The translations under genes and the position numbers were made by a program. Shown piece by piece: positions 1 to 64,000 of a stretch of DNA of 64,000 nt; positions within the stretch are counted from its first letter, which is position 1, and each line of letters starts with the position of its first letter. The notes beneath the pieces are model-generated. The model was not told where the DNA came from. It was given only the letters and a program-made list of their open reading frames with translations, and did no database searches. This DNA is from Candidatus Kerfeldbacteria bacterium (lineage in GTDB: Bacteria; Patescibacteriota; Patescibacteriia; SBBC01; CAIJZX01), in contig JACPSJ010000001.1 in the NCBI GenBank assembly GCA_016193315.1, forward strand, positions 791,478 to 855,477. The letters run 5' to 3'.

Positions 1-1
1 T

Positions 2-1120
2 CACCAGCTTGACAAAACGGTGCGACTTAGCGTCGGCTTTCTCCTGCCAATGAGGCTCGAAGACGTGTACCTGGACTGGGAACGAATCGAGGGGAACGGG
101 CGCAATGAAGTCCTACTCGCGACCACACCCCGAGTCATAGTCGATGCCTACCGCCAAGCCGCGGACAAGGCTGGTGTGAATATCACCGCGGTGGAGTTTC
201 ACCCTCTCAGCTTGACCCGGGTGCTAGATGTACCAGACGTGCAAGCCCGGTTGTACATCATGCCGGACGCATCAACCACTACCTTCAGCATCATTCAGGG
301 ACGATCGCTCCGATTCTGCCGGGTGGTTCCAAACGAACGTCTAGCCGCCGGCAAGATCGGCGAGGAAATTCGCCGGTTAAGAGCCTTCTACGAATCGCAA
401 CGCGGCCCAGTGGCTGACGTCGTTGACCTAAGTCGAGCCCAAATCCTCGGACTCGTGGCCGCTCATCCACTGACCAGAGAGTCCAGTAACTCCTGGCTAG
501 TCAGCGTCGGCGCGGCGCTCCGTGGACTGATTCCCCGCCGACATGACGTCGCCATCAGTTTGATGGCGATTGGCACCGAGGAGGCGCATGCTCTCCAGAA
601 GGCCAAAGCGCTGGCTGGATTCTGGTCGAGCTTGACCGTCGGTCTGGTCTTCCTTTTCACCCTGGCGTACGTCGGCACCTGGGCGGTCACCGGCTCATTG
701 GCCCGAGCCGCTGCCAAGCAACGACCGCTGCTAACCGCCGCGGCCGGTCCGTCTGATCTCGCCAATCTTGAGCAACGGGCCAAGGATTTCAACGCCATCG
801 TCCGGGCTGCCGATCCCATCCTGCAATCAACGCCGCGGTGGGACGTGCTGCTCGACGACCTAAAGGCTCGCCTCAGCCCGGGAATCACCATTAGCGCGCT
901 AACCATCACTTCCATCCGCGACCCGATTACTCTCGCCGGCCTGGCCGTCACCCGCTCCGACCTCAACGCTTTTCGGCAGAAACTTGTGGACTCGGACTAC
1001 CTAACCGACGTCGCCTTGCCATTGACCAACCTCGAACTCACCGCCAGCATTCCGTTTCAGTTCACCTTTCGACTGACTGATTCCTTGCGCCTAACGCCGG
1101 GATCCCCCAAAAACCAATGA
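2..1120 (+). CDS. pilMN: Type IV pilus assembly protein, PilM-PilN fusion; 5' end lies outside the window
   Basis: Reading frame is open from base 2, so the gene starts upstream of the window. First ~170 aa resemble the C-terminal actin-like half of PilM (VNITAVEFHPLSL...). This is followed by one TM segment (FWSSLTVGLVFLFTLAYVGTWAV) and a PilN-like periplasmic region. A 4-nt overlap with the downstream pilO-like gene supports an operon. Confidence 0.6.
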   Translation, partial: HQLDKTVRLSVGFLLPMRLEDVYLDWERIEGNGRNEVLLATTPRVIVDAYRQAADKAGVNITAVEFHPLSLTRVLDVPDVQARLYIMPDASTTTFSIIQGRSLRFCRVVPNERLAAGKIGEEIRRLRAFYESQRGPVADVVDLSRAQILGLVAAHPLTRESSNSWLVSVGAALRGLIPRRHDVAISLMAIGTEEAHALQKAKALAGFWSSLTVGLVFLFTLAYVGTWAVTGSLARAAAKQRPLLTAAAGPSDLANLEQRAKDFNAIVRAADPILQSTPRWDVLLDDLKARLSPGITISALTITSIRDPITLAGLAVTRSDLNAFRQKLVDSDYLTDVALPLTNLELTASIPFQFTFRLTDSLRLTPGSPKNQ

Positions 1121-1677
1121 ACGGAGTTAGGATCCCGCCGGCGGTCCTTAGTTCGCTATCAAAGGCGGTGGTGGCCATGCTGATCGGTGCAGCCGTTATC
1201 TACGTAGCTAGCAACAACATCATCAAACAGGTCAGCCAGATCCAGCAACAACGAATCGCGTTGCGGGTGTTGGACAGACGGTACAACACCGCCGCCAGCT
1301 TGAGGCAGGAGTTATCCCAACTCGGCCCAAACGAAGACCGGATCAAGAAGGCCTTCCTGCCGGTTGAAAACATCCCTGATTTCATTTCGGCCCTCGAAAG
1401 CGTGGCTCGTCAAAGTTCGATCAACCAGACGGTCAAGTTTGGGACGCCAACTCCTTTCCCTCATCCTGAACTTCAACTCTCAACCATTGATTTTGATGTC
1501 GCCTTGGCGGGCACAGTGGACATGTTCCGAAACTATCTGAAAACCTACCAACAACTTCCCTATCTCACCGAAATTGTCTCCCTCACCCTAACCTCGACCA
1601 GTCGCCTCGGCTGGGATGAGTCCGCCACCATTTCTTTTCGGGCCAGGCTGTACACTGGCAGCCTGCAAGAAACATGA
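1117..1677 (+). CDS. pilO: PilO-like type IV pilus inner-membrane assembly protein
   Basis: 186 aa; N-terminal TM helix (AVVAMLIGAAVIYV) then a coiled-coil/periplasmic domain; sits immediately after pilMN with an ATGA-type overlap. Confidence 0.5.
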   Translation: MNGVRIPPAVLSSLSKAVVAMLIGAAVIYVASNNIIKQVSQIQQQRIALRVLDRRYNTAASLRQELSQLGPNEDRIKKAFLPVENIPDFISALESVARQSSINQTVKFGTPTPFPHPELQLSTIDFDVALAGTVDMFRNYLKTYQQLPYLTEIVSLTLTSTSRLGWDESATISFRARLYTGSLQET

Positions 1678-1925
1678 ACCAGCCAGATCCGATCCCTAAC
1701 CGCAGCCGTCTCCGACGGGTGATCTACCCGGTCGTCGTCATCACTTACCTAGTCGCGGCCATCATCTTGGCGCTGGTGGCGATACGCTTTCTTTCCACTA
1801 ACCTCGGTCGAGCCATTGCTATTGACCAAGACATCGGACCGTCCCAGACTACTCATCTCGACCTGGAAACCTATCGCCGCGTCGCCAGACGGCTCGGCAT
1901 CCCCCGGGAGCTACCGCCACTCTAG
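1674..1925 (+). CDS. Small single-TM membrane protein, last gene of the pilMNO unit
   Basis: 83 aa; one hydrophobic helix (VVVITYLVAAIILALVAI); start overlaps the pilO stop; no recognisable motif. Confidence 0.3.
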   Translation: MNQPDPIPNRSRLRRVIYPVVVITYLVAAIILALVAIRFLSTNLGRAIAIDQDIGPSQTTHLDLETYRRVARRLGIPRELPPL

Positions 1926-2371
1926 ATTTCACTCCAGGACGTGGCCGTAATCTCGCCGCTGGCGTCGAGCGGGTCGAGCGTAACCGACACTCTAATCGTT
2001 CGGATGTTTCGCTTCACCTGACCAACCGAGGTGATGGTCTTGTTGGTGTCGTCCCCTTCCACTGTCAGCCGCGCACAGCCGTCGTTATTCGAACAGCCGG
2101 TGCTGGGAACAAAATCGATAGCATAACACGGATTAGACACGTCACACAGGTACTTCTTGTTGCGGGCGATCCGTTGCAATGCATCGCGCGCTCCAGCTTC
2201 AGCAAAGAACAGCGCCTGTGAGGACTGAGCTGCCCCAGCACTGGTGCTGACCTGGATGAAGGTGCTCGAGGCCAGGCCCACCCCGACCGCCACCATAAAG
2301 ACCACCATGGCCAGGACGGCGGGGAGACTGGCAATGCCGCGGCGGCGGTTGTTTTGGAGAATCATGGCCAC
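1922..2371 (-). CDS. PilX-like minor pilin
   Basis: N-terminal hydrophobic segment after a basic stretch (RRRGIASLPAVLAMVVFMVAVGVGLA), followed by the FAEAGARDAL motif typical of the PilX N-domain. It is the last gene of the minus-strand minor-pilin operon. Confidence 0.45.
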   Translation of the reverse strand: MAMILQNNRRRGIASLPAVLAMVVFMVAVGVGLASSTFIQVSTSAGAAQSSQALFFAEAGARDALQRIARNKKYLCDVSNPCYAIDFVPSTGCSNNDGCARLTVEGDDTNKTITSVGQVKRNIRTIRVSVTLDPLDASGEITATSWSEI

Positions 2372-2386
2372 CGGCGTGGTTCGTAA

Positions 2387-2905
2387 CTATCGTAGTGAAG
2401 TGGTCGAAATTTTGCTTTGGGCATATTGATACTCGGGGTTGGCCGTACTGTACTGCTGGGTCAATACCGTCTGAATGGATACCACCGTCCGGTCGAGAGT
2501 CGTATTCTTATTCTCCAGCCGGGTGAAAGTGACATTGGTGACGGTAATAGTCGGTGGGGTGATTGGCTCGGCATTCCGCCTCAGCTGGCCGTCAACCACC
2601 TCATAGGTGACAGTTGGGCCCGCCAGGGTCATAGACAGGATTGACGATTGAGCTCCGGCCGACGGCGGATCAGATACGGCCGATGCCTGTCGGAGGTCAG
2701 TCTCAATACGCTCCATGGCAAACCGCAGTATTGAGTCAACTTCCGCCCGCGCTTCAGCCCGCGCCCGAGCCTGATTGATGGTCGCAAATATGCCGGACAA
2801 GGCGACCGTCACCAGCGATAGCACTGCCACGTAGATCAGCAATTCCAACAACGAAAACCCCGGTCTGCTGATGGCCAAGAATCGTCTGCCTGGCACTGTT
2901 CGCAT
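2387..2905 (-). CDS. Type IV pilin (PilE-like) with class III signal peptide
   Basis: Canonical prepilin N-terminus RPG|FSLLELLIYVAVLSLV, with Glu at +5. The ORF-track start (2974) is probably too far upstream; an in-frame Met at 2905 gives a 16-aa leader and abuts the stop of the giant gene at 2911. Confidence 0.7.
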   Translation of the reverse strand: MRTVPGRRFLAISRPGFSLLELLIYVAVLSLVTVALSGIFATINQARARAEARAEVDSILRFAMERIETDLRQASAVSDPPSAGAQSSILSMTLAGPTVTYEVVDGQLRRNAEPITPPTITVTNVTFTRLENKNTTLDRTVVSIQTVLTQQYSTANPEYQYAQSKISTTSLR

Positions 2906-2910
2906 GGCCG

Positions 2911-5900
2911 TTACGGGCTCCAATTTACGATAATATCGTCCACCCGTGGATAGTTTGAGCCCGAACTCGTACAATCATTTGAGCAGAGCTGTATTTTGTA
3001 CCGGAAGTAACGGTAATTATTGTGCTCGCTATACGATAATGTGACTGGTGTATTAGGGCTGGGGGCATTGTACCAGTCGGTTGAGACGCACGTCGGTCCA
3101 CTTGATACAGCGCAGAAGTTCCATGTACCAGCATCATCACAGGCGGGAGGATTGGTTTTCCCATTTGGACAGTTCGAAGTGGCCAGCTGGAATCGAACCG
3201 TGCCCGTTCCGGCTGCTCCCTGCCACATGACGCTGTTGTACGCCGCCCCGTCGGTCACTTGGGTATCAAAGACGGCTGATGTCAACGTCCCGTAGATCGT
3301 GCCCCCCGGACACGCATTGAAGGTCCAGCTCCCCTGATTTGTGCCAGGAACGTTCGTACCGCCGTTCACCGTGATCGGTACCGTGGCATTCATGTACGAC
3401 ACTGTGACGTCATAGAGTGTGAATGTTCCTGTTCCAGAGATCGAACGGGCCGGTTGCCCAGTGTCCGTCGTTGTCAACGTAATGTCATCGGAATCTGAGC
3501 ATCCATCGCTGTTTCCTCCGACGTCGAGCGTGAGGAGACCGCCACTGGCGACATCGAAGATGCCGCCGAGCATGATGTCGCCAATGGAGGTATTTGCCCA
3601 CTTGCCGTTCGCTCCGATCGTGACGGCGTTCGGCGAACCGTCGACCCTGATGTCTCCCGCTCCCTGCTGCAACTCACCCTGTGTGATGTTGAGGATGCCG
3701 TTCACGCGCAGTTCACTACCGATACCGACGCTCACCGCAGTCGTCGGTTGTGCTTTGCTGATAGTAACGGATGCGAAATCACTGGTGGAACACGAATCGG
3801 CATCGCCGCAGCCTGTGTTGAGCACCGTGGGGGTGGCGCCATCAAACGTAAGAGTCGCGGTACCTTCGTTGAACGTTCCGCTGTTAAACCAGTTCTCGCC
3901 AACGGTCAAGGATGCGGTGGGAGGAGCTGTCAACGTCGATCCATTTCCGATGACGACGTCACCATCGACGTCGACCGCCGTGTTGTTTGTCGCCGCTGTC
4001 ACAGTCACGGGATTCGCTCCACCGGCTGTAAGATCGGAAATTGTCCTGACCGTTCCCGTATCGAACGTGTAGGTTGGATTTCCGCTCGTCGGTCGCAACT
4101 CGAGGTTGTAATACGTTGTGGCGGTGATGTTTGTTGCCGTCGTGCCCGTGTAACGTATGGTTGAACTTGATGGGGTGAACACTTCGCCAGCACCGATGTT
4201 GAAAGGCTGGCCGCTTCCGGAGAGGGTGATGGTGTATGAAGAAGCATTGAACGTGTTCGTACCGCTTGACTGGTTAATCCAGAGCTTGCTTTGGACGGTG
4301 AAGTTTTGGGTGACATTTATGGTTGATGATTCGTCTGCTTTACCGATGTGCAGATTGCCGAACGTTGAGGCTCCTGAACCCCTGATGCTGCTTGGGGCGC
4401 CGGTGAGAGTCGTAACCCTATTCGCGTTCTGAGTTAGCGTGCCAAACGTCACGATTTCGGTGCCAGCAGTAAGATCGTAGTCGTTCAGGGCAAGCGTTCC
4501 AAGGGGGTCAGCGATTGTGACGCCGTCGAGCGCGGCCAGCACCGCCCCGCCCTGCCAGCTCTCAATTTGGCTCGTTGGCGCCGCACCGTTTCCGAACACG
4601 ACGATACCCGGTAAACCTGAAGCTATCGATGAATCAGTCGTTTGGAATTTGAGCTCGTTGTTGATATATAACTTCAGCGTGATGCCGATAACTTCAAGTT
4701 TTATTGTGTCACCAACTGTGGCGGCCGGTATTGTGTCGCCAGGTCCGGGATCGAGCGTCTGGTAAGCGCCACCTAACCATCGGTATACATCCGTCGGACC
4801 AGCGGTGGTATCTGTTGTATAGCAGTATCGATCTAAACCATCGCTGCTTACACGCACACAGACCTGCGCTTCGTTTCCTGGAGAAGCTGCCGCGATGACT
4901 GCCTCTGAATACTGATCAGCACCGACCGGGGATGCCCACGTGGCTGTATTATCTCCAGCCAGCGCGCCACCGAGATCCGAGCTGCTGTAAATCTGCGGGT
5001 CGCCCTGCACATTGTCCGTCCAGCCGGTGCCGAGTCCCGGTCCCGCCCTCTCGAAATCGTCCTGGGATGCGGTCAGGGAGTAGGTTCCGCCGCTGCCCGT
5101 CCAAAGATGGGAGTACGTAGTTGGCGCAACCGTTGCGCCCGTTGCATGGGAGTAGACGACCGTCGAGAAAACCGAATCGAAAACGCCCGGCGTGGTTAAG
5201 GAACCGTCAATAACGAACGGCGTTCCATTTCCTTCAATGGTCAGCACGTACGTATCGGCATCGAGCGTTCCGTCAACTTCGAGTGCAAAGGTGGTGACAT
5301 TGCCGTTGAGCGTGTAGGTATTTCCGGCCCTGATGTACAATTCCTCGCGCGCTGACGAGCCGTTATTATCAACAATCAGGTTGTTGCTTACATCAACGTC
5401 GTGGAACACGTCCGCATCCGGTGATACCGAGTCGTCATATGAACCGAGATTCGAACTGGAGAGCGACTGATTGTCATCACTCCCGATCGTCAGGTGTTCT
5501 TTGTACAAAGTAACGCCGGTGATATCCCCTGAACCGTCGTATTTCGTCACCGCAACCGCCCGATCGGTCGTCAAACCGGTCGAGATATCAATGAAGACGG
5601 TGACGACCGCTCCGCTTGCGGGTGCCGGAACGCTAGCGATGCTCCAGCTTCCTGCGACCGTTGGTTGGTTTTGGGATTGCAGCGTGTCATTGACAGCGAC
5701 GGCAATGGTCCCCACGTCTGCACAGGCAGTCGTTTGATCAAATGCGTTGCACGTTCCGGAGATATTCATGGTAGGTGGTGCTGCCGGCACGTACTCAACG
5801 AGCAGCCACATGGTTGTAACAGCAAGGATCGATCCACCGCGGGTCAGACGGACACCGATTTGTGTATTGTCAAGAACGCTCGGCGTCCAGGCAGAGGACG

Positions 5901-8900
5901 TGAATGGACGGTCGTACGCGGTAATGCTGTACAAACTCGGAATTGAGGTGTCGTTTGTCACCCACGCCGTTGAGGTAATGGCTTCAGTATCGCCTTCAAT
6001 GGCCGGTGCATTGGCACTGTCTTTAAGTCGGACAACGAGATCGGCTTGCGTGGAAGTCGTATTCGTGAACCGAATTCCGACCTGGGTCAGATTCACGAGT
6101 GCTCCGGCTGGTATCACCCCCGCAGTGTCTGTAACGTTTACATCGGCAGTTGCGTTGAGACTTGAGGCAGCCATGTAATGGCCACCAGTTCCGTCATTCG
6201 GAGTAATCTCGCTGGTACAGTCCCAGTTTGCCGTACATCCACCCTGATTGGTCCACTGTGAAAAATCTCCTGGTGGTGCATTGGGTCGTAGGTGGACAAC
6301 GCTGCCCGGCCCGGGGTAGCCGTTCTGCGTGGCACCGATCCCCTTGTTCACCGCGACGTCGTCGATGTACCAGTCACCGCCCTGCCCTCCATTAAACCCC
6401 GTGTTGCCGCCAACAGCAAGGTTCATTACACCATTGGCAATGTTCCGCGTTGAGCTCGTTGCAAAAACGGTGCCGTCGATCCGCGCTTCGACAATGTCGG
6501 TTGATCCCGATCCACGGGTGTCTAACTTCATCTCGATAAAGTACCACCTGTTGGTTGAGAGCACGCCCGAGGTGCCAATTGTTCCAACCTGGTCCCAGAG
6601 ATCGAGCAATCCAGTGGGTCTGATGGTAATTCCGGCTTGCCACGTTCCGCTGGAATCCTGAAAGTGCATGATCATACTGTCCTGCAAGCCGGTTGGAGGT
6701 GAGACAACGTAGAGGTACATCCGGGCGTAAAACGGTCCGTCATTATTCGCCGCCTCAAAATCATGTCCGATTCCCTTACGATCGAGTAAGGTTAATCCGT
6801 TGATCCGCATCGACGCGGCACCGGAGTGTTTCGTTGTGGTGTTGATGAGCGAGATGCCGTAGACTGTCTGGAACTCCACGCCGCTGGTCTCCGACTGCAG
6901 CTCGAACCCGGACGTCCACAGCCGTCCGCCCTCGGCCGGCACGTACTCTACCACGAGCCAGAGCGTGGTGACGAAGGTGTCCTCTGATGATGTAATGTCT
7001 CGAAGGCCGATCCGAGCGCTGTCGATGTCAGTCTTGGTTATCGGGTCTCCGTCCGCGGAGCCTGACTGATTAAAGAGGGTCAGCCGATAATTCTTCGGGT
7101 TGCTGACTGCGTTCGTCGTCCAGCCGGGAACGCTTTCGCCTGGACTGATGTATTCTTCTAAAGCATTCGTCCCTGGGATATTGATCCGAAGACCATACTG
7201 GGTGAGCGGGGTATCACCGTGAGAGTAACGAACGCCAACCTGCGCGAGCTTCACCTGATCGCCGTCGACGATACTCCACGTCGATGCATTTTGGACATCC
7301 ACCGTAATAATATCGCCTGTCGTGCACTCAGCAGAGTCAAGCTCATCATCGATCGGCGTCACCTCGTTGATAATGTCCCAGGCTGTGCTGCCGCCAGTGC
7401 AGGTATTCGAGACGTTGCCGTTCGGGAGCAGGTGGACGACCTTCCCCTCGCCCGGCCAATTCTGGTCATTGCCGCCGCTGTCGTCATTGATCGCGATGTC
7501 GTCAAAGTACATATCGCCCGTAACGCCGGTCGTGTAGTAGCCGAAGTAGAGATCGAGTGCTCCGCTGGTAAAATCTTGGTCAAGCCGAGACGCGAAAGAT
7601 GCGCCGTCAAGCCTGGCTTCAAGTTCGTCGTTGAGACCGGCGCCGTCAGTCGAGTCGAATCTCATCTCAAGCCGATACCACGTGTTGAGCAAGAGCGGCG
7701 ACGAAGATCCGATCAGAATGCCATCTTCTTCATTCCGAAGATCAAGGGTCAGGTTAGTGTTCAGTCGAATACTCGCCTTAGTGCTTGGCGCTGAATTGAC
7801 AAATGCCACAATGAGGGTTTGGGCTGAAGGAGCAGTGGTAATCCGAATGAATGTCCGGACGTAGATGTCGTCGGGGAGATTCGCCGCCGCGTAGCGATAG
7901 CGAATGTTTTCAACGGCAGCCGAGCTGGTTACTTGGGTTCGCAACGACGCCGCGCCTGATCTGACATAGCTGGGGCTGGTGTTGATCGCCGGTAATCCGT
8001 TGGTCGCGGTAATCTCCATGCCCGCAGACAGGCTCTGCAGCTCAAACCCGATGGTTGTCAGCCGACTTCCCGAGGCCGACCCGCCGACCGAGTCCAAGGC
8101 AACCTGCCACGGCCGTGACTCGCTGAACTCTCCCAGCGCGAGCGGACCGAGGAGGTACAGGGCCGGGGCAATGTCCGGAAAATCAATGGTGTACTCGAAC
8201 TCGTGCGTTTCGCCCGTTCTCCAGTCGACGTTCCAGGCAATTTCCTGCTCAAGATCGCTCACTGGTTGCACGGCACCTTCGTCAGACACCGATTTCAGTA
8301 TGAAGTCGGACGGAACACGTTCTCGAACGGTTCCGCGATAATTGCTGTTGGCTGTGATCGTCAGCTTCACGTTGTAATCAACCACCGGGAAGACGCGGGT
8401 GGGGAAGGTGGTGCGCTCGATATCGAAGGGAACCGTGTCGCGCACCTCAAAGAAGTCGTCAATTGACCGCGTTCCGTTGATGTTTGTGGCCGTGACCCGG
8501 AGCCGGTAAATTCCGCTTTGTCCGGCGCGGTACGAGGCGGCGTAGTCGGGGTTGATGGTGACGCCCTTGTCAACGCACTCGGGGTCCGGCCGAATGGTTC
8601 CATCCGATGTGGAGAAACGTTGGTTCCGACCTGCGGGGTCTGTGACGACCAGTTCGACGCCCGCGCTACACTGGGTGTGTCCGGTATCATCCAGTACGGT
8701 CATGCCGATCTCGGTGGTGGTGTCCGGCCGGATGATGGAGCGGCGGACGTTGACGCCGATCACCCCCCAGAAGAATGTTCTGTTCACAACCATGGTCTTG
8801 CCGTTCGGTGCGCGAAACTGAACGCGGGCGGTGTAGCGGCCGGGACGCAGGCCGGCGGTGGAAAACCGGAGAACGGTATCTGCATCGCGACCGCGTCGAC

Positions 8901-9219
8901 GAACTTCTTCTGTGAACGCCTGCTGCAAGATACTGTCATCTGGACTGACGAGCGTCACGTCATCGATCTTCCAGGGTCCGGTCGACGCTCTCAGCAACCG
9001 CGGCTGTAGTGCGTTCGATGAAATGGCGATCGTCGGTTGCTCGGTCACTCGGAATGCGCGATCTTCTGATCGGGCTGACGATCTGATTTGTTGCGTACTC
9101 GATGTCTGTCGGAAAACGACAACCGTCACTATGGCTGCCAGTGCTAGGAGCGTCGCTCCGACTGCGCCGGGGCTGATGATGGAAACATGTGACGATTGCT
9201 TTGTCCTTGATCGTCTCAT
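2911..9219 (-). CDS. Giant (~2,100 aa) membrane-anchored surface protein with two LamG/concanavalin-A-like lectin repeat modules and a Thr/Gly/Asn-rich C-terminal beta-rich region; putative pilus-associated adhesin
   Basis: Single long ORF (track 2911..9330). The likely start MRRSRTK at 9219 overlaps the stop of the upstream minor pilin. N-terminal TM anchor (AVGATLLALAAIVTVVVF). Two ~395-aa internal repeats (about 6933..8118 and 5778..6933), each with a LamG_3-like core (NTWYRLEMRFDSTDG..YFDDIAIND and NRWYFIEMKLDTRGSG..YIDDVAVNK) and ending in WLVVEYVP / WLLVEYVP. It is embedded between pilin genes. Confidence 0.75.
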   Translation of the reverse strand: MRRSRTKQSSHVSIISPGAVGATLLALAAIVTVVVFRQTSSTQQIRSSARSEDRAFRVTEQPTIAISSNALQPRLLRASTGPWKIDDVTLVSPDDSILQQAFTEEVRRRGRDADTVLRFSTAGLRPGRYTARVQFRAPNGKTMVVNRTFFWGVIGVNVRRSIIRPDTTTEIGMTVLDDTGHTQCSAGVELVVTDPAGRNQRFSTSDGTIRPDPECVDKGVTINPDYAASYRAGQSGIYRLRVTATNINGTRSIDDFFEVRDTVPFDIERTTFPTRVFPVVDYNVKLTITANSNYRGTVRERVPSDFILKSVSDEGAVQPVSDLEQEIAWNVDWRTGETHEFEYTIDFPDIAPALYLLGPLALGEFSESRPWQVALDSVGGSASGSRLTTIGFELQSLSAGMEITATNGLPAINTSPSYVRSGAASLRTQVTSSAAVENIRYRYAAANLPDDIYVRTFIRITTAPSAQTLIVAFVNSAPSTKASIRLNTNLTLDLRNEEDGILIGSSSPLLLNTWYRLEMRFDSTDGAGLNDELEARLDGASFASRLDQDFTSGALDLYFGYYTTGVTGDMYFDDIAINDDSGGNDQNWPGEGKVVHLLPNGNVSNTCTGGSTAWDIINEVTPIDDELDSAECTTGDIITVDVQNASTWSIVDGDQVKLAQVGVRYSHGDTPLTQYGLRINIPGTNALEEYISPGESVPGWTTNAVSNPKNYRLTLFNQSGSADGDPITKTDIDSARIGLRDITSSEDTFVTTLWLVVEYVPAEGGRLWTSGFELQSETSGVEFQTVYGISLINTTTKHSGAASMRINGLTLLDRKGIGHDFEAANNDGPFYARMYLYVVSPPTGLQDSMIMHFQDSSGTWQAGITIRPTGLLDLWDQVGTIGTSGVLSTNRWYFIEMKLDTRGSGSTDIVEARIDGTVFATSSTRNIANGVMNLAVGGNTGFNGGQGGDWYIDDVAVNKGIGATQNGYPGPGSVVHLRPNAPPGDFSQWTNQGGCTANWDCTSEITPNDGTGGHYMAASSLNATADVNVTDTAGVIPAGALVNLTQVGIRFTNTTSTQADLVVRLKDSANAPAIEGDTEAITSTAWVTNDTSIPSLYSITAYDRPFTSSAWTPSVLDNTQIGVRLTRGGSILAVTTMWLLVEYVPAAPPTMNISGTCNAFDQTTACADVGTIAVAVNDTLQSQNQPTVAGSWSIASVPAPASGAVVTVFIDISTGLTTDRAVAVTKYDGSGDITGVTLYKEHLTIGSDDNQSLSSSNLGSYDDSVSPDADVFHDVDVSNNLIVDNNGSSAREELYIRAGNTYTLNGNVTTFALEVDGTLDADTYVLTIEGNGTPFVIDGSLTTPGVFDSVFSTVVYSHATGATVAPTTYSHLWTGSGGTYSLTASQDDFERAGPGLGTGWTDNVQGDPQIYSSSDLGGALAGDNTATWASPVGADQYSEAVIAAASPGNEAQVCVRVSSDGLDRYCYTTDTTAGPTDVYRWLGGAYQTLDPGPGDTIPAATVGDTIKLEVIGITLKLYINNELKFQTTDSSIASGLPGIVVFGNGAAPTSQIESWQGGAVLAALDGVTIADPLGTLALNDYDLTAGTEIVTFGTLTQNANRVTTLTGAPSSIRGSGASTFGNLHIGKADESSTINVTQNFTVQSKLWINQSSGTNTFNASSYTITLSGSGQPFNIGAGEVFTPSSSTIRYTGTTATNITATTYYNLELRPTSGNPTYTFDTGTVRTISDLTAGGANPVTVTAATNNTAVDVDGDVVIGNGSTLTAPPTASLTVGENWFNSGTFNEGTATLTFDGATPTVLNTGCGDADSCSTSDFASVTISKAQPTTAVSVGIGSELRVNGILNITQGELQQGAGDIRVDGSPNAVTIGANGKWANTSIGDIMLGGIFDVASGGLLTLDVGGNSDGCSDSDDITLTTTDTGQPARSISGTGTFTLYDVTVSYMNATVPITVNGGTNVPGTNQGSWTFNACPGGTIYGTLTSAVFDTQVTDGAAYNSVMWQGAAGTGTVRFQLATSNCPNGKTNPPACDDAGTWNFCAVSSGPTCVSTDWYNAPSPNTPVTLSYSEHNNYRYFRYKIQLCSNDCTSSGSNYPRVDDIIVNWSP

Positions 9220-9926
9220 GGTGTGATCGTGATGCTCCCGGGAGTGGTAGTGTAGTCGATGTTTGTCCGCGTGTCGAAGCTGCCGCTGTTGATGTCGCGC
9301 AGGTTTGCACCATCCTCCTGCGTCGTCCATGTAGATTCGACACCCGCTCTATTGGGCCAACGCGTAACGTAGTCACTCGCGCTCAGCGCTGCCGCCCCAG
9401 GCCAGCTCACCGCGACAGAAATCTTTTGCGTTGACGGATCGTGTCGATTCGACGGCGGCGTGCACGTGACTCCCGTGCCATTGGAGTTGGTGACACCAAC
9501 AATTGCCCCGCTACCGTCTCGACACACGTTCTGCACCCGAAAAGAACGCGTGTAATCGACGCCGTTGATGGAAAGTATTTCAGACCCTTCATTCGACGGA
9601 TGAGAGATTACCCACGCTCCCGAGGGGTAGGTCGGTGGCAGTTGACCAGTATTCTTTATGGGATGATATGGAACATCCTTCTGACGATCAAAGATGTTTA
9701 TCCAGTTTTCGGTTGCGGCCGCATGCACCGCTTCAAAGGTTTCTTGCATCAGACCGTTGGCGACGTTTCTCTCGGTCGCAATCTTGTTCCCCCGCAGGCT
9801 GACGACTACAATCTGACCGCCCGCGCCAAGAATCACCATGGCCACGGCGATGGTAATGAGTATTTCTAGCAGGAGCTGACCGTTCCGGTGTCGATGGTCA
9901 TGCCTGATGGAGGTGCGTATGGCCAC
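9216..9926 (-). CDS. Minor pilin/pseudopilin (PilW/PilV-like)
   Basis: Prepilin-type N-terminus NG|QLLLEILITIAVAMVILG with Glu+5; 236 aa; stop overlaps the start of the giant gene. Confidence 0.55.
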   Translation of the reverse strand: MAIRTSIRHDHRHRNGQLLLEILITIAVAMVILGAGGQIVVVSLRGNKIATERNVANGLMQETFEAVHAAATENWINIFDRQKDVPYHPIKNTGQLPPTYPSGAWVISHPSNEGSEILSINGVDYTRSFRVQNVCRDGSGAIVGVTNSNGTGVTCTPPSNRHDPSTQKISVAVSWPGAAALSASDYVTRWPNRAGVESTWTTQEDGANLRDINSGSFDTRTNIDYTTTPGSITITP

Positions 9927-9938
9927 AGAACCTAGACG

Positions 9939-10466
9939 CTAGTATATATTTCCGTTCGTCGTCACGGTAATATCCTGAGCTCGTCCTTCAGATTGGATGG
10001 TAATAAGCCTGTTCGGATTGGTGGTCCCGTGAAGACGGTCAAAAATTACGTCCATGGTTGGGGCGGCGAATGTCATACTGCCCGGCAGGTAGATGGTTTC
10101 CTTGACTGTGCGGCCGATATAGTCCGTGGTTGAAAAGTTTTCATAGTAGTCGGAACCGGCCGCGTTGACAAAACGAATGCCCCAGTGGCTCGCATCTTCA
10201 CTGGCAATCGCTTTGGCCTGCGCCTGACGGAGATCGAAGATGATTGATTTTCTTGCTTCTTCCAGCTCCGAAGTTTTCGCATAGTTCCGGTAGTAAGCCA
10301 CACCGCCGACACCGATGACGGCGAGAACCGCAATGGTCAGCAGGGCTTCAACCAGGGAAAACCCGTGGCGTTGCCCCCCCTTGGCTAGCAGGGGGAAAGC
10401 CGGCGCAACACAGTCTGCGTCTGCTGCCTGCGACAGACCGACACGATCCGCCGGGATGAGACTCAT
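9939..10466 (-). CDS. Pseudopilin, FimU/GspH-like
   Basis: Prepilin N-terminus HG|FSLVEALLTIAVLAVIG. The leader is unusually long if the start is at 10466, so the true start may be internal. First gene of the minor-pilin operon downstream of pilC. Confidence 0.6.
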   Translation of the reverse strand: MSLIPADRVGLSQAADADCVAPAFPLLAKGGQRHGFSLVEALLTIAVLAVIGVGGVAYYRNYAKTSELEEARKSIIFDLRQAQAKAIASEDASHWGIRFVNAAGSDYYENFSTTDYIGRTVKETIYLPGSMTFAAPTMDVIFDRLHGTTNPNRLITIQSEGRAQDITVTTNGNIY

Positions 10467-10483
10467 TCGTAGATACGCTAGCC

Positions 10484-11689
10484 TCAGGTGAAGCTGCCGA
10501 TGAATTGGTAGATCGGCAAGAGAATCGACAACGCCACGATTCCCACCACCGCCCCCATGAACAGCAGCAAGGCCGGCTCCAGAAAGGTGGTCAAGTCCTT
10601 GATGGTCGTGTCGATCTCGGCATCATAGAATTCGGAAAAGGATCGGAGAACTTCCTCGGTGGTGCCCGACTTCTCGCCGGCCGCCACCAGGCTGGAAAAG
10701 AAGCGCGGGAACAGCTTCGGGTGCTCTTTGAGCGTTTGGGAGAGCGGCACGCCGTTGGCCACCCGTTCCGCCGCTTGGTCCAAGACCCGTTGATAAGTCT
10801 CGTTGCCCACGGCTTGACCGGCGAGCTGCACCGCCTCGGTGATTGACACCCCACTCCTGAGCATGCTGCCGAGGGAACGAGAGAATCTCACCAGGGCTAG
10901 TTTCTTCATAAGTTCGCGGGCCACTGGCAAGATCGAGATCAAGCGGATCAGAAACCTGCGCCCGGGACGGCGAAACTGGATGACCAACCACACTATGACC
11001 GCCAGCCCAAGCACATCCAGCAGCGGGTATTTGGTCACGGCCGTGCTGATAACCAACAACACCTTGGTCATGGCTGGCAACTCAACATTGGCCTGATAGA
11101 AAGCCTTGGTGATTCGCGGCAGGACAAAGGTCAGCAGCAACACCACCACCCCCAGCGTGCCCGCCAGCAGCAGCACCGGATACGAGAGCGCGGACTTGAT
11201 CCGATGGTTGATGAGGTGGATCTTCTCCGAGTACTGCGCTAGCTCGTCGAGCGTTTGCGCCAGCTGCCCCGACGCTTCCGCCGCTCTGAGCATCCCCACG
11301 TAGATTGGCGGGAAATAACGATGGTATCTCTGGAACGTGGTCGACAGCGGCAGGCCATTCTGAACGTTGGTCTTGGCATCCAGCAGTATGGCTCGCGCTG
11401 TCTGCTTGGTCGCGTCGGCGACCAAGATATCCAGCGATTCGGTCAGATTGACCCCGGCCTGGACAGTGGCGCCGAGGTTCCGCATCATCACGATGCGATC
11501 AATCGCGGTGAAACGCTCAAACGGGCGGACCCAAAAAGCAGGCCGCGACCCGCCAACTTCCTCGATAACCATCGGCGTCAAGTGGTGGCTCAACAGATAG
11601 CCAATCGCCTCCTGGCGATTAGCCGCGGCCAGTACTCCTTTGATCGCCTGGCCAGCCTGGTTGACTGCTTCGTAGGAGTAGGTGGCCAT
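10484..11689 (-). CDS. pilC: Type IV pilus platform protein PilC (GspF family)
   Basis: 401 aa with two T2SS-F repeats and three TM regions; positioned directly downstream of pilB. Confidence 0.85.
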   Translation of the reverse strand: MATYSYEAVNQAGQAIKGVLAAANRQEAIGYLLSHHLTPMVIEEVGGSRPAFWVRPFERFTAIDRIVMMRNLGATVQAGVNLTESLDILVADATKQTARAILLDAKTNVQNGLPLSTTFQRYHRYFPPIYVGMLRAAEASGQLAQTLDELAQYSEKIHLINHRIKSALSYPVLLLAGTLGVVVLLLTFVLPRITKAFYQANVELPAMTKVLLVISTAVTKYPLLDVLGLAVIVWLVIQFRRPGRRFLIRLISILPVARELMKKLALVRFSRSLGSMLRSGVSITEAVQLAGQAVGNETYQRVLDQAAERVANGVPLSQTLKEHPKLFPRFFSSLVAAGEKSGTTEEVLRSFSEFYDAEIDTTIKDLTTFLEPALLLFMGAVVGIVALSILLPIYQFIGSFT

Positions 11690-11691
11690 GG

Positions 11692-13404
11692 CTATTCTCG
11701 AACCACCCGGACTACCTCATCAAGTGTGGTCACGCCGCGCTCGATCTTCCGCAGCCCATCCTCGAACATAGTAACCATGCCATCCTGCATCGCCCGCTGT
11801 CTAATCTCGCTCGCCGGCGCTCGGCGGATGATCAGTTGGCGAATCGCTTCGGACACTGGCAGGACTTCGAAAATCCCGATCTGTCCTTGATAGCCGGAAT
11901 GACCGCAGACTGAACAACCAGTGCCGGCGAACAACTGGCTGGGTGGTCGAATTGCCACCGGACGACCAAACATTGACAGCTGGGCCGCCAACAAACGTTC
12001 AACTTCCGGCGTTCGTGGCAAGGTGGTGATGCACGAGCGGCAGATCTTCCGCACCAGACGTTGGGCGATGACGAGATTGACCGTTGACGAAACCAGAAAG
12101 GGCTGGGCGCTCATGTCGAGGAGCCGCGGGAATGTTGAGGGCGCATCATTGGTGTGAAGCGTAGTCAAAACCAGGTGCCCGGTCAGGGCGGCGTGAACTG
12201 AGATACCCACGGTCTCGTTATCGCGAATCTCCCCGACCATGAGGATGTCGGGGTTCTGGCGCAGGAGCGACCGCAGGCCGGTGGCAAAAGTAATGCCAGC
12301 TTTGGGGTTGACCTGGGTCTGGTTGACCCGCGCGATCTCGTACTCGATCGGATCTTCAATCGTTGTAATGTTGACCGTCGGGGTATTGAGAATATGCAGG
12401 ATGGCATAGAGCGTAGTTGTTTTCCCGGCGCCGGTCGGTCCAGTGGCCAGGATCATGCCGTGGGGCTTTTGGATTTCTTGCCGGATAGCGGCGGCTTGAT
12501 CGGGCGAGAGTCCCAGGTCCTCCAAGGTGAATGGCCGGTTCGCTGGTTTCAACAGTCGCATCTCGATTTTCTCGCCATGCAAGACCGGTAACACGCTGAC
12601 GCGAATGTCGATTTGCCCACTCCCCAAGTCAACACGAAAGCGGCCGTCTTGGGGTGTCCGGTGTTCATCGATCTGGAGGTTGGCCAAGACCTTCACCCGG
12701 GCGACCAGCGTCGGGGCGATGATTTTGTTCAGGCTAAGAATTTCATGGAGCACGCCGTCAATGCGGTAGCGCACCAGCACCTCCTGGTTCAGCGGTTCAA
12801 AGTGGATATCAGAAGCGTTGAGCACGACTGCGTTTTCGATGATGCTGTCGACGATACTGACAATCGGTACGGCCGCCGCCAGCTTTGATAGGTTGGCTTC
12901 GCCTGAGCTGGGGAGGAAGGTCTTGACTTGTTGTTGGATGACGTCATGAAACTGCTGCCCCATCGACCGCTGGTACTGGGCCAAGCCAAACCGAAGACTG
13001 CTCGGCTTGACGAGATACGGTTCCACCCAAGCATTCAGCTTGACCCGCAAGAACTCGATGGTTTCATAATCAAGCGGATCGACCATCGCCACCTTGACTA
13101 CGTGCCGTGACTGATCGGAGGAGAATGCCACCACCCCGCGGGCTTTGGCCAAAGCCTCAGGAACCAGTTCGAGCGTGGCCGCGGGGATAGTAATCGTCTT
13201 AAGATCAACAACTGGCACACCAAAATACGGCTCCAAAAGCTCAACTAGATACTCCTCAGTTATCGCCCCGCGCCCGATCAAGACCTCAGTGATCGGTTGG
13301 CCCAGCCGCTCAGACTCGGCTGCAGCCTGCTGAAACGTCTGGCGGTCAACCACCCCAGGGGCGGCGGTCAAGATGTTTTCCAGTGCCGGTCTTGAGATGT
13401 GCAC
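11692..13404 (-). CDS. pilB: Type IV pilus assembly ATPase PilB (GspE family)
   Basis: Walker A LATGPTGAGKTTTL, His box, and a C-terminal tetracysteine motif (CRSC...CSVCGHSGYQG); N-terminal GSPII_E-like domain. Confidence 0.9.
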   Translation of the reverse strand: MHISRPALENILTAAPGVVDRQTFQQAAAESERLGQPITEVLIGRGAITEEYLVELLEPYFGVPVVDLKTITIPAATLELVPEALAKARGVVAFSSDQSRHVVKVAMVDPLDYETIEFLRVKLNAWVEPYLVKPSSLRFGLAQYQRSMGQQFHDVIQQQVKTFLPSSGEANLSKLAAAVPIVSIVDSIIENAVVLNASDIHFEPLNQEVLVRYRIDGVLHEILSLNKIIAPTLVARVKVLANLQIDEHRTPQDGRFRVDLGSGQIDIRVSVLPVLHGEKIEMRLLKPANRPFTLEDLGLSPDQAAAIRQEIQKPHGMILATGPTGAGKTTTLYAILHILNTPTVNITTIEDPIEYEIARVNQTQVNPKAGITFATGLRSLLRQNPDILMVGEIRDNETVGISVHAALTGHLVLTTLHTNDAPSTFPRLLDMSAQPFLVSSTVNLVIAQRLVRKICRSCITTLPRTPEVERLLAAQLSMFGRPVAIRPPSQLFAGTGCSVCGHSGYQGQIGIFEVLPVSEAIRQLIIRRAPASEIRQRAMQDGMVTMFEDGLRKIERGVTTLDEVVRVVRE

Positions 13405-13577
13405 AACACCAGACTACCAAAAATGGCCCTAATTGTCAGGGTTTCACCAGCATCAGGTCGGTCTGGCCTGTCCGCCCAACCACTGTTTGCTTACCCTGAC
13501 CGGCGCCGGAGCGGGCGCGATCAATGGAGCCGGGTGCAGCGCGATCCCGAAGAGAATACTGTTCTTGCGGCCAAGCC

Positions 13578-14157
13578 CTAGACTCGAAGCGTGCCCAGAT
13601 CAAGCATCGTTACTAGTGGATCTCCGAGAAACATGGTTATTAGGGCGGACAGCAACAACGGCTCAGCGAGCGACGTGTAGGGCTGTTTCATGACCACCAG
13701 CCTGAAGACCGAGAACATCACCACCAGCAGTAATCCCAGCGGAATGAACACTACCACCTTCGGCCAGCCAACAGCCACCGCGGTTAGCAGTCCCAACTCG
13801 AGCTCGCCGGGATGGAAGAGCCTCCGGCGATATCGATGTATCAATCTCAAGACCGCGTAGAAACCGGCGGCTACCAGGATGCTGATTAGCGGGGCTCAGT
13901 GGAGCTTCAAGCAAGTACCTGGTAAACTCGCCGTTCGACCACACATAGTATTGGGCGGCAGTCAGGACCGCCGCAAAAATGACCCGCACCGCCATCGCCG
14001 CCAGACTGAGTCGACCGAGTATGGTGGGCAATGACAGCTGCCGGCGGGCGTAGAACAAGAACACCGCGGCCGCCAACAAGACTCCTAGCACGAGTTGAAG
14101 CAACCACGCTAAATCTGGAAGGCGAGCCCCGGCCGGAATCACTTCAGATAACGACAC
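13578..14157 (-). pseudogene. Polytopic membrane protein interrupted by a frameshift at a C4/G4 run (13891..13894); possibly a degenerate prepilin-peptidase-like protein
   Basis: Two hydrophobic ORFs in different frames (13663..14157 and 13578..13850). Deleting one C in AGCCCCGCT joins them into a 193-aa protein with 5-6 TM helices. The frame-B sequence beyond the C-run turns Arg-rich and non-protein-like. The peptidase assignment rests on position (between the major pilin and pilB) and a weak GELEL (GDVKL-like) segment only. Confidence 0.35.
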
Positions 14158-14225
14158 CGATGAATTGTATCAAGAACCACTCTGACTGTCAGCGCTCTGC
14201 CGAATGCGCCCAGTCCAACAACCGA

Positions 14226-14253
14226 AAGCAGCTTCCGCGATCAGAAGCTGCTT
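14226..14253 (-). terminator. Stem-loop (AAGCAGCTTC-N8-GAAGCTGCTT) downstream of the major pilin gene
   Basis: Perfect 10-bp inverted repeat 24 nt past the pilin stop codon. On the minus-strand RNA it is followed by the moderately U-rich ucgguuguugg. Confidence 0.35.
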
Positions 14254-14276
14254 TGACTGCTGACAATTCCCAGCGA

Positions 14277-15104
14277 CTAGTAATTGGTGTCGTTGCCCAT
14301 CAGGCGGACACTGGTCCCAACCTCATACAGCGTGCCCTGATCACCGCCGTCCTTAGCTGCTTTGTCATCCGCGCCATTCGGCCCAAACTCGGCACTCTCC
14401 AACCGCGCATTGAGCTCAAAGACGTTCTGTGGTTCGAGTGGGGGGGTGTCTGTAACTTTCTGACAGGCGTAACGATAGACATAGTCCGTATTCGCCGGTG
14501 CGGTCACGTTGGCCACTGTATTGGTCGGATCAACAGGTAGACTCGAGAGCGGTGAACCGCCAGTGATAGTGGTCAAGTCAACCGGAATCCAGCCGCTCCC
14601 ATCAACCTTGGCGTTGTTAGCCAACGCCACGGCGGTGCATGAATCTCCGGCCGCACCCGTCCCGCCAAAGGAGGATCCGCCCTCCACATCATCCCCTTCA
14701 GGGACGTTTGCTGTGCAGTCGGGCTCGGTCCCGGTGTGCGGCAGACTGTAGTAGATTACGGCACTGGTAACATCCCCCGGTAAAGTACTATCGTAACCGA
14801 GACAATTGGCTGTCGGTCCGAGCGACGGGTCGGTGACAGTGGTAGCGTAGATCGCCAGCACTGTCTTCAGCGTGGTCAAATCAGAAATTCGCTGCGAATC
14901 TCTCGATTTCTTCAGGGTTTCGGAAGGGTTCAGCACCAGGATCAGAACCACGGCTAGGACCGCCATTACCGCCACCACCAGCAGCAATTCAAGCAAGGTG
15001 AAACCGCCGCGATTGCGGCTGGTCGGGCTAACTTCGACCGTCGGTGGGGTAAGCGACGATCTCCTAAATGTTGATATCCGCCCCAGCAATTGTCTCAAAA
15101 CCAT
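14277..15104 (-). CDS. Type IV major pilin candidate (PilA-like), large (275 aa)
   Basis: Canonical N-terminus RNRGG|FTLLELLLVVAVMAVLAVV with Glu+5. It has its own sigma70-like promoter and a downstream hairpin, i.e. a monocistronic layout typical of major pilins. Long leader (~34 aa). Confidence 0.7.
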   Translation of the reverse strand: MVLRQLLGRISTFRRSSLTPPTVEVSPTSRNRGGFTLLELLLVVAVMAVLAVVLILVLNPSETLKKSRDSQRISDLTTLKTVLAIYATTVTDPSLGPTANCLGYDSTLPGDVTSAVIYYSLPHTGTEPDCTANVPEGDDVEGGSSFGGTGAAGDSCTAVALANNAKVDGSGWIPVDLTTITGGSPLSSLPVDPTNTVANVTAPANTDYVYRYACQKVTDTPPLEPQNVFELNARLESAEFGPNGADDKAAKDGGDQGTLYEVGTSVRLMGNDTNY

Positions 15105-15154
15105 AGGGGTCGTAGTTTTAGTTTGTGCTCGTAAGTTTAGCTATACTTATACAC

Positions 15155-15183
15155 AGCATACCACAATTCCGTGCGCAATTCAA
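15155..15183 (-). promoter_or_regulatory. Sigma70-like promoter TTGAAT-N17-TATGCT upstream of the major pilin gene
   Basis: Read on the minus strand: TTGAAT tgcgcacggaattgtgg TATGCT, about 50-80 nt upstream of the pilin start, inside the only AT-richer intergenic stretch here. Confidence 0.35.
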
Positions 15184-15211
15184 GAGCGAACGGGTAACCT
15201 TGACTGTCGTC

Positions 15212-15592
15212 CTAGGACTCAGATTGGGAGTAACTGCTGACCAGCCCGACCACATCGTGGAGTCTGACATTCGCCTTGATGATATAATCAGTCGCACCCA
15301 GCGCCATACCGCGATCGATTTCCTGCGATTGGCCAAGATTACTCATGATCACCACCGGGGTTTCCCGCCACCGCTCATTCGCCCGAATAGCGGCCAGCAC
15401 GTCAAAACCGCTGACTCCAGGCAACATCAAGTCAAGGAGCACCGCCTGCGGTGGGTCACCTGATAGCAAGTCCATCGCCTGACTACCATTCTCAGCGACC
15501 GCCACGTCATAGCCCTCTGCTCCAAACTTAAGCCGCAGGGCCTTGGCTAGAAACTGGTCGTCTTCGACCACCAGGACTTTCTTTCGAACCAT
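15212..15592 (-). CDS. Stand-alone response-regulator receiver domain (CheY-like; PilG/PilH-like by context)
   Basis: 126 aa. The acidic pocket DD, the phospho-acceptor Asp in LLDLMLPG, the Ser/Thr in MSNLG and the Lys in YIIKA are all present. No output domain. Confidence 0.8.
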   Translation of the reverse strand: MVRKKVLVVEDDQFLAKALRLKFGAEGYDVAVAENGSQAMDLLSGDPPQAVLLDLMLPGVSGFDVLAAIRANERWRETPVVIMSNLGQSQEIDRGMALGATDYIIKANVRLHDVVGLVSSYSQSES

Positions 15593-15597
15593 AACGT

Positions 15598-17472
15598 TCA
15601 GAGGGAATGTGAGGCTCGTGATTCGCCGTGCTCAAATAGGATATCTGCAGTATACCACGGGGCTGGTTGCCTGTTGAACCGTATCGGCTGCCCTTGGGCG
15701 GCTAATCTTGGATACAAAAAGAGCGAGACCTGGGTTGGTCTCGCTCGGGAAGAGGTTGAAAGAGCTGCCGTGCGGATGACTTTCATCCGCACCTTGATCG
15801 TCCCGCTCAGTCGAAAGTGCGGCGCTGCCCCGGGCCGGTCTTCGAGCTGCGGAACGTTGAGCCCGAAGTAGAGTTCCTTGCCCGACGGGTGGGCCGGTTT
15901 GAAAGTCCAGCCAGCGTACCCGACGTACATCGGGTCCGCCGAAAGCCCGTGTCTGAGAAGCAGGGCTCCGGCTGGCAGAGAAGCGCGGATACAGTTGGAG
16001 GCAAACCAGGCGTTGCTATTCTCGGGGGTCACCCGGCAATGCCTTACCGGGTCGATGATGCCGCCAGTGGAAACCTCACCTGGAGCGCCATGCCGGTCGT
16101 AACTGGTGTAGGTGCTGTCCGTCACCAGCCCGGAGACGTACTGGCCGGGTTGCAGGATGACGTGGCTTCGGTACCAACCGATGCCAGCCGGCATCTCCAC
16201 TTCCACCCAGCCGCCGGGGAGGCGACGGATGGGCAGCGGCTCCTGGGGCTCGGGGATGTAGCCGTCCCCGATCTTGCGAGGATTCGGCAACAGTTCGAAC
16301 CCGACCGCCTTGTCCACCGCCGCATTCAGATCATGAACGGGTGCCGTAGTGATTTTCGACCCCCACTCATAATGCTGAACCATCAGCCAGAACAGAGCGA
16401 TGACCAGGGCTAGCAACGCGACCCCGAACAACGTCTGTCCCCACGTCCGGCGACGGTAGTCGCGGATGGGGGGGAACTGGTAGGCCATTCTCCCCGCACC
16501 CGCCGCTGGCTGGCGCGAAAGACGTGCCAGATGGATCGTCCACCACAGCTGGACCACGAAAATCACTGTGGCCAGAGAGCGGATGACCCACGTCAGCCAA
16601 CTGTGAACCTTGGCCGGATCACTGGGCCAGAGCGCATCCTTGAACTCCGGCCACATCAGCCAGAGGGTGATGTCGCCGATCGTGAAGGCAGTGGCCCAGT
16701 TGGTCCACCACCAGAACGGTCCCCGTGCCGGACCCGGCCGGTAGGACACGTGGGTCCAGAACAGCACCGGGATGAGCAGCGCCGCCACGTACTTCATTGG
16801 CGGATGGTTGTGGAATGGCGCCAGAGCGTACCAGAAGGCTCCGATGGAGAAGAACATCGCGATGCGCGCCACGATCTTCCACCATCCGTCGAGCCACTGA
16901 AGGCCGGTCTTCCCGCCGGATAGCAGGAACGACGGAAGGGACCTCAGGTACCCCCACGACAGTTCCTTTTCCCCGATCGCGGTTAAAGCCCCAGCGCCAG
17001 CCCCGACAGCCGCAACCAACGGCGCCAGCTTGGCCCACCCGAACATCGCCAAGAGCGACACCGCCACCAGATCCCACATCATCCACCAGGCCCGGTCGTC
17101 GATCTGGTTGAACCTCGTGATCCACATGATACCGGCCATGCCCAGTCCCAGTAGCAGGACCAGGCCCCAGATCACGCACCGTCGCAGGAGGATGTACGAC
17201 CGCATCGACCAGTCGTAGACCCGAGCGGCGATCTGCTCGCCATACTGCATCCGCGCATAGTGGTAGAACTCGGTGATCAGGTCTCGCCCCTCGCGGGTCA
17301 AGACCAACGGGATCAGCGCGACGGCGCCGACTCCGTATGGCGCCAACTTCTTGATTGCCGCGATGACCTCATCCTTGATTTCATCGAAGAAGGCCCAGAA
17401 GCCGGTGGCCGTCCTGGCCGCCGTCCCTTCGGGCTGGTTACCCTGCGGGGTCCTCGGATTCTGATCAGCCAT
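15598..17472 (-). CDS. Hypothetical Trp-rich polytopic membrane protein (~12 TM) with a ~240-aa C-terminal extracytoplasmic domain
   Basis: 624 aa; many hydrophobic helices rich in Trp (GPFWWWTNWATAF, WWKIVARIAMFF); no recognisable catalytic motif. Start overlaps the stop of the upstream gene by 8 nt. Confidence 0.55.
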   Translation of the reverse strand: MADQNPRTPQGNQPEGTAARTATGFWAFFDEIKDEVIAAIKKLAPYGVGAVALIPLVLTREGRDLITEFYHYARMQYGEQIAARVYDWSMRSYILLRRCVIWGLVLLLGLGMAGIMWITRFNQIDDRAWWMMWDLVAVSLLAMFGWAKLAPLVAAVGAGAGALTAIGEKELSWGYLRSLPSFLLSGGKTGLQWLDGWWKIVARIAMFFSIGAFWYALAPFHNHPPMKYVAALLIPVLFWTHVSYRPGPARGPFWWWTNWATAFTIGDITLWLMWPEFKDALWPSDPAKVHSWLTWVIRSLATVIFVVQLWWTIHLARLSRQPAAGAGRMAYQFPPIRDYRRRTWGQTLFGVALLALVIALFWLMVQHYEWGSKITTAPVHDLNAAVDKAVGFELLPNPRKIGDGYIPEPQEPLPIRRLPGGWVEVEMPAGIGWYRSHVILQPGQYVSGLVTDSTYTSYDRHGAPGEVSTGGIIDPVRHCRVTPENSNAWFASNCIRASLPAGALLLRHGLSADPMYVGYAGWTFKPAHPSGKELYFGLNVPQLEDRPGAAPHFRLSGTIKVRMKVIRTAALSTSSRARPTQVSLFLYPRLAAQGQPIRFNRQPAPWYTADILFEHGESRASHSL

Positions 17473-18769
17473 TGACAGTTCTCCTTCCGCGCACGATCAG
17501 TGCCGCGGTGATGACGAGGGCCGCCGTCAGTACGACCCCGCCGATCCACCAGTAGTTTCCGCGAAGGATCTCCTGAATCGCCAGGGTTCCAACCGCGAAC
17601 GACCCGGCCGCGACGACTGCCAGGAACACCATCCATTGGTGCTTCCGAGAGCTCGACCGCTCGTGAGCGAGTCGAAGCGGGTCGTCCGGCTTGAGAAGGT
17701 TGCGACGATGCGGGTACTTCTTGAGGTTGGCCGGACTGAAGAACTCGACTTTCCAGTTCGGCCGGTCCAGGTAGCCCGGATCGAGCTCTTCGTTCCTCTC
17801 GGCCAGCCAATCCGTCATCTCGCCCACGGGATCGGAGAAATACTTCCTCCAAAGCACCCGCAGCTGCCGACGCTGACGACGAGTCAGCGGGAATCGCCAC
17901 TCATTCATGCTGTTGACTGCGCGCAAGAACGTCAAGCGCTCGTCCGTCTGCTCGGATGGATCGGTCTGTCCAGTCTCCGCCAGGCGGTTGGTAGGTTCGG
18001 GATCCGGATGACGAATCTCAACGACTTCGCCGCTGGCGTTGACCACCTGCGTCTCCGGCGCAAGTACTTCCTCGGCCGGCCTGATTCCCTGGGTCAGTCG
18101 GGGAGAACCGGGGTCGAGAAGCAGAAGCCGTCCCATCTCCCCGGCCTCGTTGACGGCCCGGAGCGCGGGTTGGAGTTCGTGACGGACACGCTGAGGCAGG
18201 CCCATCCACCACTGACTGAAGTCGATCATCGCTTCCGGCCCGAGCTCGGTCGTGGCCTTGGCCACTAGGAATCCTTGCCGGAATTCGAGGAAGTCCTTGA
18301 CGAATCCGCCCCGCATCCAGTTGCGGAACGTGTTCATCCCCTCTCTCAGGTACCTGTTCAGCCGACCCGCAATCCGCTCGAAGTCTCCTGGTTGCGGTCC
18401 GGGGTAGCCCGCCGGGAAAACGCTGTCCGGCTGCTCCTCGAAATACTCCCGCAGGGTGAACGGCAGGTCCTCCATGAGCGTGGTGACGCCTTCGTTCGTG
18501 ACGTGACCGATGGCGCCTGTCCGGGCGGCCAGCCAGTCGGCAAAGAATTCCGCCGCCGTCAGGCCCCCAAGCATCAAGTTCCGGAACGTCTCGGCGCGGT
18601 CGGGCTCGCGCTTGTGGTACCAGACCGCTGCCAGCCAGGCTGGCTCGTCAGTCTGACGTAGAAGGTCGAGCCGCCGGCGTAGGAACCGCTTAAACGGCCG
18701 CCGGATGATGTTGCCGGTGATGACCTCGAAGCCTTCGAGGAAACCTTTTTCTCCCCTAGCTTCAGCCAC
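17465..18769 (-). CDS. Hypothetical protein: ~370-aa cytoplasmic domain with two C-terminal TM helices
   Basis: ORF track gives 17465..18793 (GTG start). An internal GTG at 18769 is preceded by a strong SD (GAAAGGAG-N7-GTG) and is the more likely start. No recognisable domain; C-terminal WMVFLAVVAAGSFAVGTLAI and IGGVVLTAALVITAALIV helices. Confidence 0.5.
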   Translation of the reverse strand: MAEARGEKGFLEGFEVITGNIIRRPFKRFLRRRLDLLRQTDEPAWLAAVWYHKREPDRAETFRNLMLGGLTAAEFFADWLAARTGAIGHVTNEGVTTLMEDLPFTLREYFEEQPDSVFPAGYPGPQPGDFERIAGRLNRYLREGMNTFRNWMRGGFVKDFLEFRQGFLVAKATTELGPEAMIDFSQWWMGLPQRVRHELQPALRAVNEAGEMGRLLLLDPGSPRLTQGIRPAEEVLAPETQVVNASGEVVEIRHPDPEPTNRLAETGQTDPSEQTDERLTFLRAVNSMNEWRFPLTRRQRRQLRVLWRKYFSDPVGEMTDWLAERNEELDPGYLDRPNWKVEFFSPANLKKYPHRRNLLKPDDPLRLAHERSSSRKHQWMVFLAVVAAGSFAVGTLAIQEILRGNYWWIGGVVLTAALVITAALIVRGRRTVNG

Positions 18770-18923
18770 TTTCTTGCTCCTTTCACGCGACACCCGAATG
18801 ATCGGGTCGCAGTTGTGCGTGATCGATACAGCTCAGCGCCTTAGGTCGGCGCGTTTCTTCGATATTACTTCAATTGTCAAGTTGCGCTCGGAAACAACTA
18901 ATTCCAGATCGCAGTGACCCCTG

Positions 18924-18952
18924 ACGCTAGCACAAACTTACGTTTTTGTCAA
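18924..18952 (-). promoter_or_regulatory. Candidate promoter TTGACA-N17-TAGCGT for the unknown module/receiver operon
   Basis: Perfect -35 TTGACA overlapping the last codons of the comEC MBL ORF, with a 17-nt spacer and a weak -10 TAGCGT; about 150 nt upstream of the 18769 start. Confidence 0.25.
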
Positions 18953-19792
18953 GCGCCAATTTCCGCGTCCGTCAGTTTCAAATTCCAACGTCCCTTCCAA
19001 ATCCGTCCGGTGGACCTCAACCCGGAAGTATTCCAGCCGTCTTAGGGTCGTCGGATGCGGATGGTGATAGCGGTTTCTTGACCCAACCGAAATCACTGCT
19101 ATCCTCGGCTGCACTGCCCGCAACCAACTGTGGCTGGTCGAAAACCGCGATCCGTGATGACCGACTTTCAACAGCGACGCTCGCACGTTAACCCCGCTGG
19201 CGGTAATCCGTTCCTCGACCTCACTCGACGCGTCGCCGACCATCACCGTAGTACTGCCAGCACAGGTCAAACTAATACCAACTGACCACTCATTGGTCGC
19301 GGTGGTACGTGAATTCCGTACGGCGTCCAGAAACGGCCACAGTATTTCCAGTTTTAGGTACGAACCGAGCTGGAATTGTTCGCCTTGCTGTACAACGCGC
19401 TCGTCTACGCTTCGTTCCGCGAGCACTTTCCGCCAGGCGTGCCAGGTGGCAGTGTCGGTGCTGACGCCGGACGTCAAGAGGGTCATAATCTCAAACCGTT
19501 TTGCCACCGACACCAGGCCGGTCAGGTGATCGCTGTCAGGATGGGTCAGCACTATCAGTTCCAGGTTTCGGTTCCCCGAACCGAGGTAGTGGGGCAAGAG
19601 TTCGACAATCTTTGACGATGGTCCGCCATCAACGAGCATGTCTTGATGATCAGGTGTCTGAATGAGGATGGCGTCACCCTGGCCGACATCAAGAATGGTT
19701 AATCGACAAGCCGGACTGACATCAGTCGGCCAAAACTGAACCGCCAGCCACAGCCCGAAAACCAGACTAAGCCAGAGGACTTTCAGTCGCAT
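18938..19792 (-). CDS. comEC: ComEC/Rec2 C-terminal metallo-beta-lactamase domain protein, with its own N-terminal TM helix
   Basis: ILDVGQGDAILIQTP, HPDSDH and GHHGS motifs of the ComEC MBL domain; N-terminal hydrophobic helix VLWLSLVFGLWLAV. Confidence 0.75.
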   Translation of the reverse strand: MRLKVLWLSLVFGLWLAVQFWPTDVSPACRLTILDVGQGDAILIQTPDHQDMLVDGGPSSKIVELLPHYLGSGNRNLELIVLTHPDSDHLTGLVSVAKRFEIMTLLTSGVSTDTATWHAWRKVLAERSVDERVVQQGEQFQLGSYLKLEILWPFLDAVRNSRTTATNEWSVGISLTCAGSTTVMVGDASSEVEERITASGVNVRASLLKVGHHGSRFSTSHSWLRAVQPRIAVISVGSRNRYHHPHPTTLRRLEYFRVEVHRTDLEGTLEFETDGRGNWRLTKT

Positions 19793-21191
19793 GGTTTCGA
19801 GTCATCAGATGAAACGCAAACCAAACCGCTAGCGCCGCAGTCAAGGCGACCAGCCAACCGGACAACTGAACAGCGGCGTTCGGCAGTGTTGCACCCCAGT
19901 GAATGATGGATAAAATTCCGCGGACCACCGTATCCGTGGCCGGCCCCAGTAGACCAACAAACAGCGCGCCGAACCCCAACCCCATACCGAGTGGGATGAG
20001 CGGCAACACGCTGGTGTTGACCAGCGGCGCCACGAGTGACAGGCGGCCGAAGTGCCACAGCAGCAACGGCTCGGTCATCAGCATCGCCGCCAGTGTCGTG
20101 GCCAGGTTGTCGCGCAGACCAAAAGCTTCGGGCACCCACGGCAACCGTTCAGCTAAGGGTTTAGCCACGCCCACCAGCCCGATGGTCGCCAAGAATGAGA
20201 GTTGAAAGCCGAGATCATGAAGCAGGATGAGCGGATTGTTCCAGGTCATCACCAGCAGTGTGTAGCCGAGCAGCCTAGCCATGGCGATCGGCCGGCCGAG
20301 CCGGCTGGCCAACACTACCATCATGACCATCAGGCCAGCGCGGGTGACCGAAGCCGAAGCGCCGGTCATGATAACAAATCCGATGACCAAAAACACGGTT
20401 GGCAACCAGGCCCAGCGGCGGCCGATTATTCGAATCAGTACGGTTGAAGCGGCGGTCACGATGATGGTCACGTTGAAACCGGATAGCGCCACCAGGTGAG
20501 TCGTGCCGGTCAGTCGAAACTCTTGCCGCAGTGCGTAGGGCATGTCGGCTTGGGCGCCGAGAAGCAAACCGACCAGAAACGAAGCGGCGGGTTCGTTGAA
20601 ACTAGTCTCGATTCGCCGTCGGGCCCACTCCCTGACGTACGCCAAGACCAGCCGTGGACTGAGCCGAGCTCGTTCTTGATGTACGATCCTGGCTCCCAGA
20701 CACTCAGTCGTCAAACCGTGAACCATCTGGGACCACCGTCGATCGGATCTGATCGGAACTGGTTGACAACGCATCGTCACCCGATCGCCAACGGAAACCA
20801 TGGTCCCGGGCAGCAGGTCAACCGCTGTTTTGCCTGACCGACGCTCTCCGTCCATCCGTAGATCGCTCAGTTCAACCGTCATCTCGCGAGATTCGGTGGA
20901 CGGGCGTTCGAGTATGAGACCAGAAATAGCTACCGGCTGGTTGATTCTGGAGACCAGATTGTGTGGGCTTGGTGCTACCCAGCCAGCCCAGCGTCCCAAA
21001 CCAAAACTCATCCCAATTACCACGCAACTGACCAGACGCAGCCGAGACCACGGCCAGAATCCAAAACCGGTAACCAGCAGCCCGCCAGCCGGCCACCAAG
21101 TCAGGCCGGTTAACTCAGCCAGCATCAACCCGCCCAAGAAACCCGCCAGTGTCGATAACAAATAGGACCGAGGCATAGACGCTTCGGCCAC
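19767..21191 (-). CDS. comEC: ComEC/Rec2 membrane channel portion (competence domain)
   Basis: Polytopic membrane protein with the Competence-domain signature TGTTHLVALSGFNVTI. It ends 26 nt inside the start of the MBL ORF, in a different frame. Confidence 0.75.
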   Translation of the reverse strand: MAEASMPRSYLLSTLAGFLGGLMLAELTGLTWWPAGGLLVTGFGFWPWSRLRLVSCVVIGMSFGLGRWAGWVAPSPHNLVSRINQPVAISGLILERPSTESREMTVELSDLRMDGERRSGKTAVDLLPGTMVSVGDRVTMRCQPVPIRSDRRWSQMVHGLTTECLGARIVHQERARLSPRLVLAYVREWARRRIETSFNEPAASFLVGLLLGAQADMPYALRQEFRLTGTTHLVALSGFNVTIIVTAASTVLIRIIGRRWAWLPTVFLVIGFVIMTGASASVTRAGLMVMMVVLASRLGRPIAMARLLGYTLLVMTWNNPLILLHDLGFQLSFLATIGLVGVAKPLAERLPWVPEAFGLRDNLATTLAAMLMTEPLLLWHFGRLSLVAPLVNTSVLPLIPLGMGLGFGALFVGLLGPATDTVVRGILSIIHWGATLPNAAVQLSGWLVALTAALAVWFAFHLMTRNHATESPLA

Positions 21192-21275
21192 CAGACTTGT
21201 CGAGCTAAACCTAGACGATCACTGGACGAATGTCAAGCCTAACCACGATCCAAACGCCGGCACCGTGAGCACGGT

Positions 21276-23150
21276 TCATTCCACGGTCACCGACTTGGCC
21301 AGCCCGCGCGGCTGGTCAACGTCGCAACCGCGGAGCACGGCCACGTGGTACGCCAAGAGCTGACAGTAGACGCCGGCCAGAATGGGCGTGAACATGGCCC
21401 GGGTGTGCGGCATCCAGAGCACGTGATCGATCTTGCCCTCCGCTTGCAACGCCTGGGGATGCTCATCGCCCCGACTGGCAATCAGCGTCACGCGCCCGCG
21501 GCGGGCCGCCACTTCCTCCAGGTTGGCCATCACCTTCGGGTAGGTGACCTCGCTCTCCCCCTCCTGCGGGGCAATGACTACCACCGGCATGCGCTCGTCA
21601 ATCAAGGCAATCGGACCGTGTTTCATCTCCCCGGCCGGATAGCCCTCGGCGTGAATGTAACTGATCTCCTTGAGTTTCAGTGCTCCTTCTAAAGCGGTGG
21701 GGAAATTATAACCCCGACCGAGAAACAGGCAGTTGGTAGCCGACTTGAATTCCGGTGCCAATTGTCGAACGGCATCGTCAGCCGCCAAGATCTGGGCCAC
21801 CTGATCCGGCAACGCCTTCAGGGCCGTCTCAATGTCAGCGCGGCCTTGGTCCGTCAGGTTTGAGGGGCGCAGCTCGGCCAGACAGAGCGCAAACAGAGAC
21901 AGAGCGGCCACCTGGGCCGTAAAGGCTTTGGTTGATGCCACCCCGATTTCCGGTCCGACATGGAGATACATCCCGGCGTCGGCCACTCGCGTCAGCGACG
22001 CGCCAACGACATTGCCGATATTCCACACCACGGCACCCTGAGTCTTGGCCCGGCGGGCCGCGGCGATCGTATCTTTCGTCTCGCCGGATTGGGATATCGC
22101 GATGCACAGCGTCCGCCCGTCGATGTAGCTGAAACCGGTGGCCAGCTCGGAAGCGTACTCAACGCTGACTGGTAAACCGAGGATTTTTTCCAGCATCCGC
22201 TTACCGATCAGCCCGGCGTGCCAGGACGTGCCGCAGGCGGTAATGACTACCCGCTCCAGTTTCTCGACCAGGAACGGTCGGATCCGTTCGAGTCCTCCCA
22301 GCACGACCCGAGCGTTACCGTCGGCCGACAGCCGGCCGGCCAGGGTGCGTCGCAGCGCCTCTGGCTGTTCCATGATTTCTTTGAGCATGAAGTGGGGATA
22401 ACCGCCTTTCATGATCTGTTCGACCGTCCACTCCAGGCGCTCGACTTCCTTCGTAATAGACTGGTTCTCTAAAGTCAGCGGGGTGAACTCCCGTTCGTGC
22501 ATGACCGCCATCTCCCCGTCCTCGAGGTAGACCACCCGATCGGTTTGCGACCGGAAGGCGGTGGCATCTGAGGCCACGAACATCCCGTGGTCAGCCACAC
22601 CTAAGACCAGCGGGCTGCCGTGACGAGCCGCGACTAATCGGCCCGGTTCGCGATTAGTCATGACGACGATGCCGTAGGCGCCGGACACCACGGCGTGCAT
22701 TTTCTGAACGGCCTGTACCAGGCCGTCTCCCTGGTCGAGGAACCGTTCGATCAGGTGGACGAGCACCTCACTGTCGGTGTCAGAACGGAACGTGTGACCC
22801 TCGGCTTCGAGGGTAGTTCGTAGTTCGCGGAAATTGTCAATCGTACCGTTGTGGACCAGTACCACGTCGTGACGACAGGAGGCGTGGGGATGAGCATTGA
22901 CGTCGGACGGCACGCCGTGCGTGGCCCAGCGGGTGTGAGCGAGACCGACGGTGCTCGTGGTCGACTGCCCGCTCAACGCGGACACCAACTCCGCGACTTT
23001 GCCTTGGCGTTTACGGACGACAATCTGTCCGGGCGGCTCAAGCCAGGCCACGCCGGCTGAATCATAACCCCGATACTCGACCCGCTCCAACCCCTGGACT
23101 AGCAGCGGCAGCACCGGACGCTGACCAATGTACCCGACTATACCACACAT
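21276..23150 (-). CDS. glmS: Glutamine--fructose-6-phosphate aminotransferase (isomerising)
   Basis: The N-terminal nucleophile motif MCGIVGYIG appears 14 codons into the track ORF (21276..23192), so the true start is at 23150. Two SIS domains follow, and the protein ends ...VTVE. Confidence 0.9.
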   Translation of the reverse strand: MCGIVGYIGQRPVLPLLVQGLERVEYRGYDSAGVAWLEPPGQIVVRKRQGKVAELVSALSGQSTTSTVGLAHTRWATHGVPSDVNAHPHASCRHDVVLVHNGTIDNFRELRTTLEAEGHTFRSDTDSEVLVHLIERFLDQGDGLVQAVQKMHAVVSGAYGIVVMTNREPGRLVAARHGSPLVLGVADHGMFVASDATAFRSQTDRVVYLEDGEMAVMHEREFTPLTLENQSITKEVERLEWTVEQIMKGGYPHFMLKEIMEQPEALRRTLAGRLSADGNARVVLGGLERIRPFLVEKLERVVITACGTSWHAGLIGKRMLEKILGLPVSVEYASELATGFSYIDGRTLCIAISQSGETKDTIAAARRAKTQGAVVWNIGNVVGASLTRVADAGMYLHVGPEIGVASTKAFTAQVAALSLFALCLAELRPSNLTDQGRADIETALKALPDQVAQILAADDAVRQLAPEFKSATNCLFLGRGYNFPTALEGALKLKEISYIHAEGYPAGEMKHGPIALIDERMPVVVIAPQEGESEVTYPKVMANLEEVAARRGRVTLIASRGDEHPQALQAEGKIDHVLWMPHTRAMFTPILAGVYCQLLAYHVAVLRGCDVDQPRGLAKSVTVE

Positions 23151-23204
23151 ACGATTTTCATCGAGCCTACCAAAGCCAGCGTCGTAGGTCAACTAGAACC
23201 TATC

Positions 23205-24378
23205 CTAAAAATCCATTCCGGCGCTGCGGCTCGGAATTTCGGGCTGCGGGGCTTCGCCTCGGACGCAAAATATCTCGATATTCCTCGTCCTCCGGCTCGC
23301 CCCTCGCCCGCGAAATTCCGTTCCTCGGCTCGACAGCAGTTGGCCGTCCAGCACTGCGTCGACCTGAGCAGTCTCATGCTTGGTGCGGTGATCCTTGACT
23401 AAACGGTAGGGCTGGAGGACGTAGGAACGGATTTGATTACCCCAGGCCGCCTCGTGAAACTCGCCACGGAGCTGCTGTTTCTCGGCACTCTGTTTCTCCA
23501 GCTCAAGCCGATGCAGCTTGGCTTTCAGAATCTTTAACGCCGTTTCCTTGTTCTGCTGCTGCGAGCGCTCGTTCTGGACGGAGACCATGGTCTTGGTTGG
23601 CAGGTGGACGATCCGCACGGCCGAGTACGTAGTCTGCACGCTCTGACCACCGTGCCCCGAAGATAGAAAGGTGTCAATCCGCAGGTCTTTTGGATCAATC
23701 TTGATCTCTTCGACCGCTTCGAGTTCGGGTAACACTTCTACTAGCGCAAACGACGTGTGGCGCATCGCTTCGGCGTCGAACGGAGATATTCGGACCAAGC
23801 GGTGGACGCCGGCCTCGGACTTCAGATACCCGAAGGCATACCGACCCGCGACCTCGAAGGTAGTGCTCTTGATCCCGGCTTCTTGACCACGAGACTCATC
23901 AACCACTCGGGCCGGCCAGCCGCGGCGCTCGCAAAACCGGAGGTACATGCGGCGGAGCATCTCCACCCAATCTTGGGCGTCAGTGCCGCCGGCGCCGGCG
24001 TGGATGGCAACAATGGCGCTCCGCTCGTCATACCGATCAGCCAAGAGAAGTTGAAACTCGAGCTGTTGGAACCGCTCTTCCAGCTCAGCTACGTGCTGTT
24101 CGACCTCGGCCCGCTGGTCATTCTCAGCCACGCCGGCCAATTCAATCCACGCTCCAACATCCTTTTCGATCCGCTCCCAAGCATCAACTTCTTCCTTCAG
24201 TTCGCTCAGCCGCCGACTGTCAGCTTTGGCCCGAGGGCGGTTAACCCAAAAATCCGGCTGACTCATGGCCGCCTCGAGTTCAAGGATTATCTGTCGCCTT
24301 TGATCTAGGTCAAAGCAGCCTTCGCGAGGCAGCGGTTTTCTCGCGAAGGTGTTCCAAGCGTTTTACCAAGTCAGACAT
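23205..24378 (-). CDS. prfB: Peptide chain release factor 2 with programmed +1 frameshift
   Basis: SPF tripeptide and GGQ motif (SGHGGQSVQTT). The track ORF (23205..24266) starts at ..QPDFW. The upstream frame encodes MSDLVKRLEHLREKTAASRRLL, then CTT TGA C at 24309..24315, with the in-frame continuation DLDQRRQIILELEAAMSQPDFW. This is the classical RF2 autoregulatory shift site. Confidence 0.9.
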
Positions 24379-24393
24379 TAGACCCAGTCTAGC

Positions 24394-25164
24394 CTAACCC
24401 ACTGCCTTCGGCAAGGGACCGATAGCTCCCAAGCAGGACTGGAGTTTATCGGTAGCAGTCCATCCGCATTCCCCATTCTGCTGCCGTTCACATCGCGCCG
24501 TCCGATAGCAAGCGTACTCCTCGCGGTACTCGCACGTCGTCACCACTTCTTGATCGCTGCAGACCTGGCCGCTACAACCGGTGACCACACAACCTTCGCG
24601 GGTCCGACGATTCACGTTCGTGCCTGAGCGAGTCGCCCGGGAAAAGCGGAATGAGCCTAGCAGGCGCTCAAGCTGCTGGAGATGCCGACCACCAGCCATA
24701 ATAACCAGTGTCTGACCACGTAGATCAATCAGTACCTCCTGCAACCGGTCTTCAATGCCTTGAACGACATTCGACTTTTTCGCCGTCCGGCCGCCAACCA
24801 CCAAATCAGTGAAGGTCCGTGACGGCAAGAAACGCTTCTCGTCGGCCTCGACCTGGGTAAGTGATTCGGGTCTGACGGCCACGGTCAGTTCATCCTGACC
24901 AGCGACAATCGGTTCGCCGCGCTGATGTGGCGGAGACAGCACCAGCAACCGATCATCATTCTTATCCGTCGGCACGAATGGCTGCCACTCACCATGGTAC
25001 TGAAAACTGAACCCATAATCTTTGTTCCGATAATCAACAAACCGTAGCGACGAACTGCCCGGGCCAGGCTGGATCGCAAAATTCATGACCGCCAAGAACG
25101 CCGTCACCCCCAACAAGCCAATCAATACGGGGGTTAAGGGAGTGGTGGTACCTAGCGACGACAT
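24394..25164 (-). CDS. Membrane-anchored extracytoplasmic protein with a Cys-rich C-terminal domain (hypothetical)
   Basis: 256 aa; N-terminal signal-anchor LTPVLIGLLGVTAFLAVMNFAI; the C-terminal region carries 10 Cys (CVVTGCSGQVCSDQ..CEYREEYACYRTARC..CGW..C). Confidence 0.5.
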   Translation of the reverse strand: MSSLGTTTPLTPVLIGLLGVTAFLAVMNFAIQPGPGSSSLRFVDYRNKDYGFSFQYHGEWQPFVPTDKNDDRLLVLSPPHQRGEPIVAGQDELTVAVRPESLTQVEADEKRFLPSRTFTDLVVGGRTAKKSNVVQGIEDRLQEVLIDLRGQTLVIMAGGRHLQQLERLLGSFRFSRATRSGTNVNRRTREGCVVTGCSGQVCSDQEVVTTCEYREEYACYRTARCERQQNGECGWTATDKLQSCLGAIGPLPKAVG

Positions 25165-25785
25165 TTAAGGTCGGAGGTGAAAGGTGTCGAGCATTCCGTT
25201 TTCCTCCATTCGGCCGACAGTCACGACATACAGCCGGCCATTAGTCTTGATACCAATGTAGTCCGTTCCGAGGCCGGAGAAACGGACCCGTTTACCCGCC
25301 ACCCCGTCCAAAGTGAAGTCCGTCACCCGATAACCGGCTTCACCTTCATAGACGGTGGCCCATTGAGTAATGGTTTGGACCGTGCCGATTGATTTAATCG
25401 CCTCGCGGGTTTCGGTTGCGACCCCATCCCAAAAAACGATTTCTTCGGCCGCGGACCGCGACTGGTCGACCGACCAGCCCGGTGGTAACTTCAGGTCAAA
25501 CCCCAAATCGGAATTGCCGTAGTCCGTCCAGCCGGCGGTGGGGTTAATCACCGTATTCGTAACATTCGCATTTTCATTCCTCTCAATGGTGTTCACCACG
25601 ATCATCTCATTCACGTTCTCATAGCCTGGGACTGGGACGTAGGAAGACGTAATGCCCGCGTTGCGGTTCGTAGGACTACTATTCTTTGCCGTCGGGATGG
25701 AAAGATTCAAGACTACTAAAAACGCGGCCACCGCCAGGAGGCTGACAATGATCGGCGTCAGGACGACCGAGGCGCGACGGTCCAC
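25165..25785 (-). CDS. Membrane-anchored extracytoplasmic protein, paralog of the downstream gene (hypothetical)
   Basis: 206 aa; its signal-anchor LTPIIVSLLAVAAFLVVLNLSI closely resembles that of 24394..25164; stop and start are adjacent. Confidence 0.5.
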   Translation of the reverse strand: MDRRASVVLTPIIVSLLAVAAFLVVLNLSIPTAKNSSPTNRNAGITSSYVPVPGYENVNEMIVVNTIERNENANVTNTVINPTAGWTDYGNSDLGFDLKLPPGWSVDQSRSAAEEIVFWDGVATETREAIKSIGTVQTITQWATVYEGEAGYRVTDFTLDGVAGKRVRFSGLGTDYIGIKTNGRLYVVTVGRMEENGMLDTFHLRP

Positions 25786-25789
25786 AATC

Positions 25790-25900
25790 CTAGAACGCTA
25801 GGCTCATGACAATAATAAAAGCGCCGATGGCGATAAAGATGACCAGCGCCGGGACGAGCGAAAAGCTACTTTTTTTGCTCCCTTTTTGTGTTAGATCCAT
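25790..25900 (-). CDS. Possible 36-aa single-TM peptide (truncated third paralog?)
   Basis: ATG..TAG ORF encoding MDLTQKGSKKSSFSLVPALVIFIAIGAFIIVMSLAF. It ends 5 nt before the 25165..25785 gene start, and its TM mirrors the anchors of the two paralogs. Below the 60-aa ORF-track cutoff. Confidence 0.2.
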   Translation of the reverse strand: MDLTQKGSKKSSFSLVPALVIFIAIGAFIIVMSLAF

Positions 25901-25961
25901 CGTTCGATGGTAGTTACTAATCAATAATTCTTAGTATACCACTTCTGTGACGACGTTACGA

Positions 25962-26030
25962 TTTGTAGATAACCACCGGCGTCCCCCCCTCGGCCCAGTC
26001 AAATAACCAGGCCGCCGTGTCAGTGGGTCC
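25962..26030 (-). repeat. Degenerate duplicate of the 3' end of the L,D-transpeptidase gene
   Basis: ~70 nt similar to 26142..26210, including an identical 29-mer GCCCAGTCAAATAACCAGGCCGCCGTGTC at 25993..26021 and 26174..26202. The remnant would encode ..DTAAWLFDWAEGGTPVVIYKS*, against the gene end ..DTAAWLFDWADVGTPVVIYKS*. Confidence 0.45.
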
Positions 26031-26101
26031 GAGCCGCACCCGGCTGCGCCGGGTAGCAGGCAAACTGCTTTGCCTGCGGCGGCGAGGACGAGGGCGGCGA
26101 T

Positions 26102-26120
26102 CCCCCGACTTGATCGGGGG
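26102..26120 (-). terminator. GC-rich hairpin CCCCCGA-cttga-TCGGGGG just past the L,D-transpeptidase stop
   Basis: 7-bp perfect stem with a 5-nt loop, 17 nt downstream of the stop codon; no U-tract. Confidence 0.3.
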
Positions 26121-26136
26121 CGCCGCGCCCAGGAAA

Positions 26137-27549
26137 CTAGCTTTTGTAAATCACCACCGGAGTACCAACATCCGCCCAGTCAAATAACCAGGCCGCCGTG
26201 TCGAGTGGCTGCCCCACGCAGCCGTGGCTGCGCGGCCGAATGCCAAAATCATTGTGCCAGTACACGCCGTGCAGTGAGTAGTCGCCCTTGAACCATAAGA
26301 TATTCGGCACGTTCGGAACGTAATAATCCGGGCCGGACATCTTCTGTTTCTTAGTCTTGGCATAGACACGAAAACTGCCAGTCGGCGTCCAGTCATTAAT
26401 GCCAGTTGAAACCTTGGAAGAATAAACTAGCGTCCCATCCTGGTAGACAAATTCCATTTGCTTGCTAATGTCGACGGCGATGACTTTGCCGGTCGGCAGC
26501 GGTGCGGGCGGCGTAGTCGCATGCAGGGTCGGGGCTGGGACCTCATCCATTGGCAGTTCCGGGGCAGCCAGGGCCGGGTTGAGAACGGCCGTGCTAACCA
26601 AGGCCACAGATTGTGGCACATTCAACCGCCGTCCTGAGCTGCCAGGGGTGATGGTTTCGGTATTATTGGCGCTGACCAGCACCTGTTGCGGTTGCGGTTC
26701 AACATTCACCTTGGTGGCCAAAGAAAATATATAGCTGCCGATGGCCGCCTCATTAACGGCGATGGCTACCTGGCCTGGCTGTTCGACGGCGGTGTCGTAT
26801 TGAAACCATCCGGCTAACGTTCCGGTATCAATGGGGAAATCTTGCCCGTTTACCCGGAGCGTCAGTGGTTGGCCCAATCGCGCTTCCGCCTGGGCGATGG
26901 CCGGAACGAAATCTCCCGCCTCGACATCTGGCCACTCGATTTTTGGCTCGAGCGCCAGCGTCGCCGCTTGCCCCAGCCTAGCCGCCGCGTGCAGTTGTTC
27001 TTGAAACGCTTCATCATCGATCACCAGGCCGGCTCGCGCCAGGCTGACCACCAAGTGACCGTCCCGGAACGTGACTGCTGGTTCGACCGGCGGGGAACCG
27101 ACGGCAGCAATGATCTGAGACAAGTAACGAACCAGCCCATCGTTAGTCCAGGTGTAGCTGATGGGAATCGCTTGTCGTCGCACCTCAACCGCGAACCACC
27201 GTGGCAGCGGGCTGAAACGCCCAATGCCGTAGGCCTGATGAAGCGGCGGCACCAGATCGAAAACGAGACCGAGGTCGCGGTAGGATGGTTTCCAGGTACG
27301 ATCTTGGTAGACCAGCGTCACCTGGCGGCTGGCCAGTTCTTGTTCCAGCCGGTGTTTGGCCTCGGCTAAGGTCAACCCACCGACGGGTACGTTACCGATC
27401 CGGACACCAGGCAGAATGCGCGGTCCAAAGGCGTGACCAATCCCAACTAACCCGGTGGCCACCACCAGGCCGACTGCCAACCACCACCATCGCGCGTGAT
27501 CAGCGCTTGGCGATCGTGGCTGCAGCTGGGTTTTTCTTGGCCGCGGCAT
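26137..27549 (-). CDS. L,D-transpeptidase (YkuD/ErfK family) with N-terminal accessory domains
   Basis: C-terminal catalytic motif SHGCVGQPLDTAAW (His/Cys of the YkuD fold); N-terminal TM anchor; 470 aa. Confidence 0.8.
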   Translation of the reverse strand: MPRPRKTQLQPRSPSADHARWWWLAVGLVVATGLVGIGHAFGPRILPGVRIGNVPVGGLTLAEAKHRLEQELASRQVTLVYQDRTWKPSYRDLGLVFDLVPPLHQAYGIGRFSPLPRWFAVEVRRQAIPISYTWTNDGLVRYLSQIIAAVGSPPVEPAVTFRDGHLVVSLARAGLVIDDEAFQEQLHAAARLGQAATLALEPKIEWPDVEAGDFVPAIAQAEARLGQPLTLRVNGQDFPIDTGTLAGWFQYDTAVEQPGQVAIAVNEAAIGSYIFSLATKVNVEPQPQQVLVSANNTETITPGSSGRRLNVPQSVALVSTAVLNPALAAPELPMDEVPAPTLHATTPPAPLPTGKVIAVDISKQMEFVYQDGTLVYSSKVSTGINDWTPTGSFRVYAKTKKQKMSGPDYYVPNVPNILWFKGDYSLHGVYWHNDFGIRPRSHGCVGQPLDTAAWLFDWADVGTPVVIYKS

Positions 27550-27643
27550 ACCGAACTACTGGTCAAGTCGCCACCATGGTAACACACTGCCCCTCGGCTT
27601 CCAACCGCACGTGCGGCAGCCAGGAGAAGTTCGGAGTGACGAT

Positions 27644-28840
27644 CTATTCAGACCGTCGCTCGAGCGTGACCGGCAATTCTTTGGTTTGTCCGTCGTGGTG
27701 GACCTTGAGCGTAATGGACTGGCCAGGATTGTACTTGGCGAGTAGGCCAGCCAGGGAATGTTCGGTGGTAATCTTTTCGCCATTCACCTCCAGGATGATG
27801 TCGTTCTCCTTGAGACCGGCTTTGTCGGCTGGGCTACCAGCGATCACTGCTGGTTCGCCTTGCTCGCCCGGCTGGATGTAAGCGCCCTCCTTGACTGGTA
27901 ACTCGTTCTGTGCGGCCAAGGTTTCGGTAATGAGTACATACCGCACCCCCAGGAAGGGTCGAACGATCGTCCCAAATTCGCGAACTGATTCAAGATCGCG
28001 CTTGACCACACTGATTGGCACGGCGAACCCAATCAGCTGTCCTTCTTGGCTCACGGCCGTGTTGACGGCAATGACCTGCCCGGCCAAGTTGAGTAATGGG
28101 CCGCCCGAATTACCGGGGTTAATGGCGGCGTCAGTCTGGAAAACATCTTCCAGCGTCTCCGCCTGCCCACTGCCGTCGCTGGCGGTGATGGTACGCGATT
28201 TTCCGGAAATAATGCCTTTGGTCACCGAACTACGAAAACGAAGCGGGTCGCCGATGGCGATGACGGTCTGGCCGATCTTGACTGCGTCCGAATCGCCGAG
28301 GGGCAGGGCCTGAAGATTATCCGCCTCGATCTTCAGCACGGCGACGTCATTTGCAGGATCTTTGGCCAACACTTTGGCGCTGACCGTACGGTTATCGTTG
28401 AGCGTGACGGAATACTGGGCTTGGTCGTTGTCGACCACGTGTTTATTGGTGACGATCAAGCCACTCTGGTCGACAATGAAGCCGCTGGCTTGCGTCACTT
28501 CCTCGCGGTCCTGGGGTTGGGAGAAAGGAAAGTTGAAGAAGAAATCGTCGAAGGGCGAGGCTGGCCGGCTGTTGCTGGCCAACGTCGATCGGCCAATGAC
28601 GCTGACCACCGCCGGCAAGGCTTTATTGACCACCTCCACGGTGGCCGAGTCCTCTTCGACTCGTAGCGTGGAACCCGAACTGATCAGGCTCGAAGTATTC
28701 GTCCCGGGGGACCGCTTGGCCGCCAGGCTGTACCCAACCAGACCGCCCGACACCCCGCCCATGATCAGGCTGACGAGAACGACCGGGACGAGGACCGACG
28801 GCGGCCGCGGTGTGGATAACGACGGCGGCGGAGAACTCAT
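27644..28840 (-). CDS. htrA: HtrA/DegP-family serine protease with PDZ domain
   Basis: Catalytic triad context (TNKHVV ... DVAVLKI ... GNSGGPLLN), a C-terminal PDZ domain, and an N-terminal TM anchor. Confidence 0.9.
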   Translation of the reverse strand: MSSPPPSLSTPRPPSVLVPVVLVSLIMGGVSGGLVGYSLAAKRSPGTNTSSLISSGSTLRVEEDSATVEVVNKALPAVVSVIGRSTLASNSRPASPFDDFFFNFPFSQPQDREEVTQASGFIVDQSGLIVTNKHVVDNDQAQYSVTLNDNRTVSAKVLAKDPANDVAVLKIEADNLQALPLGDSDAVKIGQTVIAIGDPLRFRSSVTKGIISGKSRTITASDGSGQAETLEDVFQTDAAINPGNSGGPLLNLAGQVIAVNTAVSQEGQLIGFAVPISVVKRDLESVREFGTIVRPFLGVRYVLITETLAAQNELPVKEGAYIQPGEQGEPAVIAGSPADKAGLKENDIILEVNGEKITTEHSLAGLLAKYNPGQSITLKVHHDGQTKELPVTLERRSE

Positions 28841-28841
28841 G

Positions 28842-28861
28842 CTACTACATAATGTAGTAGA
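28842..28861 (-). promoter_or_regulatory. Perfect 9-bp inverted repeat CTACTACAT-a-ATGTAGTAG abutting the htrA start codon
   Basis: The palindrome begins 1 nt upstream of the htrA ATG (28840). It would sequester or overlap the ribosome-binding region, or serve as an operator. Confidence 0.3.
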
Positions 28862-28927
28862 CTGGTTTCGGTGTCAACCCCATCAGAAATTATTACGTGG
28901 GCAGTCAGCAATGAAGTGGACTGCCAA

Positions 28928-29494
28928 CTATTGCATAGTGAACTGGGGCGAGTAGACGTATCGGGCATCTGGGAGCAACCAATCGTGTTCGTCCACCTGT
29001 CGGCCACGGAGAAAGGGAACTGCTATCCGGTAGACACCTGTCGGGGCCTGGCCGTAAACTTCCCCCAGCTGATTTACGCGAATCAGTCCGTCCCACTGGG
29101 CCGTCTTGAGATCGTGGCGGGGAAATTCGGCCGACCCAAAGCTGGCCGCTTCACAGGTTTGGCCAGTCAGGTTGACGGCCGCCGAGGCATCATCCTCTAC
29201 CTGCTCCAATCGCCACCACGAGGTCGCACAGCCGTCGGCCCGCTCCGCCAGCCAAATCTTCACTGGGCTATTGTTGCGGAGCGAAATGAGCACCGGTTCA
29301 CCGGGCTGATAAACATCTTTGTCAACCCGCAGCAGAAGCCGGACTCCGCGCGGCAACGGCGGCGGCGCTGTTTCGTCGACCTGCGCACCGAGAATCTCGT
29401 TCGAGGCCTGAAAGATTAATAACAGCATGATCCCCCACCCCAGCAGCAGGGCGATGACCACCGCAAAGCTTACCCGTTGGGTGACTATCGCCAT
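28928..29494 (-). CDS. Hypothetical secreted/membrane-anchored beta-rich protein (possibly BsuPI-like protease-inhibitor fold)
   Basis: 188 aa; N-terminal signal-anchor; no strong motif. The fold guess is weak and is based on the pattern VKIWLAERADG..WRLEQ. Confidence 0.4.
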   Translation of the reverse strand: MAIVTQRVSFAVVIALLLGWGIMLLLIFQASNEILGAQVDETAPPPLPRGVRLLLRVDKDVYQPGEPVLISLRNNSPVKIWLAERADGCATSWWRLEQVEDDASAAVNLTGQTCEAASFGSAEFPRHDLKTAQWDGLIRVNQLGEVYGQAPTGVYRIAVPFLRGRQVDEHDWLLPDARYVYSPQFTMQ

Positions 29495-30382
29495 TTAGGA
29501 TGTTAATAAGTCGCTGAGACTGTGGAATTCGTAGCCCTTAGCCTTGAGATCCCGAATGATCAGACCAACTGCCTGGGGGGTGACATCGAACCCGGCGCTG
29601 AGCATAATGATGGCCCCCGGCTTCGCCTTATCGACTACCCGTTTCCGTACCTGGTCCGCGGTCATCCCCTCTTGCCAGTCGAAGGCATCAACCGTCCAAA
29701 GAATAGTGCAGTAGCCTTGGCTTTTGGCCGTGGCGACTACCGACTCATTACTGTCACCGTAGGGCGGCCGGAGGAACGGTTTTGAGGATCGGCCGGTCGC
29801 GGCGCTAATGGCTTGGTCGGCCTTGGCTAACTGGTCCACGACCTCGCCCTCGGTCAGCGACGTCAAGCGGGGGTTATCGTAGGTTCGATTGTAGATACCG
29901 AAACCGGCGCGGGCCAGGTTGGCCACAAAGTCCTGGTGTTGCTCAGCCACCCGGCCGCTGACGAAGAAAGTGCCGGCCGTATTCTGTTGAGTTAAGAGGT
30001 CAGCCACCTCGAGTGCCTGGTCGTTCGTCGCCACCAGGTTGAACGTCAGGCTGACCGCTGATGTGGTACCGGATTGTGAGATCGGACCGGCGCATCGATC
30101 AACGGAAAATGTGGCCACGTCAGGTGGGTTGATCGGGCCCGAGGCCGCGTTGGTGTTGGCCGCGGCATTCGTATTGCTGTTCGTATTCGTGTTGCCATTG
30201 GCCCGGTCTGAAAGTAGCGAGACTTCGTTGTCGTTGTTGGCATTTGGGGACGGACTACCGCTGAAGAGGGCCCGACCAAGAACGATAATCATCAAGGCGC
30301 CGATGGTCCATACTCCAATCCGACGCCAGCGAGAAGCGCTGGAGACTCCACGGCGCGGTTGATAGCGAAGGTAGTCAGCCAT
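29495..30382 (-). CDS. Polysaccharide deacetylase (NodB homology/CE4), membrane-anchored
   Basis: NodB motifs TFFVSG, RPPYGDS and LWTVDAFDW; a low-complexity Asn/Thr linker after the TM anchor. Confidence 0.8.
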   Translation of the reverse strand: MADYLRYQPRRGVSSASRWRRIGVWTIGALMIIVLGRALFSGSPSPNANNDNEVSLLSDRANGNTNTNSNTNAAANTNAASGPINPPDVATFSVDRCAGPISQSGTTSAVSLTFNLVATNDQALEVADLLTQQNTAGTFFVSGRVAEQHQDFVANLARAGFGIYNRTYDNPRLTSLTEGEVVDQLAKADQAISAATGRSSKPFLRPPYGDSNESVVATAKSQGYCTILWTVDAFDWQEGMTADQVRKRVVDKAKPGAIIMLSAGFDVTPQAVGLIIRDLKAKGYEFHSLSDLLTS

Positions 30383-30971
30383 TGATCAACGCCGAGTTGG
30401 CGGCCCGTTGACGTTGTCCTAAGTATAGCACAACCGTGTGGTGGAGACCAAAGAAGAGACCGCTGTAGAATAGATCGCCGAGGAGCGTGTAGCGGAAGAA
30501 CGGCCAGCCAGCGACATAGGCCGCGACCAAGCCCGGCCAGGTGTGCGGGTAGAGTGTCCCGAACCACCACACCGCCGCGTTCGTCACCAAGAAGAAAAAC
30601 GCCGCCCCAGCCAACGCCGCCCCAGCCAGGCGCCGCCACCCTCTCGGCCCCAGGCTCAGGCTTTCTGGCCGGTGCCGAACCCAGAACCCCAGGGCGCAGC
30701 TGACGAGAAAGCTGCCGTAGACCGAGATCATGATCGGCCACGAGTAGAAACCAATCGCCATATCGCTGATAAACATCAACCCGAGCGGGACAATAACCGC
30801 CAGACGCCGCGGGAGGTAAGCGCTGCTGAACATCGCTAAGGCGCTGACCGGCGCGAAATTCGGTGGCAAATCAATCAGCCCATAATGACGGAGCACTCGC
30901 AGGCTGGCCCCACCCAGGATCAGGAAGAGGACAAACCACCATCGCCAACGGTTGGCCTGCCGCGTGGTCAT
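30375..30971 (-). CDS. Small 6-TM integral membrane protein; candidate substrate-capture (BtuM/ECF-S-like) component of a cobalamin uptake module
   Basis: 198 aa, hydrophobic throughout. It lies in the operon downstream of the candidate B12 riboswitch and the DUF4430 genes. The function is by context only. Confidence 0.45.
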   Translation of the reverse strand: MTTRQANRWRWWFVLFLILGGASLRVLRHYGLIDLPPNFAPVSALAMFSSAYLPRRLAVIVPLGLMFISDMAIGFYSWPIMISVYGSFLVSCALGFWVRHRPESLSLGPRGWRRLAGAALAGAAFFFLVTNAAVWWFGTLYPHTWPGLVAAYVAGWPFFRYTLLGDLFYSGLFFGLHHTVVLYLGQRQRAANSALING

Positions 30972-31597
30972 GGTTTTGGACCAAGCACCCAGGAGACGAG
31001 CATCGTGTCGCCAGCCGTTAATTCCGCGGCGGCTAGATCAATAACCTCCTGCCCATTGAGTCTGATGTCCCAGTGCCCGCGGCCGGCATTCGGGAGACCA
31101 AGAAACTGATCCAGGTATGTGCTGTCCCCCCGACTGCGGTATGACATTTCTTGGCGTCGTTCCGCTGCGACCTGAGCTAGTGCTTCGAGGAGATGACCGG
31201 TCTTCGTCACCACCGTCCGGCGCTCGACAAGCCCAGGGGTCACGACCTCAACGCTGACCCCCAGCGGTTGCGTAGTGTGCGCGCCGAGCACGGATCCTGA
31301 CCAGCGATGATTTCTGACACCGGGACGCACCAAGGGCCCCAAGAAGGCGGTACTCATCCCCACCGCCAGCAGCGCCGACCAAGCCCAAACGCGCCAATCC
31401 CGTCCGGCCGTGACCGAACGACGCCCCTCACCGACGGTAACGACTGCCGCCAGCCTTGCTCGTGCCGGCGCCACCGCGGCCCGATGGTGGACCTGGTGAG
31501 CGACAACGGCCGTCGAAACGCGCGCTCGAGTCGGTCTAGAACTTCTCAAGTTTCCACTCGATCGTGTCGCGGCTCTTCGTTTGGTACTCTTTGGCAC
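30968..31597 (-). CDS. DUF4430-like (transcobalamin-like B12-binding family) protein
   Basis: C-terminal GHWDIRLNGQEVIDLAAAELTAGDTMLVSW fits the DUF4430 YW..VNG...GA....L..GD.I.W signature. The Arg-rich N-terminus of the track ORF overlaps the upstream gene by 60 nt, so the true start is probably internal, near 31441, just before the WAWSALLAVGMSTAFLG anchor. Confidence 0.45.
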   Translation of the reverse strand: MPKSTKRRAATRSSGNLRSSRPTRARVSTAVVAHQVHHRAAVAPARARLAAVVTVGEGRRSVTAGRDWRVWAWSALLAVGMSTAFLGPLVRPGVRNHRWSGSVLGAHTTQPLGVSVEVVTPGLVERRTVVTKTGHLLEALAQVAAERRQEMSYRSRGDSTYLDQFLGLPNAGRGHWDIRLNGQEVIDLAAAELTAGDTMLVSWVLGPKP

Positions 31598-31913
31598 CGA
31601 CGTCGGCTAGTTTGCCATTGACGTAAAAGGCCCAGTATTCACGATCGCCGGGCGGCCGGCTGTCAATGGCGTTGACGAATCCCTGGTCCGAAACATCGAC
31701 CTGGTGTTCGGCTTGGAGCAGTTCGAGGGCGTTCTTACCATCCTCCCCGGCGTAGCGGACCCCCTGGGCCTGGTTGGCCTTGGCATTCGCGGCGTTGACA
31801 TTGCTGTCACCTTGCGAGTTAGTGCTGACCTTGACAGTTTGGGTGAAGGAACAGCCGGCGCCGAGCAAGAAAATGCTCAGAACGACGGATGGGATGATTT
31901 TCTTCGTGTTCAC
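31536..31913 (-). CDS. DUF4430 family secreted/lipoprotein (B12-binding family)
   Basis: Signal peptide with Cys (LLGAGCS); strong DUF4430 signature EYWAFYVNGKLADVGAKEYQTKSRDTIEWK. GTG start at 31913. Confidence 0.65.
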   Translation of the reverse strand: MNTKKIIPSVVLSIFLLGAGCSFTQTVKVSTNSQGDSNVNAANAKANQAQGVRYAGEDGKNALELLQAEHQVDVSDQGFVNAIDSRPPGDREYWAFYVNGKLADVGAKEYQTKSRDTIEWKLEKF

Positions 31914-31939
31914 GGCATGATGAACAATGAATAAAGTTC

Positions 31940-32100
31940 CCGCCGTCGTAGAACTGCAGGGATCAATGAGATCCGTGCCTTTCCACGAAGGACTTGTCTT
32001 TAGGGCCGATCGACATTCGACCCAGGTGTCGGACTATACCGCGGCGGGACCGTTCCGGGATTCAACCGGATTACCTTGTGGATTGATTGTACGTGCTTCT
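31940..32100 (-). promoter_or_regulatory. Candidate cobalamin (AdoCbl) riboswitch in the 5' leader of the DUF4430 operon
   Basis: Minus-strand sequence ..AAGGTAAtccGGTTGAATCCcggAACGGTCCCGCCGCGGTATAG..(50 nt)..GGAAAGGC..GATCCCTGC.. matches the conserved cobalamin-riboswitch blocks AGGGAA / GGTGnAAnTCC / ACnGnCCCGCnACnGTnA / GGGAAGGC / B12-box GAgACCtGCC. It parallels the E. coli btuB leader (AATCCAGTGCGAATCTGGAGCTGACGCGCAGCGGTAAGG). It ends ~40 nt before the GTG start at 31913. Confidence 0.5.
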
Positions 32101-32181
32101 CATCAACTGGTCAATGCGATCCAGCAATAAACGGTCCAATAAAGAAGAATCGGGCTATGCCGAGCGTCAGGAATGCAAGCG

Positions 32182-32358
32182 TTAAGGTAAACACTTGGTA
32201 GACCTTTCCAATCCGATCGTCGTCAGGGCGATGGCAAAAGTAAAGAGAGCGAGCATTGCCACCCACCACATGCCCTCACCCGGACGCAGAGCAAACTGCC
32301 AGGTTAAAATGATACCGATCGCACTCACTAGGAGTATGTATATATTAGAGTTTTTCAT
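32182..32358 (-). CDS. Possible 58-aa two-TM small membrane protein
   Basis: ATG..TAA ORF MKNSNIYILLVSAIGIILTWQFALRPGEGMWWVAMLALFTFAIALTTIGLERSTKCLP in the intergenic region between the metalloprotease and the riboswitch. No obvious SD; AT-rich start region. Confidence 0.2.
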   Translation of the reverse strand: MKNSNIYILLVSAIGIILTWQFALRPGEGMWWVAMLALFTFAIALTTIGLERSTKCLP

Positions 32359-32391
32359 TTTATCGTCGAATCCGGCTCGTGGCGCTCCGTG

Positions 32392-34434
32392 TTATTCTTC
32401 GATTGTTTGCTTACCCGGGGCGGCGGAACGGTAGGTCAACCTAAGATTCGCGGATGATGTCAGCGCCGGGTCGAATGTATTCTGTGCGGTAAAGCTGTAC
32501 GCAGCCGAACCTTCCGGCGACCCTTCCTTCGGCGTCAGTGTATACCAGACCGCATCCGTCTGCCCGGCGGCGATCGATAACTGTGTGGCATTCGATCGGA
32601 CCGTCCAACCAGCGGTCAATGCCGGGTCCGGTTGAACGACGACGCTTGAAGCCGGGCAGGCGCCTGTATCATGATTGGTAACCAGCATTTGCACTGAAAC
32701 CGACGTCTGGCCGGTGCTCCGATCCAGCCCGGCGCTAGCCGGCTGGAAAATCGCGGTTGGTGCTTGCTCGACACACGGAGTTCCGCTGAATTGAATCTCA
32801 ATATCCGTGCCTTCGGGCGAAACCGCCACCGTCCGAAGCGTAGCCAGGCCGAATGTCCGAGATTGCCCGGCCGGTAGCGGTGCGTTATACAAATCGGAAT
32901 AGTCGTTCGGTCCGATGCTCGGTTGCCCGTTCCACAGAAGGTTAGGAGTAAAATCCAGCAGGTACGACGAGTCATCCGGCGGGGCGAACTGATTCCGAAC
33001 TTCGTGGTGGATGAGCGGTCCGGTCGCCCCGCCGTAGTTCCGCAAAAAGCCAAAAGCATCATTGTCGAATCCAATCGGCTGGCGAAATTCGAGATACAGA
33101 TATTCGTGCGTGTTAGCTCCCACCGGAACGCGGAGAAGTTTGACGCCGGACGAGGCCGTTTCAAGGGGTTCGATGTGATACGTACCGCTTTGCGTGATCG
33201 TCTGAACCCGGTCGTTCTGAAGCCACCCCAGCCGCCGCTTGTGCGGGCCGGTGTGGTGGAAGTACCCGGCGAACGGGCTGTACGGCTCGAATTTCTTCAA
33301 ACATCCAAACGGCGCATAGATTTCGGTGTGGCATTCCCACGCCCAGGCATGATCCAGTCCAAGATTATGGCTTAGCTCGTGGATCATCGTGTAATTCCCG
33401 GTTTGCATCGCTTGCGTCGTCACGACGTACGCAACGGTCAGAGATACGTCCCCATCTTGCGTCTGGAACGGTTGCGGCACGAATGATGAGTTGCCAGTGT
33501 AACCGCATGACAAGGTGTGTGGAGCCAAAACAAGGACATCCGTGTACGCGCCGTAGTCGATTGATGCATCGGCCGCGGCAATCGCCGCTAGCTCGACTGT
33601 GTGTTCGTTACACGTCGCGTTGAGATTGAGCGGAAACCAGCCGAACACATCTCCAGACAGCTCAAGACGGGCATAGGAGCTTTCACCGAACTGGGAAGCG
33701 ACGGACGCCGGGCCGGTCAGGACGAATGCATTGACTTGAGCCGGAGTCCATGATTGCTCGAGCATATCCGAGAAACGACCCATAATCACCGCCAGCTTTC
33801 TGGACGTCGCGGCTTGCGGCTGGATCGTGACCGACTGCGTTTCGTCGATACTGACCGCCAAAAAGCGATCGTCAACCAGAAATCCTTCGACGGTCACGCT
33901 TTCGGCTGGCTTGATCGCTTGCAACACCGCATCATCCCCGACCACCCGGACGTTTTTATTATCGGCGACGATATATTGCCGGCGTCCACTCGTGTGGCGC
34001 GCGGTATCATCCCAATGGCGGAATGCCCAGGTTCCGGTCATTGATGTCCGCTGGTCTATCCGGGTGCCCAGACTTTGCGCCAGTTTTTGTTCTTGCGCGG
34101 CCGTCAACAATCCCCGGAGCGCATCCTGCGGTTTAGTCCTGACCAGCGATCGGAACACGGCTCGCCGGCGTTCAGCCGCCTGCTGCAATTGTTTTTCTGC
34201 TTCGGCCCGGCTGGCACCGGAACTCACATTCCATTGAGTATACGCGGCCAGTAATGCTACGTTTTGTTGTCGCAATCCCTCCTCAGAATTACGAAGGGTC
34301 GGCGAAGTACGAAACTGCAACCAGGCGACGTAGCCGGCCGCAGCCGAACCGAAAATCCCCAGTGTGATCAGTAAGATCGGCACAACGAGACGAAGTTTAA
34401 TTTTTTCACGAATCGTTGGCACGGGCTGGAACAT
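32392..34434 (-). CDS. Membrane-anchored zinc metalloprotease, metzincin-type (HExxHxxGxxH)
   Basis: Motif MIHELSHNLGLDHAW, an N-terminal TM anchor, 680 aa, and a C-terminal beta-rich domain. Confidence 0.7.
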   Translation of the reverse strand: MFQPVPTIREKIKLRLVVPILLITLGIFGSAAAGYVAWLQFRTSPTLRNSEEGLRQQNVALLAAYTQWNVSSGASRAEAEKQLQQAAERRRAVFRSLVRTKPQDALRGLLTAAQEQKLAQSLGTRIDQRTSMTGTWAFRHWDDTARHTSGRRQYIVADNKNVRVVGDDAVLQAIKPAESVTVEGFLVDDRFLAVSIDETQSVTIQPQAATSRKLAVIMGRFSDMLEQSWTPAQVNAFVLTGPASVASQFGESSYARLELSGDVFGWFPLNLNATCNEHTVELAAIAAADASIDYGAYTDVLVLAPHTLSCGYTGNSSFVPQPFQTQDGDVSLTVAYVVTTQAMQTGNYTMIHELSHNLGLDHAWAWECHTEIYAPFGCLKKFEPYSPFAGYFHHTGPHKRRLGWLQNDRVQTITQSGTYHIEPLETASSGVKLLRVPVGANTHEYLYLEFRQPIGFDNDAFGFLRNYGGATGPLIHHEVRNQFAPPDDSSYLLDFTPNLLWNGQPSIGPNDYSDLYNAPLPAGQSRTFGLATLRTVAVSPEGTDIEIQFSGTPCVEQAPTAIFQPASAGLDRSTGQTSVSVQMLVTNHDTGACPASSVVVQPDPALTAGWTVRSNATQLSIAAGQTDAVWYTLTPKEGSPEGSAAYSFTAQNTFDPALTSSANLRLTYRSAAPGKQTIEE

Positions 34435-34440
34435 GCGGCA

Positions 34441-35019
34441 TTAGTAGTCTAATCCCCTCGTCGCAATAATTCCCTTGTAATACGGATGCTTGATCATTTT
34501 CATCTCCGTCACCAAGTCAGCATATTTCAACATCCATTTGATTTTCTGGTGGCCGGTCCAAATGAGGTGAACCATTTTCGCTTTCTTGTCCTGAGCTCGG
34601 TCTTTCAAGAACTTTTCCACCGGTTGTCGATCCAGGATTTGTTCTTCCACTGCCGACCCGAGTTCGTCAGCCACAACGAGTTGGTATTGTCCGGAAAAAA
34701 CTTTTTTCCGCAGCACAGCTAAGGCTTTCAACGCGGCGGCCTGATGCTGCTCTTCCGGTTTGCGGTCATTAAGAATCTTGTAGAACCCTTCGCCGAGCAC
34801 CAGAACTTCAACCCCCAGTTTCCGCAGACTCTGCCGTTCCCCGCTCGGCCATGGCGGTGATTTCATGAATTGGATGAAACTCACCCGCCAGCCGTAGCCG
34901 GCGGCACGCACTGCTACGCCGACTGCGGCCGTTGTCTTCCCTTTTCCATCACCAATGTAAGCGTGCGTTAGACCCCTGTCGGCCGGCCGGAGTTTCTTTG
35001 GGGCTTTATGTACGGGCAT
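34441..35019 (-). CDS. cobO: Cob(I)yrinic acid a,c-diamide/cob(I)alamin adenosyltransferase (CobO/BtuR family)
   Basis: P-loop GDGKGKTTAAVGVAVRAAGYGWRV and FIQFMK motifs. The track ORF (34441..35163) has a 48-codon non-conserved leader, so the true start is MPVHKAPKK at 35019. Confidence 0.8.
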   Translation of the reverse strand: MPVHKAPKKLRPADRGLTHAYIGDGKGKTTAAVGVAVRAAGYGWRVSFIQFMKSPPWPSGERQSLRKLGVEVLVLGEGFYKILNDRKPEEQHQAAALKALAVLRKKVFSGQYQLVVADELGSAVEEQILDRQPVEKFLKDRAQDKKAKMVHLIWTGHQKIKWMLKYADLVTEMKMIKHPYYKGIIATRGLDY

Positions 35020-35500
35020 GATGCACAAATAAACGAATGGCCGCCCGCCCATGCGGCGTGGTTTTCGCGTCCGGCATCCGTTGGATATCATCAACCGATA
35101 ACCAGCTTCCGCCGGCCGAATGAACAGTGTTGATTCGCGGTATCGTGTCACCCTGGCCAACATAGAATGTCACCAGCTCGTTCTCAGTCTCGTCTTCAAT
35201 GTGTTCTTCGCCAAGGAATTCTAGTTTCACATCCAGTCCTAAAAAATCTTTTAGCGCCTCGGTCGCCGCCGGCTCGGGACTTTGCCCGGCGAACACATGT
35301 TGTCCAACCGAGCTCGACCACCTGCCGGGAGAGAGTTCTTTGTCGCCCGCGCGTTGGCGTAAGAAAACTCGGCCGGCTTGATCGAAAATCAAAATATGCA
35401 CGGCGCGGTGCAAGAGATGCTGGGCATGAACCTGGCTTCCCGACCGGGTGCGTGGAATCGCTTCCCCGATGACCACCAGCGGTTTCTCAAAATCGGACAT
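35006..35500 (-). CDS. NUDIX hydrolase
   Basis: 164 aa with a Nudix-box-like segment GQHVFAGQSPEPAATEALKDFLG; overlaps cobO by 14 nt. Confidence 0.6.
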   Translation of the reverse strand: MSDFEKPLVVIGEAIPRTRSGSQVHAQHLLHRAVHILIFDQAGRVFLRQRAGDKELSPGRWSSSVGQHVFAGQSPEPAATEALKDFLGLDVKLEFLGEEHIEDETENELVTFYVGQGDTIPRINTVHSAGGSWLSVDDIQRMPDAKTTPHGRAAIRLFVHHART

Positions 35501-35545
35501 CTGGGATGTTAGAATTCTCCCTGATGACGAAGTTGGCGGCTCGGG

Positions 35546-35914
35546 TTATAGTTTTATTTTCTCACTCAACCGATACACCAAAGGAATCTCATACCGCCGA
35601 CCGCGCCAGGCGTTGAGAAACCCAACGATCATCGCCACCCAGACCAGGAAACCGAGGATCCAGCCTAAGATGGGGATGATCCAGACGAGGTGGGCGATAA
35701 GAAGTACTAGTCCCTGCTTGGCGTGAAATTTTACAAAGTCGTCTTTTGGCCTGGCCAAAAGCATAACCAAGCTGACGATCCAAGCGTACGACAAGGCGGC
35801 CAGCAGATTTTGATCGCTGGTGGGCGGAATTTTGTCTACTTCTTTCTTGATTTCTTCCTTCACCTTTTGGGTTTTTGATGGTTTTGGGTCGGGCATATTG
35901 GTACTATACCACAA
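35546..35914 (-). CDS. Small membrane protein, DUF4870-like
   Basis: 122 aa; Lys-rich N-terminus, FHAKQ motif, and two TM helices. Confidence 0.5.
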   Translation of the reverse strand: MWYSTNMPDPKPSKTQKVKEEIKKEVDKIPPTSDQNLLAALSYAWIVSLVMLLARPKDDFVKFHAKQGLVLLIAHLVWIIPILGWILGFLVWVAMIVGFLNAWRGRRYEIPLVYRLSEKIKL

Positions 35915-35925
35915 CCCTCCCCCTG

Positions 35926-35964
35926 TGGCCCCCTCCCCATGCCGCAGGCATGGGGAGGGGGCTG
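35926..35964 (-). terminator. Long GC-rich stem-loop (CCCTCCCCATGCC-gca-GGCATGGGGAGGG, extendable to ~18 bp) just past the nrdJ stop, flanked by G-tracts
   Basis: Perfect 13-bp inverted repeat at 35931..35959 with additional flanking pairs. The plus strand continues with GGGGG CTGGGGG TGGGGG TGTTTT. It lies between the nrdJ stop (35995) and the next gene start (35914). Confidence 0.4.
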
Positions 35965-35994
35965 GGGGTGGGGGTGTTTTGGTTCAAATGCGCG

Positions 35995-38900
35995 CTAGCT
36001 ACAACCAGTCGTGGTGCCACACTCCATACAGATCTGGCACGAACCGTTGCGTTTCATCTTCATCGAGCCGCAGCTGGCGCAGGTGTCGCCGGTGTAGCCC
36101 TGGGCTTTGGCCGTCAGCGCTTGGTTGGCCGCCTGGCTTGGTTCGATCGGGATTGAGGCCGCTACGACGGTCGGTGCAACTGCCGTTTCTGTCTTGGCCG
36201 TCTCGGTGGTCAGCGCGGTGGGGCTGGCTAGCTCCTGGTTCTGCCCGCTCCCTGGCTTGATCTGAACAAGATCTTCGCGATTGAGGTACTCATAACCGAG
36301 CATCCGGAAGACGAAGTCGAGAATCGAGGTAGCCATTTTCACGTTGGGGTGGCCGATGACCGGGCCAGCCGGCTCGAAACGGGTGAAGGTGAAGGTATCG
36401 ACGAACTCTTCGAGCGGTACGCCGCGCTGGAGACTCTTCGAAATGGCAATGGCGAAGCAATTGATAAGCGAACGATAGGCCGCGCCTTCTTTGTACATGT
36501 CGATGAAGATTTCGCCCAGCCGGCCATCGTGATACTCGCCGGTGCGCAAGAAGACTTTGTGGCCGCCGACGATCGCTTCTTGCGTCCAGCCCACCCGCTT
36601 GGCCGGCAGTTTTTCCTTGGCCCCGCGGACGGCGACGATGTCGTTCATCATTTGCGGTGTCGGCTCGGCGACATTATCGTCGGCGGCCCCCAGGGCGGCA
36701 ATTTCATCGTCAGCGTTGACGCTGTTGAGTGGTTGGGATAGCTTTGAGCCGTCGCGGTAGAGGGCGATGGCTTTGAGCATGAATTTCCAAGCGTCCCCGT
36801 GGACTTTCTTGACATCTTCAAGCGTTGCCTCGTTCGGCATGTTGATCGTTTTCGAAATGGCGCCGGACAGGAACGGCTGAACAGCCGCCATCATTTTGAT
36901 GTGGGCCGGGTAGGGAATGTAGCGTTTGCCTTTGACGCCGCACTTGTTGGCGCAATCGAAAATCGGGTAATGTTCTTCCTTTAGGTGCGGTGCGCCTTCG
37001 ATGGTCATCGTTCCGACCACGTACTCGTTGGCGGCCTCAATCTCCTCCTGGCTGAACCCTAGCGCCTCGAGCACTTGAAAAGCGGGCTTGCCCGCCGCCG
37101 CACCCAACCCAATCCGCTCCATCGTCTCGGGACCGAGGGTGGTCGGGTTGATGACGAAGCGGATGTCAAAGGTTCCCTCCAGCGCCAGTTCAATCTTGGC
37201 CAGATCGTCGCCGGTAAAGCCTTTGGTCTTCAGCGCGGCGTGGTTGATGTGTGGCGCATCGGCCAGCGTCCCATGGCCTTGGCAGTAATCCTCGATGTCC
37301 TTGATTTGTTCATCCGAGTAGCCGAGCCGCTTCAATGACTTACTGACCGAGGCGTTGACGATCTTGAAGTATCCACCGCCGGCCAGTTTTTTGAACTTGA
37401 CAATGGCAAAATCCGGTTCGACGCCCGTCGTATCACAATCCATCACCAGCCCGATCGTCCCGGTGGGCGCAATCAGCGTGGCTTGGGCGTTGCGGAAGCC
37501 ATGCTCCTTCCCCCATTGCAGGGCTTTGTCCCACGCTTCGCGGGCAGCCTTGATCAGCGGTTCCGGTGCTTGTTTCGGATCCAGCCCCAGGGGCGTGATG
37601 GTCAAGCCTTCATATTCGCCGGGCGGAGCATTATAGGCTGCGCGACGATGATTCCGGATGACCCGCAGCATCTGCTCACGATTACGTTCATAGGCTGGAA
37701 ATGGACCGAGCAGACTGGCCAACTCGGCACTCGTGGCGTAGCTTTCGCCGGACATGATGGCCGTCAACGCCCCGGCAATCGCCAGGGCCGGCGGCGAATC
37801 GTATGGCACGCCCATGGTCATCAGCACCGTCCCCAGGTTGGCGTACCCGAGTCCGAGCGTGCGGTACAGGTACGACAAGCGGGCAATCTCTCTGCTTGGG
37901 AACTGAGCCATCAGCACGGAAATTTCCAAGACGATCGTCCATAGCCGCGTGGCGTGCTTGAAGGCCTCGAGCGAGAACGTCCCACTGTCGGCATTGTAGA
38001 AGTGCGCCAGGTTGATGGACGCTAGATTGCAGGCCGTATCGTCGAGGAACATATACTCGGAACACGGATTCGAGGCGGTAATCCGCCCGTCAGCCGGACA
38101 GGTGTGCCACTCGTTGACAGTCGTGTCGAACTGGAGACCAGGATCGGCGGACATCCAGGCCGCCTGGGCGATGTCATCCCACAGTCGCCGAGCCTTGTAG
38201 GTGGCGGCTGGCTGGCCGTTCGTTCGCCACCGCGTCTGCCAATCTTCGTTCCGCTCAACGGCCCGCATGAATTCGTTCGGGACCCGAATCGAATTATTGG
38301 AATTCTGGCCGGAGACGGTCAAATACGCTTCGCCTTCGAAGTGGGTGTCGAAGACTGGGAAATCGATCGACGATTGGCCCTGGGCGACCAGCGCCAAGCA
38401 ACGCAAGATGTAATTCAGCGGCACCCGACGCTGGAGGGCGTGGCGAACGGCTGTTTTCAGGGCCGCGTTGGTGTGGTAATCGGTGGTATTCTGTTCAGTC
38501 GCCACTCGCATGATGCCATTCAAGGCCTGGGCGTTGATCATGCTGCCGGTCACCAAGTCGGCCACCTTCTGCTCTTCCTTTGCTTTCCACCAAATGAAGT
38601 CCGTTACATCCGGATGATCGATATTAACCACCACCATTTTGGCCGCCCGGCGCGTGGTCCCGCCGGACTGAATGGCGCCGGCCGAACGGTCAAAAATCTT
38701 CAAGAACGACATCAGGCCTGAGCTATACCCCCCGCCGGACAGCTTTTCATGACGGCTGCGGAGCGAGGAAAAATTACTGCCCGTGCCGGAGCCATACTTG
38801 AACAGCCGCGCTTCCCGCGTCACCAAATCAAAAATGCCTCCTTCGTTGACCAAATCGTCTTCCAGTCGCTGAATGAAGCAGGCGTGCGGTTGCGGATGGG

Positions 38901-39519
38901 TATAGGCGTCCGCGGATCGTTTCAACACCGCCGTCCCCGGGTCGACGTAGTAATGGCCTTGCGGTGTACCGGTAATTCCGTAGGCCCAATTGAGTCCGGT
39001 GTTAAACCACTGCGGTGAATTCGGCGCGCCCATCTGTCGGATAAGCATGTGTTCCATCTCGTCCTGAAAGGCCTGCGCGTCCTCCGGCGAAAAAAAATAA
39101 CCGTGCTGCTCCCCCCACCAGCGCCAGGCCCCGGCCATCCGTCGGACCACCTCCTTGACGCTTCGCTCCGAGCCGAGGATGGGCTGACCGTCCGGGCCCA
39201 GCCGGGGCTGGCCATGTCGATCTCGCTGCGGAACCCCGGCTTTGCGGAAATACTTTTGGGCCACGATGTCCGTCGCCACCTGACTCCAGCCGACCGGCAC
39301 CTCGACGTCACGGATTTCTTTGATCACCGAGCCGTCCGGATTCTTGATCACCGAATGCCGACGCTCGTACTGCACCTGTTCGAGCGGATCCTGGCCGGCC
39401 ACAGTGAACAGGCGCTCGATTTTCAGCCCGGCCCCTCGGCGTGGCGGGGGCGGAGCCACCCGTTGGCCGGGCGCCGTTGAAATTGGCGTACGCTCGCTGG
39501 TGAGTGTCTTGGTGGTCAT
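35995..39519 (-). CDS. nrdJ: Class II (adenosylcobalamin-dependent) ribonucleotide reductase
   Basis: 1174-aa single-chain RNR with class II features, a C-terminal CxxC...CxxC Zn-ribbon tail ([22 protein letters not shown]) and an N-terminal ATP-cone-like region. Confidence 0.9.
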
Positions 39520-39533
39520 GGACAGCGCATGGT

Positions 39534-40034
39534 TTACGACTGTTTTTGTGGCTTCGGGCGGGCCGGAGATGGACGTCGTCGACGCTTGCGGAGCAGCCGG
39601 TTGAGCTCCTGGCGGAAGGTCTCGACGTCTTGAAATTGACGGTAAACGGAAGCGAACCGAATGTAGGCGATCTGGTCAATCCGCTGCAGCCGTTTGATCA
39701 CGATGGCGCCGATATCTTGCGAGGTGATCTCGGCCCGGCCCCGGAGTTGAATATCGCGCTCGATTTGGCCGACCAAGCGTTTGAACGTCTGGACCGTAAT
39801 GGGCCGTTTTTCGAGCGCCTTCCGCAGACCACCCTCCAGTTTCTCGCGGCTATAAGGCTCGCGCCGACCGTCTCGCTTGACCACGGTTAGGTTGAGAATC
39901 TCCACTTCCTCGATGGTTGAGAAACGGAACCCACAGCGATCACAGACCCGCCGGCGTCGGATGGCCAGGCCCTCATCGGTTACTCGGGAATCCATGACGC
40001 TCGTGTCAGCGTGGTGGCAAGAGGGGCATTTCAT
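39534..40034 (-). CDS. nrdR: Transcriptional repressor NrdR
   Basis: N-terminal Zn ribbon [16 protein letters not shown] plus an ATP-cone; ends 14 nt upstream of nrdJ. Confidence 0.9.
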
Positions 40035-40361
40035 GAACTAAACCTCAACAAAACAAGGGTTGGCGACCAAACATGAGCGGCCGGAACAGCCGATCACGAG
40101 CTCACGGCTGCTGAGGAAGGATGTTTTTCAATGTTCTTGTGGGTTTTGTTTTTCCGGTCGGTCTGGACGCTGGTCAGCACTGGTCAGAAATCTAGCGAAC
40201 CTCAAGATCTAGTAGTCAACCTGGGTAGTATACCACTAGATGTTGGGTGCGGTCAAGATGGCAGAATCTCCTTCGCTCGGCTCGCCACGACCGGAAATAC
40301 TAAGGAATTCCGATCAACTCGGTCAGCCGTCGCGTCCAAGGTGTGGAAAACCAACAGTTTT

Positions 40362-41912
40362 TTAGCGCCCCAGGATATTGGTCGGCCAAACCGGCTCTGG
40401 TTCAATGACCGCACCAACGCGTTCGAACAGCCAGACCCGCTCGGCGTGGTAGCGCTGCCGATACCCCCTGGAATCCCGGAGCCAAGGAATAAGTTGTTCG
40501 AGCATGATACGTTCGTTGCGCCGATGAGCGTCTGTTTTAGTGTTTGGGCCGAACTTGCGCTCCAGAATCGCCACGTATTCCACCTGTTGAAGCCCGTTGG
40601 GGACGATTTGGACGACTGGATGCTCGTTGATATGGGCGCCGAGGTTTTGGGTGATAGCAACTGCCTTGGCTTGAGACGGAATCATGGCCAGCGCTTCAGC
40701 CACCTGCGGGGCCAGCTCTTCCTTCCAGGCTACCTGTGGCCAACGTGTTTGTGGGCTCCAAGGCCAGGGACTGAATTTCCACAGACTCAGTAGACTACCA
40801 ACGAGCACCGCTGCCACCCACATCGCTCGACCCCAACGCCAACCTGACGGCCACCGCCACTCAAACCAGCGTCTGAGGACTCGCCAGCTGAACACTAGAC
40901 CGAGGAATAAAAAAGGAATGAATAGGGCGTGGTAGTGGAAGAATAGGGTCTGGGGGTTTGGACTGTCCCACCACCAATAGAGCAGCAGTTCCGGCAACAA
41001 GAGCGCCGTGATTGGCGCCAGGAGCGGCCAGACGATGCCGAGTGGGAGTAAGAGTTGCGCCACCGCCTGAAGATGGACTCGGGTGGCCAGCAGCTCCCAA
41101 GCCCGCCGGGGGTGGAAAAGCGTGTTCAGGATCGTCCCCGGACTGGATTCCGCCTCGACGTATTTCTCAAAGATGAAATGGCTGGTCTGACCTGGTCGCG
41201 AGAGTGGGATGAAGAAAAATATTTGCGACGCCGTCCACAGCCAGGGGACCACCAGCGCCCATCCGGCCCGGCCACGATTGCCCCGCCACCAGTAGAGACC
41301 GCTGCCGAGCAAACCGAGGGTAATACCAACCTGTTCTTTCGTGATCACCGCCAACGCCACCCATAGCCAAAACATCCGATCGCGGCGATGAACGACCGCG
41401 TCGGCGGCCGCCAAAAAGAACGTTATCGCTAGCGTGACCGAGTGAAAATCAAAAAGGTTGGCGAACTGTAAGGGTGGGTAGGCGAGATAGACGAGCCCCA
41501 AGAAGACACCCAGCCAGGCTGACTTGGTCAACATTTTCGTTAACCGAAAGACAATCCACGCACCCGCGGCGAGCACCAGGGTTTGAAAAACCAGCAGGTT
41601 ATCGGCGGTCCGCCCGAACCAACTCAGCGGCGCCAAGAGAACGAGCAAGTAGTCAGCGTGAATGGCGGAACGAAGCATATTCGTTCCATGGACGCCACCC
41701 GGGCCGATTTCAGGGTTGGTAAAGGTAAAACCGCGTCCGTGGCCGACATTCCAGACCGTCTGTGACATGATCCCCAGATCGTACCAGCCGGCGTTGAAAT
41801 TGTGGGCGCGGCCGAGGGAAAACCACGAGATGATGACGATGTAGAAGACGAGACCCAGCCAGAGGATAATCTCCGGCCACGGCCACCGACGCCCGGGGGC
41901 AGTGTTCATCAT
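40362..41912 (-). CDS. DUF2079-like polytopic membrane protein (putative GT-C-type glycosyl/arabinosyl-transferase-like), paralog 3 of 3
   Basis: Shares SQTVWNVGHGRGFTFT and IHADYLLVLLAPLSW motifs with the two upstream genes. The track start (42056) overlaps the upstream paralog by 148 nt; the start MMNTAPG at 41912 forms an ATGATGA overlap with the upstream stop. Confidence 0.6.
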   Translation of the reverse strand: MMNTAPGRRWPWPEIILWLGLVFYIVIISWFSLGRAHNFNAGWYDLGIMSQTVWNVGHGRGFTFTNPEIGPGGVHGTNMLRSAIHADYLLVLLAPLSWFGRTADNLLVFQTLVLAAGAWIVFRLTKMLTKSAWLGVFLGLVYLAYPPLQFANLFDFHSVTLAITFFLAAADAVVHRRDRMFWLWVALAVITKEQVGITLGLLGSGLYWWRGNRGRAGWALVVPWLWTASQIFFFIPLSRPGQTSHFIFEKYVEAESSPGTILNTLFHPRRAWELLATRVHLQAVAQLLLPLGIVWPLLAPITALLLPELLLYWWWDSPNPQTLFFHYHALFIPFLFLGLVFSWRVLRRWFEWRWPSGWRWGRAMWVAAVLVGSLLSLWKFSPWPWSPQTRWPQVAWKEELAPQVAEALAMIPSQAKAVAITQNLGAHINEHPVVQIVPNGLQQVEYVAILERKFGPNTKTDAHRRNERIMLEQLIPWLRDSRGYRQRYHAERVWLFERVGAVIEPEPVWPTNILGR

Positions 41913-43435
41913 ATAGTCCGTGGTCCGTTGAGGTAATCGGCAAAGATCGGTGGCAGGGGTTCTGGTTGGCGGTGGCGCAATCGTTGGAAGACCGTTCCGC
42001 GCTCGTGGCGAGCGACCGCCACAAACGCCGCCGACCGGGCGAAATAGTCCTGCCACACCAACAGGTTTTGCTGCTGGTTTACCATTGGTGGGTCGGCTGG
42101 CCGAGGTTCAGCCGGCCAATAGAGGACCGCGTAATCTGAGCTCGTCAAGCCGTCTGGCAGGAGATAGGCGGTCTGGCGGCTGCGCACATATTGACCAATC
42201 CCCAAACTGTAGCTAACGACCGCCGCTGTTGGCAGCCCTTCGACCAGCTGGGCGAAGGAAGTCAATTTGGGATCGTCATCAAGTGAATGTGGCTTGAAAT
42301 ACAGACTCCAGGGATTAGGACTGACCAAAACTGATCCGAAAATAGTCATCGCCGCCAAGGCCGCGGCCAGCGCCGTGCGCCCGACCGGCCGACGCCGCAG
42401 CCGTTGCTGCCACCACCGCCAGCCAAAGACCAACCCGAGGAACAAGAAGGGGATGGCCAGGACGTGGTTATGGAACTCAACCGAACGAGCTTCGGCCACC
42501 GACGACAACCAGTGGGGCAGGAGGGCGACTACGGCCAGCCAGATCCAGCGACTGAAGACGGGAAGCGCGGCCAGCGGCACAAGCAAGAGCGCGGTCGTGG
42601 TTAACATCGCCGGCCGCCACAGGCGAGCCATGAGGATTGACGGGTTAAGTAGGGAGCTTAGCTGCGCGACCGGGCTGTGGCCGAGTGTGCCGAAGTAATA
42701 GTTCATCAACAAGCCCTTCGCGCCGGCCGGTTGGAAGGTAGGGATGACCCACCAGAAATGAACAAGCGAGTAGCTGATGCCCACCAGCAAGCTCGCCCAG
42801 GCCACCGATGGTGACCGCCGTAACCACCACAACAGGAAACTCGCTGGGCCAATCAGCAAACCTATTTGCTCTTTGCTGATCAGTGCTAGACCAAACCAGA
42901 GCCAAAAAATGCCTGACCGGCGACCGGCGATGATGGCCTCAGCCGAGGCGAGGATAAATGTTGACGCCAAGGTCACGGCGTGGAACTGCCAGACCACGGC
43001 CAACTGGAGCGGGCCGTAGGTTAGATAGGCTAGCCCGGCCAGGACGGCGAACGGCCGCTGACGGACGACCAGCCAAGCCAAGCGGTAGACAAACCATCCG
43101 CCGGCCGCCACCACGGCGGCCTGAACGATTAGCAGGCTGCTGGCCGAGCGGGTGATCCAACTTAGTGGCGCCAGTAGAATCAGCAGGTAATCGGCGTGGA
43201 CGGCCAGACGGGAAACGTTCTGGCCCAAGCCGGTACTGGTGAAGGTAAAACCGTGGCCATGTCCGACATTCCAAACCGTCTGCCACATATTGCCGAGATC
43301 ACTCGAGTACCAATCGAAGACCGCCGCCTTACGAATACTGAACCAGGAGAAATAGAGGCTAAACAATCCCATCGCTAGGACCATCAACCCGGCTGATATC
43401 GTCGGTCTGTGACGAGGGGTGCCTGGTTCAGTCAT
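41909..43435 (-). CDS. DUF2079-like polytopic membrane protein, paralog 2 of 3
   Basis: 508 aa; motifs MWQTVWNVGHGHGFTFT and LAVHADYLLILLAPLSW; >10 TM helices. Confidence 0.6.
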   Translation of the reverse strand: MTEPGTPRHRPTISAGLMVLAMGLFSLYFSWFSIRKAAVFDWYSSDLGNMWQTVWNVGHGHGFTFTSTGLGQNVSRLAVHADYLLILLAPLSWITRSASSLLIVQAAVVAAGGWFVYRLAWLVVRQRPFAVLAGLAYLTYGPLQLAVVWQFHAVTLASTFILASAEAIIAGRRSGIFWLWFGLALISKEQIGLLIGPASFLLWWLRRSPSVAWASLLVGISYSLVHFWWVIPTFQPAGAKGLLMNYYFGTLGHSPVAQLSSLLNPSILMARLWRPAMLTTTALLLVPLAALPVFSRWIWLAVVALLPHWLSSVAEARSVEFHNHVLAIPFLFLGLVFGWRWWQQRLRRRPVGRTALAAALAAMTIFGSVLVSPNPWSLYFKPHSLDDDPKLTSFAQLVEGLPTAAVVSYSLGIGQYVRSRQTAYLLPDGLTSSDYAVLYWPAEPRPADPPMVNQQQNLLVWQDYFARSAAFVAVARHERGTVFQRLRHRQPEPLPPIFADYLNGPRTI

Positions 43436-43528
43436 TCTCGCCCATTATCATGGCGACGAAATTCATACTTGACAAGCCGCTTGGTCAAACCAGATGGTCA
43501 TCGATGGCGAAACTTATTTCGGCCGTGT

Positions 43529-45058
43529 TCATGGCGGTTTGAGTTCAACCGGCCAATCCCCTGGCCACGCGCCCGGGCTTTTTCGATACAGTTGAAAATG
43601 TTCGTCAGCGTAGACGGCGGCGTAGGCCGGGGAAGTCTGGAGAAATTTCCGCAGCCGGTCAAGAAAAAGTTCCTCCTGACGCGGCCAGGAAAAGATTGGT
43701 TTGTAGAGGGCGACGACGTCAGCCTGCTGAGCGCCGCGCGGCAAGAACCAGGCAGTTTGCCGATCCTTCATCAACAGGGCTAGCCCCCGGCTGTAGGCGA
43801 CGCGGTCGGTGGGACGGATGAACTCCTCTTTTTTCCGTCGGACGACTGCCAGTTCGGGATCTCGAAGCAGGTAGGCGCTATCAAAAGTCCGCGACCAAGG
43901 AAGCAAGCCGATCAGCGTTGAACCGACGACCACCCACAGCACCAGATAACCGGTCACCACCGGGGGACGATGTCGGAACATAGCTGGCCACCAACGCTGA
44001 ATTCGCTCCCATCCGTGCATCGCCCCAAGCCATAGAAAGGGAATCGCCAGCACGTGATTGTGATAGAGCACGCTGCTCGGCGTCCAGCCTTGGGCTAACC
44101 AGTGAGGCACGAGAGCCAGAAAAGCGAAGACCATCCACGGGCTGAACAGCGGCAGAAACCCGATCGGAACGAGCAGGTAGAGGGCACTCGCAAATTCCCT
44201 GGGGCCGAAACGATCAAGCCACGTGGCCGGGTTAAAGATACTAGTCATCTGAGCGATGAGTCCTGATCCGAGGTCGCCGTAGTAAAATTGGAGGACGAAG
44301 TGTTGGCCATTCGGTGCCTGGCTGGGGATAATGAAGAAAAAATGGGCGGCGGAATATACCCAAGCCAAACCGAGGCTGGTCCAGGCCAACGCCCGACGCC
44401 CGCGGCGCCACCATAGCCACCAGCTGAGCGGCCCGACGATGAATCCGACCTGCTCCTTCGTGATCAGCAGCAGGACCAACCACAGCCAAAATACCCAGAC
44501 CCGTCGCCCGGATACCACCGCCTCGACCAGCCCGAGAATGAATGTCGGAGCCAGAGTGATTGCGTGGAATTGGTAGGTCACGGCCGTCTGCAGTGGACCA
44601 TAGAATAAATAACTGATCGCCAGGATGACCGCTGTGGTAGGCCGACCTAGGCGGCGACGCGCTAGTCGATAGACGAACCAGGCACCAGCGCCAGCAACCG
44701 CCGCCTGACTGACCAGCAACAATTCCGGGCGCGGCCAGATTCGAACCAGCGGCGCAAACGCCATCAGAAGGTAGTCGGCGTGAACAGCTAAACGGGGGGT
44801 GTTTATCCCCCATTCCTGGTGGGTGAAACTGAAGCCCTGGCCATGAGCCACGTTCCAGACCGTCTGCCACATGTTGGCCAAGTCATGCGACTGGGCATCG
44901 TACACCGCGGCGCGCCGGATGCTGAGCCAGGAAAAATAGAGTGCGAAAAGACCGATCGCCGTAATGACGGCCGCCACGGCCAGTTGGTCGACGCCCGGGC
45001 GACGGGTCAGAAGTGAGCCGGATTGTGACAGCGGGCGCCCATGGTCCGTTGAGACCAT
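43529..45058 (-). CDS. DUF2079-like polytopic membrane protein, paralog 1 of 3
   Basis: 509 aa; motifs MWQTVWNVAHGQGFSFT and LAVHADYLLMAFAPL; begins 6 nt after the ftsZ stop. Confidence 0.6.
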   Translation of the reverse strand: MVSTDHGRPLSQSGSLLTRRPGVDQLAVAAVITAIGLFALYFSWLSIRRAAVYDAQSHDLANMWQTVWNVAHGQGFSFTHQEWGINTPRLAVHADYLLMAFAPLVRIWPRPELLLVSQAAVAGAGAWFVYRLARRRLGRPTTAVILAISYLFYGPLQTAVTYQFHAITLAPTFILGLVEAVVSGRRVWVFWLWLVLLLITKEQVGFIVGPLSWWLWWRRGRRALAWTSLGLAWVYSAAHFFFIIPSQAPNGQHFVLQFYYGDLGSGLIAQMTSIFNPATWLDRFGPREFASALYLLVPIGFLPLFSPWMVFAFLALVPHWLAQGWTPSSVLYHNHVLAIPFLWLGAMHGWERIQRWWPAMFRHRPPVVTGYLVLWVVVGSTLIGLLPWSRTFDSAYLLRDPELAVVRRKKEEFIRPTDRVAYSRGLALLMKDRQTAWFLPRGAQQADVVALYKPIFSWPRQEELFLDRLRKFLQTSPAYAAVYADEHFQLYRKSPGAWPGDWPVELKPP

Positions 45059-45064
45059 GGTCGA

Positions 45065-46225
45065 CTACATCATTTTCTTCCGGATGAAGGCGGGAATCTC
45101 GAGGTCCTCTTCCTCTTTTTGTTTGGGGGTAGTTTTCGGTGCCGTCAATGGCGTCATCGGTTTTGGGCTGGGGCTGACCGGTGCGGCCATCGGTCGCTCT
45201 TGAATCGGGCGGGCTTCAAATGTTCCGCTGAGGTTGGCTTTCTTGGCTGGCCGAGATGTACCCTTGCCAAAGCCAGTGGCAATGACGGTGATTTTTAGTT
45301 CGTCTTTCAACGATTCGTCAATCACGGCACCGAAGATAATCTTGGCGTTGCTATCGGCTGATTGGGTAATGACCCGGGCCGCTTCGTTGACTTCGTACAT
45401 GCTGAGCGAGGGCCCGCCGGTGACCGTGAAGAGGATGCCGCGCGCACCGTCAATCGGCATTTCCAATAACGGGGAGTCAATCGCCGCCTTGGCTGCTTCC
45501 ACGGCCCGATTCTCGCCGGTCGCCTTGCCGATCCCCATCAGGGCCGTGCCCTGATCCTTCATGATCGACTTAACGTCGGCGAAATCAACGTTGATCAACC
45601 CCGGTACCGTGATCAACTCGGCAATCCCTTGAATCCCCTGCCGGAGCACATCATCAACCACGCTGAAGGCCTCCAGCAACGAGGTCTTCTTGTCAATAAT
45701 CTGCAGCAGGCGGTCATTCGGAATGGTAATAATCGTGTCCACCTTGTCCGCCAGTTCGGTATGACCCTGGTCAGCAATATTCTTCCGCTGGGCGCCCTCG
45801 AAGCTGAATGGTTTGGTCACCACCGCCACGGTCAAGGCCCCGACGTCCCTGGCCATGTCGGCGATCAGCGGCATGGCGCCGGTGCCGGTTCCGCCACCGA
45901 GACCGCAGGTTAGAAAAACCATGTCACTCCCCTTGACGAGTTCGTGAATCTCTTCTTGGTCTTCTTCGGCCGCTTTGCGCCCTAGCTCCGGGTCCATGCC
46001 CGCCCCCAAGCCTCGGGTGGTCGACTTGCCAATGTGGATTTTTGTCGGGGCGGCATTGTGATGCAAGGCCTGGGCGTCGGTGTTGATGGCTACGAAGTCA
46101 ATGCCGCGGATACGGTGCAGCATCATGCGGTTGACGGCCGAGCCGCCCGACCCGCCGACGCCAACCACCTTGATTTTAGCAAAGGTTTCGATCTCCGGCT
46201 TCACTTCCATACGATTGCGTGGCAT
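45065..46225 (-). CDS. ftsZ: Cell division GTPase FtsZ
   Basis: Tubulin signature GGGTGTG, the T7 loop, and a C-terminal linker plus conserved tail. Confidence 0.95.
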
Positions 46226-46276
46226 GATGCGATTAGTCTATCAGACGAAATCGTCAGGTGCAATGGCCGTTGTTTC

Positions 46277-46299
46277 AGTGAACACCTAGGGTGTTCACT
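46277..46299 (-). promoter_or_regulatory. Palindrome AGTGAACACC-ta-GGTGTTCACT between ftsA and ftsZ (core TGAACAC-N5-GTGTTCA)
   Basis: Perfect 10-bp arms, 5 nt past the ftsA stop. The same core recurs at the dgkA/ftsA junction. Confidence 0.4.
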
Positions 46300-46303
46300 T
46301 GGC

Positions 46304-47560
46304 CTACGGTAAGAAGCTCTTAAACCAGCGTCGCATCCGGTCGATGGTGTCATTGACGGCCGTCAGTCGGAGCGGCAAGTGACTTAGCACTCCTCCCTTG
46401 GCATGCATCTCGGCACTCCAGCTAGCCAAACCGAGAGCGGTGGTAAAATCGGGATCTTGAATTTTGTCAATCGCGCTGGTGTAGCCGGTGGGAACTCCAA
46501 TCGTCACCGGCAACCGGAACTCCCGTTTCCCGACCTCGACCAAACCCGACAGTTTCGCGCCGCCGCCGGTGATGATGACGCCGGCCGGCAACAACCCGGA
46601 GCGATCGATGTGTTGCAATTCTCGATCGACCATTTTGAAAATCTCCTCGACCCGGGCCTCAATAATCTCAGCGATGTGGCGACGTGAGACGGCCGTGGCT
46701 TCCCCGCCGATCTCACCGAGGTTAACTTCCTCGCGCTTCTGCACTTCTTCCGACCAGGCGGTTCCGAATTCAAGCTTCACCCGCTCGGCCAGGTCGATCC
46801 CAATCCGCAAACCAATGGCCACATCGTTGGTAATGTGGCTGGCGCCAACCGGGAGAATCTTCGTGTGCATCACCTCGCCTTCCTCGAAGACCATCAGACT
46901 GGCTGTGGTCGCCCCGAGGTTCAGCACGGCCACGCCCAGCTCTTTCTGTCGCTTGCTGGCACAGGCCAGTGACGAGGCCAGGACGGCTAAAACGAGATCA
47001 TCAATGTTGACGCCGGTTCGATAGATCGCTTTTTGGAGATTTTTCATCTGGGCGCTCAGGCCTTGAATGATTTGCGCGTCGACCTCGAGCCGCATCCCAG
47101 ACATGCCGATCGGGTCTTTCACCCCATGATGGTTGTCGACCGTAAAGGACCGCGGAACGACGTGGAGAATCTCGTAGTTCGGCGGCGTGGCCACGGCTTG
47201 GGCGGCTTCGATCACTCGGTCGACATCGTTCTGCCGAATCTCTCCGTCCGCCTTAGCCACCGCCACGATGCCGTGGCTCTCTTGTGAAACGATGTGGGTG
47301 CCATTGATGGAGACGGCCGCCTGTTCAACCGGAACGCCGGTCATCCGTTCGACTTTCTCCAGGGTGGAGGAAATCGAAGACACCGCATCTTCGATGCTCG
47401 TGATGGTCCCCTTGGAAATACCTTCGGCCGGCCCTTCGGCCGCGCCGAGAATCTGCAGCCCTTCTTCGGTTGGGTGGCGTTGACCGACGACCACTCGAAC
47501 CATCGCGCTTCCAACGTCCAGTCCCGTGTGTAAATCAGCCCGTGCCATGCGACCAATCAA
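46304..47560 (-). CDS. ftsA: Cell division protein FtsA
   Basis: Actin-like ATPase fold motifs (LDVGSAMVRVVVG, ITGGGAKL); 418 aa; upstream of ftsZ. Confidence 0.9.
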   Translation of the reverse strand: MIGRMARADLHTGLDVGSAMVRVVVGQRHPTEEGLQILGAAEGPAEGISKGTITSIEDAVSSISSTLEKVERMTGVPVEQAAVSINGTHIVSQESHGIVAVAKADGEIRQNDVDRVIEAAQAVATPPNYEILHVVPRSFTVDNHHGVKDPIGMSGMRLEVDAQIIQGLSAQMKNLQKAIYRTGVNIDDLVLAVLASSLACASKRQKELGVAVLNLGATTASLMVFEEGEVMHTKILPVGASHITNDVAIGLRIGIDLAERVKLEFGTAWSEEVQKREEVNLGEIGGEATAVSRRHIAEIIEARVEEIFKMVDRELQHIDRSGLLPAGVIITGGGAKLSGLVEVGKREFRLPVTIGVPTGYTSAIDKIQDPDFTTALGLASWSAEMHAKGGVLSHLPLRLTAVNDTIDRMRRWFKSFLP

Positions 47561-47631
47561 TTAGCTGAAGACGCGTCATGGCTGTAGTATAGGATACCGA
47601 AGATAAAAATGCGAGGGCTGTGGATAACACA

Positions 47632-47652
47632 CTGAACACTTCAAGTGTTCAG
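47632..47652 (-). promoter_or_regulatory. Palindrome CTGAACACTT-c-AAGTGTTCAG overlapping the dgkA stop codon (core TGAACAC-N5-GTGTTCA)
   Basis: Perfect 10-bp arms; second copy of the core shared with 46277..46299. Confidence 0.4.
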
Positions 47653-48011
47653 AATAATTGCACCAGTTGGGGACCAAGAATCAGCAGCCCAATGGCGATC
47701 GCGGCCACGGCGGTGATGAGGACGGCGGCCGCCAGCAGATCTTTGATCAAGCCAGCGTAGGGGTGGATACGCGGCTCCAGGAGATCAACAAACCGTTCGA
47801 CCACTGTATTCACCAATTCTAGGGTCAGGATGCTGCTGATGAGGAAGATAATCAGAGCCGCTTGAACCCGGTCGAGCCCGGTGGCCAGGAGCAGGACCAC
47901 CACCACAATCGCCACCGCCAGGTGCAGGCGGAAGTTGTTTTCGCTGTCGAGCGCCCAGCGCAGTCCACGACCGGCGTGACGGAGGCTGGAAAAGAATTGT
48001 TTGAGACTCAT
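47649..48011 (-). CDS. dgkA: Diacylglycerol/undecaprenol kinase (DgkA family)
   Basis: 120 aa, 3 TM; NFRLHL and E..NTVVE motifs. Confidence 0.75.
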   Translation of the reverse strand: MSLKQFFSSLRHAGRGLRWALDSENNFRLHLAVAIVVVVLLLATGLDRVQAALIIFLISSILTLELVNTVVERFVDLLEPRIHPYAGLIKDLLAAAVLITAVAAIAIGLLILGPQLVQLF

Positions 48012-48472
48012 GACTGAACGGTGATCGCTTCCTCTCGCTGTCGCCAGCGCTCGGCCGCCGCCGGCGTGTGGTGGTCAAAACCGCAGAGATGCATCAGGCC
48101 ATGGACCAGCAGGGAACGAAAATGCTGGGCGTAGGTCCGCCGGTATCGACGGTACTCACGACGCACCATCGCCGGACACAACACGATTTCACCCCACTGG
48201 CGTTCCGCCGGCGACGGGCGAAAAACATCGGGCGTAGACAGTCGCCAACTCAACACGTTGGTTGGCCGATCGATGCCCCGCCAGCGTCGATTGAGCCGGC
48301 GGCTGGCAGTGGGCTTCACGACGGCGATCGAGAGTTCGCCAGCCGGGCTGGCCAAGCGGCGACGGACCGTCTGCGCCCAGCGGCGGATAGCGGTCGTTGG
48401 GAGACCGGCCGAAACCTGACAATGAATGGCAACCGGGTATCGCCCAGGGCGGTTAGCTCGTGGCCGCGACAA
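48008..48472 (-). CDS. ybeY: rRNA maturation endoribonuclease YbeY
   Basis: Zinc-binding motif HGLMHLCGFDHH; the start is uncertain because the upstream gene overlaps by 20 nt. Confidence 0.8.
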   Translation of the reverse strand: MSRPRANRPGRYPVAIHCQVSAGLPTTAIRRWAQTVRRRLASPAGELSIAVVKPTASRRLNRRWRGIDRPTNVLSWRLSTPDVFRPSPAERQWGEIVLCPAMVRREYRRYRRTYAQHFRSLLVHGLMHLCGFDHHTPAAAERWRQREEAITVQS

Positions 48473-49634
48473 GCTTGAAGCTCCGAACCATCATCTCAAA
48501 GGTAGTCCAGTAGTTGACTTGGGTCAACGAACCAGTGGTGTACTGGAGACTGTACACCTTCGTGTCGCGGAAGAGGTAGACGGCGCTTTCGTCTTCGCTA
48601 TAGATCCCTTCGAAGCCACCGAAGGTAATGGTCTTCAGACTGTTGACGTTAGCGTTTGGGTTAGCGCTTTGATACCAAGCCTCGGGGGTTTGACGCGTGG
48701 CATTGTCATGAATCCGCACTTGGAAGAACTCTCCCGTGGCTTGCGACGGGTTGATGAGGATGCCACCGGACTGATCCTGAACGCCAGTCCAGGTGCTGGG
48801 GATGAGCAGGCTGTAGGTATTGGTACCGTTCAGCTGCCGCTTGACGAGGGTCGAATCTTCGAGGCGACCGGAACCTTTGGGGTTGTAGCCATTATAGACC
48901 TCGCCGATCACGGTGCCATCGGACCGTTCCTGCTTACCGTCGATGAAACTGTCCTGATCGCTGTCCGGCTTGCTCGAGTCGGTGCCGTAGACGACCTCTT
49001 CGATATCGGTCAAGCCGTCACGATCACCGTCAGCCGACGATGGCAGCGGCGTCAAGCGCGGGGTGTTGGTGTTGGCATTGCCGTTAGCATTGGCATTCGT
49101 GTTCGCATTTGCGGCGTTAGTGTTGGCGTTGGCGTTGGCGTTGGCATTCCCGTTGACGTTGAGGTTGCCGTTCGTCGCACCGTTGACATTACCATTGGCG
49201 TTTCCATTGGCATTCCCGTTGATGTTTCCATTGGCCGGGCTATTGGTGTTGAAGTTCTGGTTTCGGTTTTGATTGACGACCGAGCCGTTGGTGTTATCAT
49301 TGGCCGGCTGGTTAAACACGTTTTGGAAAACGTACAGGCCCGCTACCCCCAGACCGGCCAAGACCAGAACCACGATGAGGATGATCAGGAGGCGTTTTGT
49401 TTTCCGTCCGCCGCCGGTGGGGCCAGGGGTGACCGACCGGAACTTTTCGGGCATGGTAAAAACTTTGGGCTGAGCCGCGCTGGGCTGGCTGGGTGGGGTC
49501 ATTGGCGAAGGTGGTGGGGGGGGAGGTGGCGGGTTGAAGGTCGGCGGAGGCGGTGGTGGGGGGGTGAAACTTGGTGGCGGTGGCGTCATTGGTCCCACTG
49601 GCGGGACAGTCGGGTTGTCAAACATAGGCTCCAA
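48453..49634 (-). CDS. Membrane-anchored protein with a Pro-rich cytoplasmic N-terminus, an NG/NA low-complexity linker, an Asp-rich Ca-binding (thrombospondin type 3-like) motif, and a C-terminal globular domain
   Basis: N-terminal PPPPPPP tracts, one TM helix (LLIILIVVLVLAGLGVAGLYVF), (NG/NA)n repeats, then DGDRDGLTDIEEV..DSSKPDSDQDSF. Confidence 0.5.
   Translation of the reverse strand: MEPMFDNPTVPPVGPMTPPPPSFTPPPPPPPTFNPPPPPPPPSPMTPPSQPSAAQPKVFTMPEKFRSVTPGPTGGGRKTKRLLIILIVVLVLAGLGVAGLYVFQNVFNQPANDNTNGSVVNQNRNQNFNTNSPANGNINGNANGNANGNVNGATNGNLNVNGNANANANANTNAANANTNANANGNANTNTPRLTPLPSSADGDRDGLTDIEEVVYGTDSSKPDSDQDSFIDGKQERSDGTVIGEVYNGYNPKGSGRLEDSTLVKRQLNGTNTYSLLIPSTWTGVQDQSGGILINPSQATGEFFQVRIHDNATRQTPEAWYQSANPNANVNSLKTITFGGFEGIYSEDESAVYLFRDTKVYSLQYTTGSLTQVNYWTTFEMMVRSFKLVAATS
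49060..49260 (-). repeat. Tandem GTTGGC/ATTGGC-type hexanucleotide repeats encoding an (Asn-Ala/Asn-Gly)n linker
   Basis: Directly visible repeat gttggcgttggcgttggcgttggcattcccgttgacgttgaggttgcc...; within the CDS 48453..49634. Confidence 0.6.
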
Positions 49635-49637
49635 AGT

Positions 49638-50150
49638 TTATTGGTTTGATAGTTGTTGAATGGCTTCGTTCAAATTGCGGAGACTGCCGCTGCCAAGTGG
49701 GTTATCACCACGGGCAATTTCTTGACCGTCGGTCCCTCCGTCCCCGTCGGAGTCCTGAAGACGAGGGTTGGTCTGGTAGACGCTGGTTTCCTCGCGGTCG
49801 CTCAAGCCGTCGCCATCGCTGTCCGCCAAATCCGGATCTGTTCCCAAACGTTGTTCTTCGTCGTCCGCCAGCCCGTCACCGTCGCCGTCGTTGAGTATGA
49901 CTACTGGAAATCGTTCAAAGGTTGGGCGGGTGGTTCGATTCGTGGCGTTTGTTTGGTCGGTCGATGCGGCCGGGCGATCATTGACCTCCGTGGATGGCCG
50001 CCGTGACCACCATTGCTGAACTAGCAGTCCGCCCAGACCAACCAGGATCGCTACCCCCAGTATAAAGAATATTCTGGACCTTGCCAACCAGGACCTGCCC
50101 TCCCCGCCTGGGGACGGTGGCGTGGGTAGAGATAGCGACGGGTCAGGCAT
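49638..50150 (-). CDS. Small membrane-anchored protein with thrombospondin-type-3-like Asp-rich Ca-binding repeats
   Basis: 170 aa; TM helix IFFILGVAILVGLGGLLV; repeats DGDGDGLADDEE, DSDGDGLSDREE and DSDGDGGTDGQE. Confidence 0.5.
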   Translation of the reverse strand: MPDPSLSLPTPPSPGGEGRSWLARSRIFFILGVAILVGLGGLLVQQWWSRRPSTEVNDRPAASTDQTNATNRTTRPTFERFPVVILNDGDGDGLADDEEQRLGTDPDLADSDGDGLSDREETSVYQTNPRLQDSDGDGGTDGQEIARGDNPLGSGSLRNLNEAIQQLSNQ

Positions 50151-50152
50151 GG

Positions 50153-53100
50153 CTAGGGCCGGAGGGCATAATTAAAGCAGGAGCAGTTGCTGCCAGGAAT
50201 GCCGCTGCACGGGTTCGACCCCGGGGCATTGATAAAGTTGCCGGGACGGGTGTACTGCATGTTGGCGTAGAGAGTGTACGTGCGGCCGTCGGATTGGTAA
50301 GCATAAATGGTTGAACCGGACGGGCATTGAAAGGCCTTCCGCAGCTCCGACCAACAGCTGTCGGCTTCATAGCGGTCGTCAACCGAGACCTCCGGCGGCT
50401 TGCATTCCGGAATGAAAACATTGGCCGGATCTTCGGGCAGCGCCCGTCCCAGGGCGTTCCCCAGCGTCTGTTGCCAGGATGGCCAGCGCGAGGTCGACAT
50501 CCCGATCAGGAACGACCCGGCGGTTAGCTTCGGATATTCGTCGTTCTCCTCGTGGTAGTCTTTCAGGGCGGCCTTTATTGCTGCCAGGTCTTGAACGCGC
50601 CTGGTGTCGTCGCGGAGAATCGGGCGCCAACCGGCTCCCGGCAAGTTGGTGTTAAATACCACGGAGTTGATCATCTGATTGAAAATGTTCTTCGTTTCCG
50701 GTGCGGCCGCGTTGGAGTTGTAGTCGATAACGAAGATGAAGCCTTCGAGCGGTCCGCCGTCAGTGATATCGGTCACCCCGATGTAGGCGGTGGTGCCAGT
50801 CCGAAACGCCGGGTAGCCGCCGATGGTGGTCGAACTGCCACCGCTGTCGAGCGGAAAACGTTGACGAAACCACTCGTACGGCGGGAGCAAGTCCGGGTTG
50901 CGATAGATAAGCAACCCGATGACGTCACGGCTGGTGGCCGATTCTTTAAAGAACATGCTCTTGACCCGATTAGGGTCGGCGGCATTCTGACCTTCGATGA
51001 CGCCGAGCCGACCATTTGAACCGGTGTAAATGAAATCGGGGAGCAGCGGCCCGCCGCTTTTCCCCCGGCAGTAGGACATGGTGAAATGGTAATCCGGACA
51101 CGGTGCCCGGCTGTCGCAATTGCCGACGGCGTCGGTAAAGCCGCTCTGGTCGGCATCGACGTAGGCCCATGGGTTCTCACAGAAATCAACAATAGCATCG
51201 GCGTCACCGCAAATCTTTTTACCCTCGTCGCTGCCAACGCTGTCCTCCGTCACATTGGCGCAGGCCTGAATCGTCGTCGCACCATTGGCGCGGGCGGTAA
51301 CGTTGGCAAACGTGAAGTTCCGGTCATCGGGCCCGGCCATCGATGCGCTGGCCACGCCCTCATTGCTGCTCTTCCAGCCCCACTTCCAGGCGTAGACGCC
51401 GGGCACATTGCTGACTCCCTCACCGCGCTCCGATAGGGCCCCGGCCCAAAAAAAATGGACTTCATCCTGGGCGGAAAATCGCCAAAAGTTCGGGCTCACT
51501 TGGATGTCGGCCACCCGACAAATGCTATCGCCGGTTGTATAGGTTATCGGACTGGTGATCGCGCTCGTGGTAACGTTGGCCCGAACGCCGTTCGTCCCGC
51601 GGATGAGCGTATCCCCACCGTAAGTGATTTTTTCGACTTTGATATCATCGCACCAGGTCTTGGCGCCCCACCAAGCGTAGCAGTCAATATGCAATTTCGA
51701 GGCCGGGAAAGCGCGATTCGTTTTGGCCACCACGACTTCAATGAATTTCCATCCACCCGAGGGACCGGAGAACACTCCTGGGGCGGCGTCAACGAGATCG
51801 AAACCGCAGTTATTGAAATCGTGACAGACGACAATGAGCCCATTTTTTTTGCCTGGCGTCGACCCCTCAACTTTGACCCAGCCGGTGACGCGGTAGAGCA
51901 CATCAAAGTCTTCCGTCCCATCAATCGTTTGCGCCTCCCATGATTGATCCCCGGCCGGGCAACCGCTGCAGTCCGCAAAGCCGGAAAATCCGGTGTGGTC
52001 GGGTGGAACGTCTCGGGACTGCTTCCCGTTTCGGTTACCCCAGATGGTCGGGACGCCATTGACATCGGCCTCCTCAAAGCTGGGATTGCCGAACGCAAGG
52101 ACCGTTGTCGTGCTGCGGGTCGTCAGGTGGAACGTTTGGAGCGCGCTCGGGGACAGGATGCCGGGGCTGTAGAGTAACCGCCCACTCGAACCGTCATTGA
52201 GAACACGGGATGAGCCGAACACAACGCGACCCTTATCGAGGTACTGAACCGTCTCGCCGGTGACTGAGGCTTCATCGATCGGCTGGTCGAACGTCACCTC
52301 GAGGCGGGTGTTGCGACAGATGCCCGTCGCCCCGTCGGCCGGACTGGTACCACTGATCGTTGGCCGGGGCCGGCAGCAGAAGTCGCGAGCGCAGCCATAA
52401 TCTTCGGTGGAGTATTCCGGCGCGCAGTGGTCGTCGATGGCGCAGCGCTTGGTGGTGCAGCTCAACGCGCCGGGATCGCTGACTTCGAACGGCCAGGGGT
52501 TTGAGCCGACGTCTTCGTTCTTCACTCGTACCTCGCTCGGACCGACGGCCGCGTCGGTCGGGATCTGGGTGCCAATCTTGGTGTCTTCCCAGCTAGCGTA
52601 GGTTGACATGATCGCCAGGGAGCCCGAGCCAAGGTGAATAATATTGGCCTGGTCATGATCGGTCCGCTTCGCCGGTTCGTCGTCGCCGAAGCGGGCGCCG
52701 CTCGCGGTCACGCCGGTCAAGATCGGGCCCCGCGTTGGGTTGAGGCGACAAAGGCCAGGCGTGAGGGCGTCACTGTTGACCGTGAAATCCGGCCCGTCAG
52801 CCTGCCGGTCGTCGAAACGGTTCACCCTGACCGGGCCGCTGACGGCGTCGTCGCCGCCATCGGGCGTGCTGCGGTTCGGGACCTCGCGAACGATCCGCTC
52901 GTTGGTCCACGTTGCCGCCGGTGAGAGACAAATATCAGAATCGGGGGCAATTCCTTCGCGATCGTCGGCATCACCGGCGGCCCCGAGGAAGATGACCTTG
53001 CTCTTGGCGCCGTCGTAGCCACCGAACCAGCAGCCTTTGACCGTTGTCCAGGTACCAATCGGGCCGGCGGTGGGGTCAAGTCCGTTGACCACCGGCGTGC

Positions 53101-56100
53101 ATCGATTATCCTCGCAGGTGGATCCTGGACAAGCTTCCCCGAAGCGGTTCGTCCGGCAGTCATCGCTCGATCGACACGAGGTCGGATCATAAAGAATGCG
53201 CACCGCGCGGGAGGTTTTTCCCTCCGTAGCCACGGTCGTGTCCGTTGATCCGCCCGCCACCGGATCCGCCGGATTAAACGCTAGCACGCTCCGACCAGAG
53301 CGGCCACTCAGTTCGGCGGCATCGCTATTATTGGTATCCCAGGCATAAGTCAAGCTGCCGGCATCCAGCAGGCGGCATTCCGCATCCAGCGGCTGGGCGC
53401 TCATGTTGACACCATACGGCGTCTCCCGGAAAGTGTAGCTGATCGGACTGGCCGCCACCGCGGTGCCAAAGGCGACCGAGGAATTGATGACTACGCTGGC
53501 GATCGGGCACGGTGCGCCGTCGGCCTTGGTGGTAAACTGCCATACATACGGACCGGCCAGTGGGATGTCGGTTGCGCTTTTGACCCCGGTGGTAATCGAG
53601 GCTTGGTAGTTCGTGGAGGCGGACAGGCCGCCGGTCGGATGGAGGCTGCAGCCTGGATCGCATTTCTCCAAGTAGATGTTGCCGGTAGTGAAGGTGGTGG
53701 TATTCATGTCGACCGTGAAACGGGCCGTGACGTCGCTGTTCAAACAGACGTCGACATCTGACCGGCGGGGGCTCGGGCTCGGCAAGATGCCACCCTCAAG
53801 ATCGCAACTTGCTTCTTCCGCCACTCGCGGCGTCGTGTCTCCTGGTCCGGCCGGAGCGGTGACTGAGTAGGGCAAAGCATTACTCACGGCACCATCGCCT
53901 CGCCGGACGGTCAGGAGCGCGCTCAGCGGCGCCGGCGTAGTGGCTGGGATCTGAGCATTTCGAATCTGTTCTTCTGACCAGGTCGCCGCGCTGACGTTAC
54001 CGAGTTTCGGTGGTGGCGCCGGCGAGAATAAGACGGCACTGTTGCCGGGGTCGTAGCTGCCAAAACGTTTACCGCCCAAGGTGGTGTAAGACTCCGGGGG
54101 ACCGCTATTGGGAGTAACGGACAGCAAGCACACCCCGTCGCTACCATCGCCGGCCTGGAGAAAGAGGTTTTCCTCGTTGCTTTCCAACGGACCGATCGGA
54201 TCATCATACTTGACGGTCACCTTGTATGGATGCGTTTTGTCGAACTCACCGGCGTCGAACGGCGGGTCCGGCGTTGTCACCTCGGACACGATAACGTTAT
54301 TCTGCCAGCCCAGCACCGGCTGATCGGTCCCCTCGAGTTGAACAATGTCGCCGGGGTTCTGCCCATCGCTCTCTCGCACGGCCGCTCCCGGCGGCTTCTT
54401 CTCGAAGTAATTGCCGACCACGGAGACGCAAGCTCCAGTTTGTCCGCTACTGGGGTCTAGGCGATCAATGTATGGCGGCTGGACGCAGCTTTCGGCCGTA
54501 CCGGTGGTAAAGCTCCAGGTGCGGCTGAGTTTCGTGCCTTCACGATCGATGACCAGATCGGTATTGACCGTGGCCGTATGTGGCGTCTCCGGGCTAAGCA
54601 GCAGCGTCTCTGGCACAAAGCCGTACTTCGTACAACTCCGTTCTGGATGTTCTGAATCGAGCGGGTCGAGCACCCGAAAGCCGCGGCCCGGATTCGGGGA
54701 CAAGGTCCCGTCGCGAACCAGGCTGCCACCGCCAGGTTCGCAGTCTGGTTCGCCGATCTTCCACATCGAAGTGGCGAACTTGACGAACACTTCGCTGGCA
54801 GGACAGATGGTCCCGGCCAAGGGGTAAACGAATTTAATGCCAGCCACGACATCGTTCGTTTCAAACACCCATTCGTACGGTGTCGCCTGTTTCGTGCCGC
54901 ACAGGGAATAGAAATCCTTAGCCACAATCTTGTACCACGTAAACGGCTCGAGGCGGACGCCGTCTTTGAGCTGCAGCCAGGCGCCGGTGCCGAACGGCTC
55001 GACCGTGTAATCACTAGACGGGAGCGGCGTCGGATCAACCGTCCCGCCGGTACCATCATCCGGATCCGGCGCCGTGGTAAACTTGAATAGTTGAATATTG
55101 TCATTCGTCACCAGGTTCGTGTCAATGGCGTTGTTGAATTCAACCTTGAACGGATATCGCTCGCGGTCGACGTTGCGGTCCGGTTTGCCGACCCCGGTGA
55201 GGTAGGTCGAGCTTGGCAGCGTTGACGATGCTTCTAGCGCTGGACCGGACACATCGGTGCCCACGCTGAAGGTCCAGTAAATCAAGTTGTTTGTCTCGTC
55301 CACCTTGCAATTTTCGCCTGGCACAGCATCCCCCTCGATCGGTTCACCAGCGCTGTTGCGCTGACACTTCTGCAGCGTTCGGCCCGGATCAGTCGTGTCT
55401 TTGATGGCGGTGGGGGCGTCGCGGGCCGGAACGATCAACCGGTAGGTGGTGTTGGTGGCGAACCAGCGGTTGTCCGGGCTGGCTTCATCCTCGCTGAACG
55501 AACGATGGTAAAAAGTGATAGCTTTGCCCTTGGCTACCCACTCGGCTTTGGTGTCGCCAGCCGCGCCAGTCGGCCGGTCGCCGGAGAAAACCTGGGGGCT
55601 GATCTTGCTGCCAGCTGGCAGACTAAACTCGCCGTCTTCGCAAATGTCATCGCCTACGCCGTCGCCTCTGACATCACTACACTCCAAAATCACCAGATTG
55701 GGATCGCCATCGGCCAAGTCGTCCTCCACCGCCGCTCTGACGGTGTCGATATCCAGATCGTGGTTGAAGTACAAGGCCGCGGCGCTCGAGCGCGGCACGT
55801 TGGTGTCGTAATCCGGACGGACGGCACAGGTGGTGACGCCGGTCAGGTCGAACGTCCGTTCGCCCGACCCCAGACAGCCGAAACCGACGCAGCCACCGCC
55901 GCGATCGCTATTGCTGCTGGTCGTCACCCGCTGGAACGTCCGGACGACAAAGAAGACGATCGCCCAGGCCAGGAGAATAATCACTAGGCCGATGAGCGCC
56001 TGCAGAATGACTTCTTTCGCCTTCTCCACCCGCTGCTCGTTGCCGCCGGCGGTCAGCCACAAGTAGCCACCATAGATGAGATAGGCCACCGCCACCAGGG

Positions 56101-56320
56101 TCACCAAGCCGAGCAGGATGCGGATGAGATTGATGATGACCTGCCGCAGGTCGGCGCTGCCCAAACCGATCCGGCTGCCGATCGACTCGACGCTAAAGGT
56201 GGTCGCCGTTTGGGCCGAGACCGTGCCGCTGGCAAAGGCCCACCAGCCGAGCAGCAGGCCGGCCACGAGCACCCCAGTCACGAGCAGGGCGCGTCGGTTC
56301 ATCCCAGGCAAGGCGGACAT
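50153..56320 (-). CDS. Giant (2,055 aa) Cys-rich surface protein with an N-terminal TrbC/VirB2-like (T4SS-pilin-like) two-helix domain and multiple Ig/IPT-like extracellular domains
   Basis: After a signal peptide, the segment VIINLIRILLGLVTLVAVAYLIYGGYLWLTAGGNEQRVEKAKEVILQALIGLVIILLAWAIVFFVV has the helix-loop(GN..AK)-helix layout of conjugative pilins. About 1,900 aa follow, with many Cys pairs and repeated IPT-like starts (DRLDPSSGQTGAC.., VNGLDPTAGPIG..). The C-terminal ~150 aa are Cys-paired and globular. Confidence 0.7.
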   Translation of the reverse strand: MSALPGMNRRALLVTGVLVAGLLLGWWAFASGTVSAQTATTFSVESIGSRIGLGSADLRQVIINLIRILLGLVTLVAVAYLIYGGYLWLTAGGNEQRVEKAKEVILQALIGLVIILLAWAIVFFVVRTFQRVTTSSNSDRGGGCVGFGCLGSGERTFDLTGVTTCAVRPDYDTNVPRSSAAALYFNHDLDIDTVRAAVEDDLADGDPNLVILECSDVRGDGVGDDICEDGEFSLPAGSKISPQVFSGDRPTGAAGDTKAEWVAKGKAITFYHRSFSEDEASPDNRWFATNTTYRLIVPARDAPTAIKDTTDPGRTLQKCQRNSAGEPIEGDAVPGENCKVDETNNLIYWTFSVGTDVSGPALEASSTLPSSTYLTGVGKPDRNVDRERYPFKVEFNNAIDTNLVTNDNIQLFKFTTAPDPDDGTGGTVDPTPLPSSDYTVEPFGTGAWLQLKDGVRLEPFTWYKIVAKDFYSLCGTKQATPYEWVFETNDVVAGIKFVYPLAGTICPASEVFVKFATSMWKIGEPDCEPGGGSLVRDGTLSPNPGRGFRVLDPLDSEHPERSCTKYGFVPETLLLSPETPHTATVNTDLVIDREGTKLSRTWSFTTGTAESCVQPPYIDRLDPSSGQTGACVSVVGNYFEKKPPGAAVRESDGQNPGDIVQLEGTDQPVLGWQNNVIVSEVTTPDPPFDAGEFDKTHPYKVTVKYDDPIGPLESNEENLFLQAGDGSDGVCLLSVTPNSGPPESYTTLGGKRFGSYDPGNSAVLFSPAPPPKLGNVSAATWSEEQIRNAQIPATTPAPLSALLTVRRGDGAVSNALPYSVTAPAGPGDTTPRVAEEASCDLEGGILPSPSPRRSDVDVCLNSDVTARFTVDMNTTTFTTGNIYLEKCDPGCSLHPTGGLSASTNYQASITTGVKSATDIPLAGPYVWQFTTKADGAPCPIASVVINSSVAFGTAVAASPISYTFRETPYGVNMSAQPLDAECRLLDAGSLTYAWDTNNSDAAELSGRSGRSVLAFNPADPVAGGSTDTTVATEGKTSRAVRILYDPTSCRSSDDCRTNRFGEACPGSTCEDNRCTPVVNGLDPTAGPIGTWTTVKGCWFGGYDGAKSKVIFLGAAGDADDREGIAPDSDICLSPAATWTNERIVREVPNRSTPDGGDDAVSGPVRVNRFDDRQADGPDFTVNSDALTPGLCRLNPTRGPILTGVTASGARFGDDEPAKRTDHDQANIIHLGSGSLAIMSTYASWEDTKIGTQIPTDAAVGPSEVRVKNEDVGSNPWPFEVSDPGALSCTTKRCAIDDHCAPEYSTEDYGCARDFCCRPRPTISGTSPADGATGICRNTRLEVTFDQPIDEASVTGETVQYLDKGRVVFGSSRVLNDGSSGRLLYSPGILSPSALQTFHLTTRSTTTVLAFGNPSFEEADVNGVPTIWGNRNGKQSRDVPPDHTGFSGFADCSGCPAGDQSWEAQTIDGTEDFDVLYRVTGWVKVEGSTPGKKNGLIVVCHDFNNCGFDLVDAAPGVFSGPSGGWKFIEVVVAKTNRAFPASKLHIDCYAWWGAKTWCDDIKVEKITYGGDTLIRGTNGVRANVTTSAITSPITYTTGDSICRVADIQVSPNFWRFSAQDEVHFFWAGALSERGEGVSNVPGVYAWKWGWKSSNEGVASASMAGPDDRNFTFANVTARANGATTIQACANVTEDSVGSDEGKKICGDADAIVDFCENPWAYVDADQSGFTDAVGNCDSRAPCPDYHFTMSYCRGKSGGPLLPDFIYTGSNGRLGVIEGQNAADPNRVKSMFFKESATSRDVIGLLIYRNPDLLPPYEWFRQRFPLDSGGSSTTIGGYPAFRTGTTAYIGVTDITDGGPLEGFIFVIDYNSNAAAPETKNIFNQMINSVVFNTNLPGAGWRPILRDDTRRVQDLAAIKAALKDYHEENDEYPKLTAGSFLIGMSTSRWPSWQQTLGNALGRALPEDPANVFIPECKPPEVSVDDRYEADSCWSELRKAFQCPSGSTIYAYQSDGRTYTLYANMQYTRPGNFINAPGSNPCSGIPGSNCSCFNYALRP

Positions 56321-56354
56321 GGTTCTGGTGTTTGGTCTTTGGTCGTCGGGCTGG

Positions 56355-56795
56355 TTAGCGCAAAAGGGTTTTGACGGTCGCCGATACTCGCTCGCCTTCG
56401 GCCTGGCCCTTAATTTTTTTCATCACCGATCCCATGACGCGACCGAAATCACCCGGTCTAGCCTTCAGTTCAGCGATCGTTTCTTTTACCACCGTCTCGA
56501 GTTCCTGGTCGCTGTACTGAGTCGGCAAGTAGTACATCAGTTCTTGAAGTTCGGCTTGCTCTTTGGCGGCCAGGTCGGCCCGCCCCCCCTGCTGGTAGAG
56601 AGCTAAGGCTTCGCGTCGGCGTTTGGCCTCAGTGGTCAGAACGGCGATGATTTCCTCATCATTGAGGTTGTGCCGGGCGGCGATCTCGGCGTTCTTGATG
56701 GCCGATTTTAAGAGCCGTAGCACGTCAATCTTGACCCGCTGGTGGGCTTTGAACGCTTGCTTGTAGTCGTGTTCAATTTTTTCCATCAAAGCCAT
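56355..56795 (-). CDS. yqeY: GatB/YqeY domain protein
   Basis: 146 aa; typical YqeY N-terminal pattern (AFKAHQRVKIDVLRLLKSAIKNAEI) and a C-terminal GatB_Yqey helix bundle. Confidence 0.75.
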   Translation of the reverse strand: MALMEKIEHDYKQAFKAHQRVKIDVLRLLKSAIKNAEIAARHNLNDEEIIAVLTTEAKRRREALALYQQGGRADLAAKEQAELQELMYYLPTQYSDQELETVVKETIAELKARPGDFGRVMGSVMKKIKGQAEGERVSATVKTLLR

Positions 56796-56806
56796 CGCAC
56801 GGGCGG

Positions 56807-57082
56807 TTAGCTGACGGGGATGGTCGGTAATCGCTTGCGCCGACGGGGACGATTTTTCAAATCAAATTCTTCCAGCTTGCCGAGTTTGCGTAGTAACTCC
56901 CGCTCTTGGCGGATGGATTGGCGCCGCAGCGCATCCACGCGAATTGCCCGTTTGTTCTTCGGCGGCTCGTAGAACCGCCGCTTCTTGGCTCGCAGGAGAA
57001 CGCCACTCTGCTGGATACGTTTTGAGAACCGCCGGAGTAGGCTTTCGCTTGATTCATTGTTTCGTCGCCGGACTTCGATCAT
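56807..57082 (-). CDS. rpsU: 30S ribosomal protein bS21
   Basis: MIEVRRRNNESSESLLRRFSKR... and a highly basic C-terminus; 91 aa. Confidence 0.85.
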   Translation of the reverse strand: MIEVRRRNNESSESLLRRFSKRIQQSGVLLRAKKRRFYEPPKNKRAIRVDALRRQSIRQERELLRKLGKLEEFDLKNRPRRRKRLPTIPVS

Positions 57083-57322
57083 GCGCTTACAAGCTTGGAG
57101 TTCAGATGGGAGTGAAGTTGATGTCCGGGGTACCTTTTTCGAGGGCCGCCGGCGTCGCTACTCTACCACCTTCGGCGTCGAAAGTCAAACTCCATAATCC
57201 CGTTAGAAGCAGCCGAGAAAAATCAAAGACCAAAAGCTAATTCCCCGAATCCATCCGCTTCATCCACAATGCCACCACCCGGACCGATTCTACTGGGAAA
57301 CCTCTGACCACGGTCAACCTCT

Positions 57323-57673
57323 TCAAGCCATCGGGCCGAGCCGCCGGCCACCCAACAAATGAAGGTGGAGGTGATCGACCTCTTGACCACCGTGGCGACG
57401 GACATTAAATACCAGTCGGTAACCAGCCTCCGCTATCCCCTGCCCTTCGGCCAGTAGTTTCGCCCGCCAGAGCATCTGTCCGAGGAGACGCTGGTTGGCT
57501 TCGCTCATCGCGGCGATTGAGGTCACCACGTGGTCTTTCGGGATGATCAAGATGTGGGTTGGCGCTTTGGGGTGAATGTCCGGAAAAGCCAGCAACTCGT
57601 CGTCCTCATAGATTTTCGTCATCGGCAGCTGGCCGCTAGCCAAGCGGCAAAAAATGCAGTCTTGGTTACGCAT
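57323..57673 (-). CDS. HIT-family (histidine triad) nucleotide hydrolase
   Basis: The track ORF (57323..57850) has an Arg/Trp-rich leader. The true start MRNQDCIFC is at 57673, an 8-nt overlap with the hisS stop. Histidine triad HLHLHLLGG. Confidence 0.75.
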   Translation of the reverse strand: MRNQDCIFCRLASGQLPMTKIYEDDELLAFPDIHPKAPTHILIIPKDHVVTSIAAMSEANQRLLGQMLWRAKLLAEGQGIAEAGYRLVFNVRRHGGQEVDHLHLHLLGGRRLGPMA

Positions 57674-59054
57674 CGTCGGCCGTTGATTCGTCCGTCGAGT
57701 CGGCGACCTGGCGGGGGTCAAACCGTTCCGGTTTGACCAGCCCCGGCATGGGCTTGGTGCCGTTGGCCTTTGCTTTGGCCAGTCGCTTCTCCATCTCGAC
57801 CACCGCTTTCCCGTAGGCCACCACCTCTTGCATGCCGTTTTCCATGTCACGAATGAGGACGGTGTCGTCCATCAATTCTTTCTGGCCAATAATGAGCGTG
57901 TAGTGCGCGCCGAGTTTGCCGGCCACTTCCAGTTGCTGTTTTAAGCCGTCCTTGGTCATGCTTTCCGCCACCCGCAGGCCGGCTCGCCGCAAGTCCTCAA
58001 ACAACCGTAACATTTTCTTCCGCGCTGGTTCACCGAGCTGCGCCACGTACAGTTGGGGTGGTTCCGCTCGCGGCGGTTGAATCTGTCGCTCTTTCAGTTT
58101 CAGCAGCAGGCGATCGACGCCGCCGGCGAACCCGACGGCCGGGGTTGGTCGGCCACCGAGCTCTTCGACCAAGGTGTCATATCGACCGCCGCCGCCGAGG
58201 CTGGCCTGTCCGCTTTCATCATCAGTCGGCCAGAATTCCCACACCGTTCGACGATAGTAGTCGAGGCCGCGAACGAGACGGGGGTTCAAGACAAACGGAA
58301 TGTCGAGCTCATCGAGGTACTCAACCACCGCGGCGAAGTGCTGCTTAGAAGGTTCGTCGAGGTAGTCAAGGATTTGCGGCGCGCCGTCGAGCAGGGTGTG
58401 GAGGTGCGGATCGTGACTGTCTAGCAAACGGAGCGGGTTACGCTGCAGCTGTAGGCGCTGGTCCTCAGATAATTCTGATTTCCGCGTTTTGAACCAGGCT
58501 TGGAACGCTTTAATATACTGCTCGCGCACCGTCGGATCGCCGAGGCTGTTGAGCTGGAGTGACGTCTCCAAACCAAGGGTGCTGAAGAGGGCGCGGGCCA
58601 TCAGGATGAGCTGGCACTCCATTACCGGTTGTGGCGCCCCAAAGACTTCGAACCCGAACTGCCAAAACTGCCGGTACCGGCCGGACTGTGGCCGATCGTG
58701 GCGGAAGAAAGGACCAAAGTACCACAGCTTGACCGGCTGCGGCTGGTTGAGCATGCCGTGTTCGATGTAAGCCCGAACCACACCAGTCGTCCCCTCTGGC
58801 CGGAGGGCGACGCTTTCACCGTTCTTGTCGGGAAAACTGTACATTTCCTTCTGCACAATGTCCGTGGTCTCGCCGACCGACCGCGTAAAGAGGCTGGTCG
58901 ACTCGAGAATTGGCGTTTCAATTCGTTCGAAACTAAAATCGGTGGCCAAGCGCCGCAGCGTATCAAACAACCACCACCAATACGGCTGATCGAGTGGCAG
59001 GATATCTTTCATCCCGCGCAGGAGCTGAGGCGGAGCAGTTGGATCTTTCGACAT
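57666..59054 (-). CDS. hisS: Histidine--tRNA ligase
   Basis: Class II aaRS motifs (..FRHDRPQSGRYRQFWQ.., GGGRYD) and a C-terminal anticodon-binding domain; 462 aa. Confidence 0.9.
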   Translation of the reverse strand: MSKDPTAPPQLLRGMKDILPLDQPYWWWLFDTLRRLATDFSFERIETPILESTSLFTRSVGETTDIVQKEMYSFPDKNGESVALRPEGTTGVVRAYIEHGMLNQPQPVKLWYFGPFFRHDRPQSGRYRQFWQFGFEVFGAPQPVMECQLILMARALFSTLGLETSLQLNSLGDPTVREQYIKAFQAWFKTRKSELSEDQRLQLQRNPLRLLDSHDPHLHTLLDGAPQILDYLDEPSKQHFAAVVEYLDELDIPFVLNPRLVRGLDYYRRTVWEFWPTDDESGQASLGGGGRYDTLVEELGGRPTPAVGFAGGVDRLLLKLKERQIQPPRAEPPQLYVAQLGEPARKKMLRLFEDLRRAGLRVAESMTKDGLKQQLEVAGKLGAHYTLIIGQKELMDDTVLIRDMENGMQEVVAYGKAVVEMEKRLAKAKANGTKPMPGLVKPERFDPRQVADSTDESTADDA

Positions 59055-59066
59055 CGTGACCGATCC

Positions 59067-59789
59067 TTAAGTCGCCGCGGGCGACGGTAACGGATAGGTC
59101 GGCGTCTGGAACGTTTGGGCGCGATAGATCGGCCAGGCCCGGACGGCTGTTCGGCCGACGATGGCCCGTCGCTCAATCGGACCGAACGTCCGTGAGTCGA
59201 GGCTGGCGGTCCGATTGTCGCCGAGGACGTAATATTCTTCCACCCCCAAAGTCACCTCGGTGTGCCCGGGCGTGAACGACCCGGACGACAGGTAGGCGGA
59301 CTCATCGAGCGCCTGCCCGTCCGGATGGACCGCATCGAAAACCGTGATTCGCCCGTCGGCAATCAGCAGTCGGTCAGCCGGCAAGCCAATAATCCGCTTG
59401 ATGAAGAACTCATCTGGTTGAAACGGGTTGCGGATGACGACTACGTCCCCCCGACGTGGGTCATGGAGCCGGTACGACAGTTGATCGACGATCAGGTATT
59501 CGTTGTTCCGAAAGGTCGGTTCCATCGACGCCCCCTTGACATAGAACGGTTGCAGCAGAAAAGCATGGATGGGTTTGATGATCAGCAGGGCAATGATGAT
59601 AATCTTGGCCACCTCGATCACAAAGCCGCCGAATGAACGACTAAAGCTCGGCAGGAATTCTGATTTCTTGGTTGACTCGGCTAGTTTCTGAAGGTTGGTG
59701 CGGTAGCCGCGAAAGGCACGGGGGTCACCGAGCGGATTGTCCTGAGCGCCGTGCGTTTCTTGTTCTTCTTCTTTCTTCCGGATAGGCAT
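59067..59789 (-). CDS. lepB: Signal peptidase I (S26)
   Basis: Catalytic Ser box KGASMEPT and Lys box (VLGDNRTASLDSR). The track start (59843) overlaps the tRNA; the internal start MPIRKK at 59789 is preferred. Confidence 0.8.
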   Translation of the reverse strand: MPIRKKEEEQETHGAQDNPLGDPRAFRGYRTNLQKLAESTKKSEFLPSFSRSFGGFVIEVAKIIIIALLIIKPIHAFLLQPFYVKGASMEPTFRNNEYLIVDQLSYRLHDPRRGDVVVIRNPFQPDEFFIKRIIGLPADRLLIADGRITVFDAVHPDGQALDESAYLSSGSFTPGHTEVTLGVEEYYVLGDNRTASLDSRTFGPIERRAIVGRTAVRAWPIYRAQTFQTPTYPLPSPAAT

Positions 59790-59831
59790 GCGGATGGAAA
59801 CTTCTAGCCATGGTGTCGTTGATCTGCCCGC

Positions 59832-59908
59832 TGGTGGTCGCACCTGGACTCGGACCAGGGACCTTACGGATGTGAACCGTACGCTCTAACCAACTGAGCT
59901 ATGCGACC
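59832..59908 (-). tRNA. tRNA-Val (anticodon CAC), CCA encoded
   Basis: Manual fold of the minus strand: GGTCGCA-TA-GCTC-AGTTGGTTA-GAGC-G-TACGG-TTCACAT-CCGTA-AGGTC-CCTGG-TCCGAGT-CCAGG-TGCGACC-A-CCA. All four stems are perfect Watson-Crick, with U8, U33, A37 and GG in the D-loop. Confidence 0.8.
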
Positions 59909-60821
59909 GCCGACAGGCGGGTATGCCCAGTGGCGGCGGACTGCTGACCGAACTTATCTGACTGCCCGCCACGCTCCGGTGGCAGCGACGATGGTGAGAA
60001 TAGACAGATCTAGAACTCATTTCAAAACCTGCTTTCAGGGCGAAATGGCAGATTTCGCGGGCGCGGCGCCGCGGCGGAGGGTGAAATGTATTGGAGATAC
60101 ATTGAACCCGAGCCGCCAGCCGGAGCCCGAAATCGGGCCTGGCAGCCGAACGCAGGTCTTCCCACATGATCGGCCAGGAGAACTTCGATTGCCCATGTTG
60201 ACGATCGCGGAACATGAGCGGAACTTCAACCATCCTGGCTAGCAACCGCTTCGCCTGCCACTTCATCTCGATCAGGCAGGCGTACCCGACTGTCTGCGCC
60301 GGTTGCGCCAATACCTGACGAAGTATCCCCGCCCGCCAAGCGCAGTAACCAGAGCTCCAGTCGTGGAGCTCTGGTCCGAGCAGCCGACGGAGGTACCAAT
60401 TGCCGACCAGGCTGATGACTTGCCGGTACCAAGGGATGCGGATGGCTCCGCCGGGCACGTAGCGCGAGGCTACCACCAGCTCGGTCGTGCCGAGCTGGTT
60501 GATCATCGCCGGGATCAATTCCGGATCATGCGATTGGTCAGCATCGAGATGGATGATCTTCGTCGCCCCACGGTCTAGGGCCAGCGACAGGCCCTGACGG
60601 TAGGCCGGACCAAGCCCTGTTTTCTCGGGTCGGTGGAGAACCGCCAGTCGCGGCCAGCGCGACCGTAGCGTCTCAGCCAGTTGTCCGGTGCCGTCGGGTG
60701 AATGATCGTCGACCACGAGCACAAAAAGATCGGGGTGCTGAAAAAGTTTTGTCACCATCGGTTCGAGATTTGGCCGCTCGTTGTACGTCGGCAGAACTAC
60801 CCAGGTCGGCATTGGTCTCAA
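59886..60821 (-). CDS. Family 2 glycosyltransferase, polyprenol-phosphate sugar transferase type (DPM1/GtrB-like)
   Basis: VVLPTYNERPNL, VVDDHSPDGT and DADQSHDPE motifs. The last ~70 aa are Arg/Ser-rich, and the 3' end overlaps tRNA-Val by 23 nt, so the true C-terminus may be earlier (a frameshift or an annotation artefact). Confidence 0.7.
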   Translation of the reverse strand: MRPMPTWVVLPTYNERPNLEPMVTKLFQHPDLFVLVVDDHSPDGTGQLAETLRSRWPRLAVLHRPEKTGLGPAYRQGLSLALDRGATKIIHLDADQSHDPELIPAMINQLGTTELVVASRYVPGGAIRIPWYRQVISLVGNWYLRRLLGPELHDWSSGYCAWRAGILRQVLAQPAQTVGYACLIEMKWQAKRLLARMVEVPLMFRDRQHGQSKFSWPIMWEDLRSAARPDFGLRLAARVQCISNTFHPPPRRRAREICHFALKAGFEMSSRSVYSHHRRCHRSVAGSQISSVSSPPPLGIPACRRSHSSVG

Positions 60822-60863
60822 CTCAGACTAACCTCAGGATCGGGGACTCAGTGCAGGATTTGA

Positions 60864-62264
60864 TCAGGAAGCGAGCGGCGGCGGGCTAGGCGCGGTCGGT
60901 GGCGGGCTGAACGGGCCGGTGGCCGCGTCGTGGCCGAGATTCTGATGAATCAGCTTTTCGGCCCGGCGAATTTCTTCCATTTCTCGTTGCAAGGCGGCGG
61001 CCTTCTTCCGCGCGTCCCGTTCCAGCGTCTCCAAGTCGCGGCGGAAGGTGGTTCGAATCCGCACCCGTCGCAAGACCCAGTAGCCGGTACTCGCCGCCAC
61101 CAGAACGCCCAGCCCGATAATCATGGCGTTGGCAACGGCAGGATTATTGAGTAAGGGGATCCGCGCCAGGAACGGTAAGGCGCCGGCGACGACCCGTAAT
61201 GTGACTGCCCCCTCAGTGGCATTACCGGCGCGGTCAACGGCTCGGACAATGAACGTGTATTTGCCGGCTGGATGCGGCTGAATGGTGTAGGGGCTGATGG
61301 CCTCGACGAACAGTGTGTCCCCGCCCCGACCATCGCCTGGTACCTCCTTGACTTCGTAATGATCCAGCCCGGAGGCGGCGTCACTGGTCAGGAAGCTGAG
61401 GAGAACCGTGTCTTCCTTGGTCGCCACCTCGTGATCGAGATGGGGAGAAAATTCGGCCGGCGGGCTAGTATCGATCCGGACGGTGTAGGTCGTCACCCCG
61501 CCCCAGATTTCGGCCTCGGCCCGGAGATGGAAGTACCAAATGCCGTCGGACTTCGTCTTGACCGTCGTCGCCGTGGAGGTGGTATCGACTTCTTCATCAG
61601 GTATGCCTTTCGGGTTTTGGTCGAAAGAAAAACTGTAACCGGTGATGCCGGACAGACCTTCCCAGGTGAACTGAATGCTTGGGTTATTGTACCACTGGTT
61701 GCTGTCCGGGTGGGATGGGCTGTTGACCACCGGGCCGGCTGGCGGCGGGTTCTTGAGGGTGTATTCGGCGCTGCTGGTGGCGGTCAGAATATTAGTCCCC
61801 TCGGCGTCATTGCGCAGCACCTGCGACGTCGGGGCGTACTTGATAATGGCCTTGCCAGCCGACTTGACACGGAAGGTAACGGTGCTGACAACGCCGGCGT
61901 TGGTTCGGATGCCGGGGTTCGGCAGGCCGCCTTGAAAACTGATGGTGCCGTCAGTGTTTGAGTAGGTCGGTGAGGTTACCCAGACGGTCACAAAGGAGGT
62001 GCTGGCCACCGGATTAACCACCTGGAGCTTGTCCGGCGGGAACAAAACGTCGGCGCTGATGGCGTTGACCGCATCACCGCCGGTATCGAGCACGAACGAC
62101 ACGTCGACCAGACTGCCGACTTCAAAGATACCAGAGCTGGGGGAGACTTTCAGGCTGGCCGCCGACTCTTGCGCCCACAAACGTACTGGCACCAGCCACC
62201 AGGCCAGGCCGAACACGGAGATGAACGAAATGGTGGCCCATGATCTTCTATCCATTGCCGTCAC
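60864..62264 (-). CDS. Membrane-anchored surface protein with an N-terminal cohesin-like domain, Ig/FN3-like domains, a C-terminal TM helix and a charged cytoplasmic tail
   Basis: Signal peptide; SLKVSPSSGIFEVGSLVDVSFVLDTGGDAVNAISADVLFPPDKLQVVN fits the cohesin beta-sandwich pattern; C-terminal TM AMIIGLGVLVAASTGYWVL then RRVRIRTTFRRDLE... The cohesin call is moderate. Confidence 0.5.
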   Translation of the reverse strand: MTAMDRRSWATISFISVFGLAWWLVPVRLWAQESAASLKVSPSSGIFEVGSLVDVSFVLDTGGDAVNAISADVLFPPDKLQVVNPVASTSFVTVWVTSPTYSNTDGTISFQGGLPNPGIRTNAGVVSTVTFRVKSAGKAIIKYAPTSQVLRNDAEGTNILTATSSAEYTLKNPPPAGPVVNSPSHPDSNQWYNNPSIQFTWEGLSGITGYSFSFDQNPKGIPDEEVDTTSTATTVKTKSDGIWYFHLRAEAEIWGGVTTYTVRIDTSPPAEFSPHLDHEVATKEDTVLLSFLTSDAASGLDHYEVKEVPGDGRGGDTLFVEAISPYTIQPHPAGKYTFIVRAVDRAGNATEGAVTLRVVAGALPFLARIPLLNNPAVANAMIIGLGVLVAASTGYWVLRRVRIRTTFRRDLETLERDARKKAAALQREMEEIRRAEKLIHQNLGHDAATGPFSPPPTAPSPPPLAS

Positions 62265-62300
62265 GGTACGAACGACTGTCAGTATACCAGGATTCCGTTC

Positions 62301-63527
62301 CTATGGCGACGAGCGCCGTGCGACGCGGACGATGAACCACCCGGCCGCGGCCATGATCGCGGCCAGTCCAGTTATCCAGATGGCTACCGAAAAAAATGCC
62401 GGGCCGCGCCGGGGCGGTAACCAGCTGGCCACCCGCATATTGCCCGCGCCGTCGACGGCGGTGATGGTAATCGTCTGGTCTTGCCACTCGGGTCGGATTC
62501 GGAGCGGACTCGCCACACGACCGGCCGGCTGACGGTTGACGGTCAGGAGCTGCGCCTCAACTCCGGACATTGCATCGGACACCTGCCAGGCCAGCACGGC
62601 CTGCTGGCCGACGGTGTCCGGATCGAGCAGCCGGAGACTGAAGGCTGTCGGTGGCGTACTGTCGAGGAGAAATCGACGCTGGGTTAAGTCAGTCCACAAC
62701 CCCCCGCTGGTGCGGCGCTTGATGGAAAAGTAGTAGACCCCATCCGCCAGGGCCGGGTACGATCGTTGCCCGATTTGAGATTCGGGGACGTCATCTGGGA
62801 CACCAGTCATATCGGAATCGAAGACATAACTGTACTCGGTTTCGGCGGCCACGGCCCAGTGCACTTCCACTGCCTGTCCGGTCGACCAGGTCCGTGGATC
62901 AGGATGAGTGGTCGACTCGAGCGGAATGCCGGTCACGAAATCACTGGCCAGGTCAAGTTCGAGCGGCGCCGAGCCGACGCTCAGTGGGCTGGCCGCTTCA
63001 TCGTGCCGATAGACTCGAGATCGGTCCAGGTCGAGCATGAAAACTACGTGGCCGCTCTGCCGCGCGCGAAAATACAGCGTCGCCACGGTCGCGTCGACGG
63101 CATAGATTCCCCCCGGACGACCGGCCACCAGCGTCATGGTGCCGACCGGATTGGTCCACTGCGGTTCCTCCGGCCAGAGGGTGAAGATTGATTGCTCGCG
63201 CCCCACCCGCAGGACTTCCAGGCTGTCGGCTGGGTAGGCGATGAACAGGTCGGCGGCATTAACACTCTGCCCTTGGCTGTTGAGACGAACTTCAACGGTG
63301 AACACCTGTCCGAGTTTGACCAGGCCGCGCGGACCGACGAGCTGGATCTCCGGCCGCGGCGCTTGGGCCGCGACTAACGGTGGCCAGAGGCCGATGACCA
63401 AGCCGGCCCCCACCACGAATGAGGAATATCGAGATATTTTACGGCCGCGGCGAAGCCCGGCAGCCCGAAATTCCGAGCCGCCGCGCCGGAATGGATTTTT
63501 AGGATGGGTTCTAATCAGTCGGTCCAT
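62301..63527 (-). CDS. Paralogous membrane-anchored surface protein with a cohesin-like domain
   Basis: EIQLVGPRGLVKLGQVFTVEVRLNSQGQSVNAADLFIAYPADSLEVLRV parallels the N-domain of 60864..62264; same architecture with a C-terminal TM (FFSVAIWITGLAAIMAAAGWFIV). Confidence 0.5.
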   Translation of the reverse strand: MDRLIRTHPKNPFRRGGSEFRAAGLRRGRKISRYSSFVVGAGLVIGLWPPLVAAQAPRPEIQLVGPRGLVKLGQVFTVEVRLNSQGQSVNAADLFIAYPADSLEVLRVGREQSIFTLWPEEPQWTNPVGTMTLVAGRPGGIYAVDATVATLYFRARQSGHVVFMLDLDRSRVYRHDEAASPLSVGSAPLELDLASDFVTGIPLESTTHPDPRTWSTGQAVEVHWAVAAETEYSYVFDSDMTGVPDDVPESQIGQRSYPALADGVYYFSIKRRTSGGLWTDLTQRRFLLDSTPPTAFSLRLLDPDTVGQQAVLAWQVSDAMSGVEAQLLTVNRQPAGRVASPLRIRPEWQDQTITITAVDGAGNMRVASWLPPRRGPAFFSVAIWITGLAAIMAAAGWFIVRVARRSSP

Positions 63528-64000
63528 TGGAAAAGCATAATGCTGAAATCAACAATCGCCACTCGACCATCCTGGTTAATGTCCGCTCGCGGATTCTCTG
63601 GGCTGGTGTCTTGCCAGAAGTACAGCAGGATGCTGAAGTCAGTGAGATCTACTCGTCCATCTCGGTTCAGGTCTGACGCGGCCAACTCGGCCGGTCGTCC
63701 ACCCGGGCTGACCGTCAGCGTGGCGGTCCGACTTGGTTTGGACTGACCGCCATCGGGGGCGACGGCCACCGCTACGAACGTGTGGCTGCCGACACCGAGG
63801 CTGGCGGTGTTGAGGGACATGGTCCAGTGCCCAAGATCGTTCGCCGCGGCCGTGAATTTCCTGGCCCCAGGGGCGGCGGTCACGGTTATCAGGCTGCGCG
63901 GTACGGTCCGGCCATTAACCGTGACCAACGCGCCGAGCCGCTTGGCCCCCTGATCCAGACTGATGGTCGGACCGAGGAATATTCCCGACACGAGGGTGGT
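63515..64000 (-). CDS. Dockerin-domain protein (C-terminal part; N-terminus beyond the window end)
   Basis: Two canonical type-I dockerin Ca-binding repeats at the C-terminus: DLNRDGRVDLTDFSILLYFW and DINQDGRVAIVDFSIMLFQW. The ORF continues past position 64000. Confidence 0.65.
   Translation of the reverse strand, partial: TTLVSGIFLGPTISLDQGAKRLGALVTVNGRTVPRSLITVTAAPGARKFTAAANDLGHWTMSLNTASLGVGSHTFVAVAVAPDGGQSKPSRTATLTVSPGGRPAELAASDLNRDGRVDLTDFSILLYFWQDTSPENPRADINQDGRVAIVDFSIMLFQWTD

Follow-up and report, generated by a model that had tools for sequence, protein, structure and literature searches.

Host-cell recognition by the CPR (Patescibacteria) is largely obscure, and type IV pili have been experimentally implicated in it in the Saccharibacteria (PMC11623550, PMC11665869). 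Three described systems are worth considering here. PilY1 carries a type I signal peptide, its N-terminus is poorly conserved, and its conserved C-terminal domain binds minor pilins (PMC7541494). The pilus loci of the saccharibacterium TM7x encode candidate lectin-like tip proteins without a PilD signal (PMC11623550). Modular pilins of the ConA type have also been described, along with the concept of a carrier plus an effector (PMC8179133). Since the last two systems precede it, the original prediction overstated the case when it called the giant protein examined here a pilus adhesin of a type not described.

The window is a stretch of 64,000 nt from contig JACPSJ010000001.1 (assembly GCA_016193315.1) of Candidatus Kerfeldbacteria, an uncultivated CPR bacterium, and all coordinates refer to it. 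Its pilus operon is on the minus strand. There is a probable major pilin of 275 aa (14277-15104, signal GG/FTLLE), the extension ATPase PilB (11692-13404, T2SSE and MshEN) and the platform protein PilC (10484-11689, T2SSF). These are followed by mpH, a GspH/FimU-like minor pilin (9939-10466, HG/FSLVE), and by mpV, a minor pilin of 236 aa (9216-9926, NG/QLLLE as read from the sequence). Homologs of mpV are elsewhere fused to the C-terminal domain (CTD) discussed below. The giant ORF comes next (2911-9219), then the GspJ/PilW-like minor pilin mpW (2387-2905, PG/FSLLE), which has a Pfam N_methyl match (E 1.2e-4) and N-terminal GspJ/ComGF-like NCBIfam matches. The last minor pilin is mpX (1922-2371), which is PilX/GspK-like by a weak PilX_N match and has no Glu5. 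A PilM/PilN-like gene, a PilO-like gene and an 83-aa gene are divergent on the plus strand (20-1925). The window ORFs that were tested did not include a PilT. The order is thus GspH-like, mpV, giant, GspJ/PilW-like, PilX/GspK-like. The giant was predicted to sit inside a type IV pilus operon and it does, with class III signals in both neighbours and PilB and PilC nearby. The operon has four minor pilins, and the slot is not the predicted one between PilW and PilE but the one that separates the second of the four from the third. The labels PilW-like for the upstream gene and PilE-like for the downstream gene were dropped, as these are mpV and the GspJ/PilW-like pilin.

The giant ORF has a maximal extent of 2911-9330 on the minus strand. 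We adopted the ATG at 9219, and the stop is at 2911-2913. This gives a protein of 2,102 aa that is identical to NCBI HYY50_04270 (100% identity, 100% coverage). By our own estimate 2,102 random codons would lack a stop with a probability of about 1e-44. The ATG overlaps the stop of mpV as ATGA, and 5 nt separate the giant's stop from the ATG of mpW at 2905, so the prediction of a single ORF overlapping or abutting both neighbours was correct. The giant is translationally coupled to both.

The N-terminus is not that of a pilin. It reads SPG/AVGAT with no Glu5, the G-F-x-x-x-E prepilin motif is absent from it, and it has no N_methyl match in Pfam. A Kyte-Doolittle scan finds the membrane segment that had been predicted as the sole hydrophobic stretch of the protein (aa 12-38, 9106-9186). 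It is either a signal anchor or a signal peptide of considerable length. The N-terminal module that follows (aa 43-385, 8065-9093) probably consists of Ig-like/MG2-like beta sandwiches, given weak Y_Y_Y and MG2 matches. It is 30-42% identical to P0003-P0020, giant surface proteins of CPR bacteria whose genes lie away from pilus loci.

Two tandem repeats come next, repeat 1 at aa 386-765 (6925-8064) and repeat 2 at aa 766-1146 (5782-6924). They are 33% identical (E 7e-53). Tandem repeats closed by WL(V/L)VEYVP had been predicted and both features hold, but the repeats are 380 and 381 aa long and not about 395. Each has the predicted ConA-like jelly roll, with a curved fold of two beta sheets, followed by a second beta sandwich. 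In the AF2 model of repeat 2 the jelly roll spans about aa 766-970. The profile search proposed for LamG (Laminin_G_3, PF13385) gave nothing above the gathering threshold. Repeat 1 has no Pfam match, and repeat 2 has only a Cip1-like match (E 0.021). Homologs also have sub-threshold LamG_3 or Cip1-like matches in Pfam. When the whole giant and seven segments were searched against Pfam and NCBIfam, no LamG, PilY1 or pilin model matched.

The repeats do have relatives in phages. The giant matches the phrog_14065 profile in two stretches (E 7.9e-101, profile positions 3-419 of 1,152), and each repeat aligns over its full length with the N-terminal ~390 aa of this family. By tblastn they are 33-35% identical to proteins of four Streptomyces phages, Hiyaa, Keanu, Galactica and Spocter. 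In Hiyaa the module is part of gp13, a "minor tail protein". In the phages it is N-terminal in a virion protein whose gene lies between the capsid and head-tail adaptor genes, whereas in the giant it is duplicated and lies within a cellular surface protein. Homologs of the phrog_14065 type are mostly stand-alone proteins of ~400 aa from CPR genomes. The inferred targets of the ConA-like modules are glycans on the surface of the host bacterium, which they would bind or possibly cleave.

Thr, Gly and Ser abound in the C-terminal 956 aa. The Thr/Gly/Ser-rich region proper (aa 1147-1967, 3319-5781) has no Pfam match, and parts of it are common to other CPR giants. A third ConA-like domain was sought at aa 1380-1590 by hhalign of the repeat profile and got no support.

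The last 135 aa (aa 1968-2102, 2914-3318) form the CTD, a small Cys-rich jelly roll (model pLDDT 90.7). The original prediction had not singled it out. Its fold resembles discoidin and CBM32 binding modules, a BFVD structure search returned weak generic jelly-roll matches only, and no Pfam or NCBIfam model covers this domain of ~130 aa. The family motif, which the giant has, is G-x-L-T-S-x-V-F-D ... Y-N-S-x-x-W-x-G ... R-Y-F-R-Y-K ... V-N-W-S-P. At E<=1e-3 the family comprises 530 protein clusters, of which 289 also pass E<=1e-10. The top 150 contain proteins of 98 to 2,102 aa, in which the match ends within 2 residues of the C-terminus in all except P0293 and P0363. The CTD runs up to the stop codon in all 79 metagenomic loci. 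It is fused to a prepilin or an mpV homolog in 28 of 149 cluster representatives (~19%), and these fusions do have the class III signal (N_methyl) and, after it, the pilin alpha-1 helix. One such fusion, from the Terrybacteria, is annotated as a type II secretion system protein.

The distribution of the CTD was examined by a locus scan of metagenomes based on an 8-sequence alignment, as a 40-sequence alignment was too diverse. Loci with at least 700 bp downstream of the CTD were taken as informative (n=64). An mpW homolog is 3' of the CTD in 60 of them and no more than 1 kb away in 56. The usual arrangement has mpX and PilM/O after mpW, with PilB-PilC-mpH-mpV on the 5' side. The synteny that was to be checked therefore extends beyond one genome, by way of the CTD and its pilin fusions. 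Locus L011 is syntenic with the window operon gene for gene. Its slot holds an unrelated protein of 1,366 aa together with a protein of 423 aa whose final 157 aa align with the giant's final 164 aa at 45% identity. In L020 a pilin-CTD fusion occupies the same slot. Among the loci the slot commonly holds giants of 800-2,300 aa, and in the part of L012 and L013 that was covered no large gene follows the first minor pilins. None of the giant's regions other than the CTD had a tblastn match in 80 loci. The sequence preceding the CTD varies completely between loci, and the cargo is hypervariable. The CTD has a median identity of 46%, versus 42% for PilC and 34-43% for the minor pilins, but similarity of the CTD was the criterion by which the loci were chosen, and this inflates its figure. 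With that bias the CTD seems at least as conserved as PilC and the minor pilins. The nearest PilC homolog is only 55% identical and there is no close sister genome among the matches. The loci listed by a PilC search of genome contigs were distant ones, of Sutterella, Lachnospira and Singulisphaera.

The original prediction depended on homologs staying beside pilin genes. For the N-terminal ~1,900 aa they do not, as all six homologs examined are away from pilus genes, including those that share the ConA repeats. For the CTD they almost always do. The case for a pilus link of the giant thus comes from its CTD and not from the N-terminal ~1,900 aa.

We argue that the giant is best explained as an accessory protein, not itself a pilin, of a type IV pilus of the Parcubacteria type, and that it follows the logic of PilY1 without homology and joins a constant CTD to variable adhesin cargo. 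It is about an even call whether this is right. The giant would be exported by Sec. Its CTD would then join mpV, mpW and mpX in the tip or priming complex of minor pilins, so that the rest of the protein is displayed at the pilus tip or close to it. The cargo in this case consists of an MG2-like anchor module, a pair of ConA-like modules whose family also occurs in phage virion proteins, and the beta-rich region. Glycan binding by the ConA-like modules could then give host-specific attachment of the episymbiont. Gene context and the fusions are what suggest pilus association. Many related operons have a CTD protein in this slot, and the giant, which also ends in a CTD, is therefore a good candidate for an exchangeable pilus head that binds the host. 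It must be noted that homologs of the adhesin part are encoded apart from pili, which counts against a tip head.

One can take this further. The CTD may be an unrecognised carrier domain of CPR type IV pili that plugs arbitrary adhesin cargo, including modules traded with phage receptor-binding proteins, onto the minor-pilin tip complex, with cargo swaps setting the host range of the episymbiont. We offer this tentatively and consider it rather doubtful. In pilin-CTD fusions that have no cargo the CTD resembles an effector module and not a carrier, so docking is one reading among others.

An N-terminal segment that acts as an anchor and is not cleaved would keep the giant tethered to the membrane. 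One can imagine a scenario where it is a surface adhesin that is co-regulated with the pilus but not borne by it. About 2,000 aa of beta domains would then extend across the wall, with the CTD as no more than a terminal carbohydrate-binding module. This fits the single long N-terminal hydrophobic segment, the N-terminal module shared with giant surface proteins of non-pilus cassettes and the discoidin/CBM32-like fold of the CTD. However, it does not explain why the CTD is always the last domain and directly before a PilW-like gene in nearly all informative loci, why it is recurrently fused to minor pilins, or why it is conserved when the cargo is not. We regard this scenario as unlikely.

The ConA-like modules could also be enzymes, polysaccharide lyases or glycanases and not lectins, in which case the giant would break down cell-wall polysaccharide of the host, either delivered by the pilus or bound to the surface. 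Cip1, PL20 glucuronan lyase and other ConA-like lectin and glucanase folds are the relevant comparison, at 13-19% identity and with Pfam thresholds missed. This is improbable in our view.

A conserved domain that is strictly C-terminal on varied cargo is typical of sorting domains. The CTD has this arrangement, and PilB, PilC and pseudopilin-like genes are common to type II secretion systems. The operon could then encode a pseudopilus-like machine, with the CTD as the recognition signal for export or release of varied cargo. This is highly improbable. Homologs of the 275-aa pilin in 8 related loci (all those where one was found) share 29-46% identity with it, PilM/N/O are present, and type IV pili of CPR bacteria have been directly seen in the Saccharibacteria (PMC11623550). 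A CTD-pilin fusion is also hard to square with a secretion signal.

That the giant is an assembly chimera or a decaying pseudogene made of several joined genes is hardly credible, and misassembly was rejected: the protein is a mosaic with different relatives for different parts, but the identical 2,102-aa product is found in the NCBI MAG (857-kb contig) and in an independent Logan assembly, the frame is unbroken, composition is uniform along the gene, and other big CTD fusions are known (L077 has 2,004 aa, and 36 of 149 representatives have at least 700 aa).

The analysis provides the CTD as a concrete and searchable marker that points, in at least 530 protein clusters, to the candidate proteins by which pili of the Parcubacteria type would bind a host. 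With hypervariable cargo on this marker, here including modules of a phage virion family, the identity of the host-specificity protein becomes a testable question. If the CTD is a docking module it is also a possible tag for displaying proteins on pili.

How does this arrangement compare to the described systems? The PilY1/PilC tip adhesins on the type IVa pili of Pseudomonas, Neisseria and Myxococcus are likewise non-pilin proteins encoded inside a minor-pilin operon (PMC7541494, PMC8179133). The original prediction gave the giant the slot of PilY1. It is not a homolog, because it has no beta-propeller and no Pfam match (Neisseria_PilC, IPR008707), and the PilY1 propeller and the ~130-aa jelly roll of the CTD share neither sequence nor fold homology. 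Both proteins have a conserved C-terminus and a variable N-terminus, but the analogy is one of organisation only. The giant lies between the second and third minor pilins, it belongs to a monoderm-like CPR bacterium, its N-terminus may be an anchor and not a type I signal peptide, and its CTD is also found fused to pilins. In the modular type IV pilins of Streptococcus sanguinis, PilB (vWA) and PilC (ConA-like lectin), an effector is grafted on a carrier for display on the pilus (PMC8179133). The pilin-CTD fusions fit this class. The giant has no class III signal or pilin module, and its possible carrier is the C-terminal CTD. PilX1 and PilX2 of Nanosynbacter lyticus TM7x are large lectin-like proteins (beta jelly roll or beta propeller) that are proposed to be tip adhesins for host glycans (PMC11623550). 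Compared by description, they are pilin-like lollipops with one extra domain and far smaller, and the giant is without a pilin module. If the CTD really is a carrier, it would add a third kind of carrier to the pilin module and the propeller of PilY1, and setting host range by cargo swaps would parallel tail-fibre swapping in phages.

The giant ORF extends at most over 2911-9330 on the minus strand, and the start used (ATG at 9219) gives a product of 2,102 aa. This product is identical to the NCBI protein HYY50_04270 from a Candidatus Kerfeldbacteria MAG (an 857-kb contig) and is also found in an independent Logan assembly. Composition is uniform along the whole gene, and we estimate the chance probability of a stop-free run of this length to be near 1e-44. 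The only hydrophobic segment spans aa 12-38. The two tandem repeats (aa 386-765 and 766-1146), each a ConA-like jelly roll plus a second beta sandwich, are 33% identical over their full length (E 7e-53) and both terminate in WL(V/L)VEYVP. The remaining 956 aa are Thr/Gly/Ser-rich. The original prediction described the ORF, hydrophobic segment, repeats and Thr/Gly-rich remainder correctly, except that it gave the repeats 395 aa and they measure 380 aa.

The giant gene lies within a type IV pilus operon. The order on the minus strand is response regulator, 275-aa pilin, small membrane protein, PilB (T2SSE and MshEN), PilC (T2SSF), a GspH-like minor pilin (mpH), a 236-aa minor pilin (mpV, NG|QLLLE), the giant, a GspJ/PilW-like minor pilin (mpW) and a PilX/GspK-like one without Glu5 (mpX). 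PilM/N-like and PilO-like genes are divergent to the operon. The giant's start overlaps the upstream stop as ATGA, and the downstream ATG is 5 nt past its own stop. The neighbors had been called PilW-like upstream and PilE-like downstream, but profiles suggest otherwise, and the slot is the one between the second and third minor pilins.

Several other features of the window deserve mention. ComEC is apparently split into two overlapping ORFs (18938-21191, minus strand; Competence domain 19767-21191, metallo-beta-lactamase domain 18938-19792) a few kb upstream of the operon, a position that hints at DNA uptake by the pilus. In related loci the pilus operon comes after genes for a PAS histidine kinase and three single-domain response regulators (L011 3579-6524; L012 2997-6912). 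The window retains one response regulator (15212-15592), plus 624-aa and 442-aa proteins that have no Pfam match. A second giant ORF (50153-56320, minus strand), with no relation to the first, encodes 2,055 aa. Its product has a T4SS_pilin (TrbC/VirB2-like) domain at the N-terminus, Big_5 Ig-like domains and many Cys-rich segments, and by eye its C-terminal stretch is like a pilin globular domain.

For most of the giant, the relatives examined lie outside pilus loci. Its 19 relatives (1,200-3,400 aa) mainly have the N-terminal module in common (aa 43-385, weakly MG2/Ig-like). Three of them also have the repeats, several have the beta-rich region (to about aa 1938), and the last ~160 aa are found in none. 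We examined the loci of P0002, P0003, P0004, P0010, P0012 and P0015, and none of the six has pilin, PilB or PilC genes nearby. The original prediction named homologs located away from pilin genes as evidence against it, and by that criterion this result would argue against pilus association. Four of the six head another cassette, in which the giant gene is followed by 4-5 secreted or membrane proteins of ~320-370 aa (giants at L002 4983-9553, L003 16512-21487, L094 13936-18906 and L095 14462-18877). Some proteins of this cassette occur in pairs and have a PGGHYGA motif plus a C-terminal TM segment; others are Thr/Ala-rich and have Y as their last residue. On inspection by eye, the cassette looks similar to Firmicutes WxL/DUF916-type surface loci.

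The C-terminal domain (CTD), a small jelly roll in the last ~130 aa, has a different distribution. A PilC relative's locus, L011, has gene-for-gene synteny with the window (major pilin 42% identical, mpH 41%, mpV 35%, mpW 42%, mpX 48%). The slot in L011 is occupied by a 1,366-aa protein, which is unrelated, and by a secreted protein of 423 aa. Over its last 157 aa, the latter shares 45% identity with the giant's final 164 aa, and its gene abuts mpW just as the giant does. The giant's final 173 aa, used as query in an exhaustive HMMER search, matched 530 clusters, 289 of them at E<=1e-10. Among the best 150, with proteins from 98 to 2,102 aa, the match ends at most 2 residues from the C-terminus, except in P0293 and P0363. 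A Sec or TM-type N-terminus is found in 84 of 149 representatives, and 36 of 149 are at least 700 aa long. In 28 of 149 the CTD is fused to a pilin with a class III signal, mostly a full-length mpV homolog such as P0326 (335 aa); the fusion P0231, from Terrybacteria, carries the annotation type II secretion system protein.

Scanning metagenomes with a CTD alignment yielded 145 matches that were confirmed, and 80 loci were retrieved. The CTD runs to the stop codon in 79 of 79. Where at least 700 bp of downstream sequence was available, an mpW homolog follows on the same strand in 60 of 64 loci (56 within 1 kb), usually with mpX and PilM/O next. Long loci have PilB-PilC-mpH-mpV upstream, 0.1-9.6 kb from the CTD. 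The gap after mpV typically encodes one protein of ~315 aa, a giant (800-2,300 aa; fn3-like domains and an N-terminal hydrophobic segment), one protein of ~230 aa and a CTD protein (285-450 aa). By tblastn, none of the 80 loci has any other region of our giant; a profile search found the ConA module or its second half preceding the CTD in a few other proteins. In typical CTD proteins (L011 17103-18374; most of those of 285-450 aa in L014-L093) the CTD is preceded by a ~130-aa repeat, present once or twice, which begins right after the signal-peptide site A-x-A|DQ(M/I)K(T/S)TE and lacks a Pfam match. The slot giants preceding CTD proteins end in a similar unit (...TY.YTP).

The giant is a chimera: generic modules of CPR surface adhesins make up ~1,900 aa, and the CTD is its one pilus-operon-specific element. 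Since CTD-mpV fusions recur, the two are predicted to interact where they are separate, in the Rosetta-stone sense. The reading we favor, at about even chances, is that the giant is a pilus-tip-associated adhesin: it would dock on the minor-pilin complex via the CTD, and its ConA-like modules would bind glycans of the host surface. We infer the physical association with the pilus, what becomes of the N-terminal segment, and the ligand. The leading alternative is an adhesin anchored in the membrane and simply expressed together with the pilus, its CTD a terminal binding module. The hydrophobic segment and the relatives outside pilus loci are in line with this alternative, the pilin fusions and fixed place before mpW are not explained by it, and we consider it rather improbable. 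It must be noted that pilin-CTD fusions lacking any preceding cargo show the CTD to have a function by itself, and both "dock" and "effector" readings fit.

As for the ConA-like modules of the proposed tip adhesin, the predicted lectin core holds as a lectin-like jelly roll at the fold level but not as a Pfam LamG_3 member; Pfam and NCBIfam gave no LamG match on the giant. A profile from seven repeat copies recovered 79 relatives, mostly stand-alone (390-440 or 600-680 aa), including Streptomyces "minor tail protein" entries and one Saccharimonadia MAG protein. Both repeats match phrog_14065 (E 7.9e-101) and the N-terminal ~390 aa of gp13 from Streptomyces phages Hiyaa, Keanu, Galactica and Spocter (33-35% identity). 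Hiyaa gp13 (L005 8995-12327) is annotated as a minor tail protein. Its gene is flanked by capsid genes and a head-to-tail adaptor gene, outside the tail module, and gp13 is possibly a fibre or decoration protein of the head. Another relative of the module is encoded in a 595-kb "uncultured phage" record (LR756511.1 431396-432154, 30% identity over 72% of the query). Stand-alone homologs occur in ordinary CPR chromosomal contexts too. Further fold matches are sialidase lectin domains, CBM2 of phage J-1 Dit, mycobacteriophage baseplate and receptor-binding proteins, botulinum toxin Hc, L-type lectins and PL7/PL14 lyases. The modules may have an enzymatic role.

Our literature searches found no description of the CTD family or its strict operon position, of its occurrence both free and pilin-fused, of the hypervariable, often giant cargo in front of it, or of kinship between cargo modules and phage virion proteins. 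These findings should be relevant to researchers of type IV pili and of CPR bacteria. In Saccharibacteria TM7x, pilus loci encode lectin-like proteins that lack a PilD signal and have been proposed as tip adhesins (PMC11623550), and Streptococcus sanguinis has ConA-type modular pilins (PMC8179133), so a lectin-bearing pilus accessory protein is already a known kind. The giant's organization matches the established one of PilY1, and together with modular pilins and PilY1 it fits the "carrier plus effector" scheme (PMC8179133).

Follow-up and report, generated by a model that had tools for sequence, protein, structure and literature searches.

Two overlapping minus-strand genes in a Candidatus Kerfeldbacteria MAG form a conserved cassette: a promoter and a leader, which carries a 14-nt box and a hairpin, precede the partner gene, and the TM gene coupled to it leads into a terminator. 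The genes are translationally coupled, the cassette is linked to comEC, it occurs once in a T4SS cluster, and its two proteins match no known family. The pair is an orphan membrane-protein system without known relatives beyond a very narrow lineage. We tentatively propose that it is an accessory cytoplasmic-membrane complex of the DNA-translocation machinery, a reading that we regard as possible and somewhat more apt to fail than to hold. CPR/Patescibacteria are ultra-small bacteria that cannot synthesize nucleotides and are presumed to rely on DNA brought in from outside or on material from a host; comEC is widespread among them, and orphan genes are abundant in their genomes. To our knowledge, the way in which ComEC and the unusual T4SS of CPR are integrated into the envelope is poorly known.

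The features listed in Table 1 all lie in the window, which is the whole 64-kb stretch of DNA that was analyzed. The two minus-strand genes reported earlier do exist: we consider both ORFs real because homologues at 17–52% identity retain common motifs. The start of the first gene probably has to be moved to GTG 18769, since AAGGAG precedes this codon at 7 nt, homologues begin with MAE or MAD, and the NCBI annotation is of 434 aa; the protein would then have 434 residues instead of the 442 first assigned to it. The two genes overlap by 8 nt (ATGGCTGA), and GGAAGGAG precedes the start codon of the second. Translational coupling, already noted along with the overlap, recurs in relatives as start/stop coupling, with a 0–8 nt overlap or a 1–4 nt gap at the junction in nearly all related loci. 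Upstream, the Competence-domain and MBL ORFs of the split comEC overlap by 26 nt, and both split and overlap are found in all related loci.

Table 1. Coordinates of the gene pair, its signals and its neighbors in the window
Feature	Position	Strand	Description
Stand-alone CheY-like receiver	15212..15592	minus	126 aa; Pfam Response_reg E 1e-22
Second (TM protein) ORF	15598..17472	minus	624 aa
Tail of the 624-aa ORF	15598..15762	minus	homologues stop near the alignment position of residue ~570
Promoter-like site	15649..15677	minus	TCAACA-N17-(TG)-TATACT, upstream of the receiver gene; consensus match only
Intrinsic terminator	15715..15746	minus	GAGCGAGACC-AACCCA-GGUCUCGCUC then UUUUUG; hairpin 15746..15721
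Optional C-terminal non-membrane domain	15763..16346	minus	~200 residues, predicted extracytoplasmic
Polytopic membrane core, residues 1–375	16347..17472	minus	~9 predicted TM segments, Trp-rich
First (partner) ORF	17465..18793	minus	442 aa counted from GTG 18793
Partner gene with likely start GTG 18769	17465..18769	minus	434 aa; ORF open to 18793
Leader hairpin	18836..18852	minus	GCGCC-N7-GGCGC, between box and start codon
Leader box	18867..18880	minus	TTGACAATTGAAGT; consensus TTGACAAyTGAATA, ~45 nt downstream of the -10
Cassette promoter	18924..18952	minus	-35 TTGACA (18952..18947), 17-nt spacer ending TGn, -10 TAGCGT (18929..18924)
Split comEC, upstream neighbors	18938..21191	minus	Competence-domain ORF and separate MBL ORF
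MBL ORF with own N-terminal TM	18938..19792	minus	Pfam Lactamase_B 1.9e-13
comEC Competence-domain ORF	19767..21191	minus	Pfam Competence 1.4e-45

An exhaustive profile search of 1.84 billion representatives returned 15 family members, and genome and metagenome scans for further members found only 2 and 1 loci, respectively; the family alignment of the TM protein comprised 16 sequences. The family is restricted to a very narrow CPR lineage. Both genes were kept together in all 15 loci examined (HMM E-values of 1e-34 to 1e-159 for the partner and 1e-102 to 1e-147 for the TM protein), with one copy of the cassette per locus. Identity between loci was 23–39% for the partner, 23–52% for the TM protein and 43–47% for ComEC; the pair diverges in two classes, whereas ComEC distances are uniform. 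No relatives were detected by tblastn on plasmids, phages or IMG/VR viral contigs, and a literature search on the family found nothing.

The earlier note could recognize no motif in either protein, and the libraries agree: Pfam, NCBIfam, PHROGs and PADLOC gave no meaningful match for the two proteins or any family member (for PADLOC and PHROG models, none below E 0.01). Comparison of PDB sequences with the TM-family, partner-family and C-terminal-domain profiles yielded nothing or chance-level helical matches. The homology that would have spoken for a GT-C glycosyltransferase with a cognate partner did not appear either, as no GT-C or other known family was found and no GT-C Pfam family matched any of the 16 members at E<=10. 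By hhalign, the TM family showed no similarity to ComEC and reached a probability of 0.2% against YfhO of L001.

The promoter picked out earlier (TTGACA-N17-TAGCGT) is present, and its architecture is conserved. Its -10 hexamer is weak by itself and was missed by a consensus scan; TTGACA-N16/17-(TG)-TAnnnT is found at the equivalent position in 13 related loci. The L001 promoter fits 11 of the 12 consensus positions, and the promoter is kept among loci whose flanking proteins are only ~45% identical. The leader box is near-invariant in an alignment of 10–14 leaders and occurs a single time in the 64-kb window and once per related locus; it may be an operator or an RNA-binding site. RNAalifold gave no consensus RNA structure for the leaders, and inspection by hand showed no stem that covaries consistently between GGTCAyTG and the box, so a riboswitch is not proposed. 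Nor do we regard a possible mini-ORF that would begin with the box's TTG as general to the leaders, since its length is inconsistent and several loci have no SD. A hairpin stands at the same place in every related leader, differing in sequence and often followed by a U-rich tract; that of the window is weak (z -0.4). At the other end, the terminator hairpin folds at -20.8 kcal/mol (z -6.0; 0/200 shuffles fold as well) and is likely where the cassette transcript ends; in L001, an equivalent terminator of 14 bp lies 21 nt past the stop codon. An Rfam scan of the region returned nothing real.

The partner is predicted to comprise an all-helical cytoplasmic domain of ~380 aa followed by two C-terminal TM helices (388–406 and 416–434), with a conserved juxtamembrane motif, (F/Y)SPxNLKKYPxR...DPRR. 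In four distant relatives, a single TM is followed by a Big_7 Ig domain (Pfam PF17957, best E 1.9e-7), so the partner C-terminus would lie outside the cell; Big_7 is absent from the window partner, in which the second TM helix occupies that position. Wzz/PCP-like and MotAB/ExbBD-like readings were rejected: the partner lacks an N-terminal TM and has no conserved Asp in its TM helix. AlphaFold2 models were unusable for both the partner (pLDDT 49, 3-sequence alignment) and the TM protein (pLDDT 37, 4-sequence alignment).

The membrane core is the only region of the TM protein conserved in all 16 members. Its motifs are SLPxFLxxG..G..W..W(R/K), P(L/F)H(N/Q)xP and RGxFWWWxNW, with a mostly conserved Asp in TM7; the invariant columns of the 16-sequence alignment are M1, G161, W198, R250 and G327, none of them acidic. 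The Trp-richness of this protein was confirmed (5.3% overall, 7% over the first 400 residues), while the 12 TM segments initially counted come down to ~9 by family-averaged hydropathy. What had been described as a ~240-aa extracytoplasmic C-terminal domain is indeed a non-membrane part predicted to be extracytoplasmic, with ~200 conserved residues; it is found in 6 of the 16 members. The last ~50 codons of the ORF lie over the terminator hairpin and the promoter-like site, and this tail is probably read-through of former intergenic DNA. A profile of the 6 C-terminal domains showed a weak, uncertain similarity to LecA/PA-IL by hhalign (probability 15%, P 0.0018; reversed control P 0.43; LecA sequence checked against 1L7L), in an alignment that takes in the GDVI and GALVMKIGNSG motifs. 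LecA was not matched in the search of the PDB with this profile, nor was there a Pfam PA-IL match.

The receiver and pilus genes beside the pair proved to be peculiar to the window. The receiver does start 5 nt past the TM-gene stop, as described in the earlier note, and has the expected active-site residues (D11/D12, D54, S84 and K106, read from sequence); pilin, PilB and PilC genes follow downstream of the pair. Its membership of the module is another matter. Because the terminator and promoter-like site overlie the last ~50 codons of the TM ORF, the receiver is probably transcribed separately. In no relative does a receiver follow the pair, a place usually taken by YfhO; the only other nearby receiver, in L013, lies upstream of comEC and is 22% identical to that of the window. 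Likewise, pil genes are absent within 10 kb in every related locus, and neither the pair nor its family has a Pfam match to type IV pilus assembly proteins (PilM/N/O/C-like). The comparison argues that the receiver is a neighbor rather than a conserved part of the cassette, and that the pair is not tied to it or to the pilus genes. A membrane sensor feeding a signal to this receiver and the type IV pilus genes, one of the roles first envisaged, would account for their order in the window. It is hardly credible, being largely refuted by this comparative context, and no HisKA/HATPase_c, HPt or other Pfam signaling domain occurs in either protein or the family.

The proposed link with competence held up. 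The pair follows comEC and MBL in 10 loci (the window, L001, L005, L010, L012, L013, L014, L016, L018 and L021), and comEC accounts for 10 of the 11 resolved contexts. This order persists despite changes in the flanks: glmS is present or absent, a transposase, Fic or CDP-alcohol transferase gene is inserted in some loci, and the downstream flank is replaced in the window and L022. The lone exception is L009, in which the cassette, with the same promoter and leader, sits inside a Patescibacteria-type T4SS cluster (PrgI/VirB3, TraC-like, VirB4 and two VirB2-like pilins), flanked on one side by a polytopic 1003-aa protein and on the other by PrgI/VirB4. An HMM built from comEC-linked partners recovers those of L009 and L018 at E ~1e-57. 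A T4SS is another macromolecule translocation machine, which favors a role of the pair in DNA translocation, as do the joint retention of the two overlapping or abutting genes in 15/15 loci, the promoter, box and hairpin conserved in 13 loci, the terminator in the window and L001, and the lack of plasmid, phage or viral relatives and of defense-system matches. However, several observations weigh against it. The comEC-linked loci all have in common a larger block of synteny (HtrA, RF, comEC, MBL, the pair, YfhO, L20/L35/IF3), so the adjacency to comEC may be inherited rather than selected. With its own promoter and terminator, the pair need not be co-expressed with comEC, and its divergence is much faster and less even than that of ComEC. 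Neither protein has a known DNA-binding, ATPase or nuclease domain, and the accessory extracellular domains (Ig-like, possibly lectin-like) resemble surface-binding rather than DNA-binding modules. The family is very narrow, unlike comEC with its wide distribution in CPR; a single contig provides the T4SS context, and the structure models were of low confidence.

Alternatively, the pair could be a module of the cell envelope or surface with no part in DNA transport, for instance a scaffold or transporter in the membrane that serves a surface polymer, or a host-contact/adhesion anchor; its place beside comEC would then be inherited synteny. Such a module, which we consider rather unlikely, would fit the many envelope genes nearby (YfhO, PMT_2-like, polysaccharide deacetylase, L,D-transpeptidase, glmS and CDP-alcohol phosphatidyltransferase), the optional extracellular Ig domain (Big_7/Glucodextran_B-like) of the partner, the beta domain with a weak LecA-like signal of the TM protein, and a fast, uneven divergence typical of surface-exposed proteins. 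In L012, moreover, a duplicated copy of the cassette promoter and leader precedes an SPFH/Band-7 membrane-scaffold gene, which it would drive. Against this, GT-C, Wzy, flippases and polysaccharide families of any kind gave no match, no acidic residue is invariant across the family, and the L009 copy lies within a T4SS cluster, not among envelope genes. Many members also have no extracellular domain, so the conserved core would be membrane and cytoplasm. That same L009 copy, placed between the 1003-aa protein and PrgI/VirB4, could instead suggest a diverged remnant or analogue of the T4SS inner-membrane translocon (a polytopic VirB6-like protein with a bitopic VirB8/TraM-like one) recruited beside ComEC, much as the Helicobacter ComB T4SS cooperates with ComEC. 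The architecture is parallel, in that the polytopic protein with its optional C-terminal hydrophilic domain recalls ‘extended VirB6’ (PMC12857230) and the partner is bitopic, with a cytoplasmic N-domain and an extracellular C-domain. In some classes of Patescibacteria, VirB6 is reported to have diverged extremely or to escape detection (PMC12102498). This origin is nonetheless decidedly unlikely: TrbL/VirB6 and PrgH have no Pfam match in any of the 16 members, even at E<=10, hhalign finds no similarity between the TM family and the 1003-aa protein (a putative VirB6 only), L009 already has a candidate for the VirB6 slot, and the pair adjoins VirB3/VirB4 there but in neither the window nor the 9 other resolved loci. 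Still less probable is a self-contained mobile or conflict cassette (e.g., entry exclusion, toxin-immunity or anti-phage defense) lodged beside comEC. Its own promoter, leader and terminator, the single regulatory region kept in two genomic contexts, the fast evolution in two divergence classes against uniform ComEC distances, the very narrow taxonomic spread and the inverted repeats that directly precede the promoter in L009, L016 and L012 would all agree with mobility, but the insertion site is identical in 10 diverged genomes, with one copy per locus, no transposase or integrase is consistently adjacent, and the searches for defense models and for plasmid, phage or viral relatives were negative.

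Under the reading that we prefer, an accessory of DNA translocation, the products of the two genes would assemble into a single cytoplasmic-membrane complex: a tail-anchored protein whose helical cytoplasmic domain is large, and a Trp-rich polytopic protein of ~9 TM segments. The cassette would be an expression unit in its own right, with a promoter, a regulatory leader and a terminator. The complex would be a lineage-specific accessory of an envelope-spanning DNA-translocation machinery, which in this genome would consist of the split ComEC channel and the nuclease encoded immediately upstream. On the cytoplasmic side, its helical domain would be turned towards the entering substrate or towards partners in the cytoplasm; on the outside, the optional Ig-like or beta domains that some relatives have would extend into the wall or surface. 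We infer the physical complex, its topology and any role in DNA uptake. If correct, a dedicated membrane complex under its own regulation, tied to comEC and present once in a T4SS locus, would indicate that the ComEC/T4SS machines have lineage-specific parts, and the pair would offer a definite object for structure prediction and, in cultivable CPR relatives, for genetics. Its conserved promoter and leader offer one of few comparative handles on CPR transcription signals, with possible attenuation.

Among known systems, Firmicutes encode competence accessories with comEC, namely the DNA receptor ComEA and ComFA/ComFC. The pair resembles these small sets of membrane or cytoplasmic proteins, which lie near comEC and assist DNA passage, but it has no helix-hairpin-helix, helicase or phosphoribosyltransferase-like domain and no homology to them. 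It recalls a GT-C protein with its partner in combining a polytopic membrane protein with a C-terminal extracytoplasmic domain, and GT-C genes (YfhO, DUF2079 and PMT_2-like) abound nearby; by predicted topology, however, the TM protein has ~9 rather than 11–13 TM helices, and it has no family-wide invariant acidic residue. The likeness to VirB6 and ‘extended VirB6’ lies in a polytopic, Trp-containing protein with an optional large C-terminal hydrophilic domain (PMC12102498, PMC12857230), and that to VirB8-like proteins (PrgL/TraM) in a bitopic partner whose N-terminus lies in the cytoplasm and whose C-terminus is extracellular; one family member, moreover, lies inside a T4SS cluster. The difference is that the pair carries no TrbL/VirB6 or PrgH-type signal and that its resolved contexts are comEC, not T4SS, in 10 of 11 cases. 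In Helicobacter pylori, the ComB T4SS and ComEC form a chimeric two-step DNA uptake machine (PMC12857230). The pair differs in having no sequence similarity to VirB/ComB and no ATPase, in a link to ComEC that is drawn from gene position alone, and in its host, a monoderm CPR bacterium with type IV pili. It shares with ComB–ComEC the association of T4SS-context membrane components with ComEC and the combination of polytopic and bitopic membrane proteins. A bolder version of our proposal, which we judge unlikely, is that the pair is a previously unknown cytoplasmic-membrane subcomplex pluggable into either the split ComEC importer or a Patescibacteria T4SS, a CPR-specific functional counterpart of ComB–ComEC switched by a new cis-regulatory leader composed of the TTGACAAyTGAATA box and an attenuator-like hairpin.

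We conclude that the partner gene and the TM-protein gene form a real, conserved orphan cassette of two membrane-protein genes under its own regulation, and that its position is linked to comEC within a narrow lineage of Patescibacteria (CPR). Both genes occur in every locus, one copy each, with start and stop overlapping or abutting; in the window the overlap is 8 nt (ATGGCTGA) and GGAAGGAG precedes the second start. Database proteins identical to the two products are annotated as hypothetical (HYY50_04310 and HYY50_04315, Candidatus Kerfeldbacteria MAG). The partner was given 442 aa in an earlier note on this DNA, and its frame is open from GTG 18793, but on sequence signals the start is most likely GTG 18769 (434 aa), because it is preceded, 7 nt away, by AAGGAG, fits the MAE/MAD beginning of homologues and agrees with the 434-aa product in the NCBI annotation. 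For the 624-aa protein, the Trp-richness described earlier holds (5.3% of the whole protein, 7% of the membrane part), and the 12 TM helices once proposed become about 9 TM segments under family-averaged hydropathy. GC across 16001-18000, within the cassette, is 62.8% vs a window average of about 58%, which may reflect amino-acid composition (Ala/Gly/Arg/Trp/Pro-rich) or foreign origin.

Features of the cassette and its comEC-side flank (window coordinates)
Feature	Position	Strand	Remark
comEC Competence-domain ORF	19767..21191	minus	upstream of pair
MBL ORF	18938..19792	minus	separate from Competence ORF, upstream of pair
Promoter + leader (box, hairpin)	18836-18952	minus	conserved across 13 loci
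Promoter TTGACA-N16/17-(TG)TAnnnT	18952..18924	minus	first element of conserved region; TTGACA-N17-TAGCGT in window
Near-invariant 14-nt box (GGAGGGCAGT)TTGACAAyTGAATA	18880..18867	minus	from leader alignment
Partner ORF	17465..18793	minus	442 aa counted from GTG
TM-protein ORF	15598..17472	minus	624 aa
Intrinsic terminator GAGCGAGACC-N6-GGUCUCGCUC then UUUUUG	15746..15715	minus	inside last ~50 codons of 624-aa ORF
Promoter-like TCAACA-N17-(TG)TATACT	15677..15649	minus	after terminator, within last ~50 codons of 624-aa ORF

Word-indexed searches returned three relatives of the TM protein and one or two of the partner, and an HMMER profile run exhaustively against 1.84 billion representatives retrieved only 15 proteins (12/15 below 1e-10). 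All TM-family members share only an N-terminal membrane core of ~375 residues; a C-terminal domain of ~200 residues, present in 6/16, has a weak and only tentative resemblance to LecA (probability 15%, P 0.0018; reversed control, P 0.43). The partner family combines a helical cytoplasmic domain of ~370 residues with a juxtamembrane motif, (F/Y)SPxNLKKYPxR...DPRR, followed by a TM hairpin (window type), a single TM plus a Big_7 Ig domain (four relatives) or a lone single TM. Apart from Big_7, no member of either family matched Pfam, NCBIfam, PHROGs or PADLOC, none matched PDB sequences, and hhalign found no relation to ComEC, YfhO or the polytopic protein of the T4SS cluster described below. 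Membership in the GT-C glycosyltransferases, raised in the earlier note, was checked and not found. The cassette thus appears to match no known family and would be categorically new relative to described systems, a reading based on sequence and profile searches that leaves room for remote homology, the AlphaFold2 models from shallow alignments (pLDDT 37 and 49) being unusable.

The pair directly follows split comEC and MBL in 10 loci (window, L001, L005, L010, L012, L013, L014, L016, L018 and L021), with a 95-aa ORF inserted in L010 and two genes in L012; four further contigs end too soon to show context. The MBL ORF opens with its own TM helix and is read in another frame than the Competence ORF, which it overlaps by about 26-35 nt; this split is kept in every related locus. 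Downstream, YfhO and then L20/L35/IF3 are usual, L022 carries PNP and pyrophosphatase instead, and the window alone has a receiver and pilus genes: pilin, PilB (T2SSE, 5e-126), PilC (T2SSF) and more pilins. Of the pilus/competence supercluster originally envisaged, comEC stands as the conserved neighbour; pilus genes follow the pair in the window only. In the single divergent context, L009, the pair lies within a Patescibacteria-type T4SS cluster, in the order polytopic 1003 aa, 247 aa, 97 aa, pair, Pro-rich 484 aa, PrgI, TraC-like, VirB4 and two VirB2-like pilins, a gene set that agrees with the one described for this type (PMC12102498). Identity to the window proteins is uniform for ComEC (43-47%), with 45-53% for MBL and 72-75% for RF, whereas the partner (23-39%) and the TM protein (23-52%) split into two classes, which argues that the pair is evolving faster or has been exchanged between genomes. 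The record containing L001 and L019 (CAYGGC010000001.1) is titled 'uncultured Gammaproteobacteria bacterium' and is probably mislabelled, because it has the gene content and synteny of Kerfeldbacteria-like CPR loci.

The pair's own promoter, as initially proposed, is borne out by conservation: although the flanking proteins are only ~45% identical, the stretch separating MBL from the partner gene is kept across 13 loci (window, L001 8633-8795, L005, L009 8765-8865, L010, L012 in two copies, L013, L014, L016, L017, L018, L021 and L022). After the promoter come GGTCAyTG, a variable stretch, the box (one copy in the window and one per related locus), a hairpin and, last, the SD. The hairpin differs in sequence in each locus and often has a U-rich tail; RNAalifold found no shared leader structure and Rfam no match. 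We infer a dedicated promoter and a leader that carries a putative binding box for a protein or factor and perhaps an attenuator; box and hairpin may act as operator or attenuator. In L012, an SPFH/Band-7 gene (481 aa) and a gene for a 282-aa unknown protein lie between MBL and cassette (5883-8195), preceded and driven by the extra promoter-leader copy. A long inverted repeat, possibly a terminator, insulator or insertion scar, lies directly upstream of the cassette promoter in L009 (8650-8760), L016 (about 4470-4590) and L012 (about 5655-5770), for example TTGACCCCGTTAGAAGTGG ... CCACTTCTAACGGGGTTGACA, its right arm stopping at the -35; L009 and L016 have almost the same arms, L012 different ones.

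At the 3' end, the terminator is of canonical intrinsic type and folds at -20.8 kcal/mol (z -6.0; 0/200 shuffles as stable). Homologues stop at a point aligned to about residue 570 of the window TM protein, and in L001 an equivalent terminator follows the stop codon at a distance of 21 nt. With a terminator and a promoter-like site inside it, the tail of the 624-aa ORF thus resembles once-intergenic DNA that is now read through after apparent loss of the stop codon, extending to 5 nt from the receiver gene. The receiver (126 aa, Pfam Response_reg, E 1e-22) is probably its own transcription unit; the sole other one nearby, 22% identical, is found in L013 on the upstream side of comEC. Its earlier inclusion as a third member gives way to a two-gene cassette.

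Elsewhere in the window, a 2139-aa ORF without a clear Pfam domain (2911-9330, minus) lies among N-methyl pilin-like genes and may be a pilus-associated adhesin; grouped with it are pilin-like genes and a weak PilN match (20-1120, plus; 2387-2974 and 9939-10466, minus). Three tandem DUF2079 paralogues, GT-C-like membrane proteins, adjoin ftsZ/ftsA (40362-45058, minus). In a class II ribonucleotide reductase (1174 aa, 35995-39519, minus), which has a TSCPD domain, the match to the barrel domain falls into two stretches, and an intein or other insertion may be present.

Our best explanation, held tentatively, is that the pair forms a heteromeric cytoplasmic-membrane complex, an accessory of DNA or macromolecule translocation machinery, which would be ComEC in the window genome and the T4SS in L009. 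In its favor, comEC linkage outlasts several flank rearrangements, and the sole other context is also a translocation machine. Against it, synteny extends over a wider region in all comEC-linked genomes, the cassette is bounded by a promoter and terminator of its own and diverges faster than ComEC, its proteins contain no DNA-handling domain, and the optional extracellular domains resemble surface-binding modules. An envelope or surface module whose position was merely inherited is somewhat unlikely. PADLOC and the plasmid, phage and viral collections gave no hint that the pair derives from a mobile element or a defence system, a further point for the translocation accessory, and a conflict or exclusion cassette is distinctly improbable. 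That the pair senses for the receiver or the pili is scarcely credible, being essentially refuted by comparative context and the terminator. A diverged VirB6/VirB8-like translocon remnant is improbable; the VirB6 and VirB8-like inner-membrane pair of monoderm T4SS is an analogue in architecture and context, without sequence membership.

The cassette is specific and testable, yet its distribution is narrow and its function only proposed. ComEA and ComFA are competence accessories and, like VirB6/VirB8, resemble the pair in architecture and context but not in sequence membership. Compared likewise by sequence, the ComB-T4SS/ComEC partnership of Helicobacter (PMC12857230) shows no sequence membership either, and is the third of the known systems nearest to the pair by architecture and context.

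Follow-up and report, generated by a model that had tools for sequence, protein, structure and literature searches.

Results

The window analysed here, a 64,000-nt stretch of Candidatus Kerfeldbacteria (Patescibacteria/CPR; GCA_016193315.1, contig JACPSJ010000001.1, positions 791,478-855,477 of the forward strand), holds three open reading frames on its minus strand: ORF1 (31536..31913), ORF2 (30968..31474) and ORF3 (30375..30971). All three were found where an earlier note on this DNA had placed them. The source organism is a tiny bacterium from groundwater. ORF3 overlaps its neighbours at both ends, its start with the stop of ORF2 and its stop with the start of the gene that follows. Upstream on the same strand (34441..39519) lie a BtuR/CobA adenosyltransferase (34441-35163; Pfam PF02572, E=8e-50) and NrdJ, a B12-dependent class II ribonucleotide reductase (35995-39519; NCBIfam NF005736, 1782 bits). 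Just beyond NrdJ, a public gene call at 39534-40034 was read as NrdR, an identity taken from its N-terminal sequence only.

ORF1 encodes 125 aa, including REYWAFYVNG...DTIEWK, and matches PF14478 (DUF4430) with E=2.1e-14 (54.2 bits against a cut-off of 23.8). An alignment of orthologues places a signal peptide with a conserved LLGAGC cysteine next to the DUF4430 domain, so that the protein is probably a lipoprotein, and the domain, which is transcobalamin beta-like, suggests a CbrS-like B12 binder. The start of ORF2 is uncertain: from the GTG at 31474 it encodes 168 aa including an anchor helix, whereas the public gene call has 107 aa (the maximal frame spans 30968-31597). Both products had been taken for DUF4430 proteins, which the HMM search bears out for ORF1 but not for ORF2; the latter has no match in Pfam, the DUF4430 HMM included, although its model does have the transcobalamin beta fold. 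Compared with the ORF1 family by hhalign, ORF2 aligns in the correct register (E=0.048). Its AlphaFold model consists of an N-terminal membrane anchor followed by a C-terminal domain (pLDDT >92), and the top 18 Foldseek matches in the PDB are beta domains of transcobalamin, haptocorrin or intrinsic factor together with the bacterial DUF4430 structure 3U7Z; the transcobalamin and 3U7Z matches have E 5e-6 to 2e-5. The family is small (17 clusters), and the model suggests that ORF2 is a second B12 binder. The operon encodes two extracytoplasmic proteins of the transcobalamin beta fold, one lipoprotein-like and one membrane-anchored.

The product of ORF3, 198 aa with six membrane helices, had been described as belonging to no known family; it is in fact a member of Pfam PF20221 (DUF6580; E=1.8e-43), called 'DUF6580 family putative transport protein' by NCBI. 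We found no mention of DUF6580 in the literature searched. Its AlphaFold model (pLDDT 95.9) has BtuM (8C7P/8OVV) as the top Foldseek matches, with a probability of 1.0, TM 0.56-0.64 and E 9e-3 to 1.6e-2. Against PDB sequences, the DUF6580 family profile has CbrT (6FNP_A) as its sole match, a link that is weak by sequence (E=1.3e-3), and two CbrT homologues have precomputed PF20221 matches. DUF6580 is a six-helix protein with the ECF S-component fold, and the solved proteins closest to it, CbrT in the sequence profile and BtuM in the fold, are the two that are known to be specific for B12. The family has a near-invariant His29 and invariant Asp70, Thr130, Asn131 and Tyr141.

The minus-strand leader (32077-31956) carries five sequence blocks, one copy each and in the order given by the earlier note: AAGGTAA (32077-32071), GGTTGAATCC (32067-32058), AACGGTCCCGCCGCGGTATAG (32054-32034), GGAAAGGC (31984-31977) and GATCCCTGC (31964-31956). 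Four of them occur nowhere else in the 64-kb window. All had been read as cobalamin-riboswitch motifs, which is right for the first three, the classical aptamer core, but not for the last two, which lie outside it. We rejected both as GGGAAGGC or B12-box elements: GGAAAGGC covers the loop plus 3' strand of the kissing-loop hairpin P13, and GATCCCTGC supplies the 3' arm of a platform hairpin that is variable. A scan with Rfam covariance models, the kind of check that the note had proposed, gave no match at gathering score in this leader. The best hit is a partial match of RF01689 to the aptamer core (23.5 bits against a cut-off of 36.5; E=0.0036 in a 401-nt search), and the closest relatives reach just 20-25 bits on RF00174. 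The Rfam test itself failed; the case for a riboswitch rests instead on conservation, covariation, the L5-L13 kissing loop and relatives that are RF00174-positive. Related leaders in the same context do clear the gathering cut-off of RF00174 (L078, 36.2 bits; L068, 33.1; L013, 47.1). The leader is also conserved upstream of orthologous operons, as the note's reading presupposed: nhmmer places it at the equivalent position before the same operon in L001, L011, L003, L004, L005, L078 and L010 (E 3e-15 to 8e-3). A covariance model, R3, built from 35 related leaders of other loci with the window excluded, has a single match in the 64 kb, at 31975-32082(-) (80.9 bits, E=5e-17); the match therefore exceeds chance.

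A sigma-70-type promoter (32086..32114, minus strand; TTGACC 32114-32109, 17-nt spacer, TACAAT 32091-32086) agrees with the consensus at 10 of 12 positions and predicts a transcription start at ~32079, roughly 3 nt before P3. The pattern TTGACN-16/17-TANNNT recurs in 10 of the 11 closest leaders, with the -10 box ending 5-9 nt before P3; the eleventh (L005) scored 35 nt because its P3 was misaligned by an L4 insertion, and when read from sequence its -10 box ends 6 nt upstream of the true P3. In the window, 9 nt lie between the end of the promoter and P3, so the RNA is without a P1/P2 closing helix. The aptamer core (32024..32076; like all leader elements, on the minus strand) is a four-way junction identified by the partial RF01689 match, R3 and covariation in P3, P4, P5 and P6. 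It comprises P3 (32076-32074 with 32026-32024), J3/4 (UAA), P4 (32070-32054), P5 (32051-32043, with loop L5 UCCCG at 32049-32045), a mini-P6 (CGG-UAUAGU-CCG, 32041-32030) and J6/3, a B12-box-like AGUCCGACACCU. With P6 reduced to 3 bp, the class I-type peripheral extension is absent. Directly 3' of the P3 3' strand, hairpin H1 (GGGUCGA / UCGGCCC, loop AUGUCGA; 32003..32023) holds the place of the P1/P2 3' strand and pairs locally. A single-stranded linker, UAAAGACAAGU (31992..32002), leads from H1 to P13 and is nearly invariant in 20 leaders; of 25 matches in a metagenome pattern scan, 13 have it next to a cobalamin core and 12 are unrelated sequence without such a core upstream. P13 (CCUU / AAGG; 31978..31991) presents loop L13 (CGUGGA, 31987-31982, with U31985 bulged). 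It is followed by the variable hairpin H3 (GGAUC-UCAUU-GAUCC on a GCA/UGC base; 31956..31977), recognised by sequence reading and MFE folds, which ranges from ~15 to ~100 nt in relatives.

Six helices and the L5-L13 kissing loop covary among related leaders. Helix pairing holds in 94.5% of cells against 69.6% in shuffles, with compensatory changes in 19 of 24 pairs, and on 47 sequences in 92.4% of cells with compensatory changes in 22 of 24 pairs, counts that lean towards structure because the alignments were fitted to the model. P6 pair 47-136 is G-C in 13, C-G in 12 and U-A in 3 sequences, H1 has both-side changes in 7/7 pairs (90-93% of cells paired) and the P13 stem has compensatory changes in 4/4. 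For the kissing loop, 92.7% of cells are paired; L5 position 2 and L13 position 5 form C-G in 15, G-C in 9 and U-A in 1 sequence, and the combinations across subgroups are UCCCG with CG(N)GGA, UGCCG with CGAGCA and UUCCG with CGAGAA. This covariation derives from the more distant leaders, L5 and L13 being invariant inside the subgroup to which the window belongs. The leader RNA belongs to the cobalamin-riboswitch clan and has a P3-P4-P5-P6 junction and an L5-L13 kissing loop.

Discussion

The earlier note's observation is confirmed, and its core reading, a cobalamin riboswitch that precedes a B12 uptake module composed of DUF4430 and a small membrane protein and of an uncharacterised BtuM/ECF-S type, is supported as essentially right, with four corrections. 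DUF6580 appears to be S-component-like, and we propose it as a cobalamin transporter. It might instead serve the DUF4430 binders as a membrane dock or receptor, or carry a different corrinoid or a precursor, for instance cobinamide, and the true B12 carrier would then be encoded elsewhere. CbrT itself also accepts cobinamide (PMC5997447), the cysteine that ligates cobalt in BtuM has no conserved counterpart in DUF6580 (the best column has Cys in 23 of 120 sequences), and neither an ECF energising module nor an ABC ATPase was found in the 64-kb window. Nonetheless, we regard this alternative as unlikely, given the fold and the B12-specific nearest relatives; moreover, DUF6580 is the sole polytopic membrane protein consistently found in operons with the riboswitch and DUF4430, and holds the position of CbrT in the Lactobacillus cluster.

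Another question is how the aptamer might act on translation. In MFE folds, the segment UUCUACGA-CGGCGGGAAC (UUCUACGACGGCGGGAAC; 31936..31953, minus strand) behaves as a putative switch, or decoy: its 5' half is complementary to L13 with its flanks (UCGUGGAA) and its 3' half to L5/P5 (CCCGCCG). In a transcript ending just past it, 7/7 nt pair in the L5 zone and 8/10 in the L13 zone, and the decoy-paired MFE lies 17.6 kcal/mol below that of a fold in which both loops are held unpaired; related leaders show similar pairing in 8/12 (L5) and 10/12 (L13). The folds further suggest a translation-initiation region (31882..31926, minus strand) with a start-codon hairpin (31926-31907, GUG start at 31913-31911) and, at codons 7-11, UCCCAUCCGUCGU (31894-31882), a complement of the switch segment. 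In folds of the platform from which the aptamer is left out, the segment pairs with +20..+26; subgroup B relatives carry CCCACCAAC at -7..-15 instead. The leader has no intrinsic terminator, and Shine-Dalgarno sequences are almost absent from this genome. In the relay that we infer from these models, the segment would, without B12, pair with L5 and L13 during transcription, leaving the start region open and translation on. With B12, the kissing loop would lock first and the segment would stay free to pair with codons 7-11, enclosing the GUG start and turning translation off. Equilibrium folding at full length pairs the segment with the start region in most relatives even when no ligand constraint is set, and the accessibility computed for the start site is almost the same in both states, so the relay needs a kinetic, co-transcriptional argument.

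A genuine riboswitch could also work differently, the B12-bound partner of L5 being not the H2 loop but the downstream GGCGGGA (its GGCGGG at 31943-31938, minus strand) in a long-range pseudoknot, and B12 repressing by burying the region just 5' of a U-rich ribosome landing site. GGCGGGA offers 7-8 bp of complementarity to UCCCGCC(G), against 5 bp and a bulge for the H2 loop, and the leader MFE pairs it with the L5 zone. It is the L5/H2-loop pairing that covaries across subgroups, however, whereas GGCGGGA occurs in no subgroup but the Kerfeld-type one. The same segment in subgroup B is the complement of CCCACCAAC immediately ahead of the AUG, so that there the pseudoknot would make B12 an inducer. 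We consider this arrangement rather improbable.

Slightly more doubtful still is that the leader is a decayed relic that lost P1/P2 and the P6 extension, no longer binds B12 and persists as a structured, constitutive 5' UTR. The sub-threshold Rfam score would fit such decay, as would a P3 closing helix of just 3 bp and the lack of the P6 extension that relatives L009, L010, L013 and L085 have. Class II cobalamin riboswitches, however, also do without that extension. Also speaking against decay are the nine short-type leaders, in which 49 of 110 columns are invariant, every core junction nucleotide, L5 and L13 among them, while the adjacent DUF6580 proteins are just ~50-60% identical. Compensatory changes maintain the helices, and the short form recurs in at least nine distinct genomes or metagenome contigs.

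Of the 80 species-level DUF6580 loci surveyed, 70 are preceded by a DUF4430 gene in the same orientation, and BtuR and NrdJ are nearby in 23 and 20, respectively. This riboswitch lies upstream on the same strand in 41 of the 80 and in none on the other strand or downstream. Other CPR lineages have the same riboswitch before proteins of 500-900 aa in which an alpha/alpha-toroid is joined to a DUF4430 domain; one of these proteins matches PF01122 Cobalamin_bind. That the operon serves cell-wall modification, a reading prompted by a polysaccharide deacetylase gene (29495-30382; PF01522, E=3e-21) that starts inside the DUF6580 stop region here and in close relatives, is disfavoured and very improbable, the deacetylase being present at 11/80 loci, all of Kerfeld-like lineage, against 70/80 for DUF4430.

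The three genes most likely serve B12 capture and import, and the operon is probably a vitamin-B12 scavenging unit repressed by B12 through a reduced cobalamin riboswitch. The two binders would capture cobalamin outside the cell and hand it over to DUF6580, which would carry it across the membrane; BtuR would then adenosylate it for the NrdJ encoded upstream. This reduced, putatively B12-sensing RNA goes undetected by standard databases, and DUF6580, an uncharacterised membrane-protein family, is indicated as the B12 importer of this large bacterial group.

Riboswitch and uptake operon are variants of already known kinds, with cobalamin binding and transport predicted. With the cobalamin clan CL00101 (RF00174; RF01689, AdoCbl-II) the RNA shares J3/4 GGUAA, P4 with a GGUU/UGAAUCC-type loop, the P5 loop UCCCG, the GUA start of P6, a B12-box-like J6/3, the P3-P6 four-way junction, the L5-L13 kissing loop and a location upstream of B12-related genes; the short form RF01689 likewise has no peripheral P6 extension. 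It differs in scoring below the gathering cut-offs of both families and in having no P1/P2 closing helix, the promoter setting the 5' end at P3 and a local H1 standing instead. Its 11-nt linker to P13 is conserved, P13 lies ~65 nt from the start codon and does not contain the ribosome site, and the platform has a segment complementary to both kissing loops.

The putative binders resemble the beta domain of transcobalamin, intrinsic factor and haptocorrin, as well as 3U7Z: ORF1 matches the DUF4430 HMM, and the ORF2 model superposes on human transcobalamin (5NO0, 5NP4), haptocorrin (4KKI) and 3U7Z with E 5e-6 to 6e-5. Unlike transcobalamin-type proteins, they are beta domains alone, membrane-tethered and lacking the alpha/alpha-toroid.

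The structure closest to the DUF6580 model is that of BtuM from Thiobacillus denitrificans (8C7P, 8OVV; Rempel et al., 2018, PMC6072759), with 21-22% identity over ~197 columns. BtuM, a solitary transporter and decyanase of B12 that resembles S-components, is likewise a small six-helix protein with no ECF module encoded alongside. At the level of sequence, the DUF6580 profile nevertheless did not retrieve BtuM from the PDB, the essential Cys80 is not conserved in DUF6580, and the partner of BtuM is the outer-membrane BtuB of proteobacteria, whereas those of DUF6580 are DUF4430 binders.

The closest known system is the Lactobacillus nrdJ-cbrS-cbrT-pduO cluster, in which, in L. delbrueckii, ECF-CbrT (PDB 6FNP) transports B12 (Santos et al., 2018, PMC5997447). 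In L. helveticus, a 136-aa DUF4430 protein occupies the cbrS position, and no cobalamin riboswitch was found in that cluster. The Lactobacillales cluster follows the same gene logic, a B12-dependent ribonucleotide reductase and a corrinoid adenosyltransferase, with a small extracytoplasmic DUF4430 protein directly before a ~180-200-aa six-helix protein of S-component type. The DUF6580 profile matches CbrT over nearly its full length, with the common motifs PNxxP and S(D/N)xx(I/L)GF. In the window, by comparison, the membrane protein belongs to PF20221 rather than PF12822, two binders take the place of one, the adenosyltransferase is of the BtuR/CobA and not the PduO type, and the uptake genes form a riboswitch-controlled unit of their own.

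Gene organization

Nearly all genes around the leader lie on the minus strand. In the direction of transcription, a NrdR-like repressor (39534-40034, named from a reading of its N-terminal sequence only) is followed by NrdJ, a B12-dependent class II ribonucleotide reductase (35995-39519), a MamF/MmsF-like small membrane protein, a NUDIX hydrolase, a BtuR/CobA corrinoid adenosyltransferase (34441-35163), an M11/gametolysin-like metallopeptidase of 680 aa (32392-34434) and a two-helix ORF of 58 aa. The leader is the 268-nt gap between this last ORF and ORF1 (31536-31913); ORF2 (30968 to about 31474), ORF3 (30375-30971) and a polysaccharide deacetylase (29495-30382) come next, all on the minus strand. 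The three ORFs and the signature EYWAFYVNG...DTIEWK were found as the earlier note had described them. The ORF3 product has 100% identity to a hypothetical protein encoded on a contig of about 857 kb in a Candidatus Kerfeldbacteria genome bin (Patescibacteria/CPR). The B12-consuming genes, NrdJ and BtuR/CobA, are placed a short way upstream of the leader on the same strand, and in one related locus (L004) the leader is directly abutted by BtuR.

The start of the deacetylase lies inside the stop region of ORF3, a member of the DUF6580 family (ATGGCTGA overlap). A deacetylase is found downstream in 11 of 80 DUF6580 loci, all Kerfeld-like, and with so lineage-restricted a distribution it was ruled out as a component of the system; because the arrangement recurs in these loci, the gene may be co-translated with the uptake genes in the Kerfeld-like lineage. 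Elsewhere in the window, all on the minus strand, there are two giant ORFs (2911-9330, 2139 aa; 50153-56320, 2055 aa) and a cluster (9216-15104) that, by the appearance of its sequences, looks like type IV pilus/pseudopilin genes, with a Walker-A ATPase (11692-13404) and several short proteins with N-termini of the GFTLLE/GFSLVE type.

A probable cobalamin riboswitch below the database thresholds

The leader RNA is very probably a homologue of the cobalamin riboswitches (Rfam RF00174 and RF01689, clan CL00101). The earlier note had arrived at this reading from five sequence blocks, each of which does occur once in the leader and in the order proposed (32077-31956, minus strand). The Rfam check that it had proposed failed: at gathering score, a covariance-model scan of the whole 64-kb window returned one tRNA and no cobalamin riboswitch. 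The best match in a permissive Rfam search (401 nt) was RF01689 (AdoCbl-II) at 32019-32084 on the minus strand, scoring 23.5 bits where 36.5 are required (E=0.0036); P4, P5 and P6 are well aligned at high posterior probability, the outer helices poorly. We rejected the P1 of this alignment (32084-32079 with 32024-32019) because its 3' strand is also part of a covarying hairpin, H1, and because part of it would precede the predicted transcription start. On RF00174 the closest relatives of the window's leader reach 20-25 bits against a cut-off of 31.5, so that the subclass is systematically missed by Rfam. Three more distant leaders, from DUF4430-DUF6580 operons, score above the RF00174 gathering threshold (L013 with 47.1, L078 with 36.2 and L068 with 33.1 bits), and L078 is also an nhmmer match to the window's leader. 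Conservation upstream of orthologous operons, whose absence the earlier note had named as a refuting outcome, was confirmed by nhmmer matches at the equivalent position in seven other genomes. It is this conservation, together with covariation, the related leaders that pass RF00174 and our own model, that supports the riboswitch reading.

A first covariance model, made from nine short-type leaders, was used to gather 46 leaders; in the genome loci anchored on DUF6580 all of its matches are on the gene strand, upstream of DUF6580. One match elsewhere in the window (41657-41745, plus strand, 13 bits, E=0.83) was discarded as noise, having no L5 and disappearing with the later model R3. Built from 35 related leaders with the window left out, R3 gives exactly one match in the 64 kb, at 31975-32082 on the minus strand (80.9 bits, E=5e-17). 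Across the six proposed helices 92-95% of cells are paired, versus 64-70% when columns are shuffled and 36-55% in slid controls, and 19-22 of the 24 helix pairs in the leader alignments have changes on both sides; these alignments were fitted to the model and the figures lean towards the structure, but the slid controls and the counts of distinct pair types are still far apart.

Architecture of the leader RNA

A good sigma-70 promoter (TTGACC-17-TACAAT) ends at 32086 on the minus strand, 9 nt before P3. By the scoring used, ten of the 11 closest leaders have their -10 box ending 5-9 nt before P3, and in the eleventh (L005) it ends 6 nt before P3 once an insertion in L4 is allowed for. From this position RNA is predicted to start at ~32079, which leaves no space for a P1/P2 closing helix. 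The leader is accordingly predicted to lack such a helix; the sequence 3' of P3 folds back on itself as H1. The P3-P4-P5-P6 four-way junction is present, each helix showing compensatory changes with 86-100% of cells paired, and the core nucleotides are invariant across the nine short-type leaders. On the minus strand, P3 (32076-32074 with 32026-32024), whose first pair alternates between A-U, C-G and U-A, is followed by J3/4 (UAA), P4 (32070-32054), P5 (32051-32043, with L5 UCCCG at 32049-32045), a mini-P6 of 3 bp (32041-32030; middle pair G-C in 13, C-G in 12 and U-A in 3 sequences) and J6/3, with the B12-box-like AGUCCGACACCU. Other leaders extend P6 at the same place, by 46-57 nt or longer in L009, L010, L013 and L085 and by 22-32 nt in L095, L097, L098 and L084; in the window's subgroup the extension is cut to a 6-nt loop.

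Directly 3' of the 3' strand of P3 stands the H1 hairpin (32023-32003), in which 7 of 7 pairs covary. It is followed by a conserved linker, UAAAGACAAGU (32002-31992), and by a second hairpin, H2 (31991-31978), all on the minus strand. The H1 loop GUCGA is kept while its stem varies freely (window, L001, L003, L004, L010, L011, L085, L095, L096), and its GUCG is complementary to CGAC in J6/3. Such complementarity may reflect tertiary contact between the two or a pairing formed in another fold.

The loop of H2 changes along with L5 across the subgroups: L5 UCCCG is paired with H2 loops CGGGAA, CGGGGA or CG-U-GGA, UGCCG with CG-A-GCA, and UUCCG with CG-A-GAA. Over the five loop-loop pairs 92.7% of cells are paired, compared with 16-63% in slid controls, and the second pair is C-G in 15 sequences, G-C in nine and U-A in one. 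As judged from this covariation, H2 is P13, the kissing-loop hairpin, and its loop is the L13 that pairs with L5. For the same reason block GGAAAGGC is assigned to the loop and 3' strand of P13 and is not the GGGAAGGC of the classical P6 extension; block GATCCCTGC is the 3' arm of a variable hairpin of the platform; in these two details the earlier note has to be corrected. GGCGGGA (31944-31938) was dropped as a candidate for L13, since L5 covaries with the H2 loop instead. In a metagenome scan the pattern of linker and P13 gave 25 matches, of which 13 (11 of them distinct) belong to leaders, the cobalamin core lying 45-100 nt further upstream; no core precedes the remaining 12, which resemble chance matches in unrelated sequence.

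The leader very probably represents a P1-less, Rfam-negative subclass of cobalamin riboswitch, a new variant for which ligand binding is predicted. Its aptamer is compact (108 nt including P13, with a closing helix of only 3 bp), and the RNA would be of use as a minimal model in work on how the kissing loop functions. The literature that we searched made no mention of cobalamin riboswitches in CPR/Patescibacteria.

Proposed expression platform

Food for discussion is how ligand binding would be relayed to ORF1. Between P13 and the GUG start lies a segment that we call the decoy, UUCUACGA-CGGCGGGAAC (31953-31936, minus strand). Its 3' half is complementary to L5/P5 (CCCGCCG) and its 5' half to L13 with flanks (UCGUGGAA). 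Both pairings are formed in the minimum free energy (MFE) fold of the leader and in that of a transcript ending just past the decoy; in the window 7/7 (L5) and 8/10 nt (L13) are paired, and this fold is 17.6 kcal/mol better than one in which the loops are kept free. The pairing with L5 is found in 8 of 12 related leaders and that with L13 in 10 of 12. Once the aptamer is removed from the fold, the decoy finds its partner in the translation-initiation region. In L001, L005 and the window it pairs with codons 7-9 (+19..+26), and the window's helix reaches across UCCCAUCCGUCGU (31894-31882); in subgroup B it pairs with CCCACCAAC at -7..-15. The bases flanking the decoy (ACGAC or ACGUU) differ to match the respective targets.

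In the relay that we propose, B12 would lock L5 to L13 before the decoy is transcribed; the decoy would then close over the start site and turn translation off. Without B12, the two loops would capture the decoy and the start site would stay open. At equilibrium, the accessibility of the start site hardly differs between free and bound-mimic folds, which gives the relay no thermodynamic support, and the full-length equilibrium folds of most relatives already favour the pairing of decoy and start. The relay would consequently depend on co-transcriptional order. We consider this three-way switch, modelled on predicted folds, a possibility whose chances fall just short of even.

Control by an intrinsic terminator was rejected, since no site of this kind was found in the window's leader; a hairpin followed by a U-run is present in other subgroups of the riboswitch. 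The platform of the sister subgroups (L084, L088, L097, L101 and L104 from metagenomes; L013, L068 and L078) differs: P13 has the perfectly complementary loop CGGGAA, a hairpin and U-run resembling an intrinsic terminator follow, and there is no GGCGGGA. Inspection of their alternative pairings by eye revealed no obvious OFF logic. Finally, sequestration of a Shine-Dalgarno sequence does not apply here: the operon has none, and even a 4-mer resembling one precedes only about 9 of the window's 33 genes. Many starts have CC right before ATG or GTG (AAAACC ATG, GAAACC ATG, CATGCC GTG), and this, with the near absence of Shine-Dalgarno sequences, suggests that initiation in this genome is independent of them. 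A mini-ORF of five codons (31912-31929, minus strand; UUG UUC AUC AUG CCG UGA), whose stop overlaps the ORF1 GUG (GUGA), is probably due to chance, since it is not seen in the relatives.

Putative transcobalamin-like binding proteins

ORF1 matches DUF4430 (PF14478) with 54.2 bits against a threshold of 23.8 (E=2.1e-14, profile positions 3-72 of 72). Its signal peptide ends in a conserved LLGAGC, which marks it as a probable lipoprotein. ORF2 has no Pfam match even at E<=10, nor is any domain precomputed for its homologues, which form a small family of 17 clusters, all Patescibacteria-like. Profile alignment of the ORF2 and ORF1 families with hhalign (E=0.048, probability 1%) brought the motif FV..I...W..YVNG...GD into register; we set it aside as too weak to be decisive, and the question was settled by the structure model. 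In the AlphaFold model of ORF2, a membrane helix is joined by a disordered linker to a domain predicted with confidence (residues 53-146, pLDDT at least 92). Against the PDB, Foldseek found 18 matches to this domain at E<=1e-3 (best E 5e-6), all of them beta domains of transcobalamin, haptocorrin or intrinsic factor, or the DUF4430 structure 3U7Z. The predicted structure of ORF2 thus has the transcobalamin beta-domain fold. Because of these matches the earlier description of two DUF4430 proteins holds at the level of the fold: for ORF1 it is borne out by HMM, for ORF2 it fails by HMM and is recovered by the model. The public annotation gives ORF2 as 107 aa, without the membrane anchor; a variant of 129 aa is also on record. 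The frame spans 30968-31597 on the minus strand, and an in-frame GTG at 31474 would give 168 aa, which agrees with the 146-197 aa of the homologues. G+C content is high in the 61 nt that separate this GTG from the stop of ORF1.

The DUF6580 membrane protein

The 198-aa product of ORF3, for which no family had been recognized at first reading, belongs to Pfam DUF6580 (PF20221; 149 bits against 27, E=1.8e-43, residues 7-180), its sole Pfam match. The same family is carried by 264 homologues at E<=1e-5, and NCBI names it 'DUF6580 family putative transport protein'; the models PF12822 and PF07155 do not match ORF3. A search of PDB sequences with the DUF6580 family profile returned a single match, 6FNP_A (E=1.3e-3, residues 10-162), with PNxxP and S(D/N)xx(I/L)GF as common motifs. 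The PDB title is only 'Membrane protein', and PMC5997447 names no chains by letter; from its length and its Pfam family, PF12822, we take 6FNP_A for CbrT, the S-component of L. delbrueckii that is specific for B12. The CbrT fragment matches PF12822 with E=1.8e-13. Two Lactobacillales homologues of CbrT (P0215, P0217) have precomputed matches to both PF12822 (ECF_trnsprt) and PF20221, which suggests that the two families overlap and may belong in one clan.

The AlphaFold model of ORF3 (pLDDT 95.9) gives BtuM as its first two Foldseek matches (8C7P and 8OVV; probability 1.00, TMq 0.59/0.56, TMt 0.64/0.62), followed by RibU (5KBW, 5KC0), ThiT (3RLB, 4MUU), PanT (6ZG3, 4RFS) and 4HUQ_S. As modelled, ORF3 has the six-helix S-component fold, and the earlier proposal of a BtuM/ECF-S-like protein is supported. 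In BtuM a cysteine in loop 3 (Cys80) is essential and acts as a cobalt ligand (PMC6072759). Judged from alignment columns rather than from residue-by-residue superposition, DUF6580 has no conserved counterpart, with Cys in at most 23 sequences of any column in the 120-sequence alignment. In that alignment His29 is found in 108 of 120 sequences, and Asp70, Gly74, Phe126, Thr130, Asn131, Tyr141 and Gly147 are invariant. With regard to an EcfA/EcfA'/EcfT module, none of the ORFs of the 64-kb window was found to contain both a Walker A motif and LSGG. The literature searched does not mention DUF6580. We consider DUF6580 likely to be the transporter.

DUF6580 loci in other genomes

DUF6580 was followed through 80 species-representative genomes. 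In 70 of them it is preceded by a DUF4430 gene of the same strand, and of the remaining ten, seven have less than 2.1 kb of upstream DNA available. BtuR is nearby in 23/80 and NrdJ in 20/80. With the improved RNA model, a riboswitch is found upstream on the same strand in 41 of the 80 loci, and none on the other strand or downstream. Other CPR lineages show the order riboswitch, DUF4430 protein, a protein of 500-900 aa and DUF6580. These large secreted proteins combine a squalene-cyclase (SQHop_cyclase)/prenyltransferase-like alpha/alpha toroid with DUF4430 (L025 1737-3977, L054 1211-3010, L069 1121-3844, L013 827-2356), and PF01122 Cobalamin_bind ('Eukaryotic cobalamin-binding protein') is matched by the one in L069. 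Bacterial proteins thus show the complete two-domain architecture of transcobalamin.

Implications and comparison with known systems

We are fairly confident that the operon as a whole serves B12 uptake, as predicted; the reading given in the earlier note is supported. CPR/Patescibacteria genomes are tiny, and that of the window encodes a B12-dependent ribonucleotide reductase; the literature searched contains no description of how these bacteria obtain B12. The locus, with 70 of 80 related loci, offers a concrete, testable role for the widespread DUF6580 and its transcobalamin-like partners. Given that a whole riboswitch subclass lies below the Rfam thresholds, B12 regulons are under-annotated in these phyla. 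Only tentatively, and with less confidence than in the relay by itself, we put forward the joint reading: DUF6580 would be a third, unrecognized family of S-component-like cobalamin transporters after CbrT and BtuM, and the main route of B12 entry in Patescibacteria/CPR, working with bacterial binders of the transcobalamin type; the leader would have an undescribed cobalamin riboswitch architecture without P1/P2, in which a hairpin on the 3' side stacks on P3 and a decoy of the 'anti-kissing-loop' kind relays the ligand signal to a start that lacks a Shine-Dalgarno sequence.

The nearest described system is the nrdJ-cbrS-cbrT-pduO cluster of Lactobacillales, whose ECF-CbrT has been shown to transport cobalamin and cobinamide (PMC5997447). 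In L. rhamnosus a DUF4430 protein adjoins rtpR (PMC9963975). In the L. helveticus cluster a DUF4430 protein of 136 aa is encoded between nrdJ and the CbrT orthologue, and a PduO-type adenosyltransferase follows; no cobalamin riboswitch was detectable in this cluster. The logic is the same as in the window's operon. However, the window's system stands apart in having a membrane protein of another family, two putative binders and a BtuR-type adenosyltransferase, and in that the uptake genes form a separate unit under riboswitch control. The window's operon is a new variant of the CbrS/CbrT-like uptake module, built on DUF6580 and with a predicted function.
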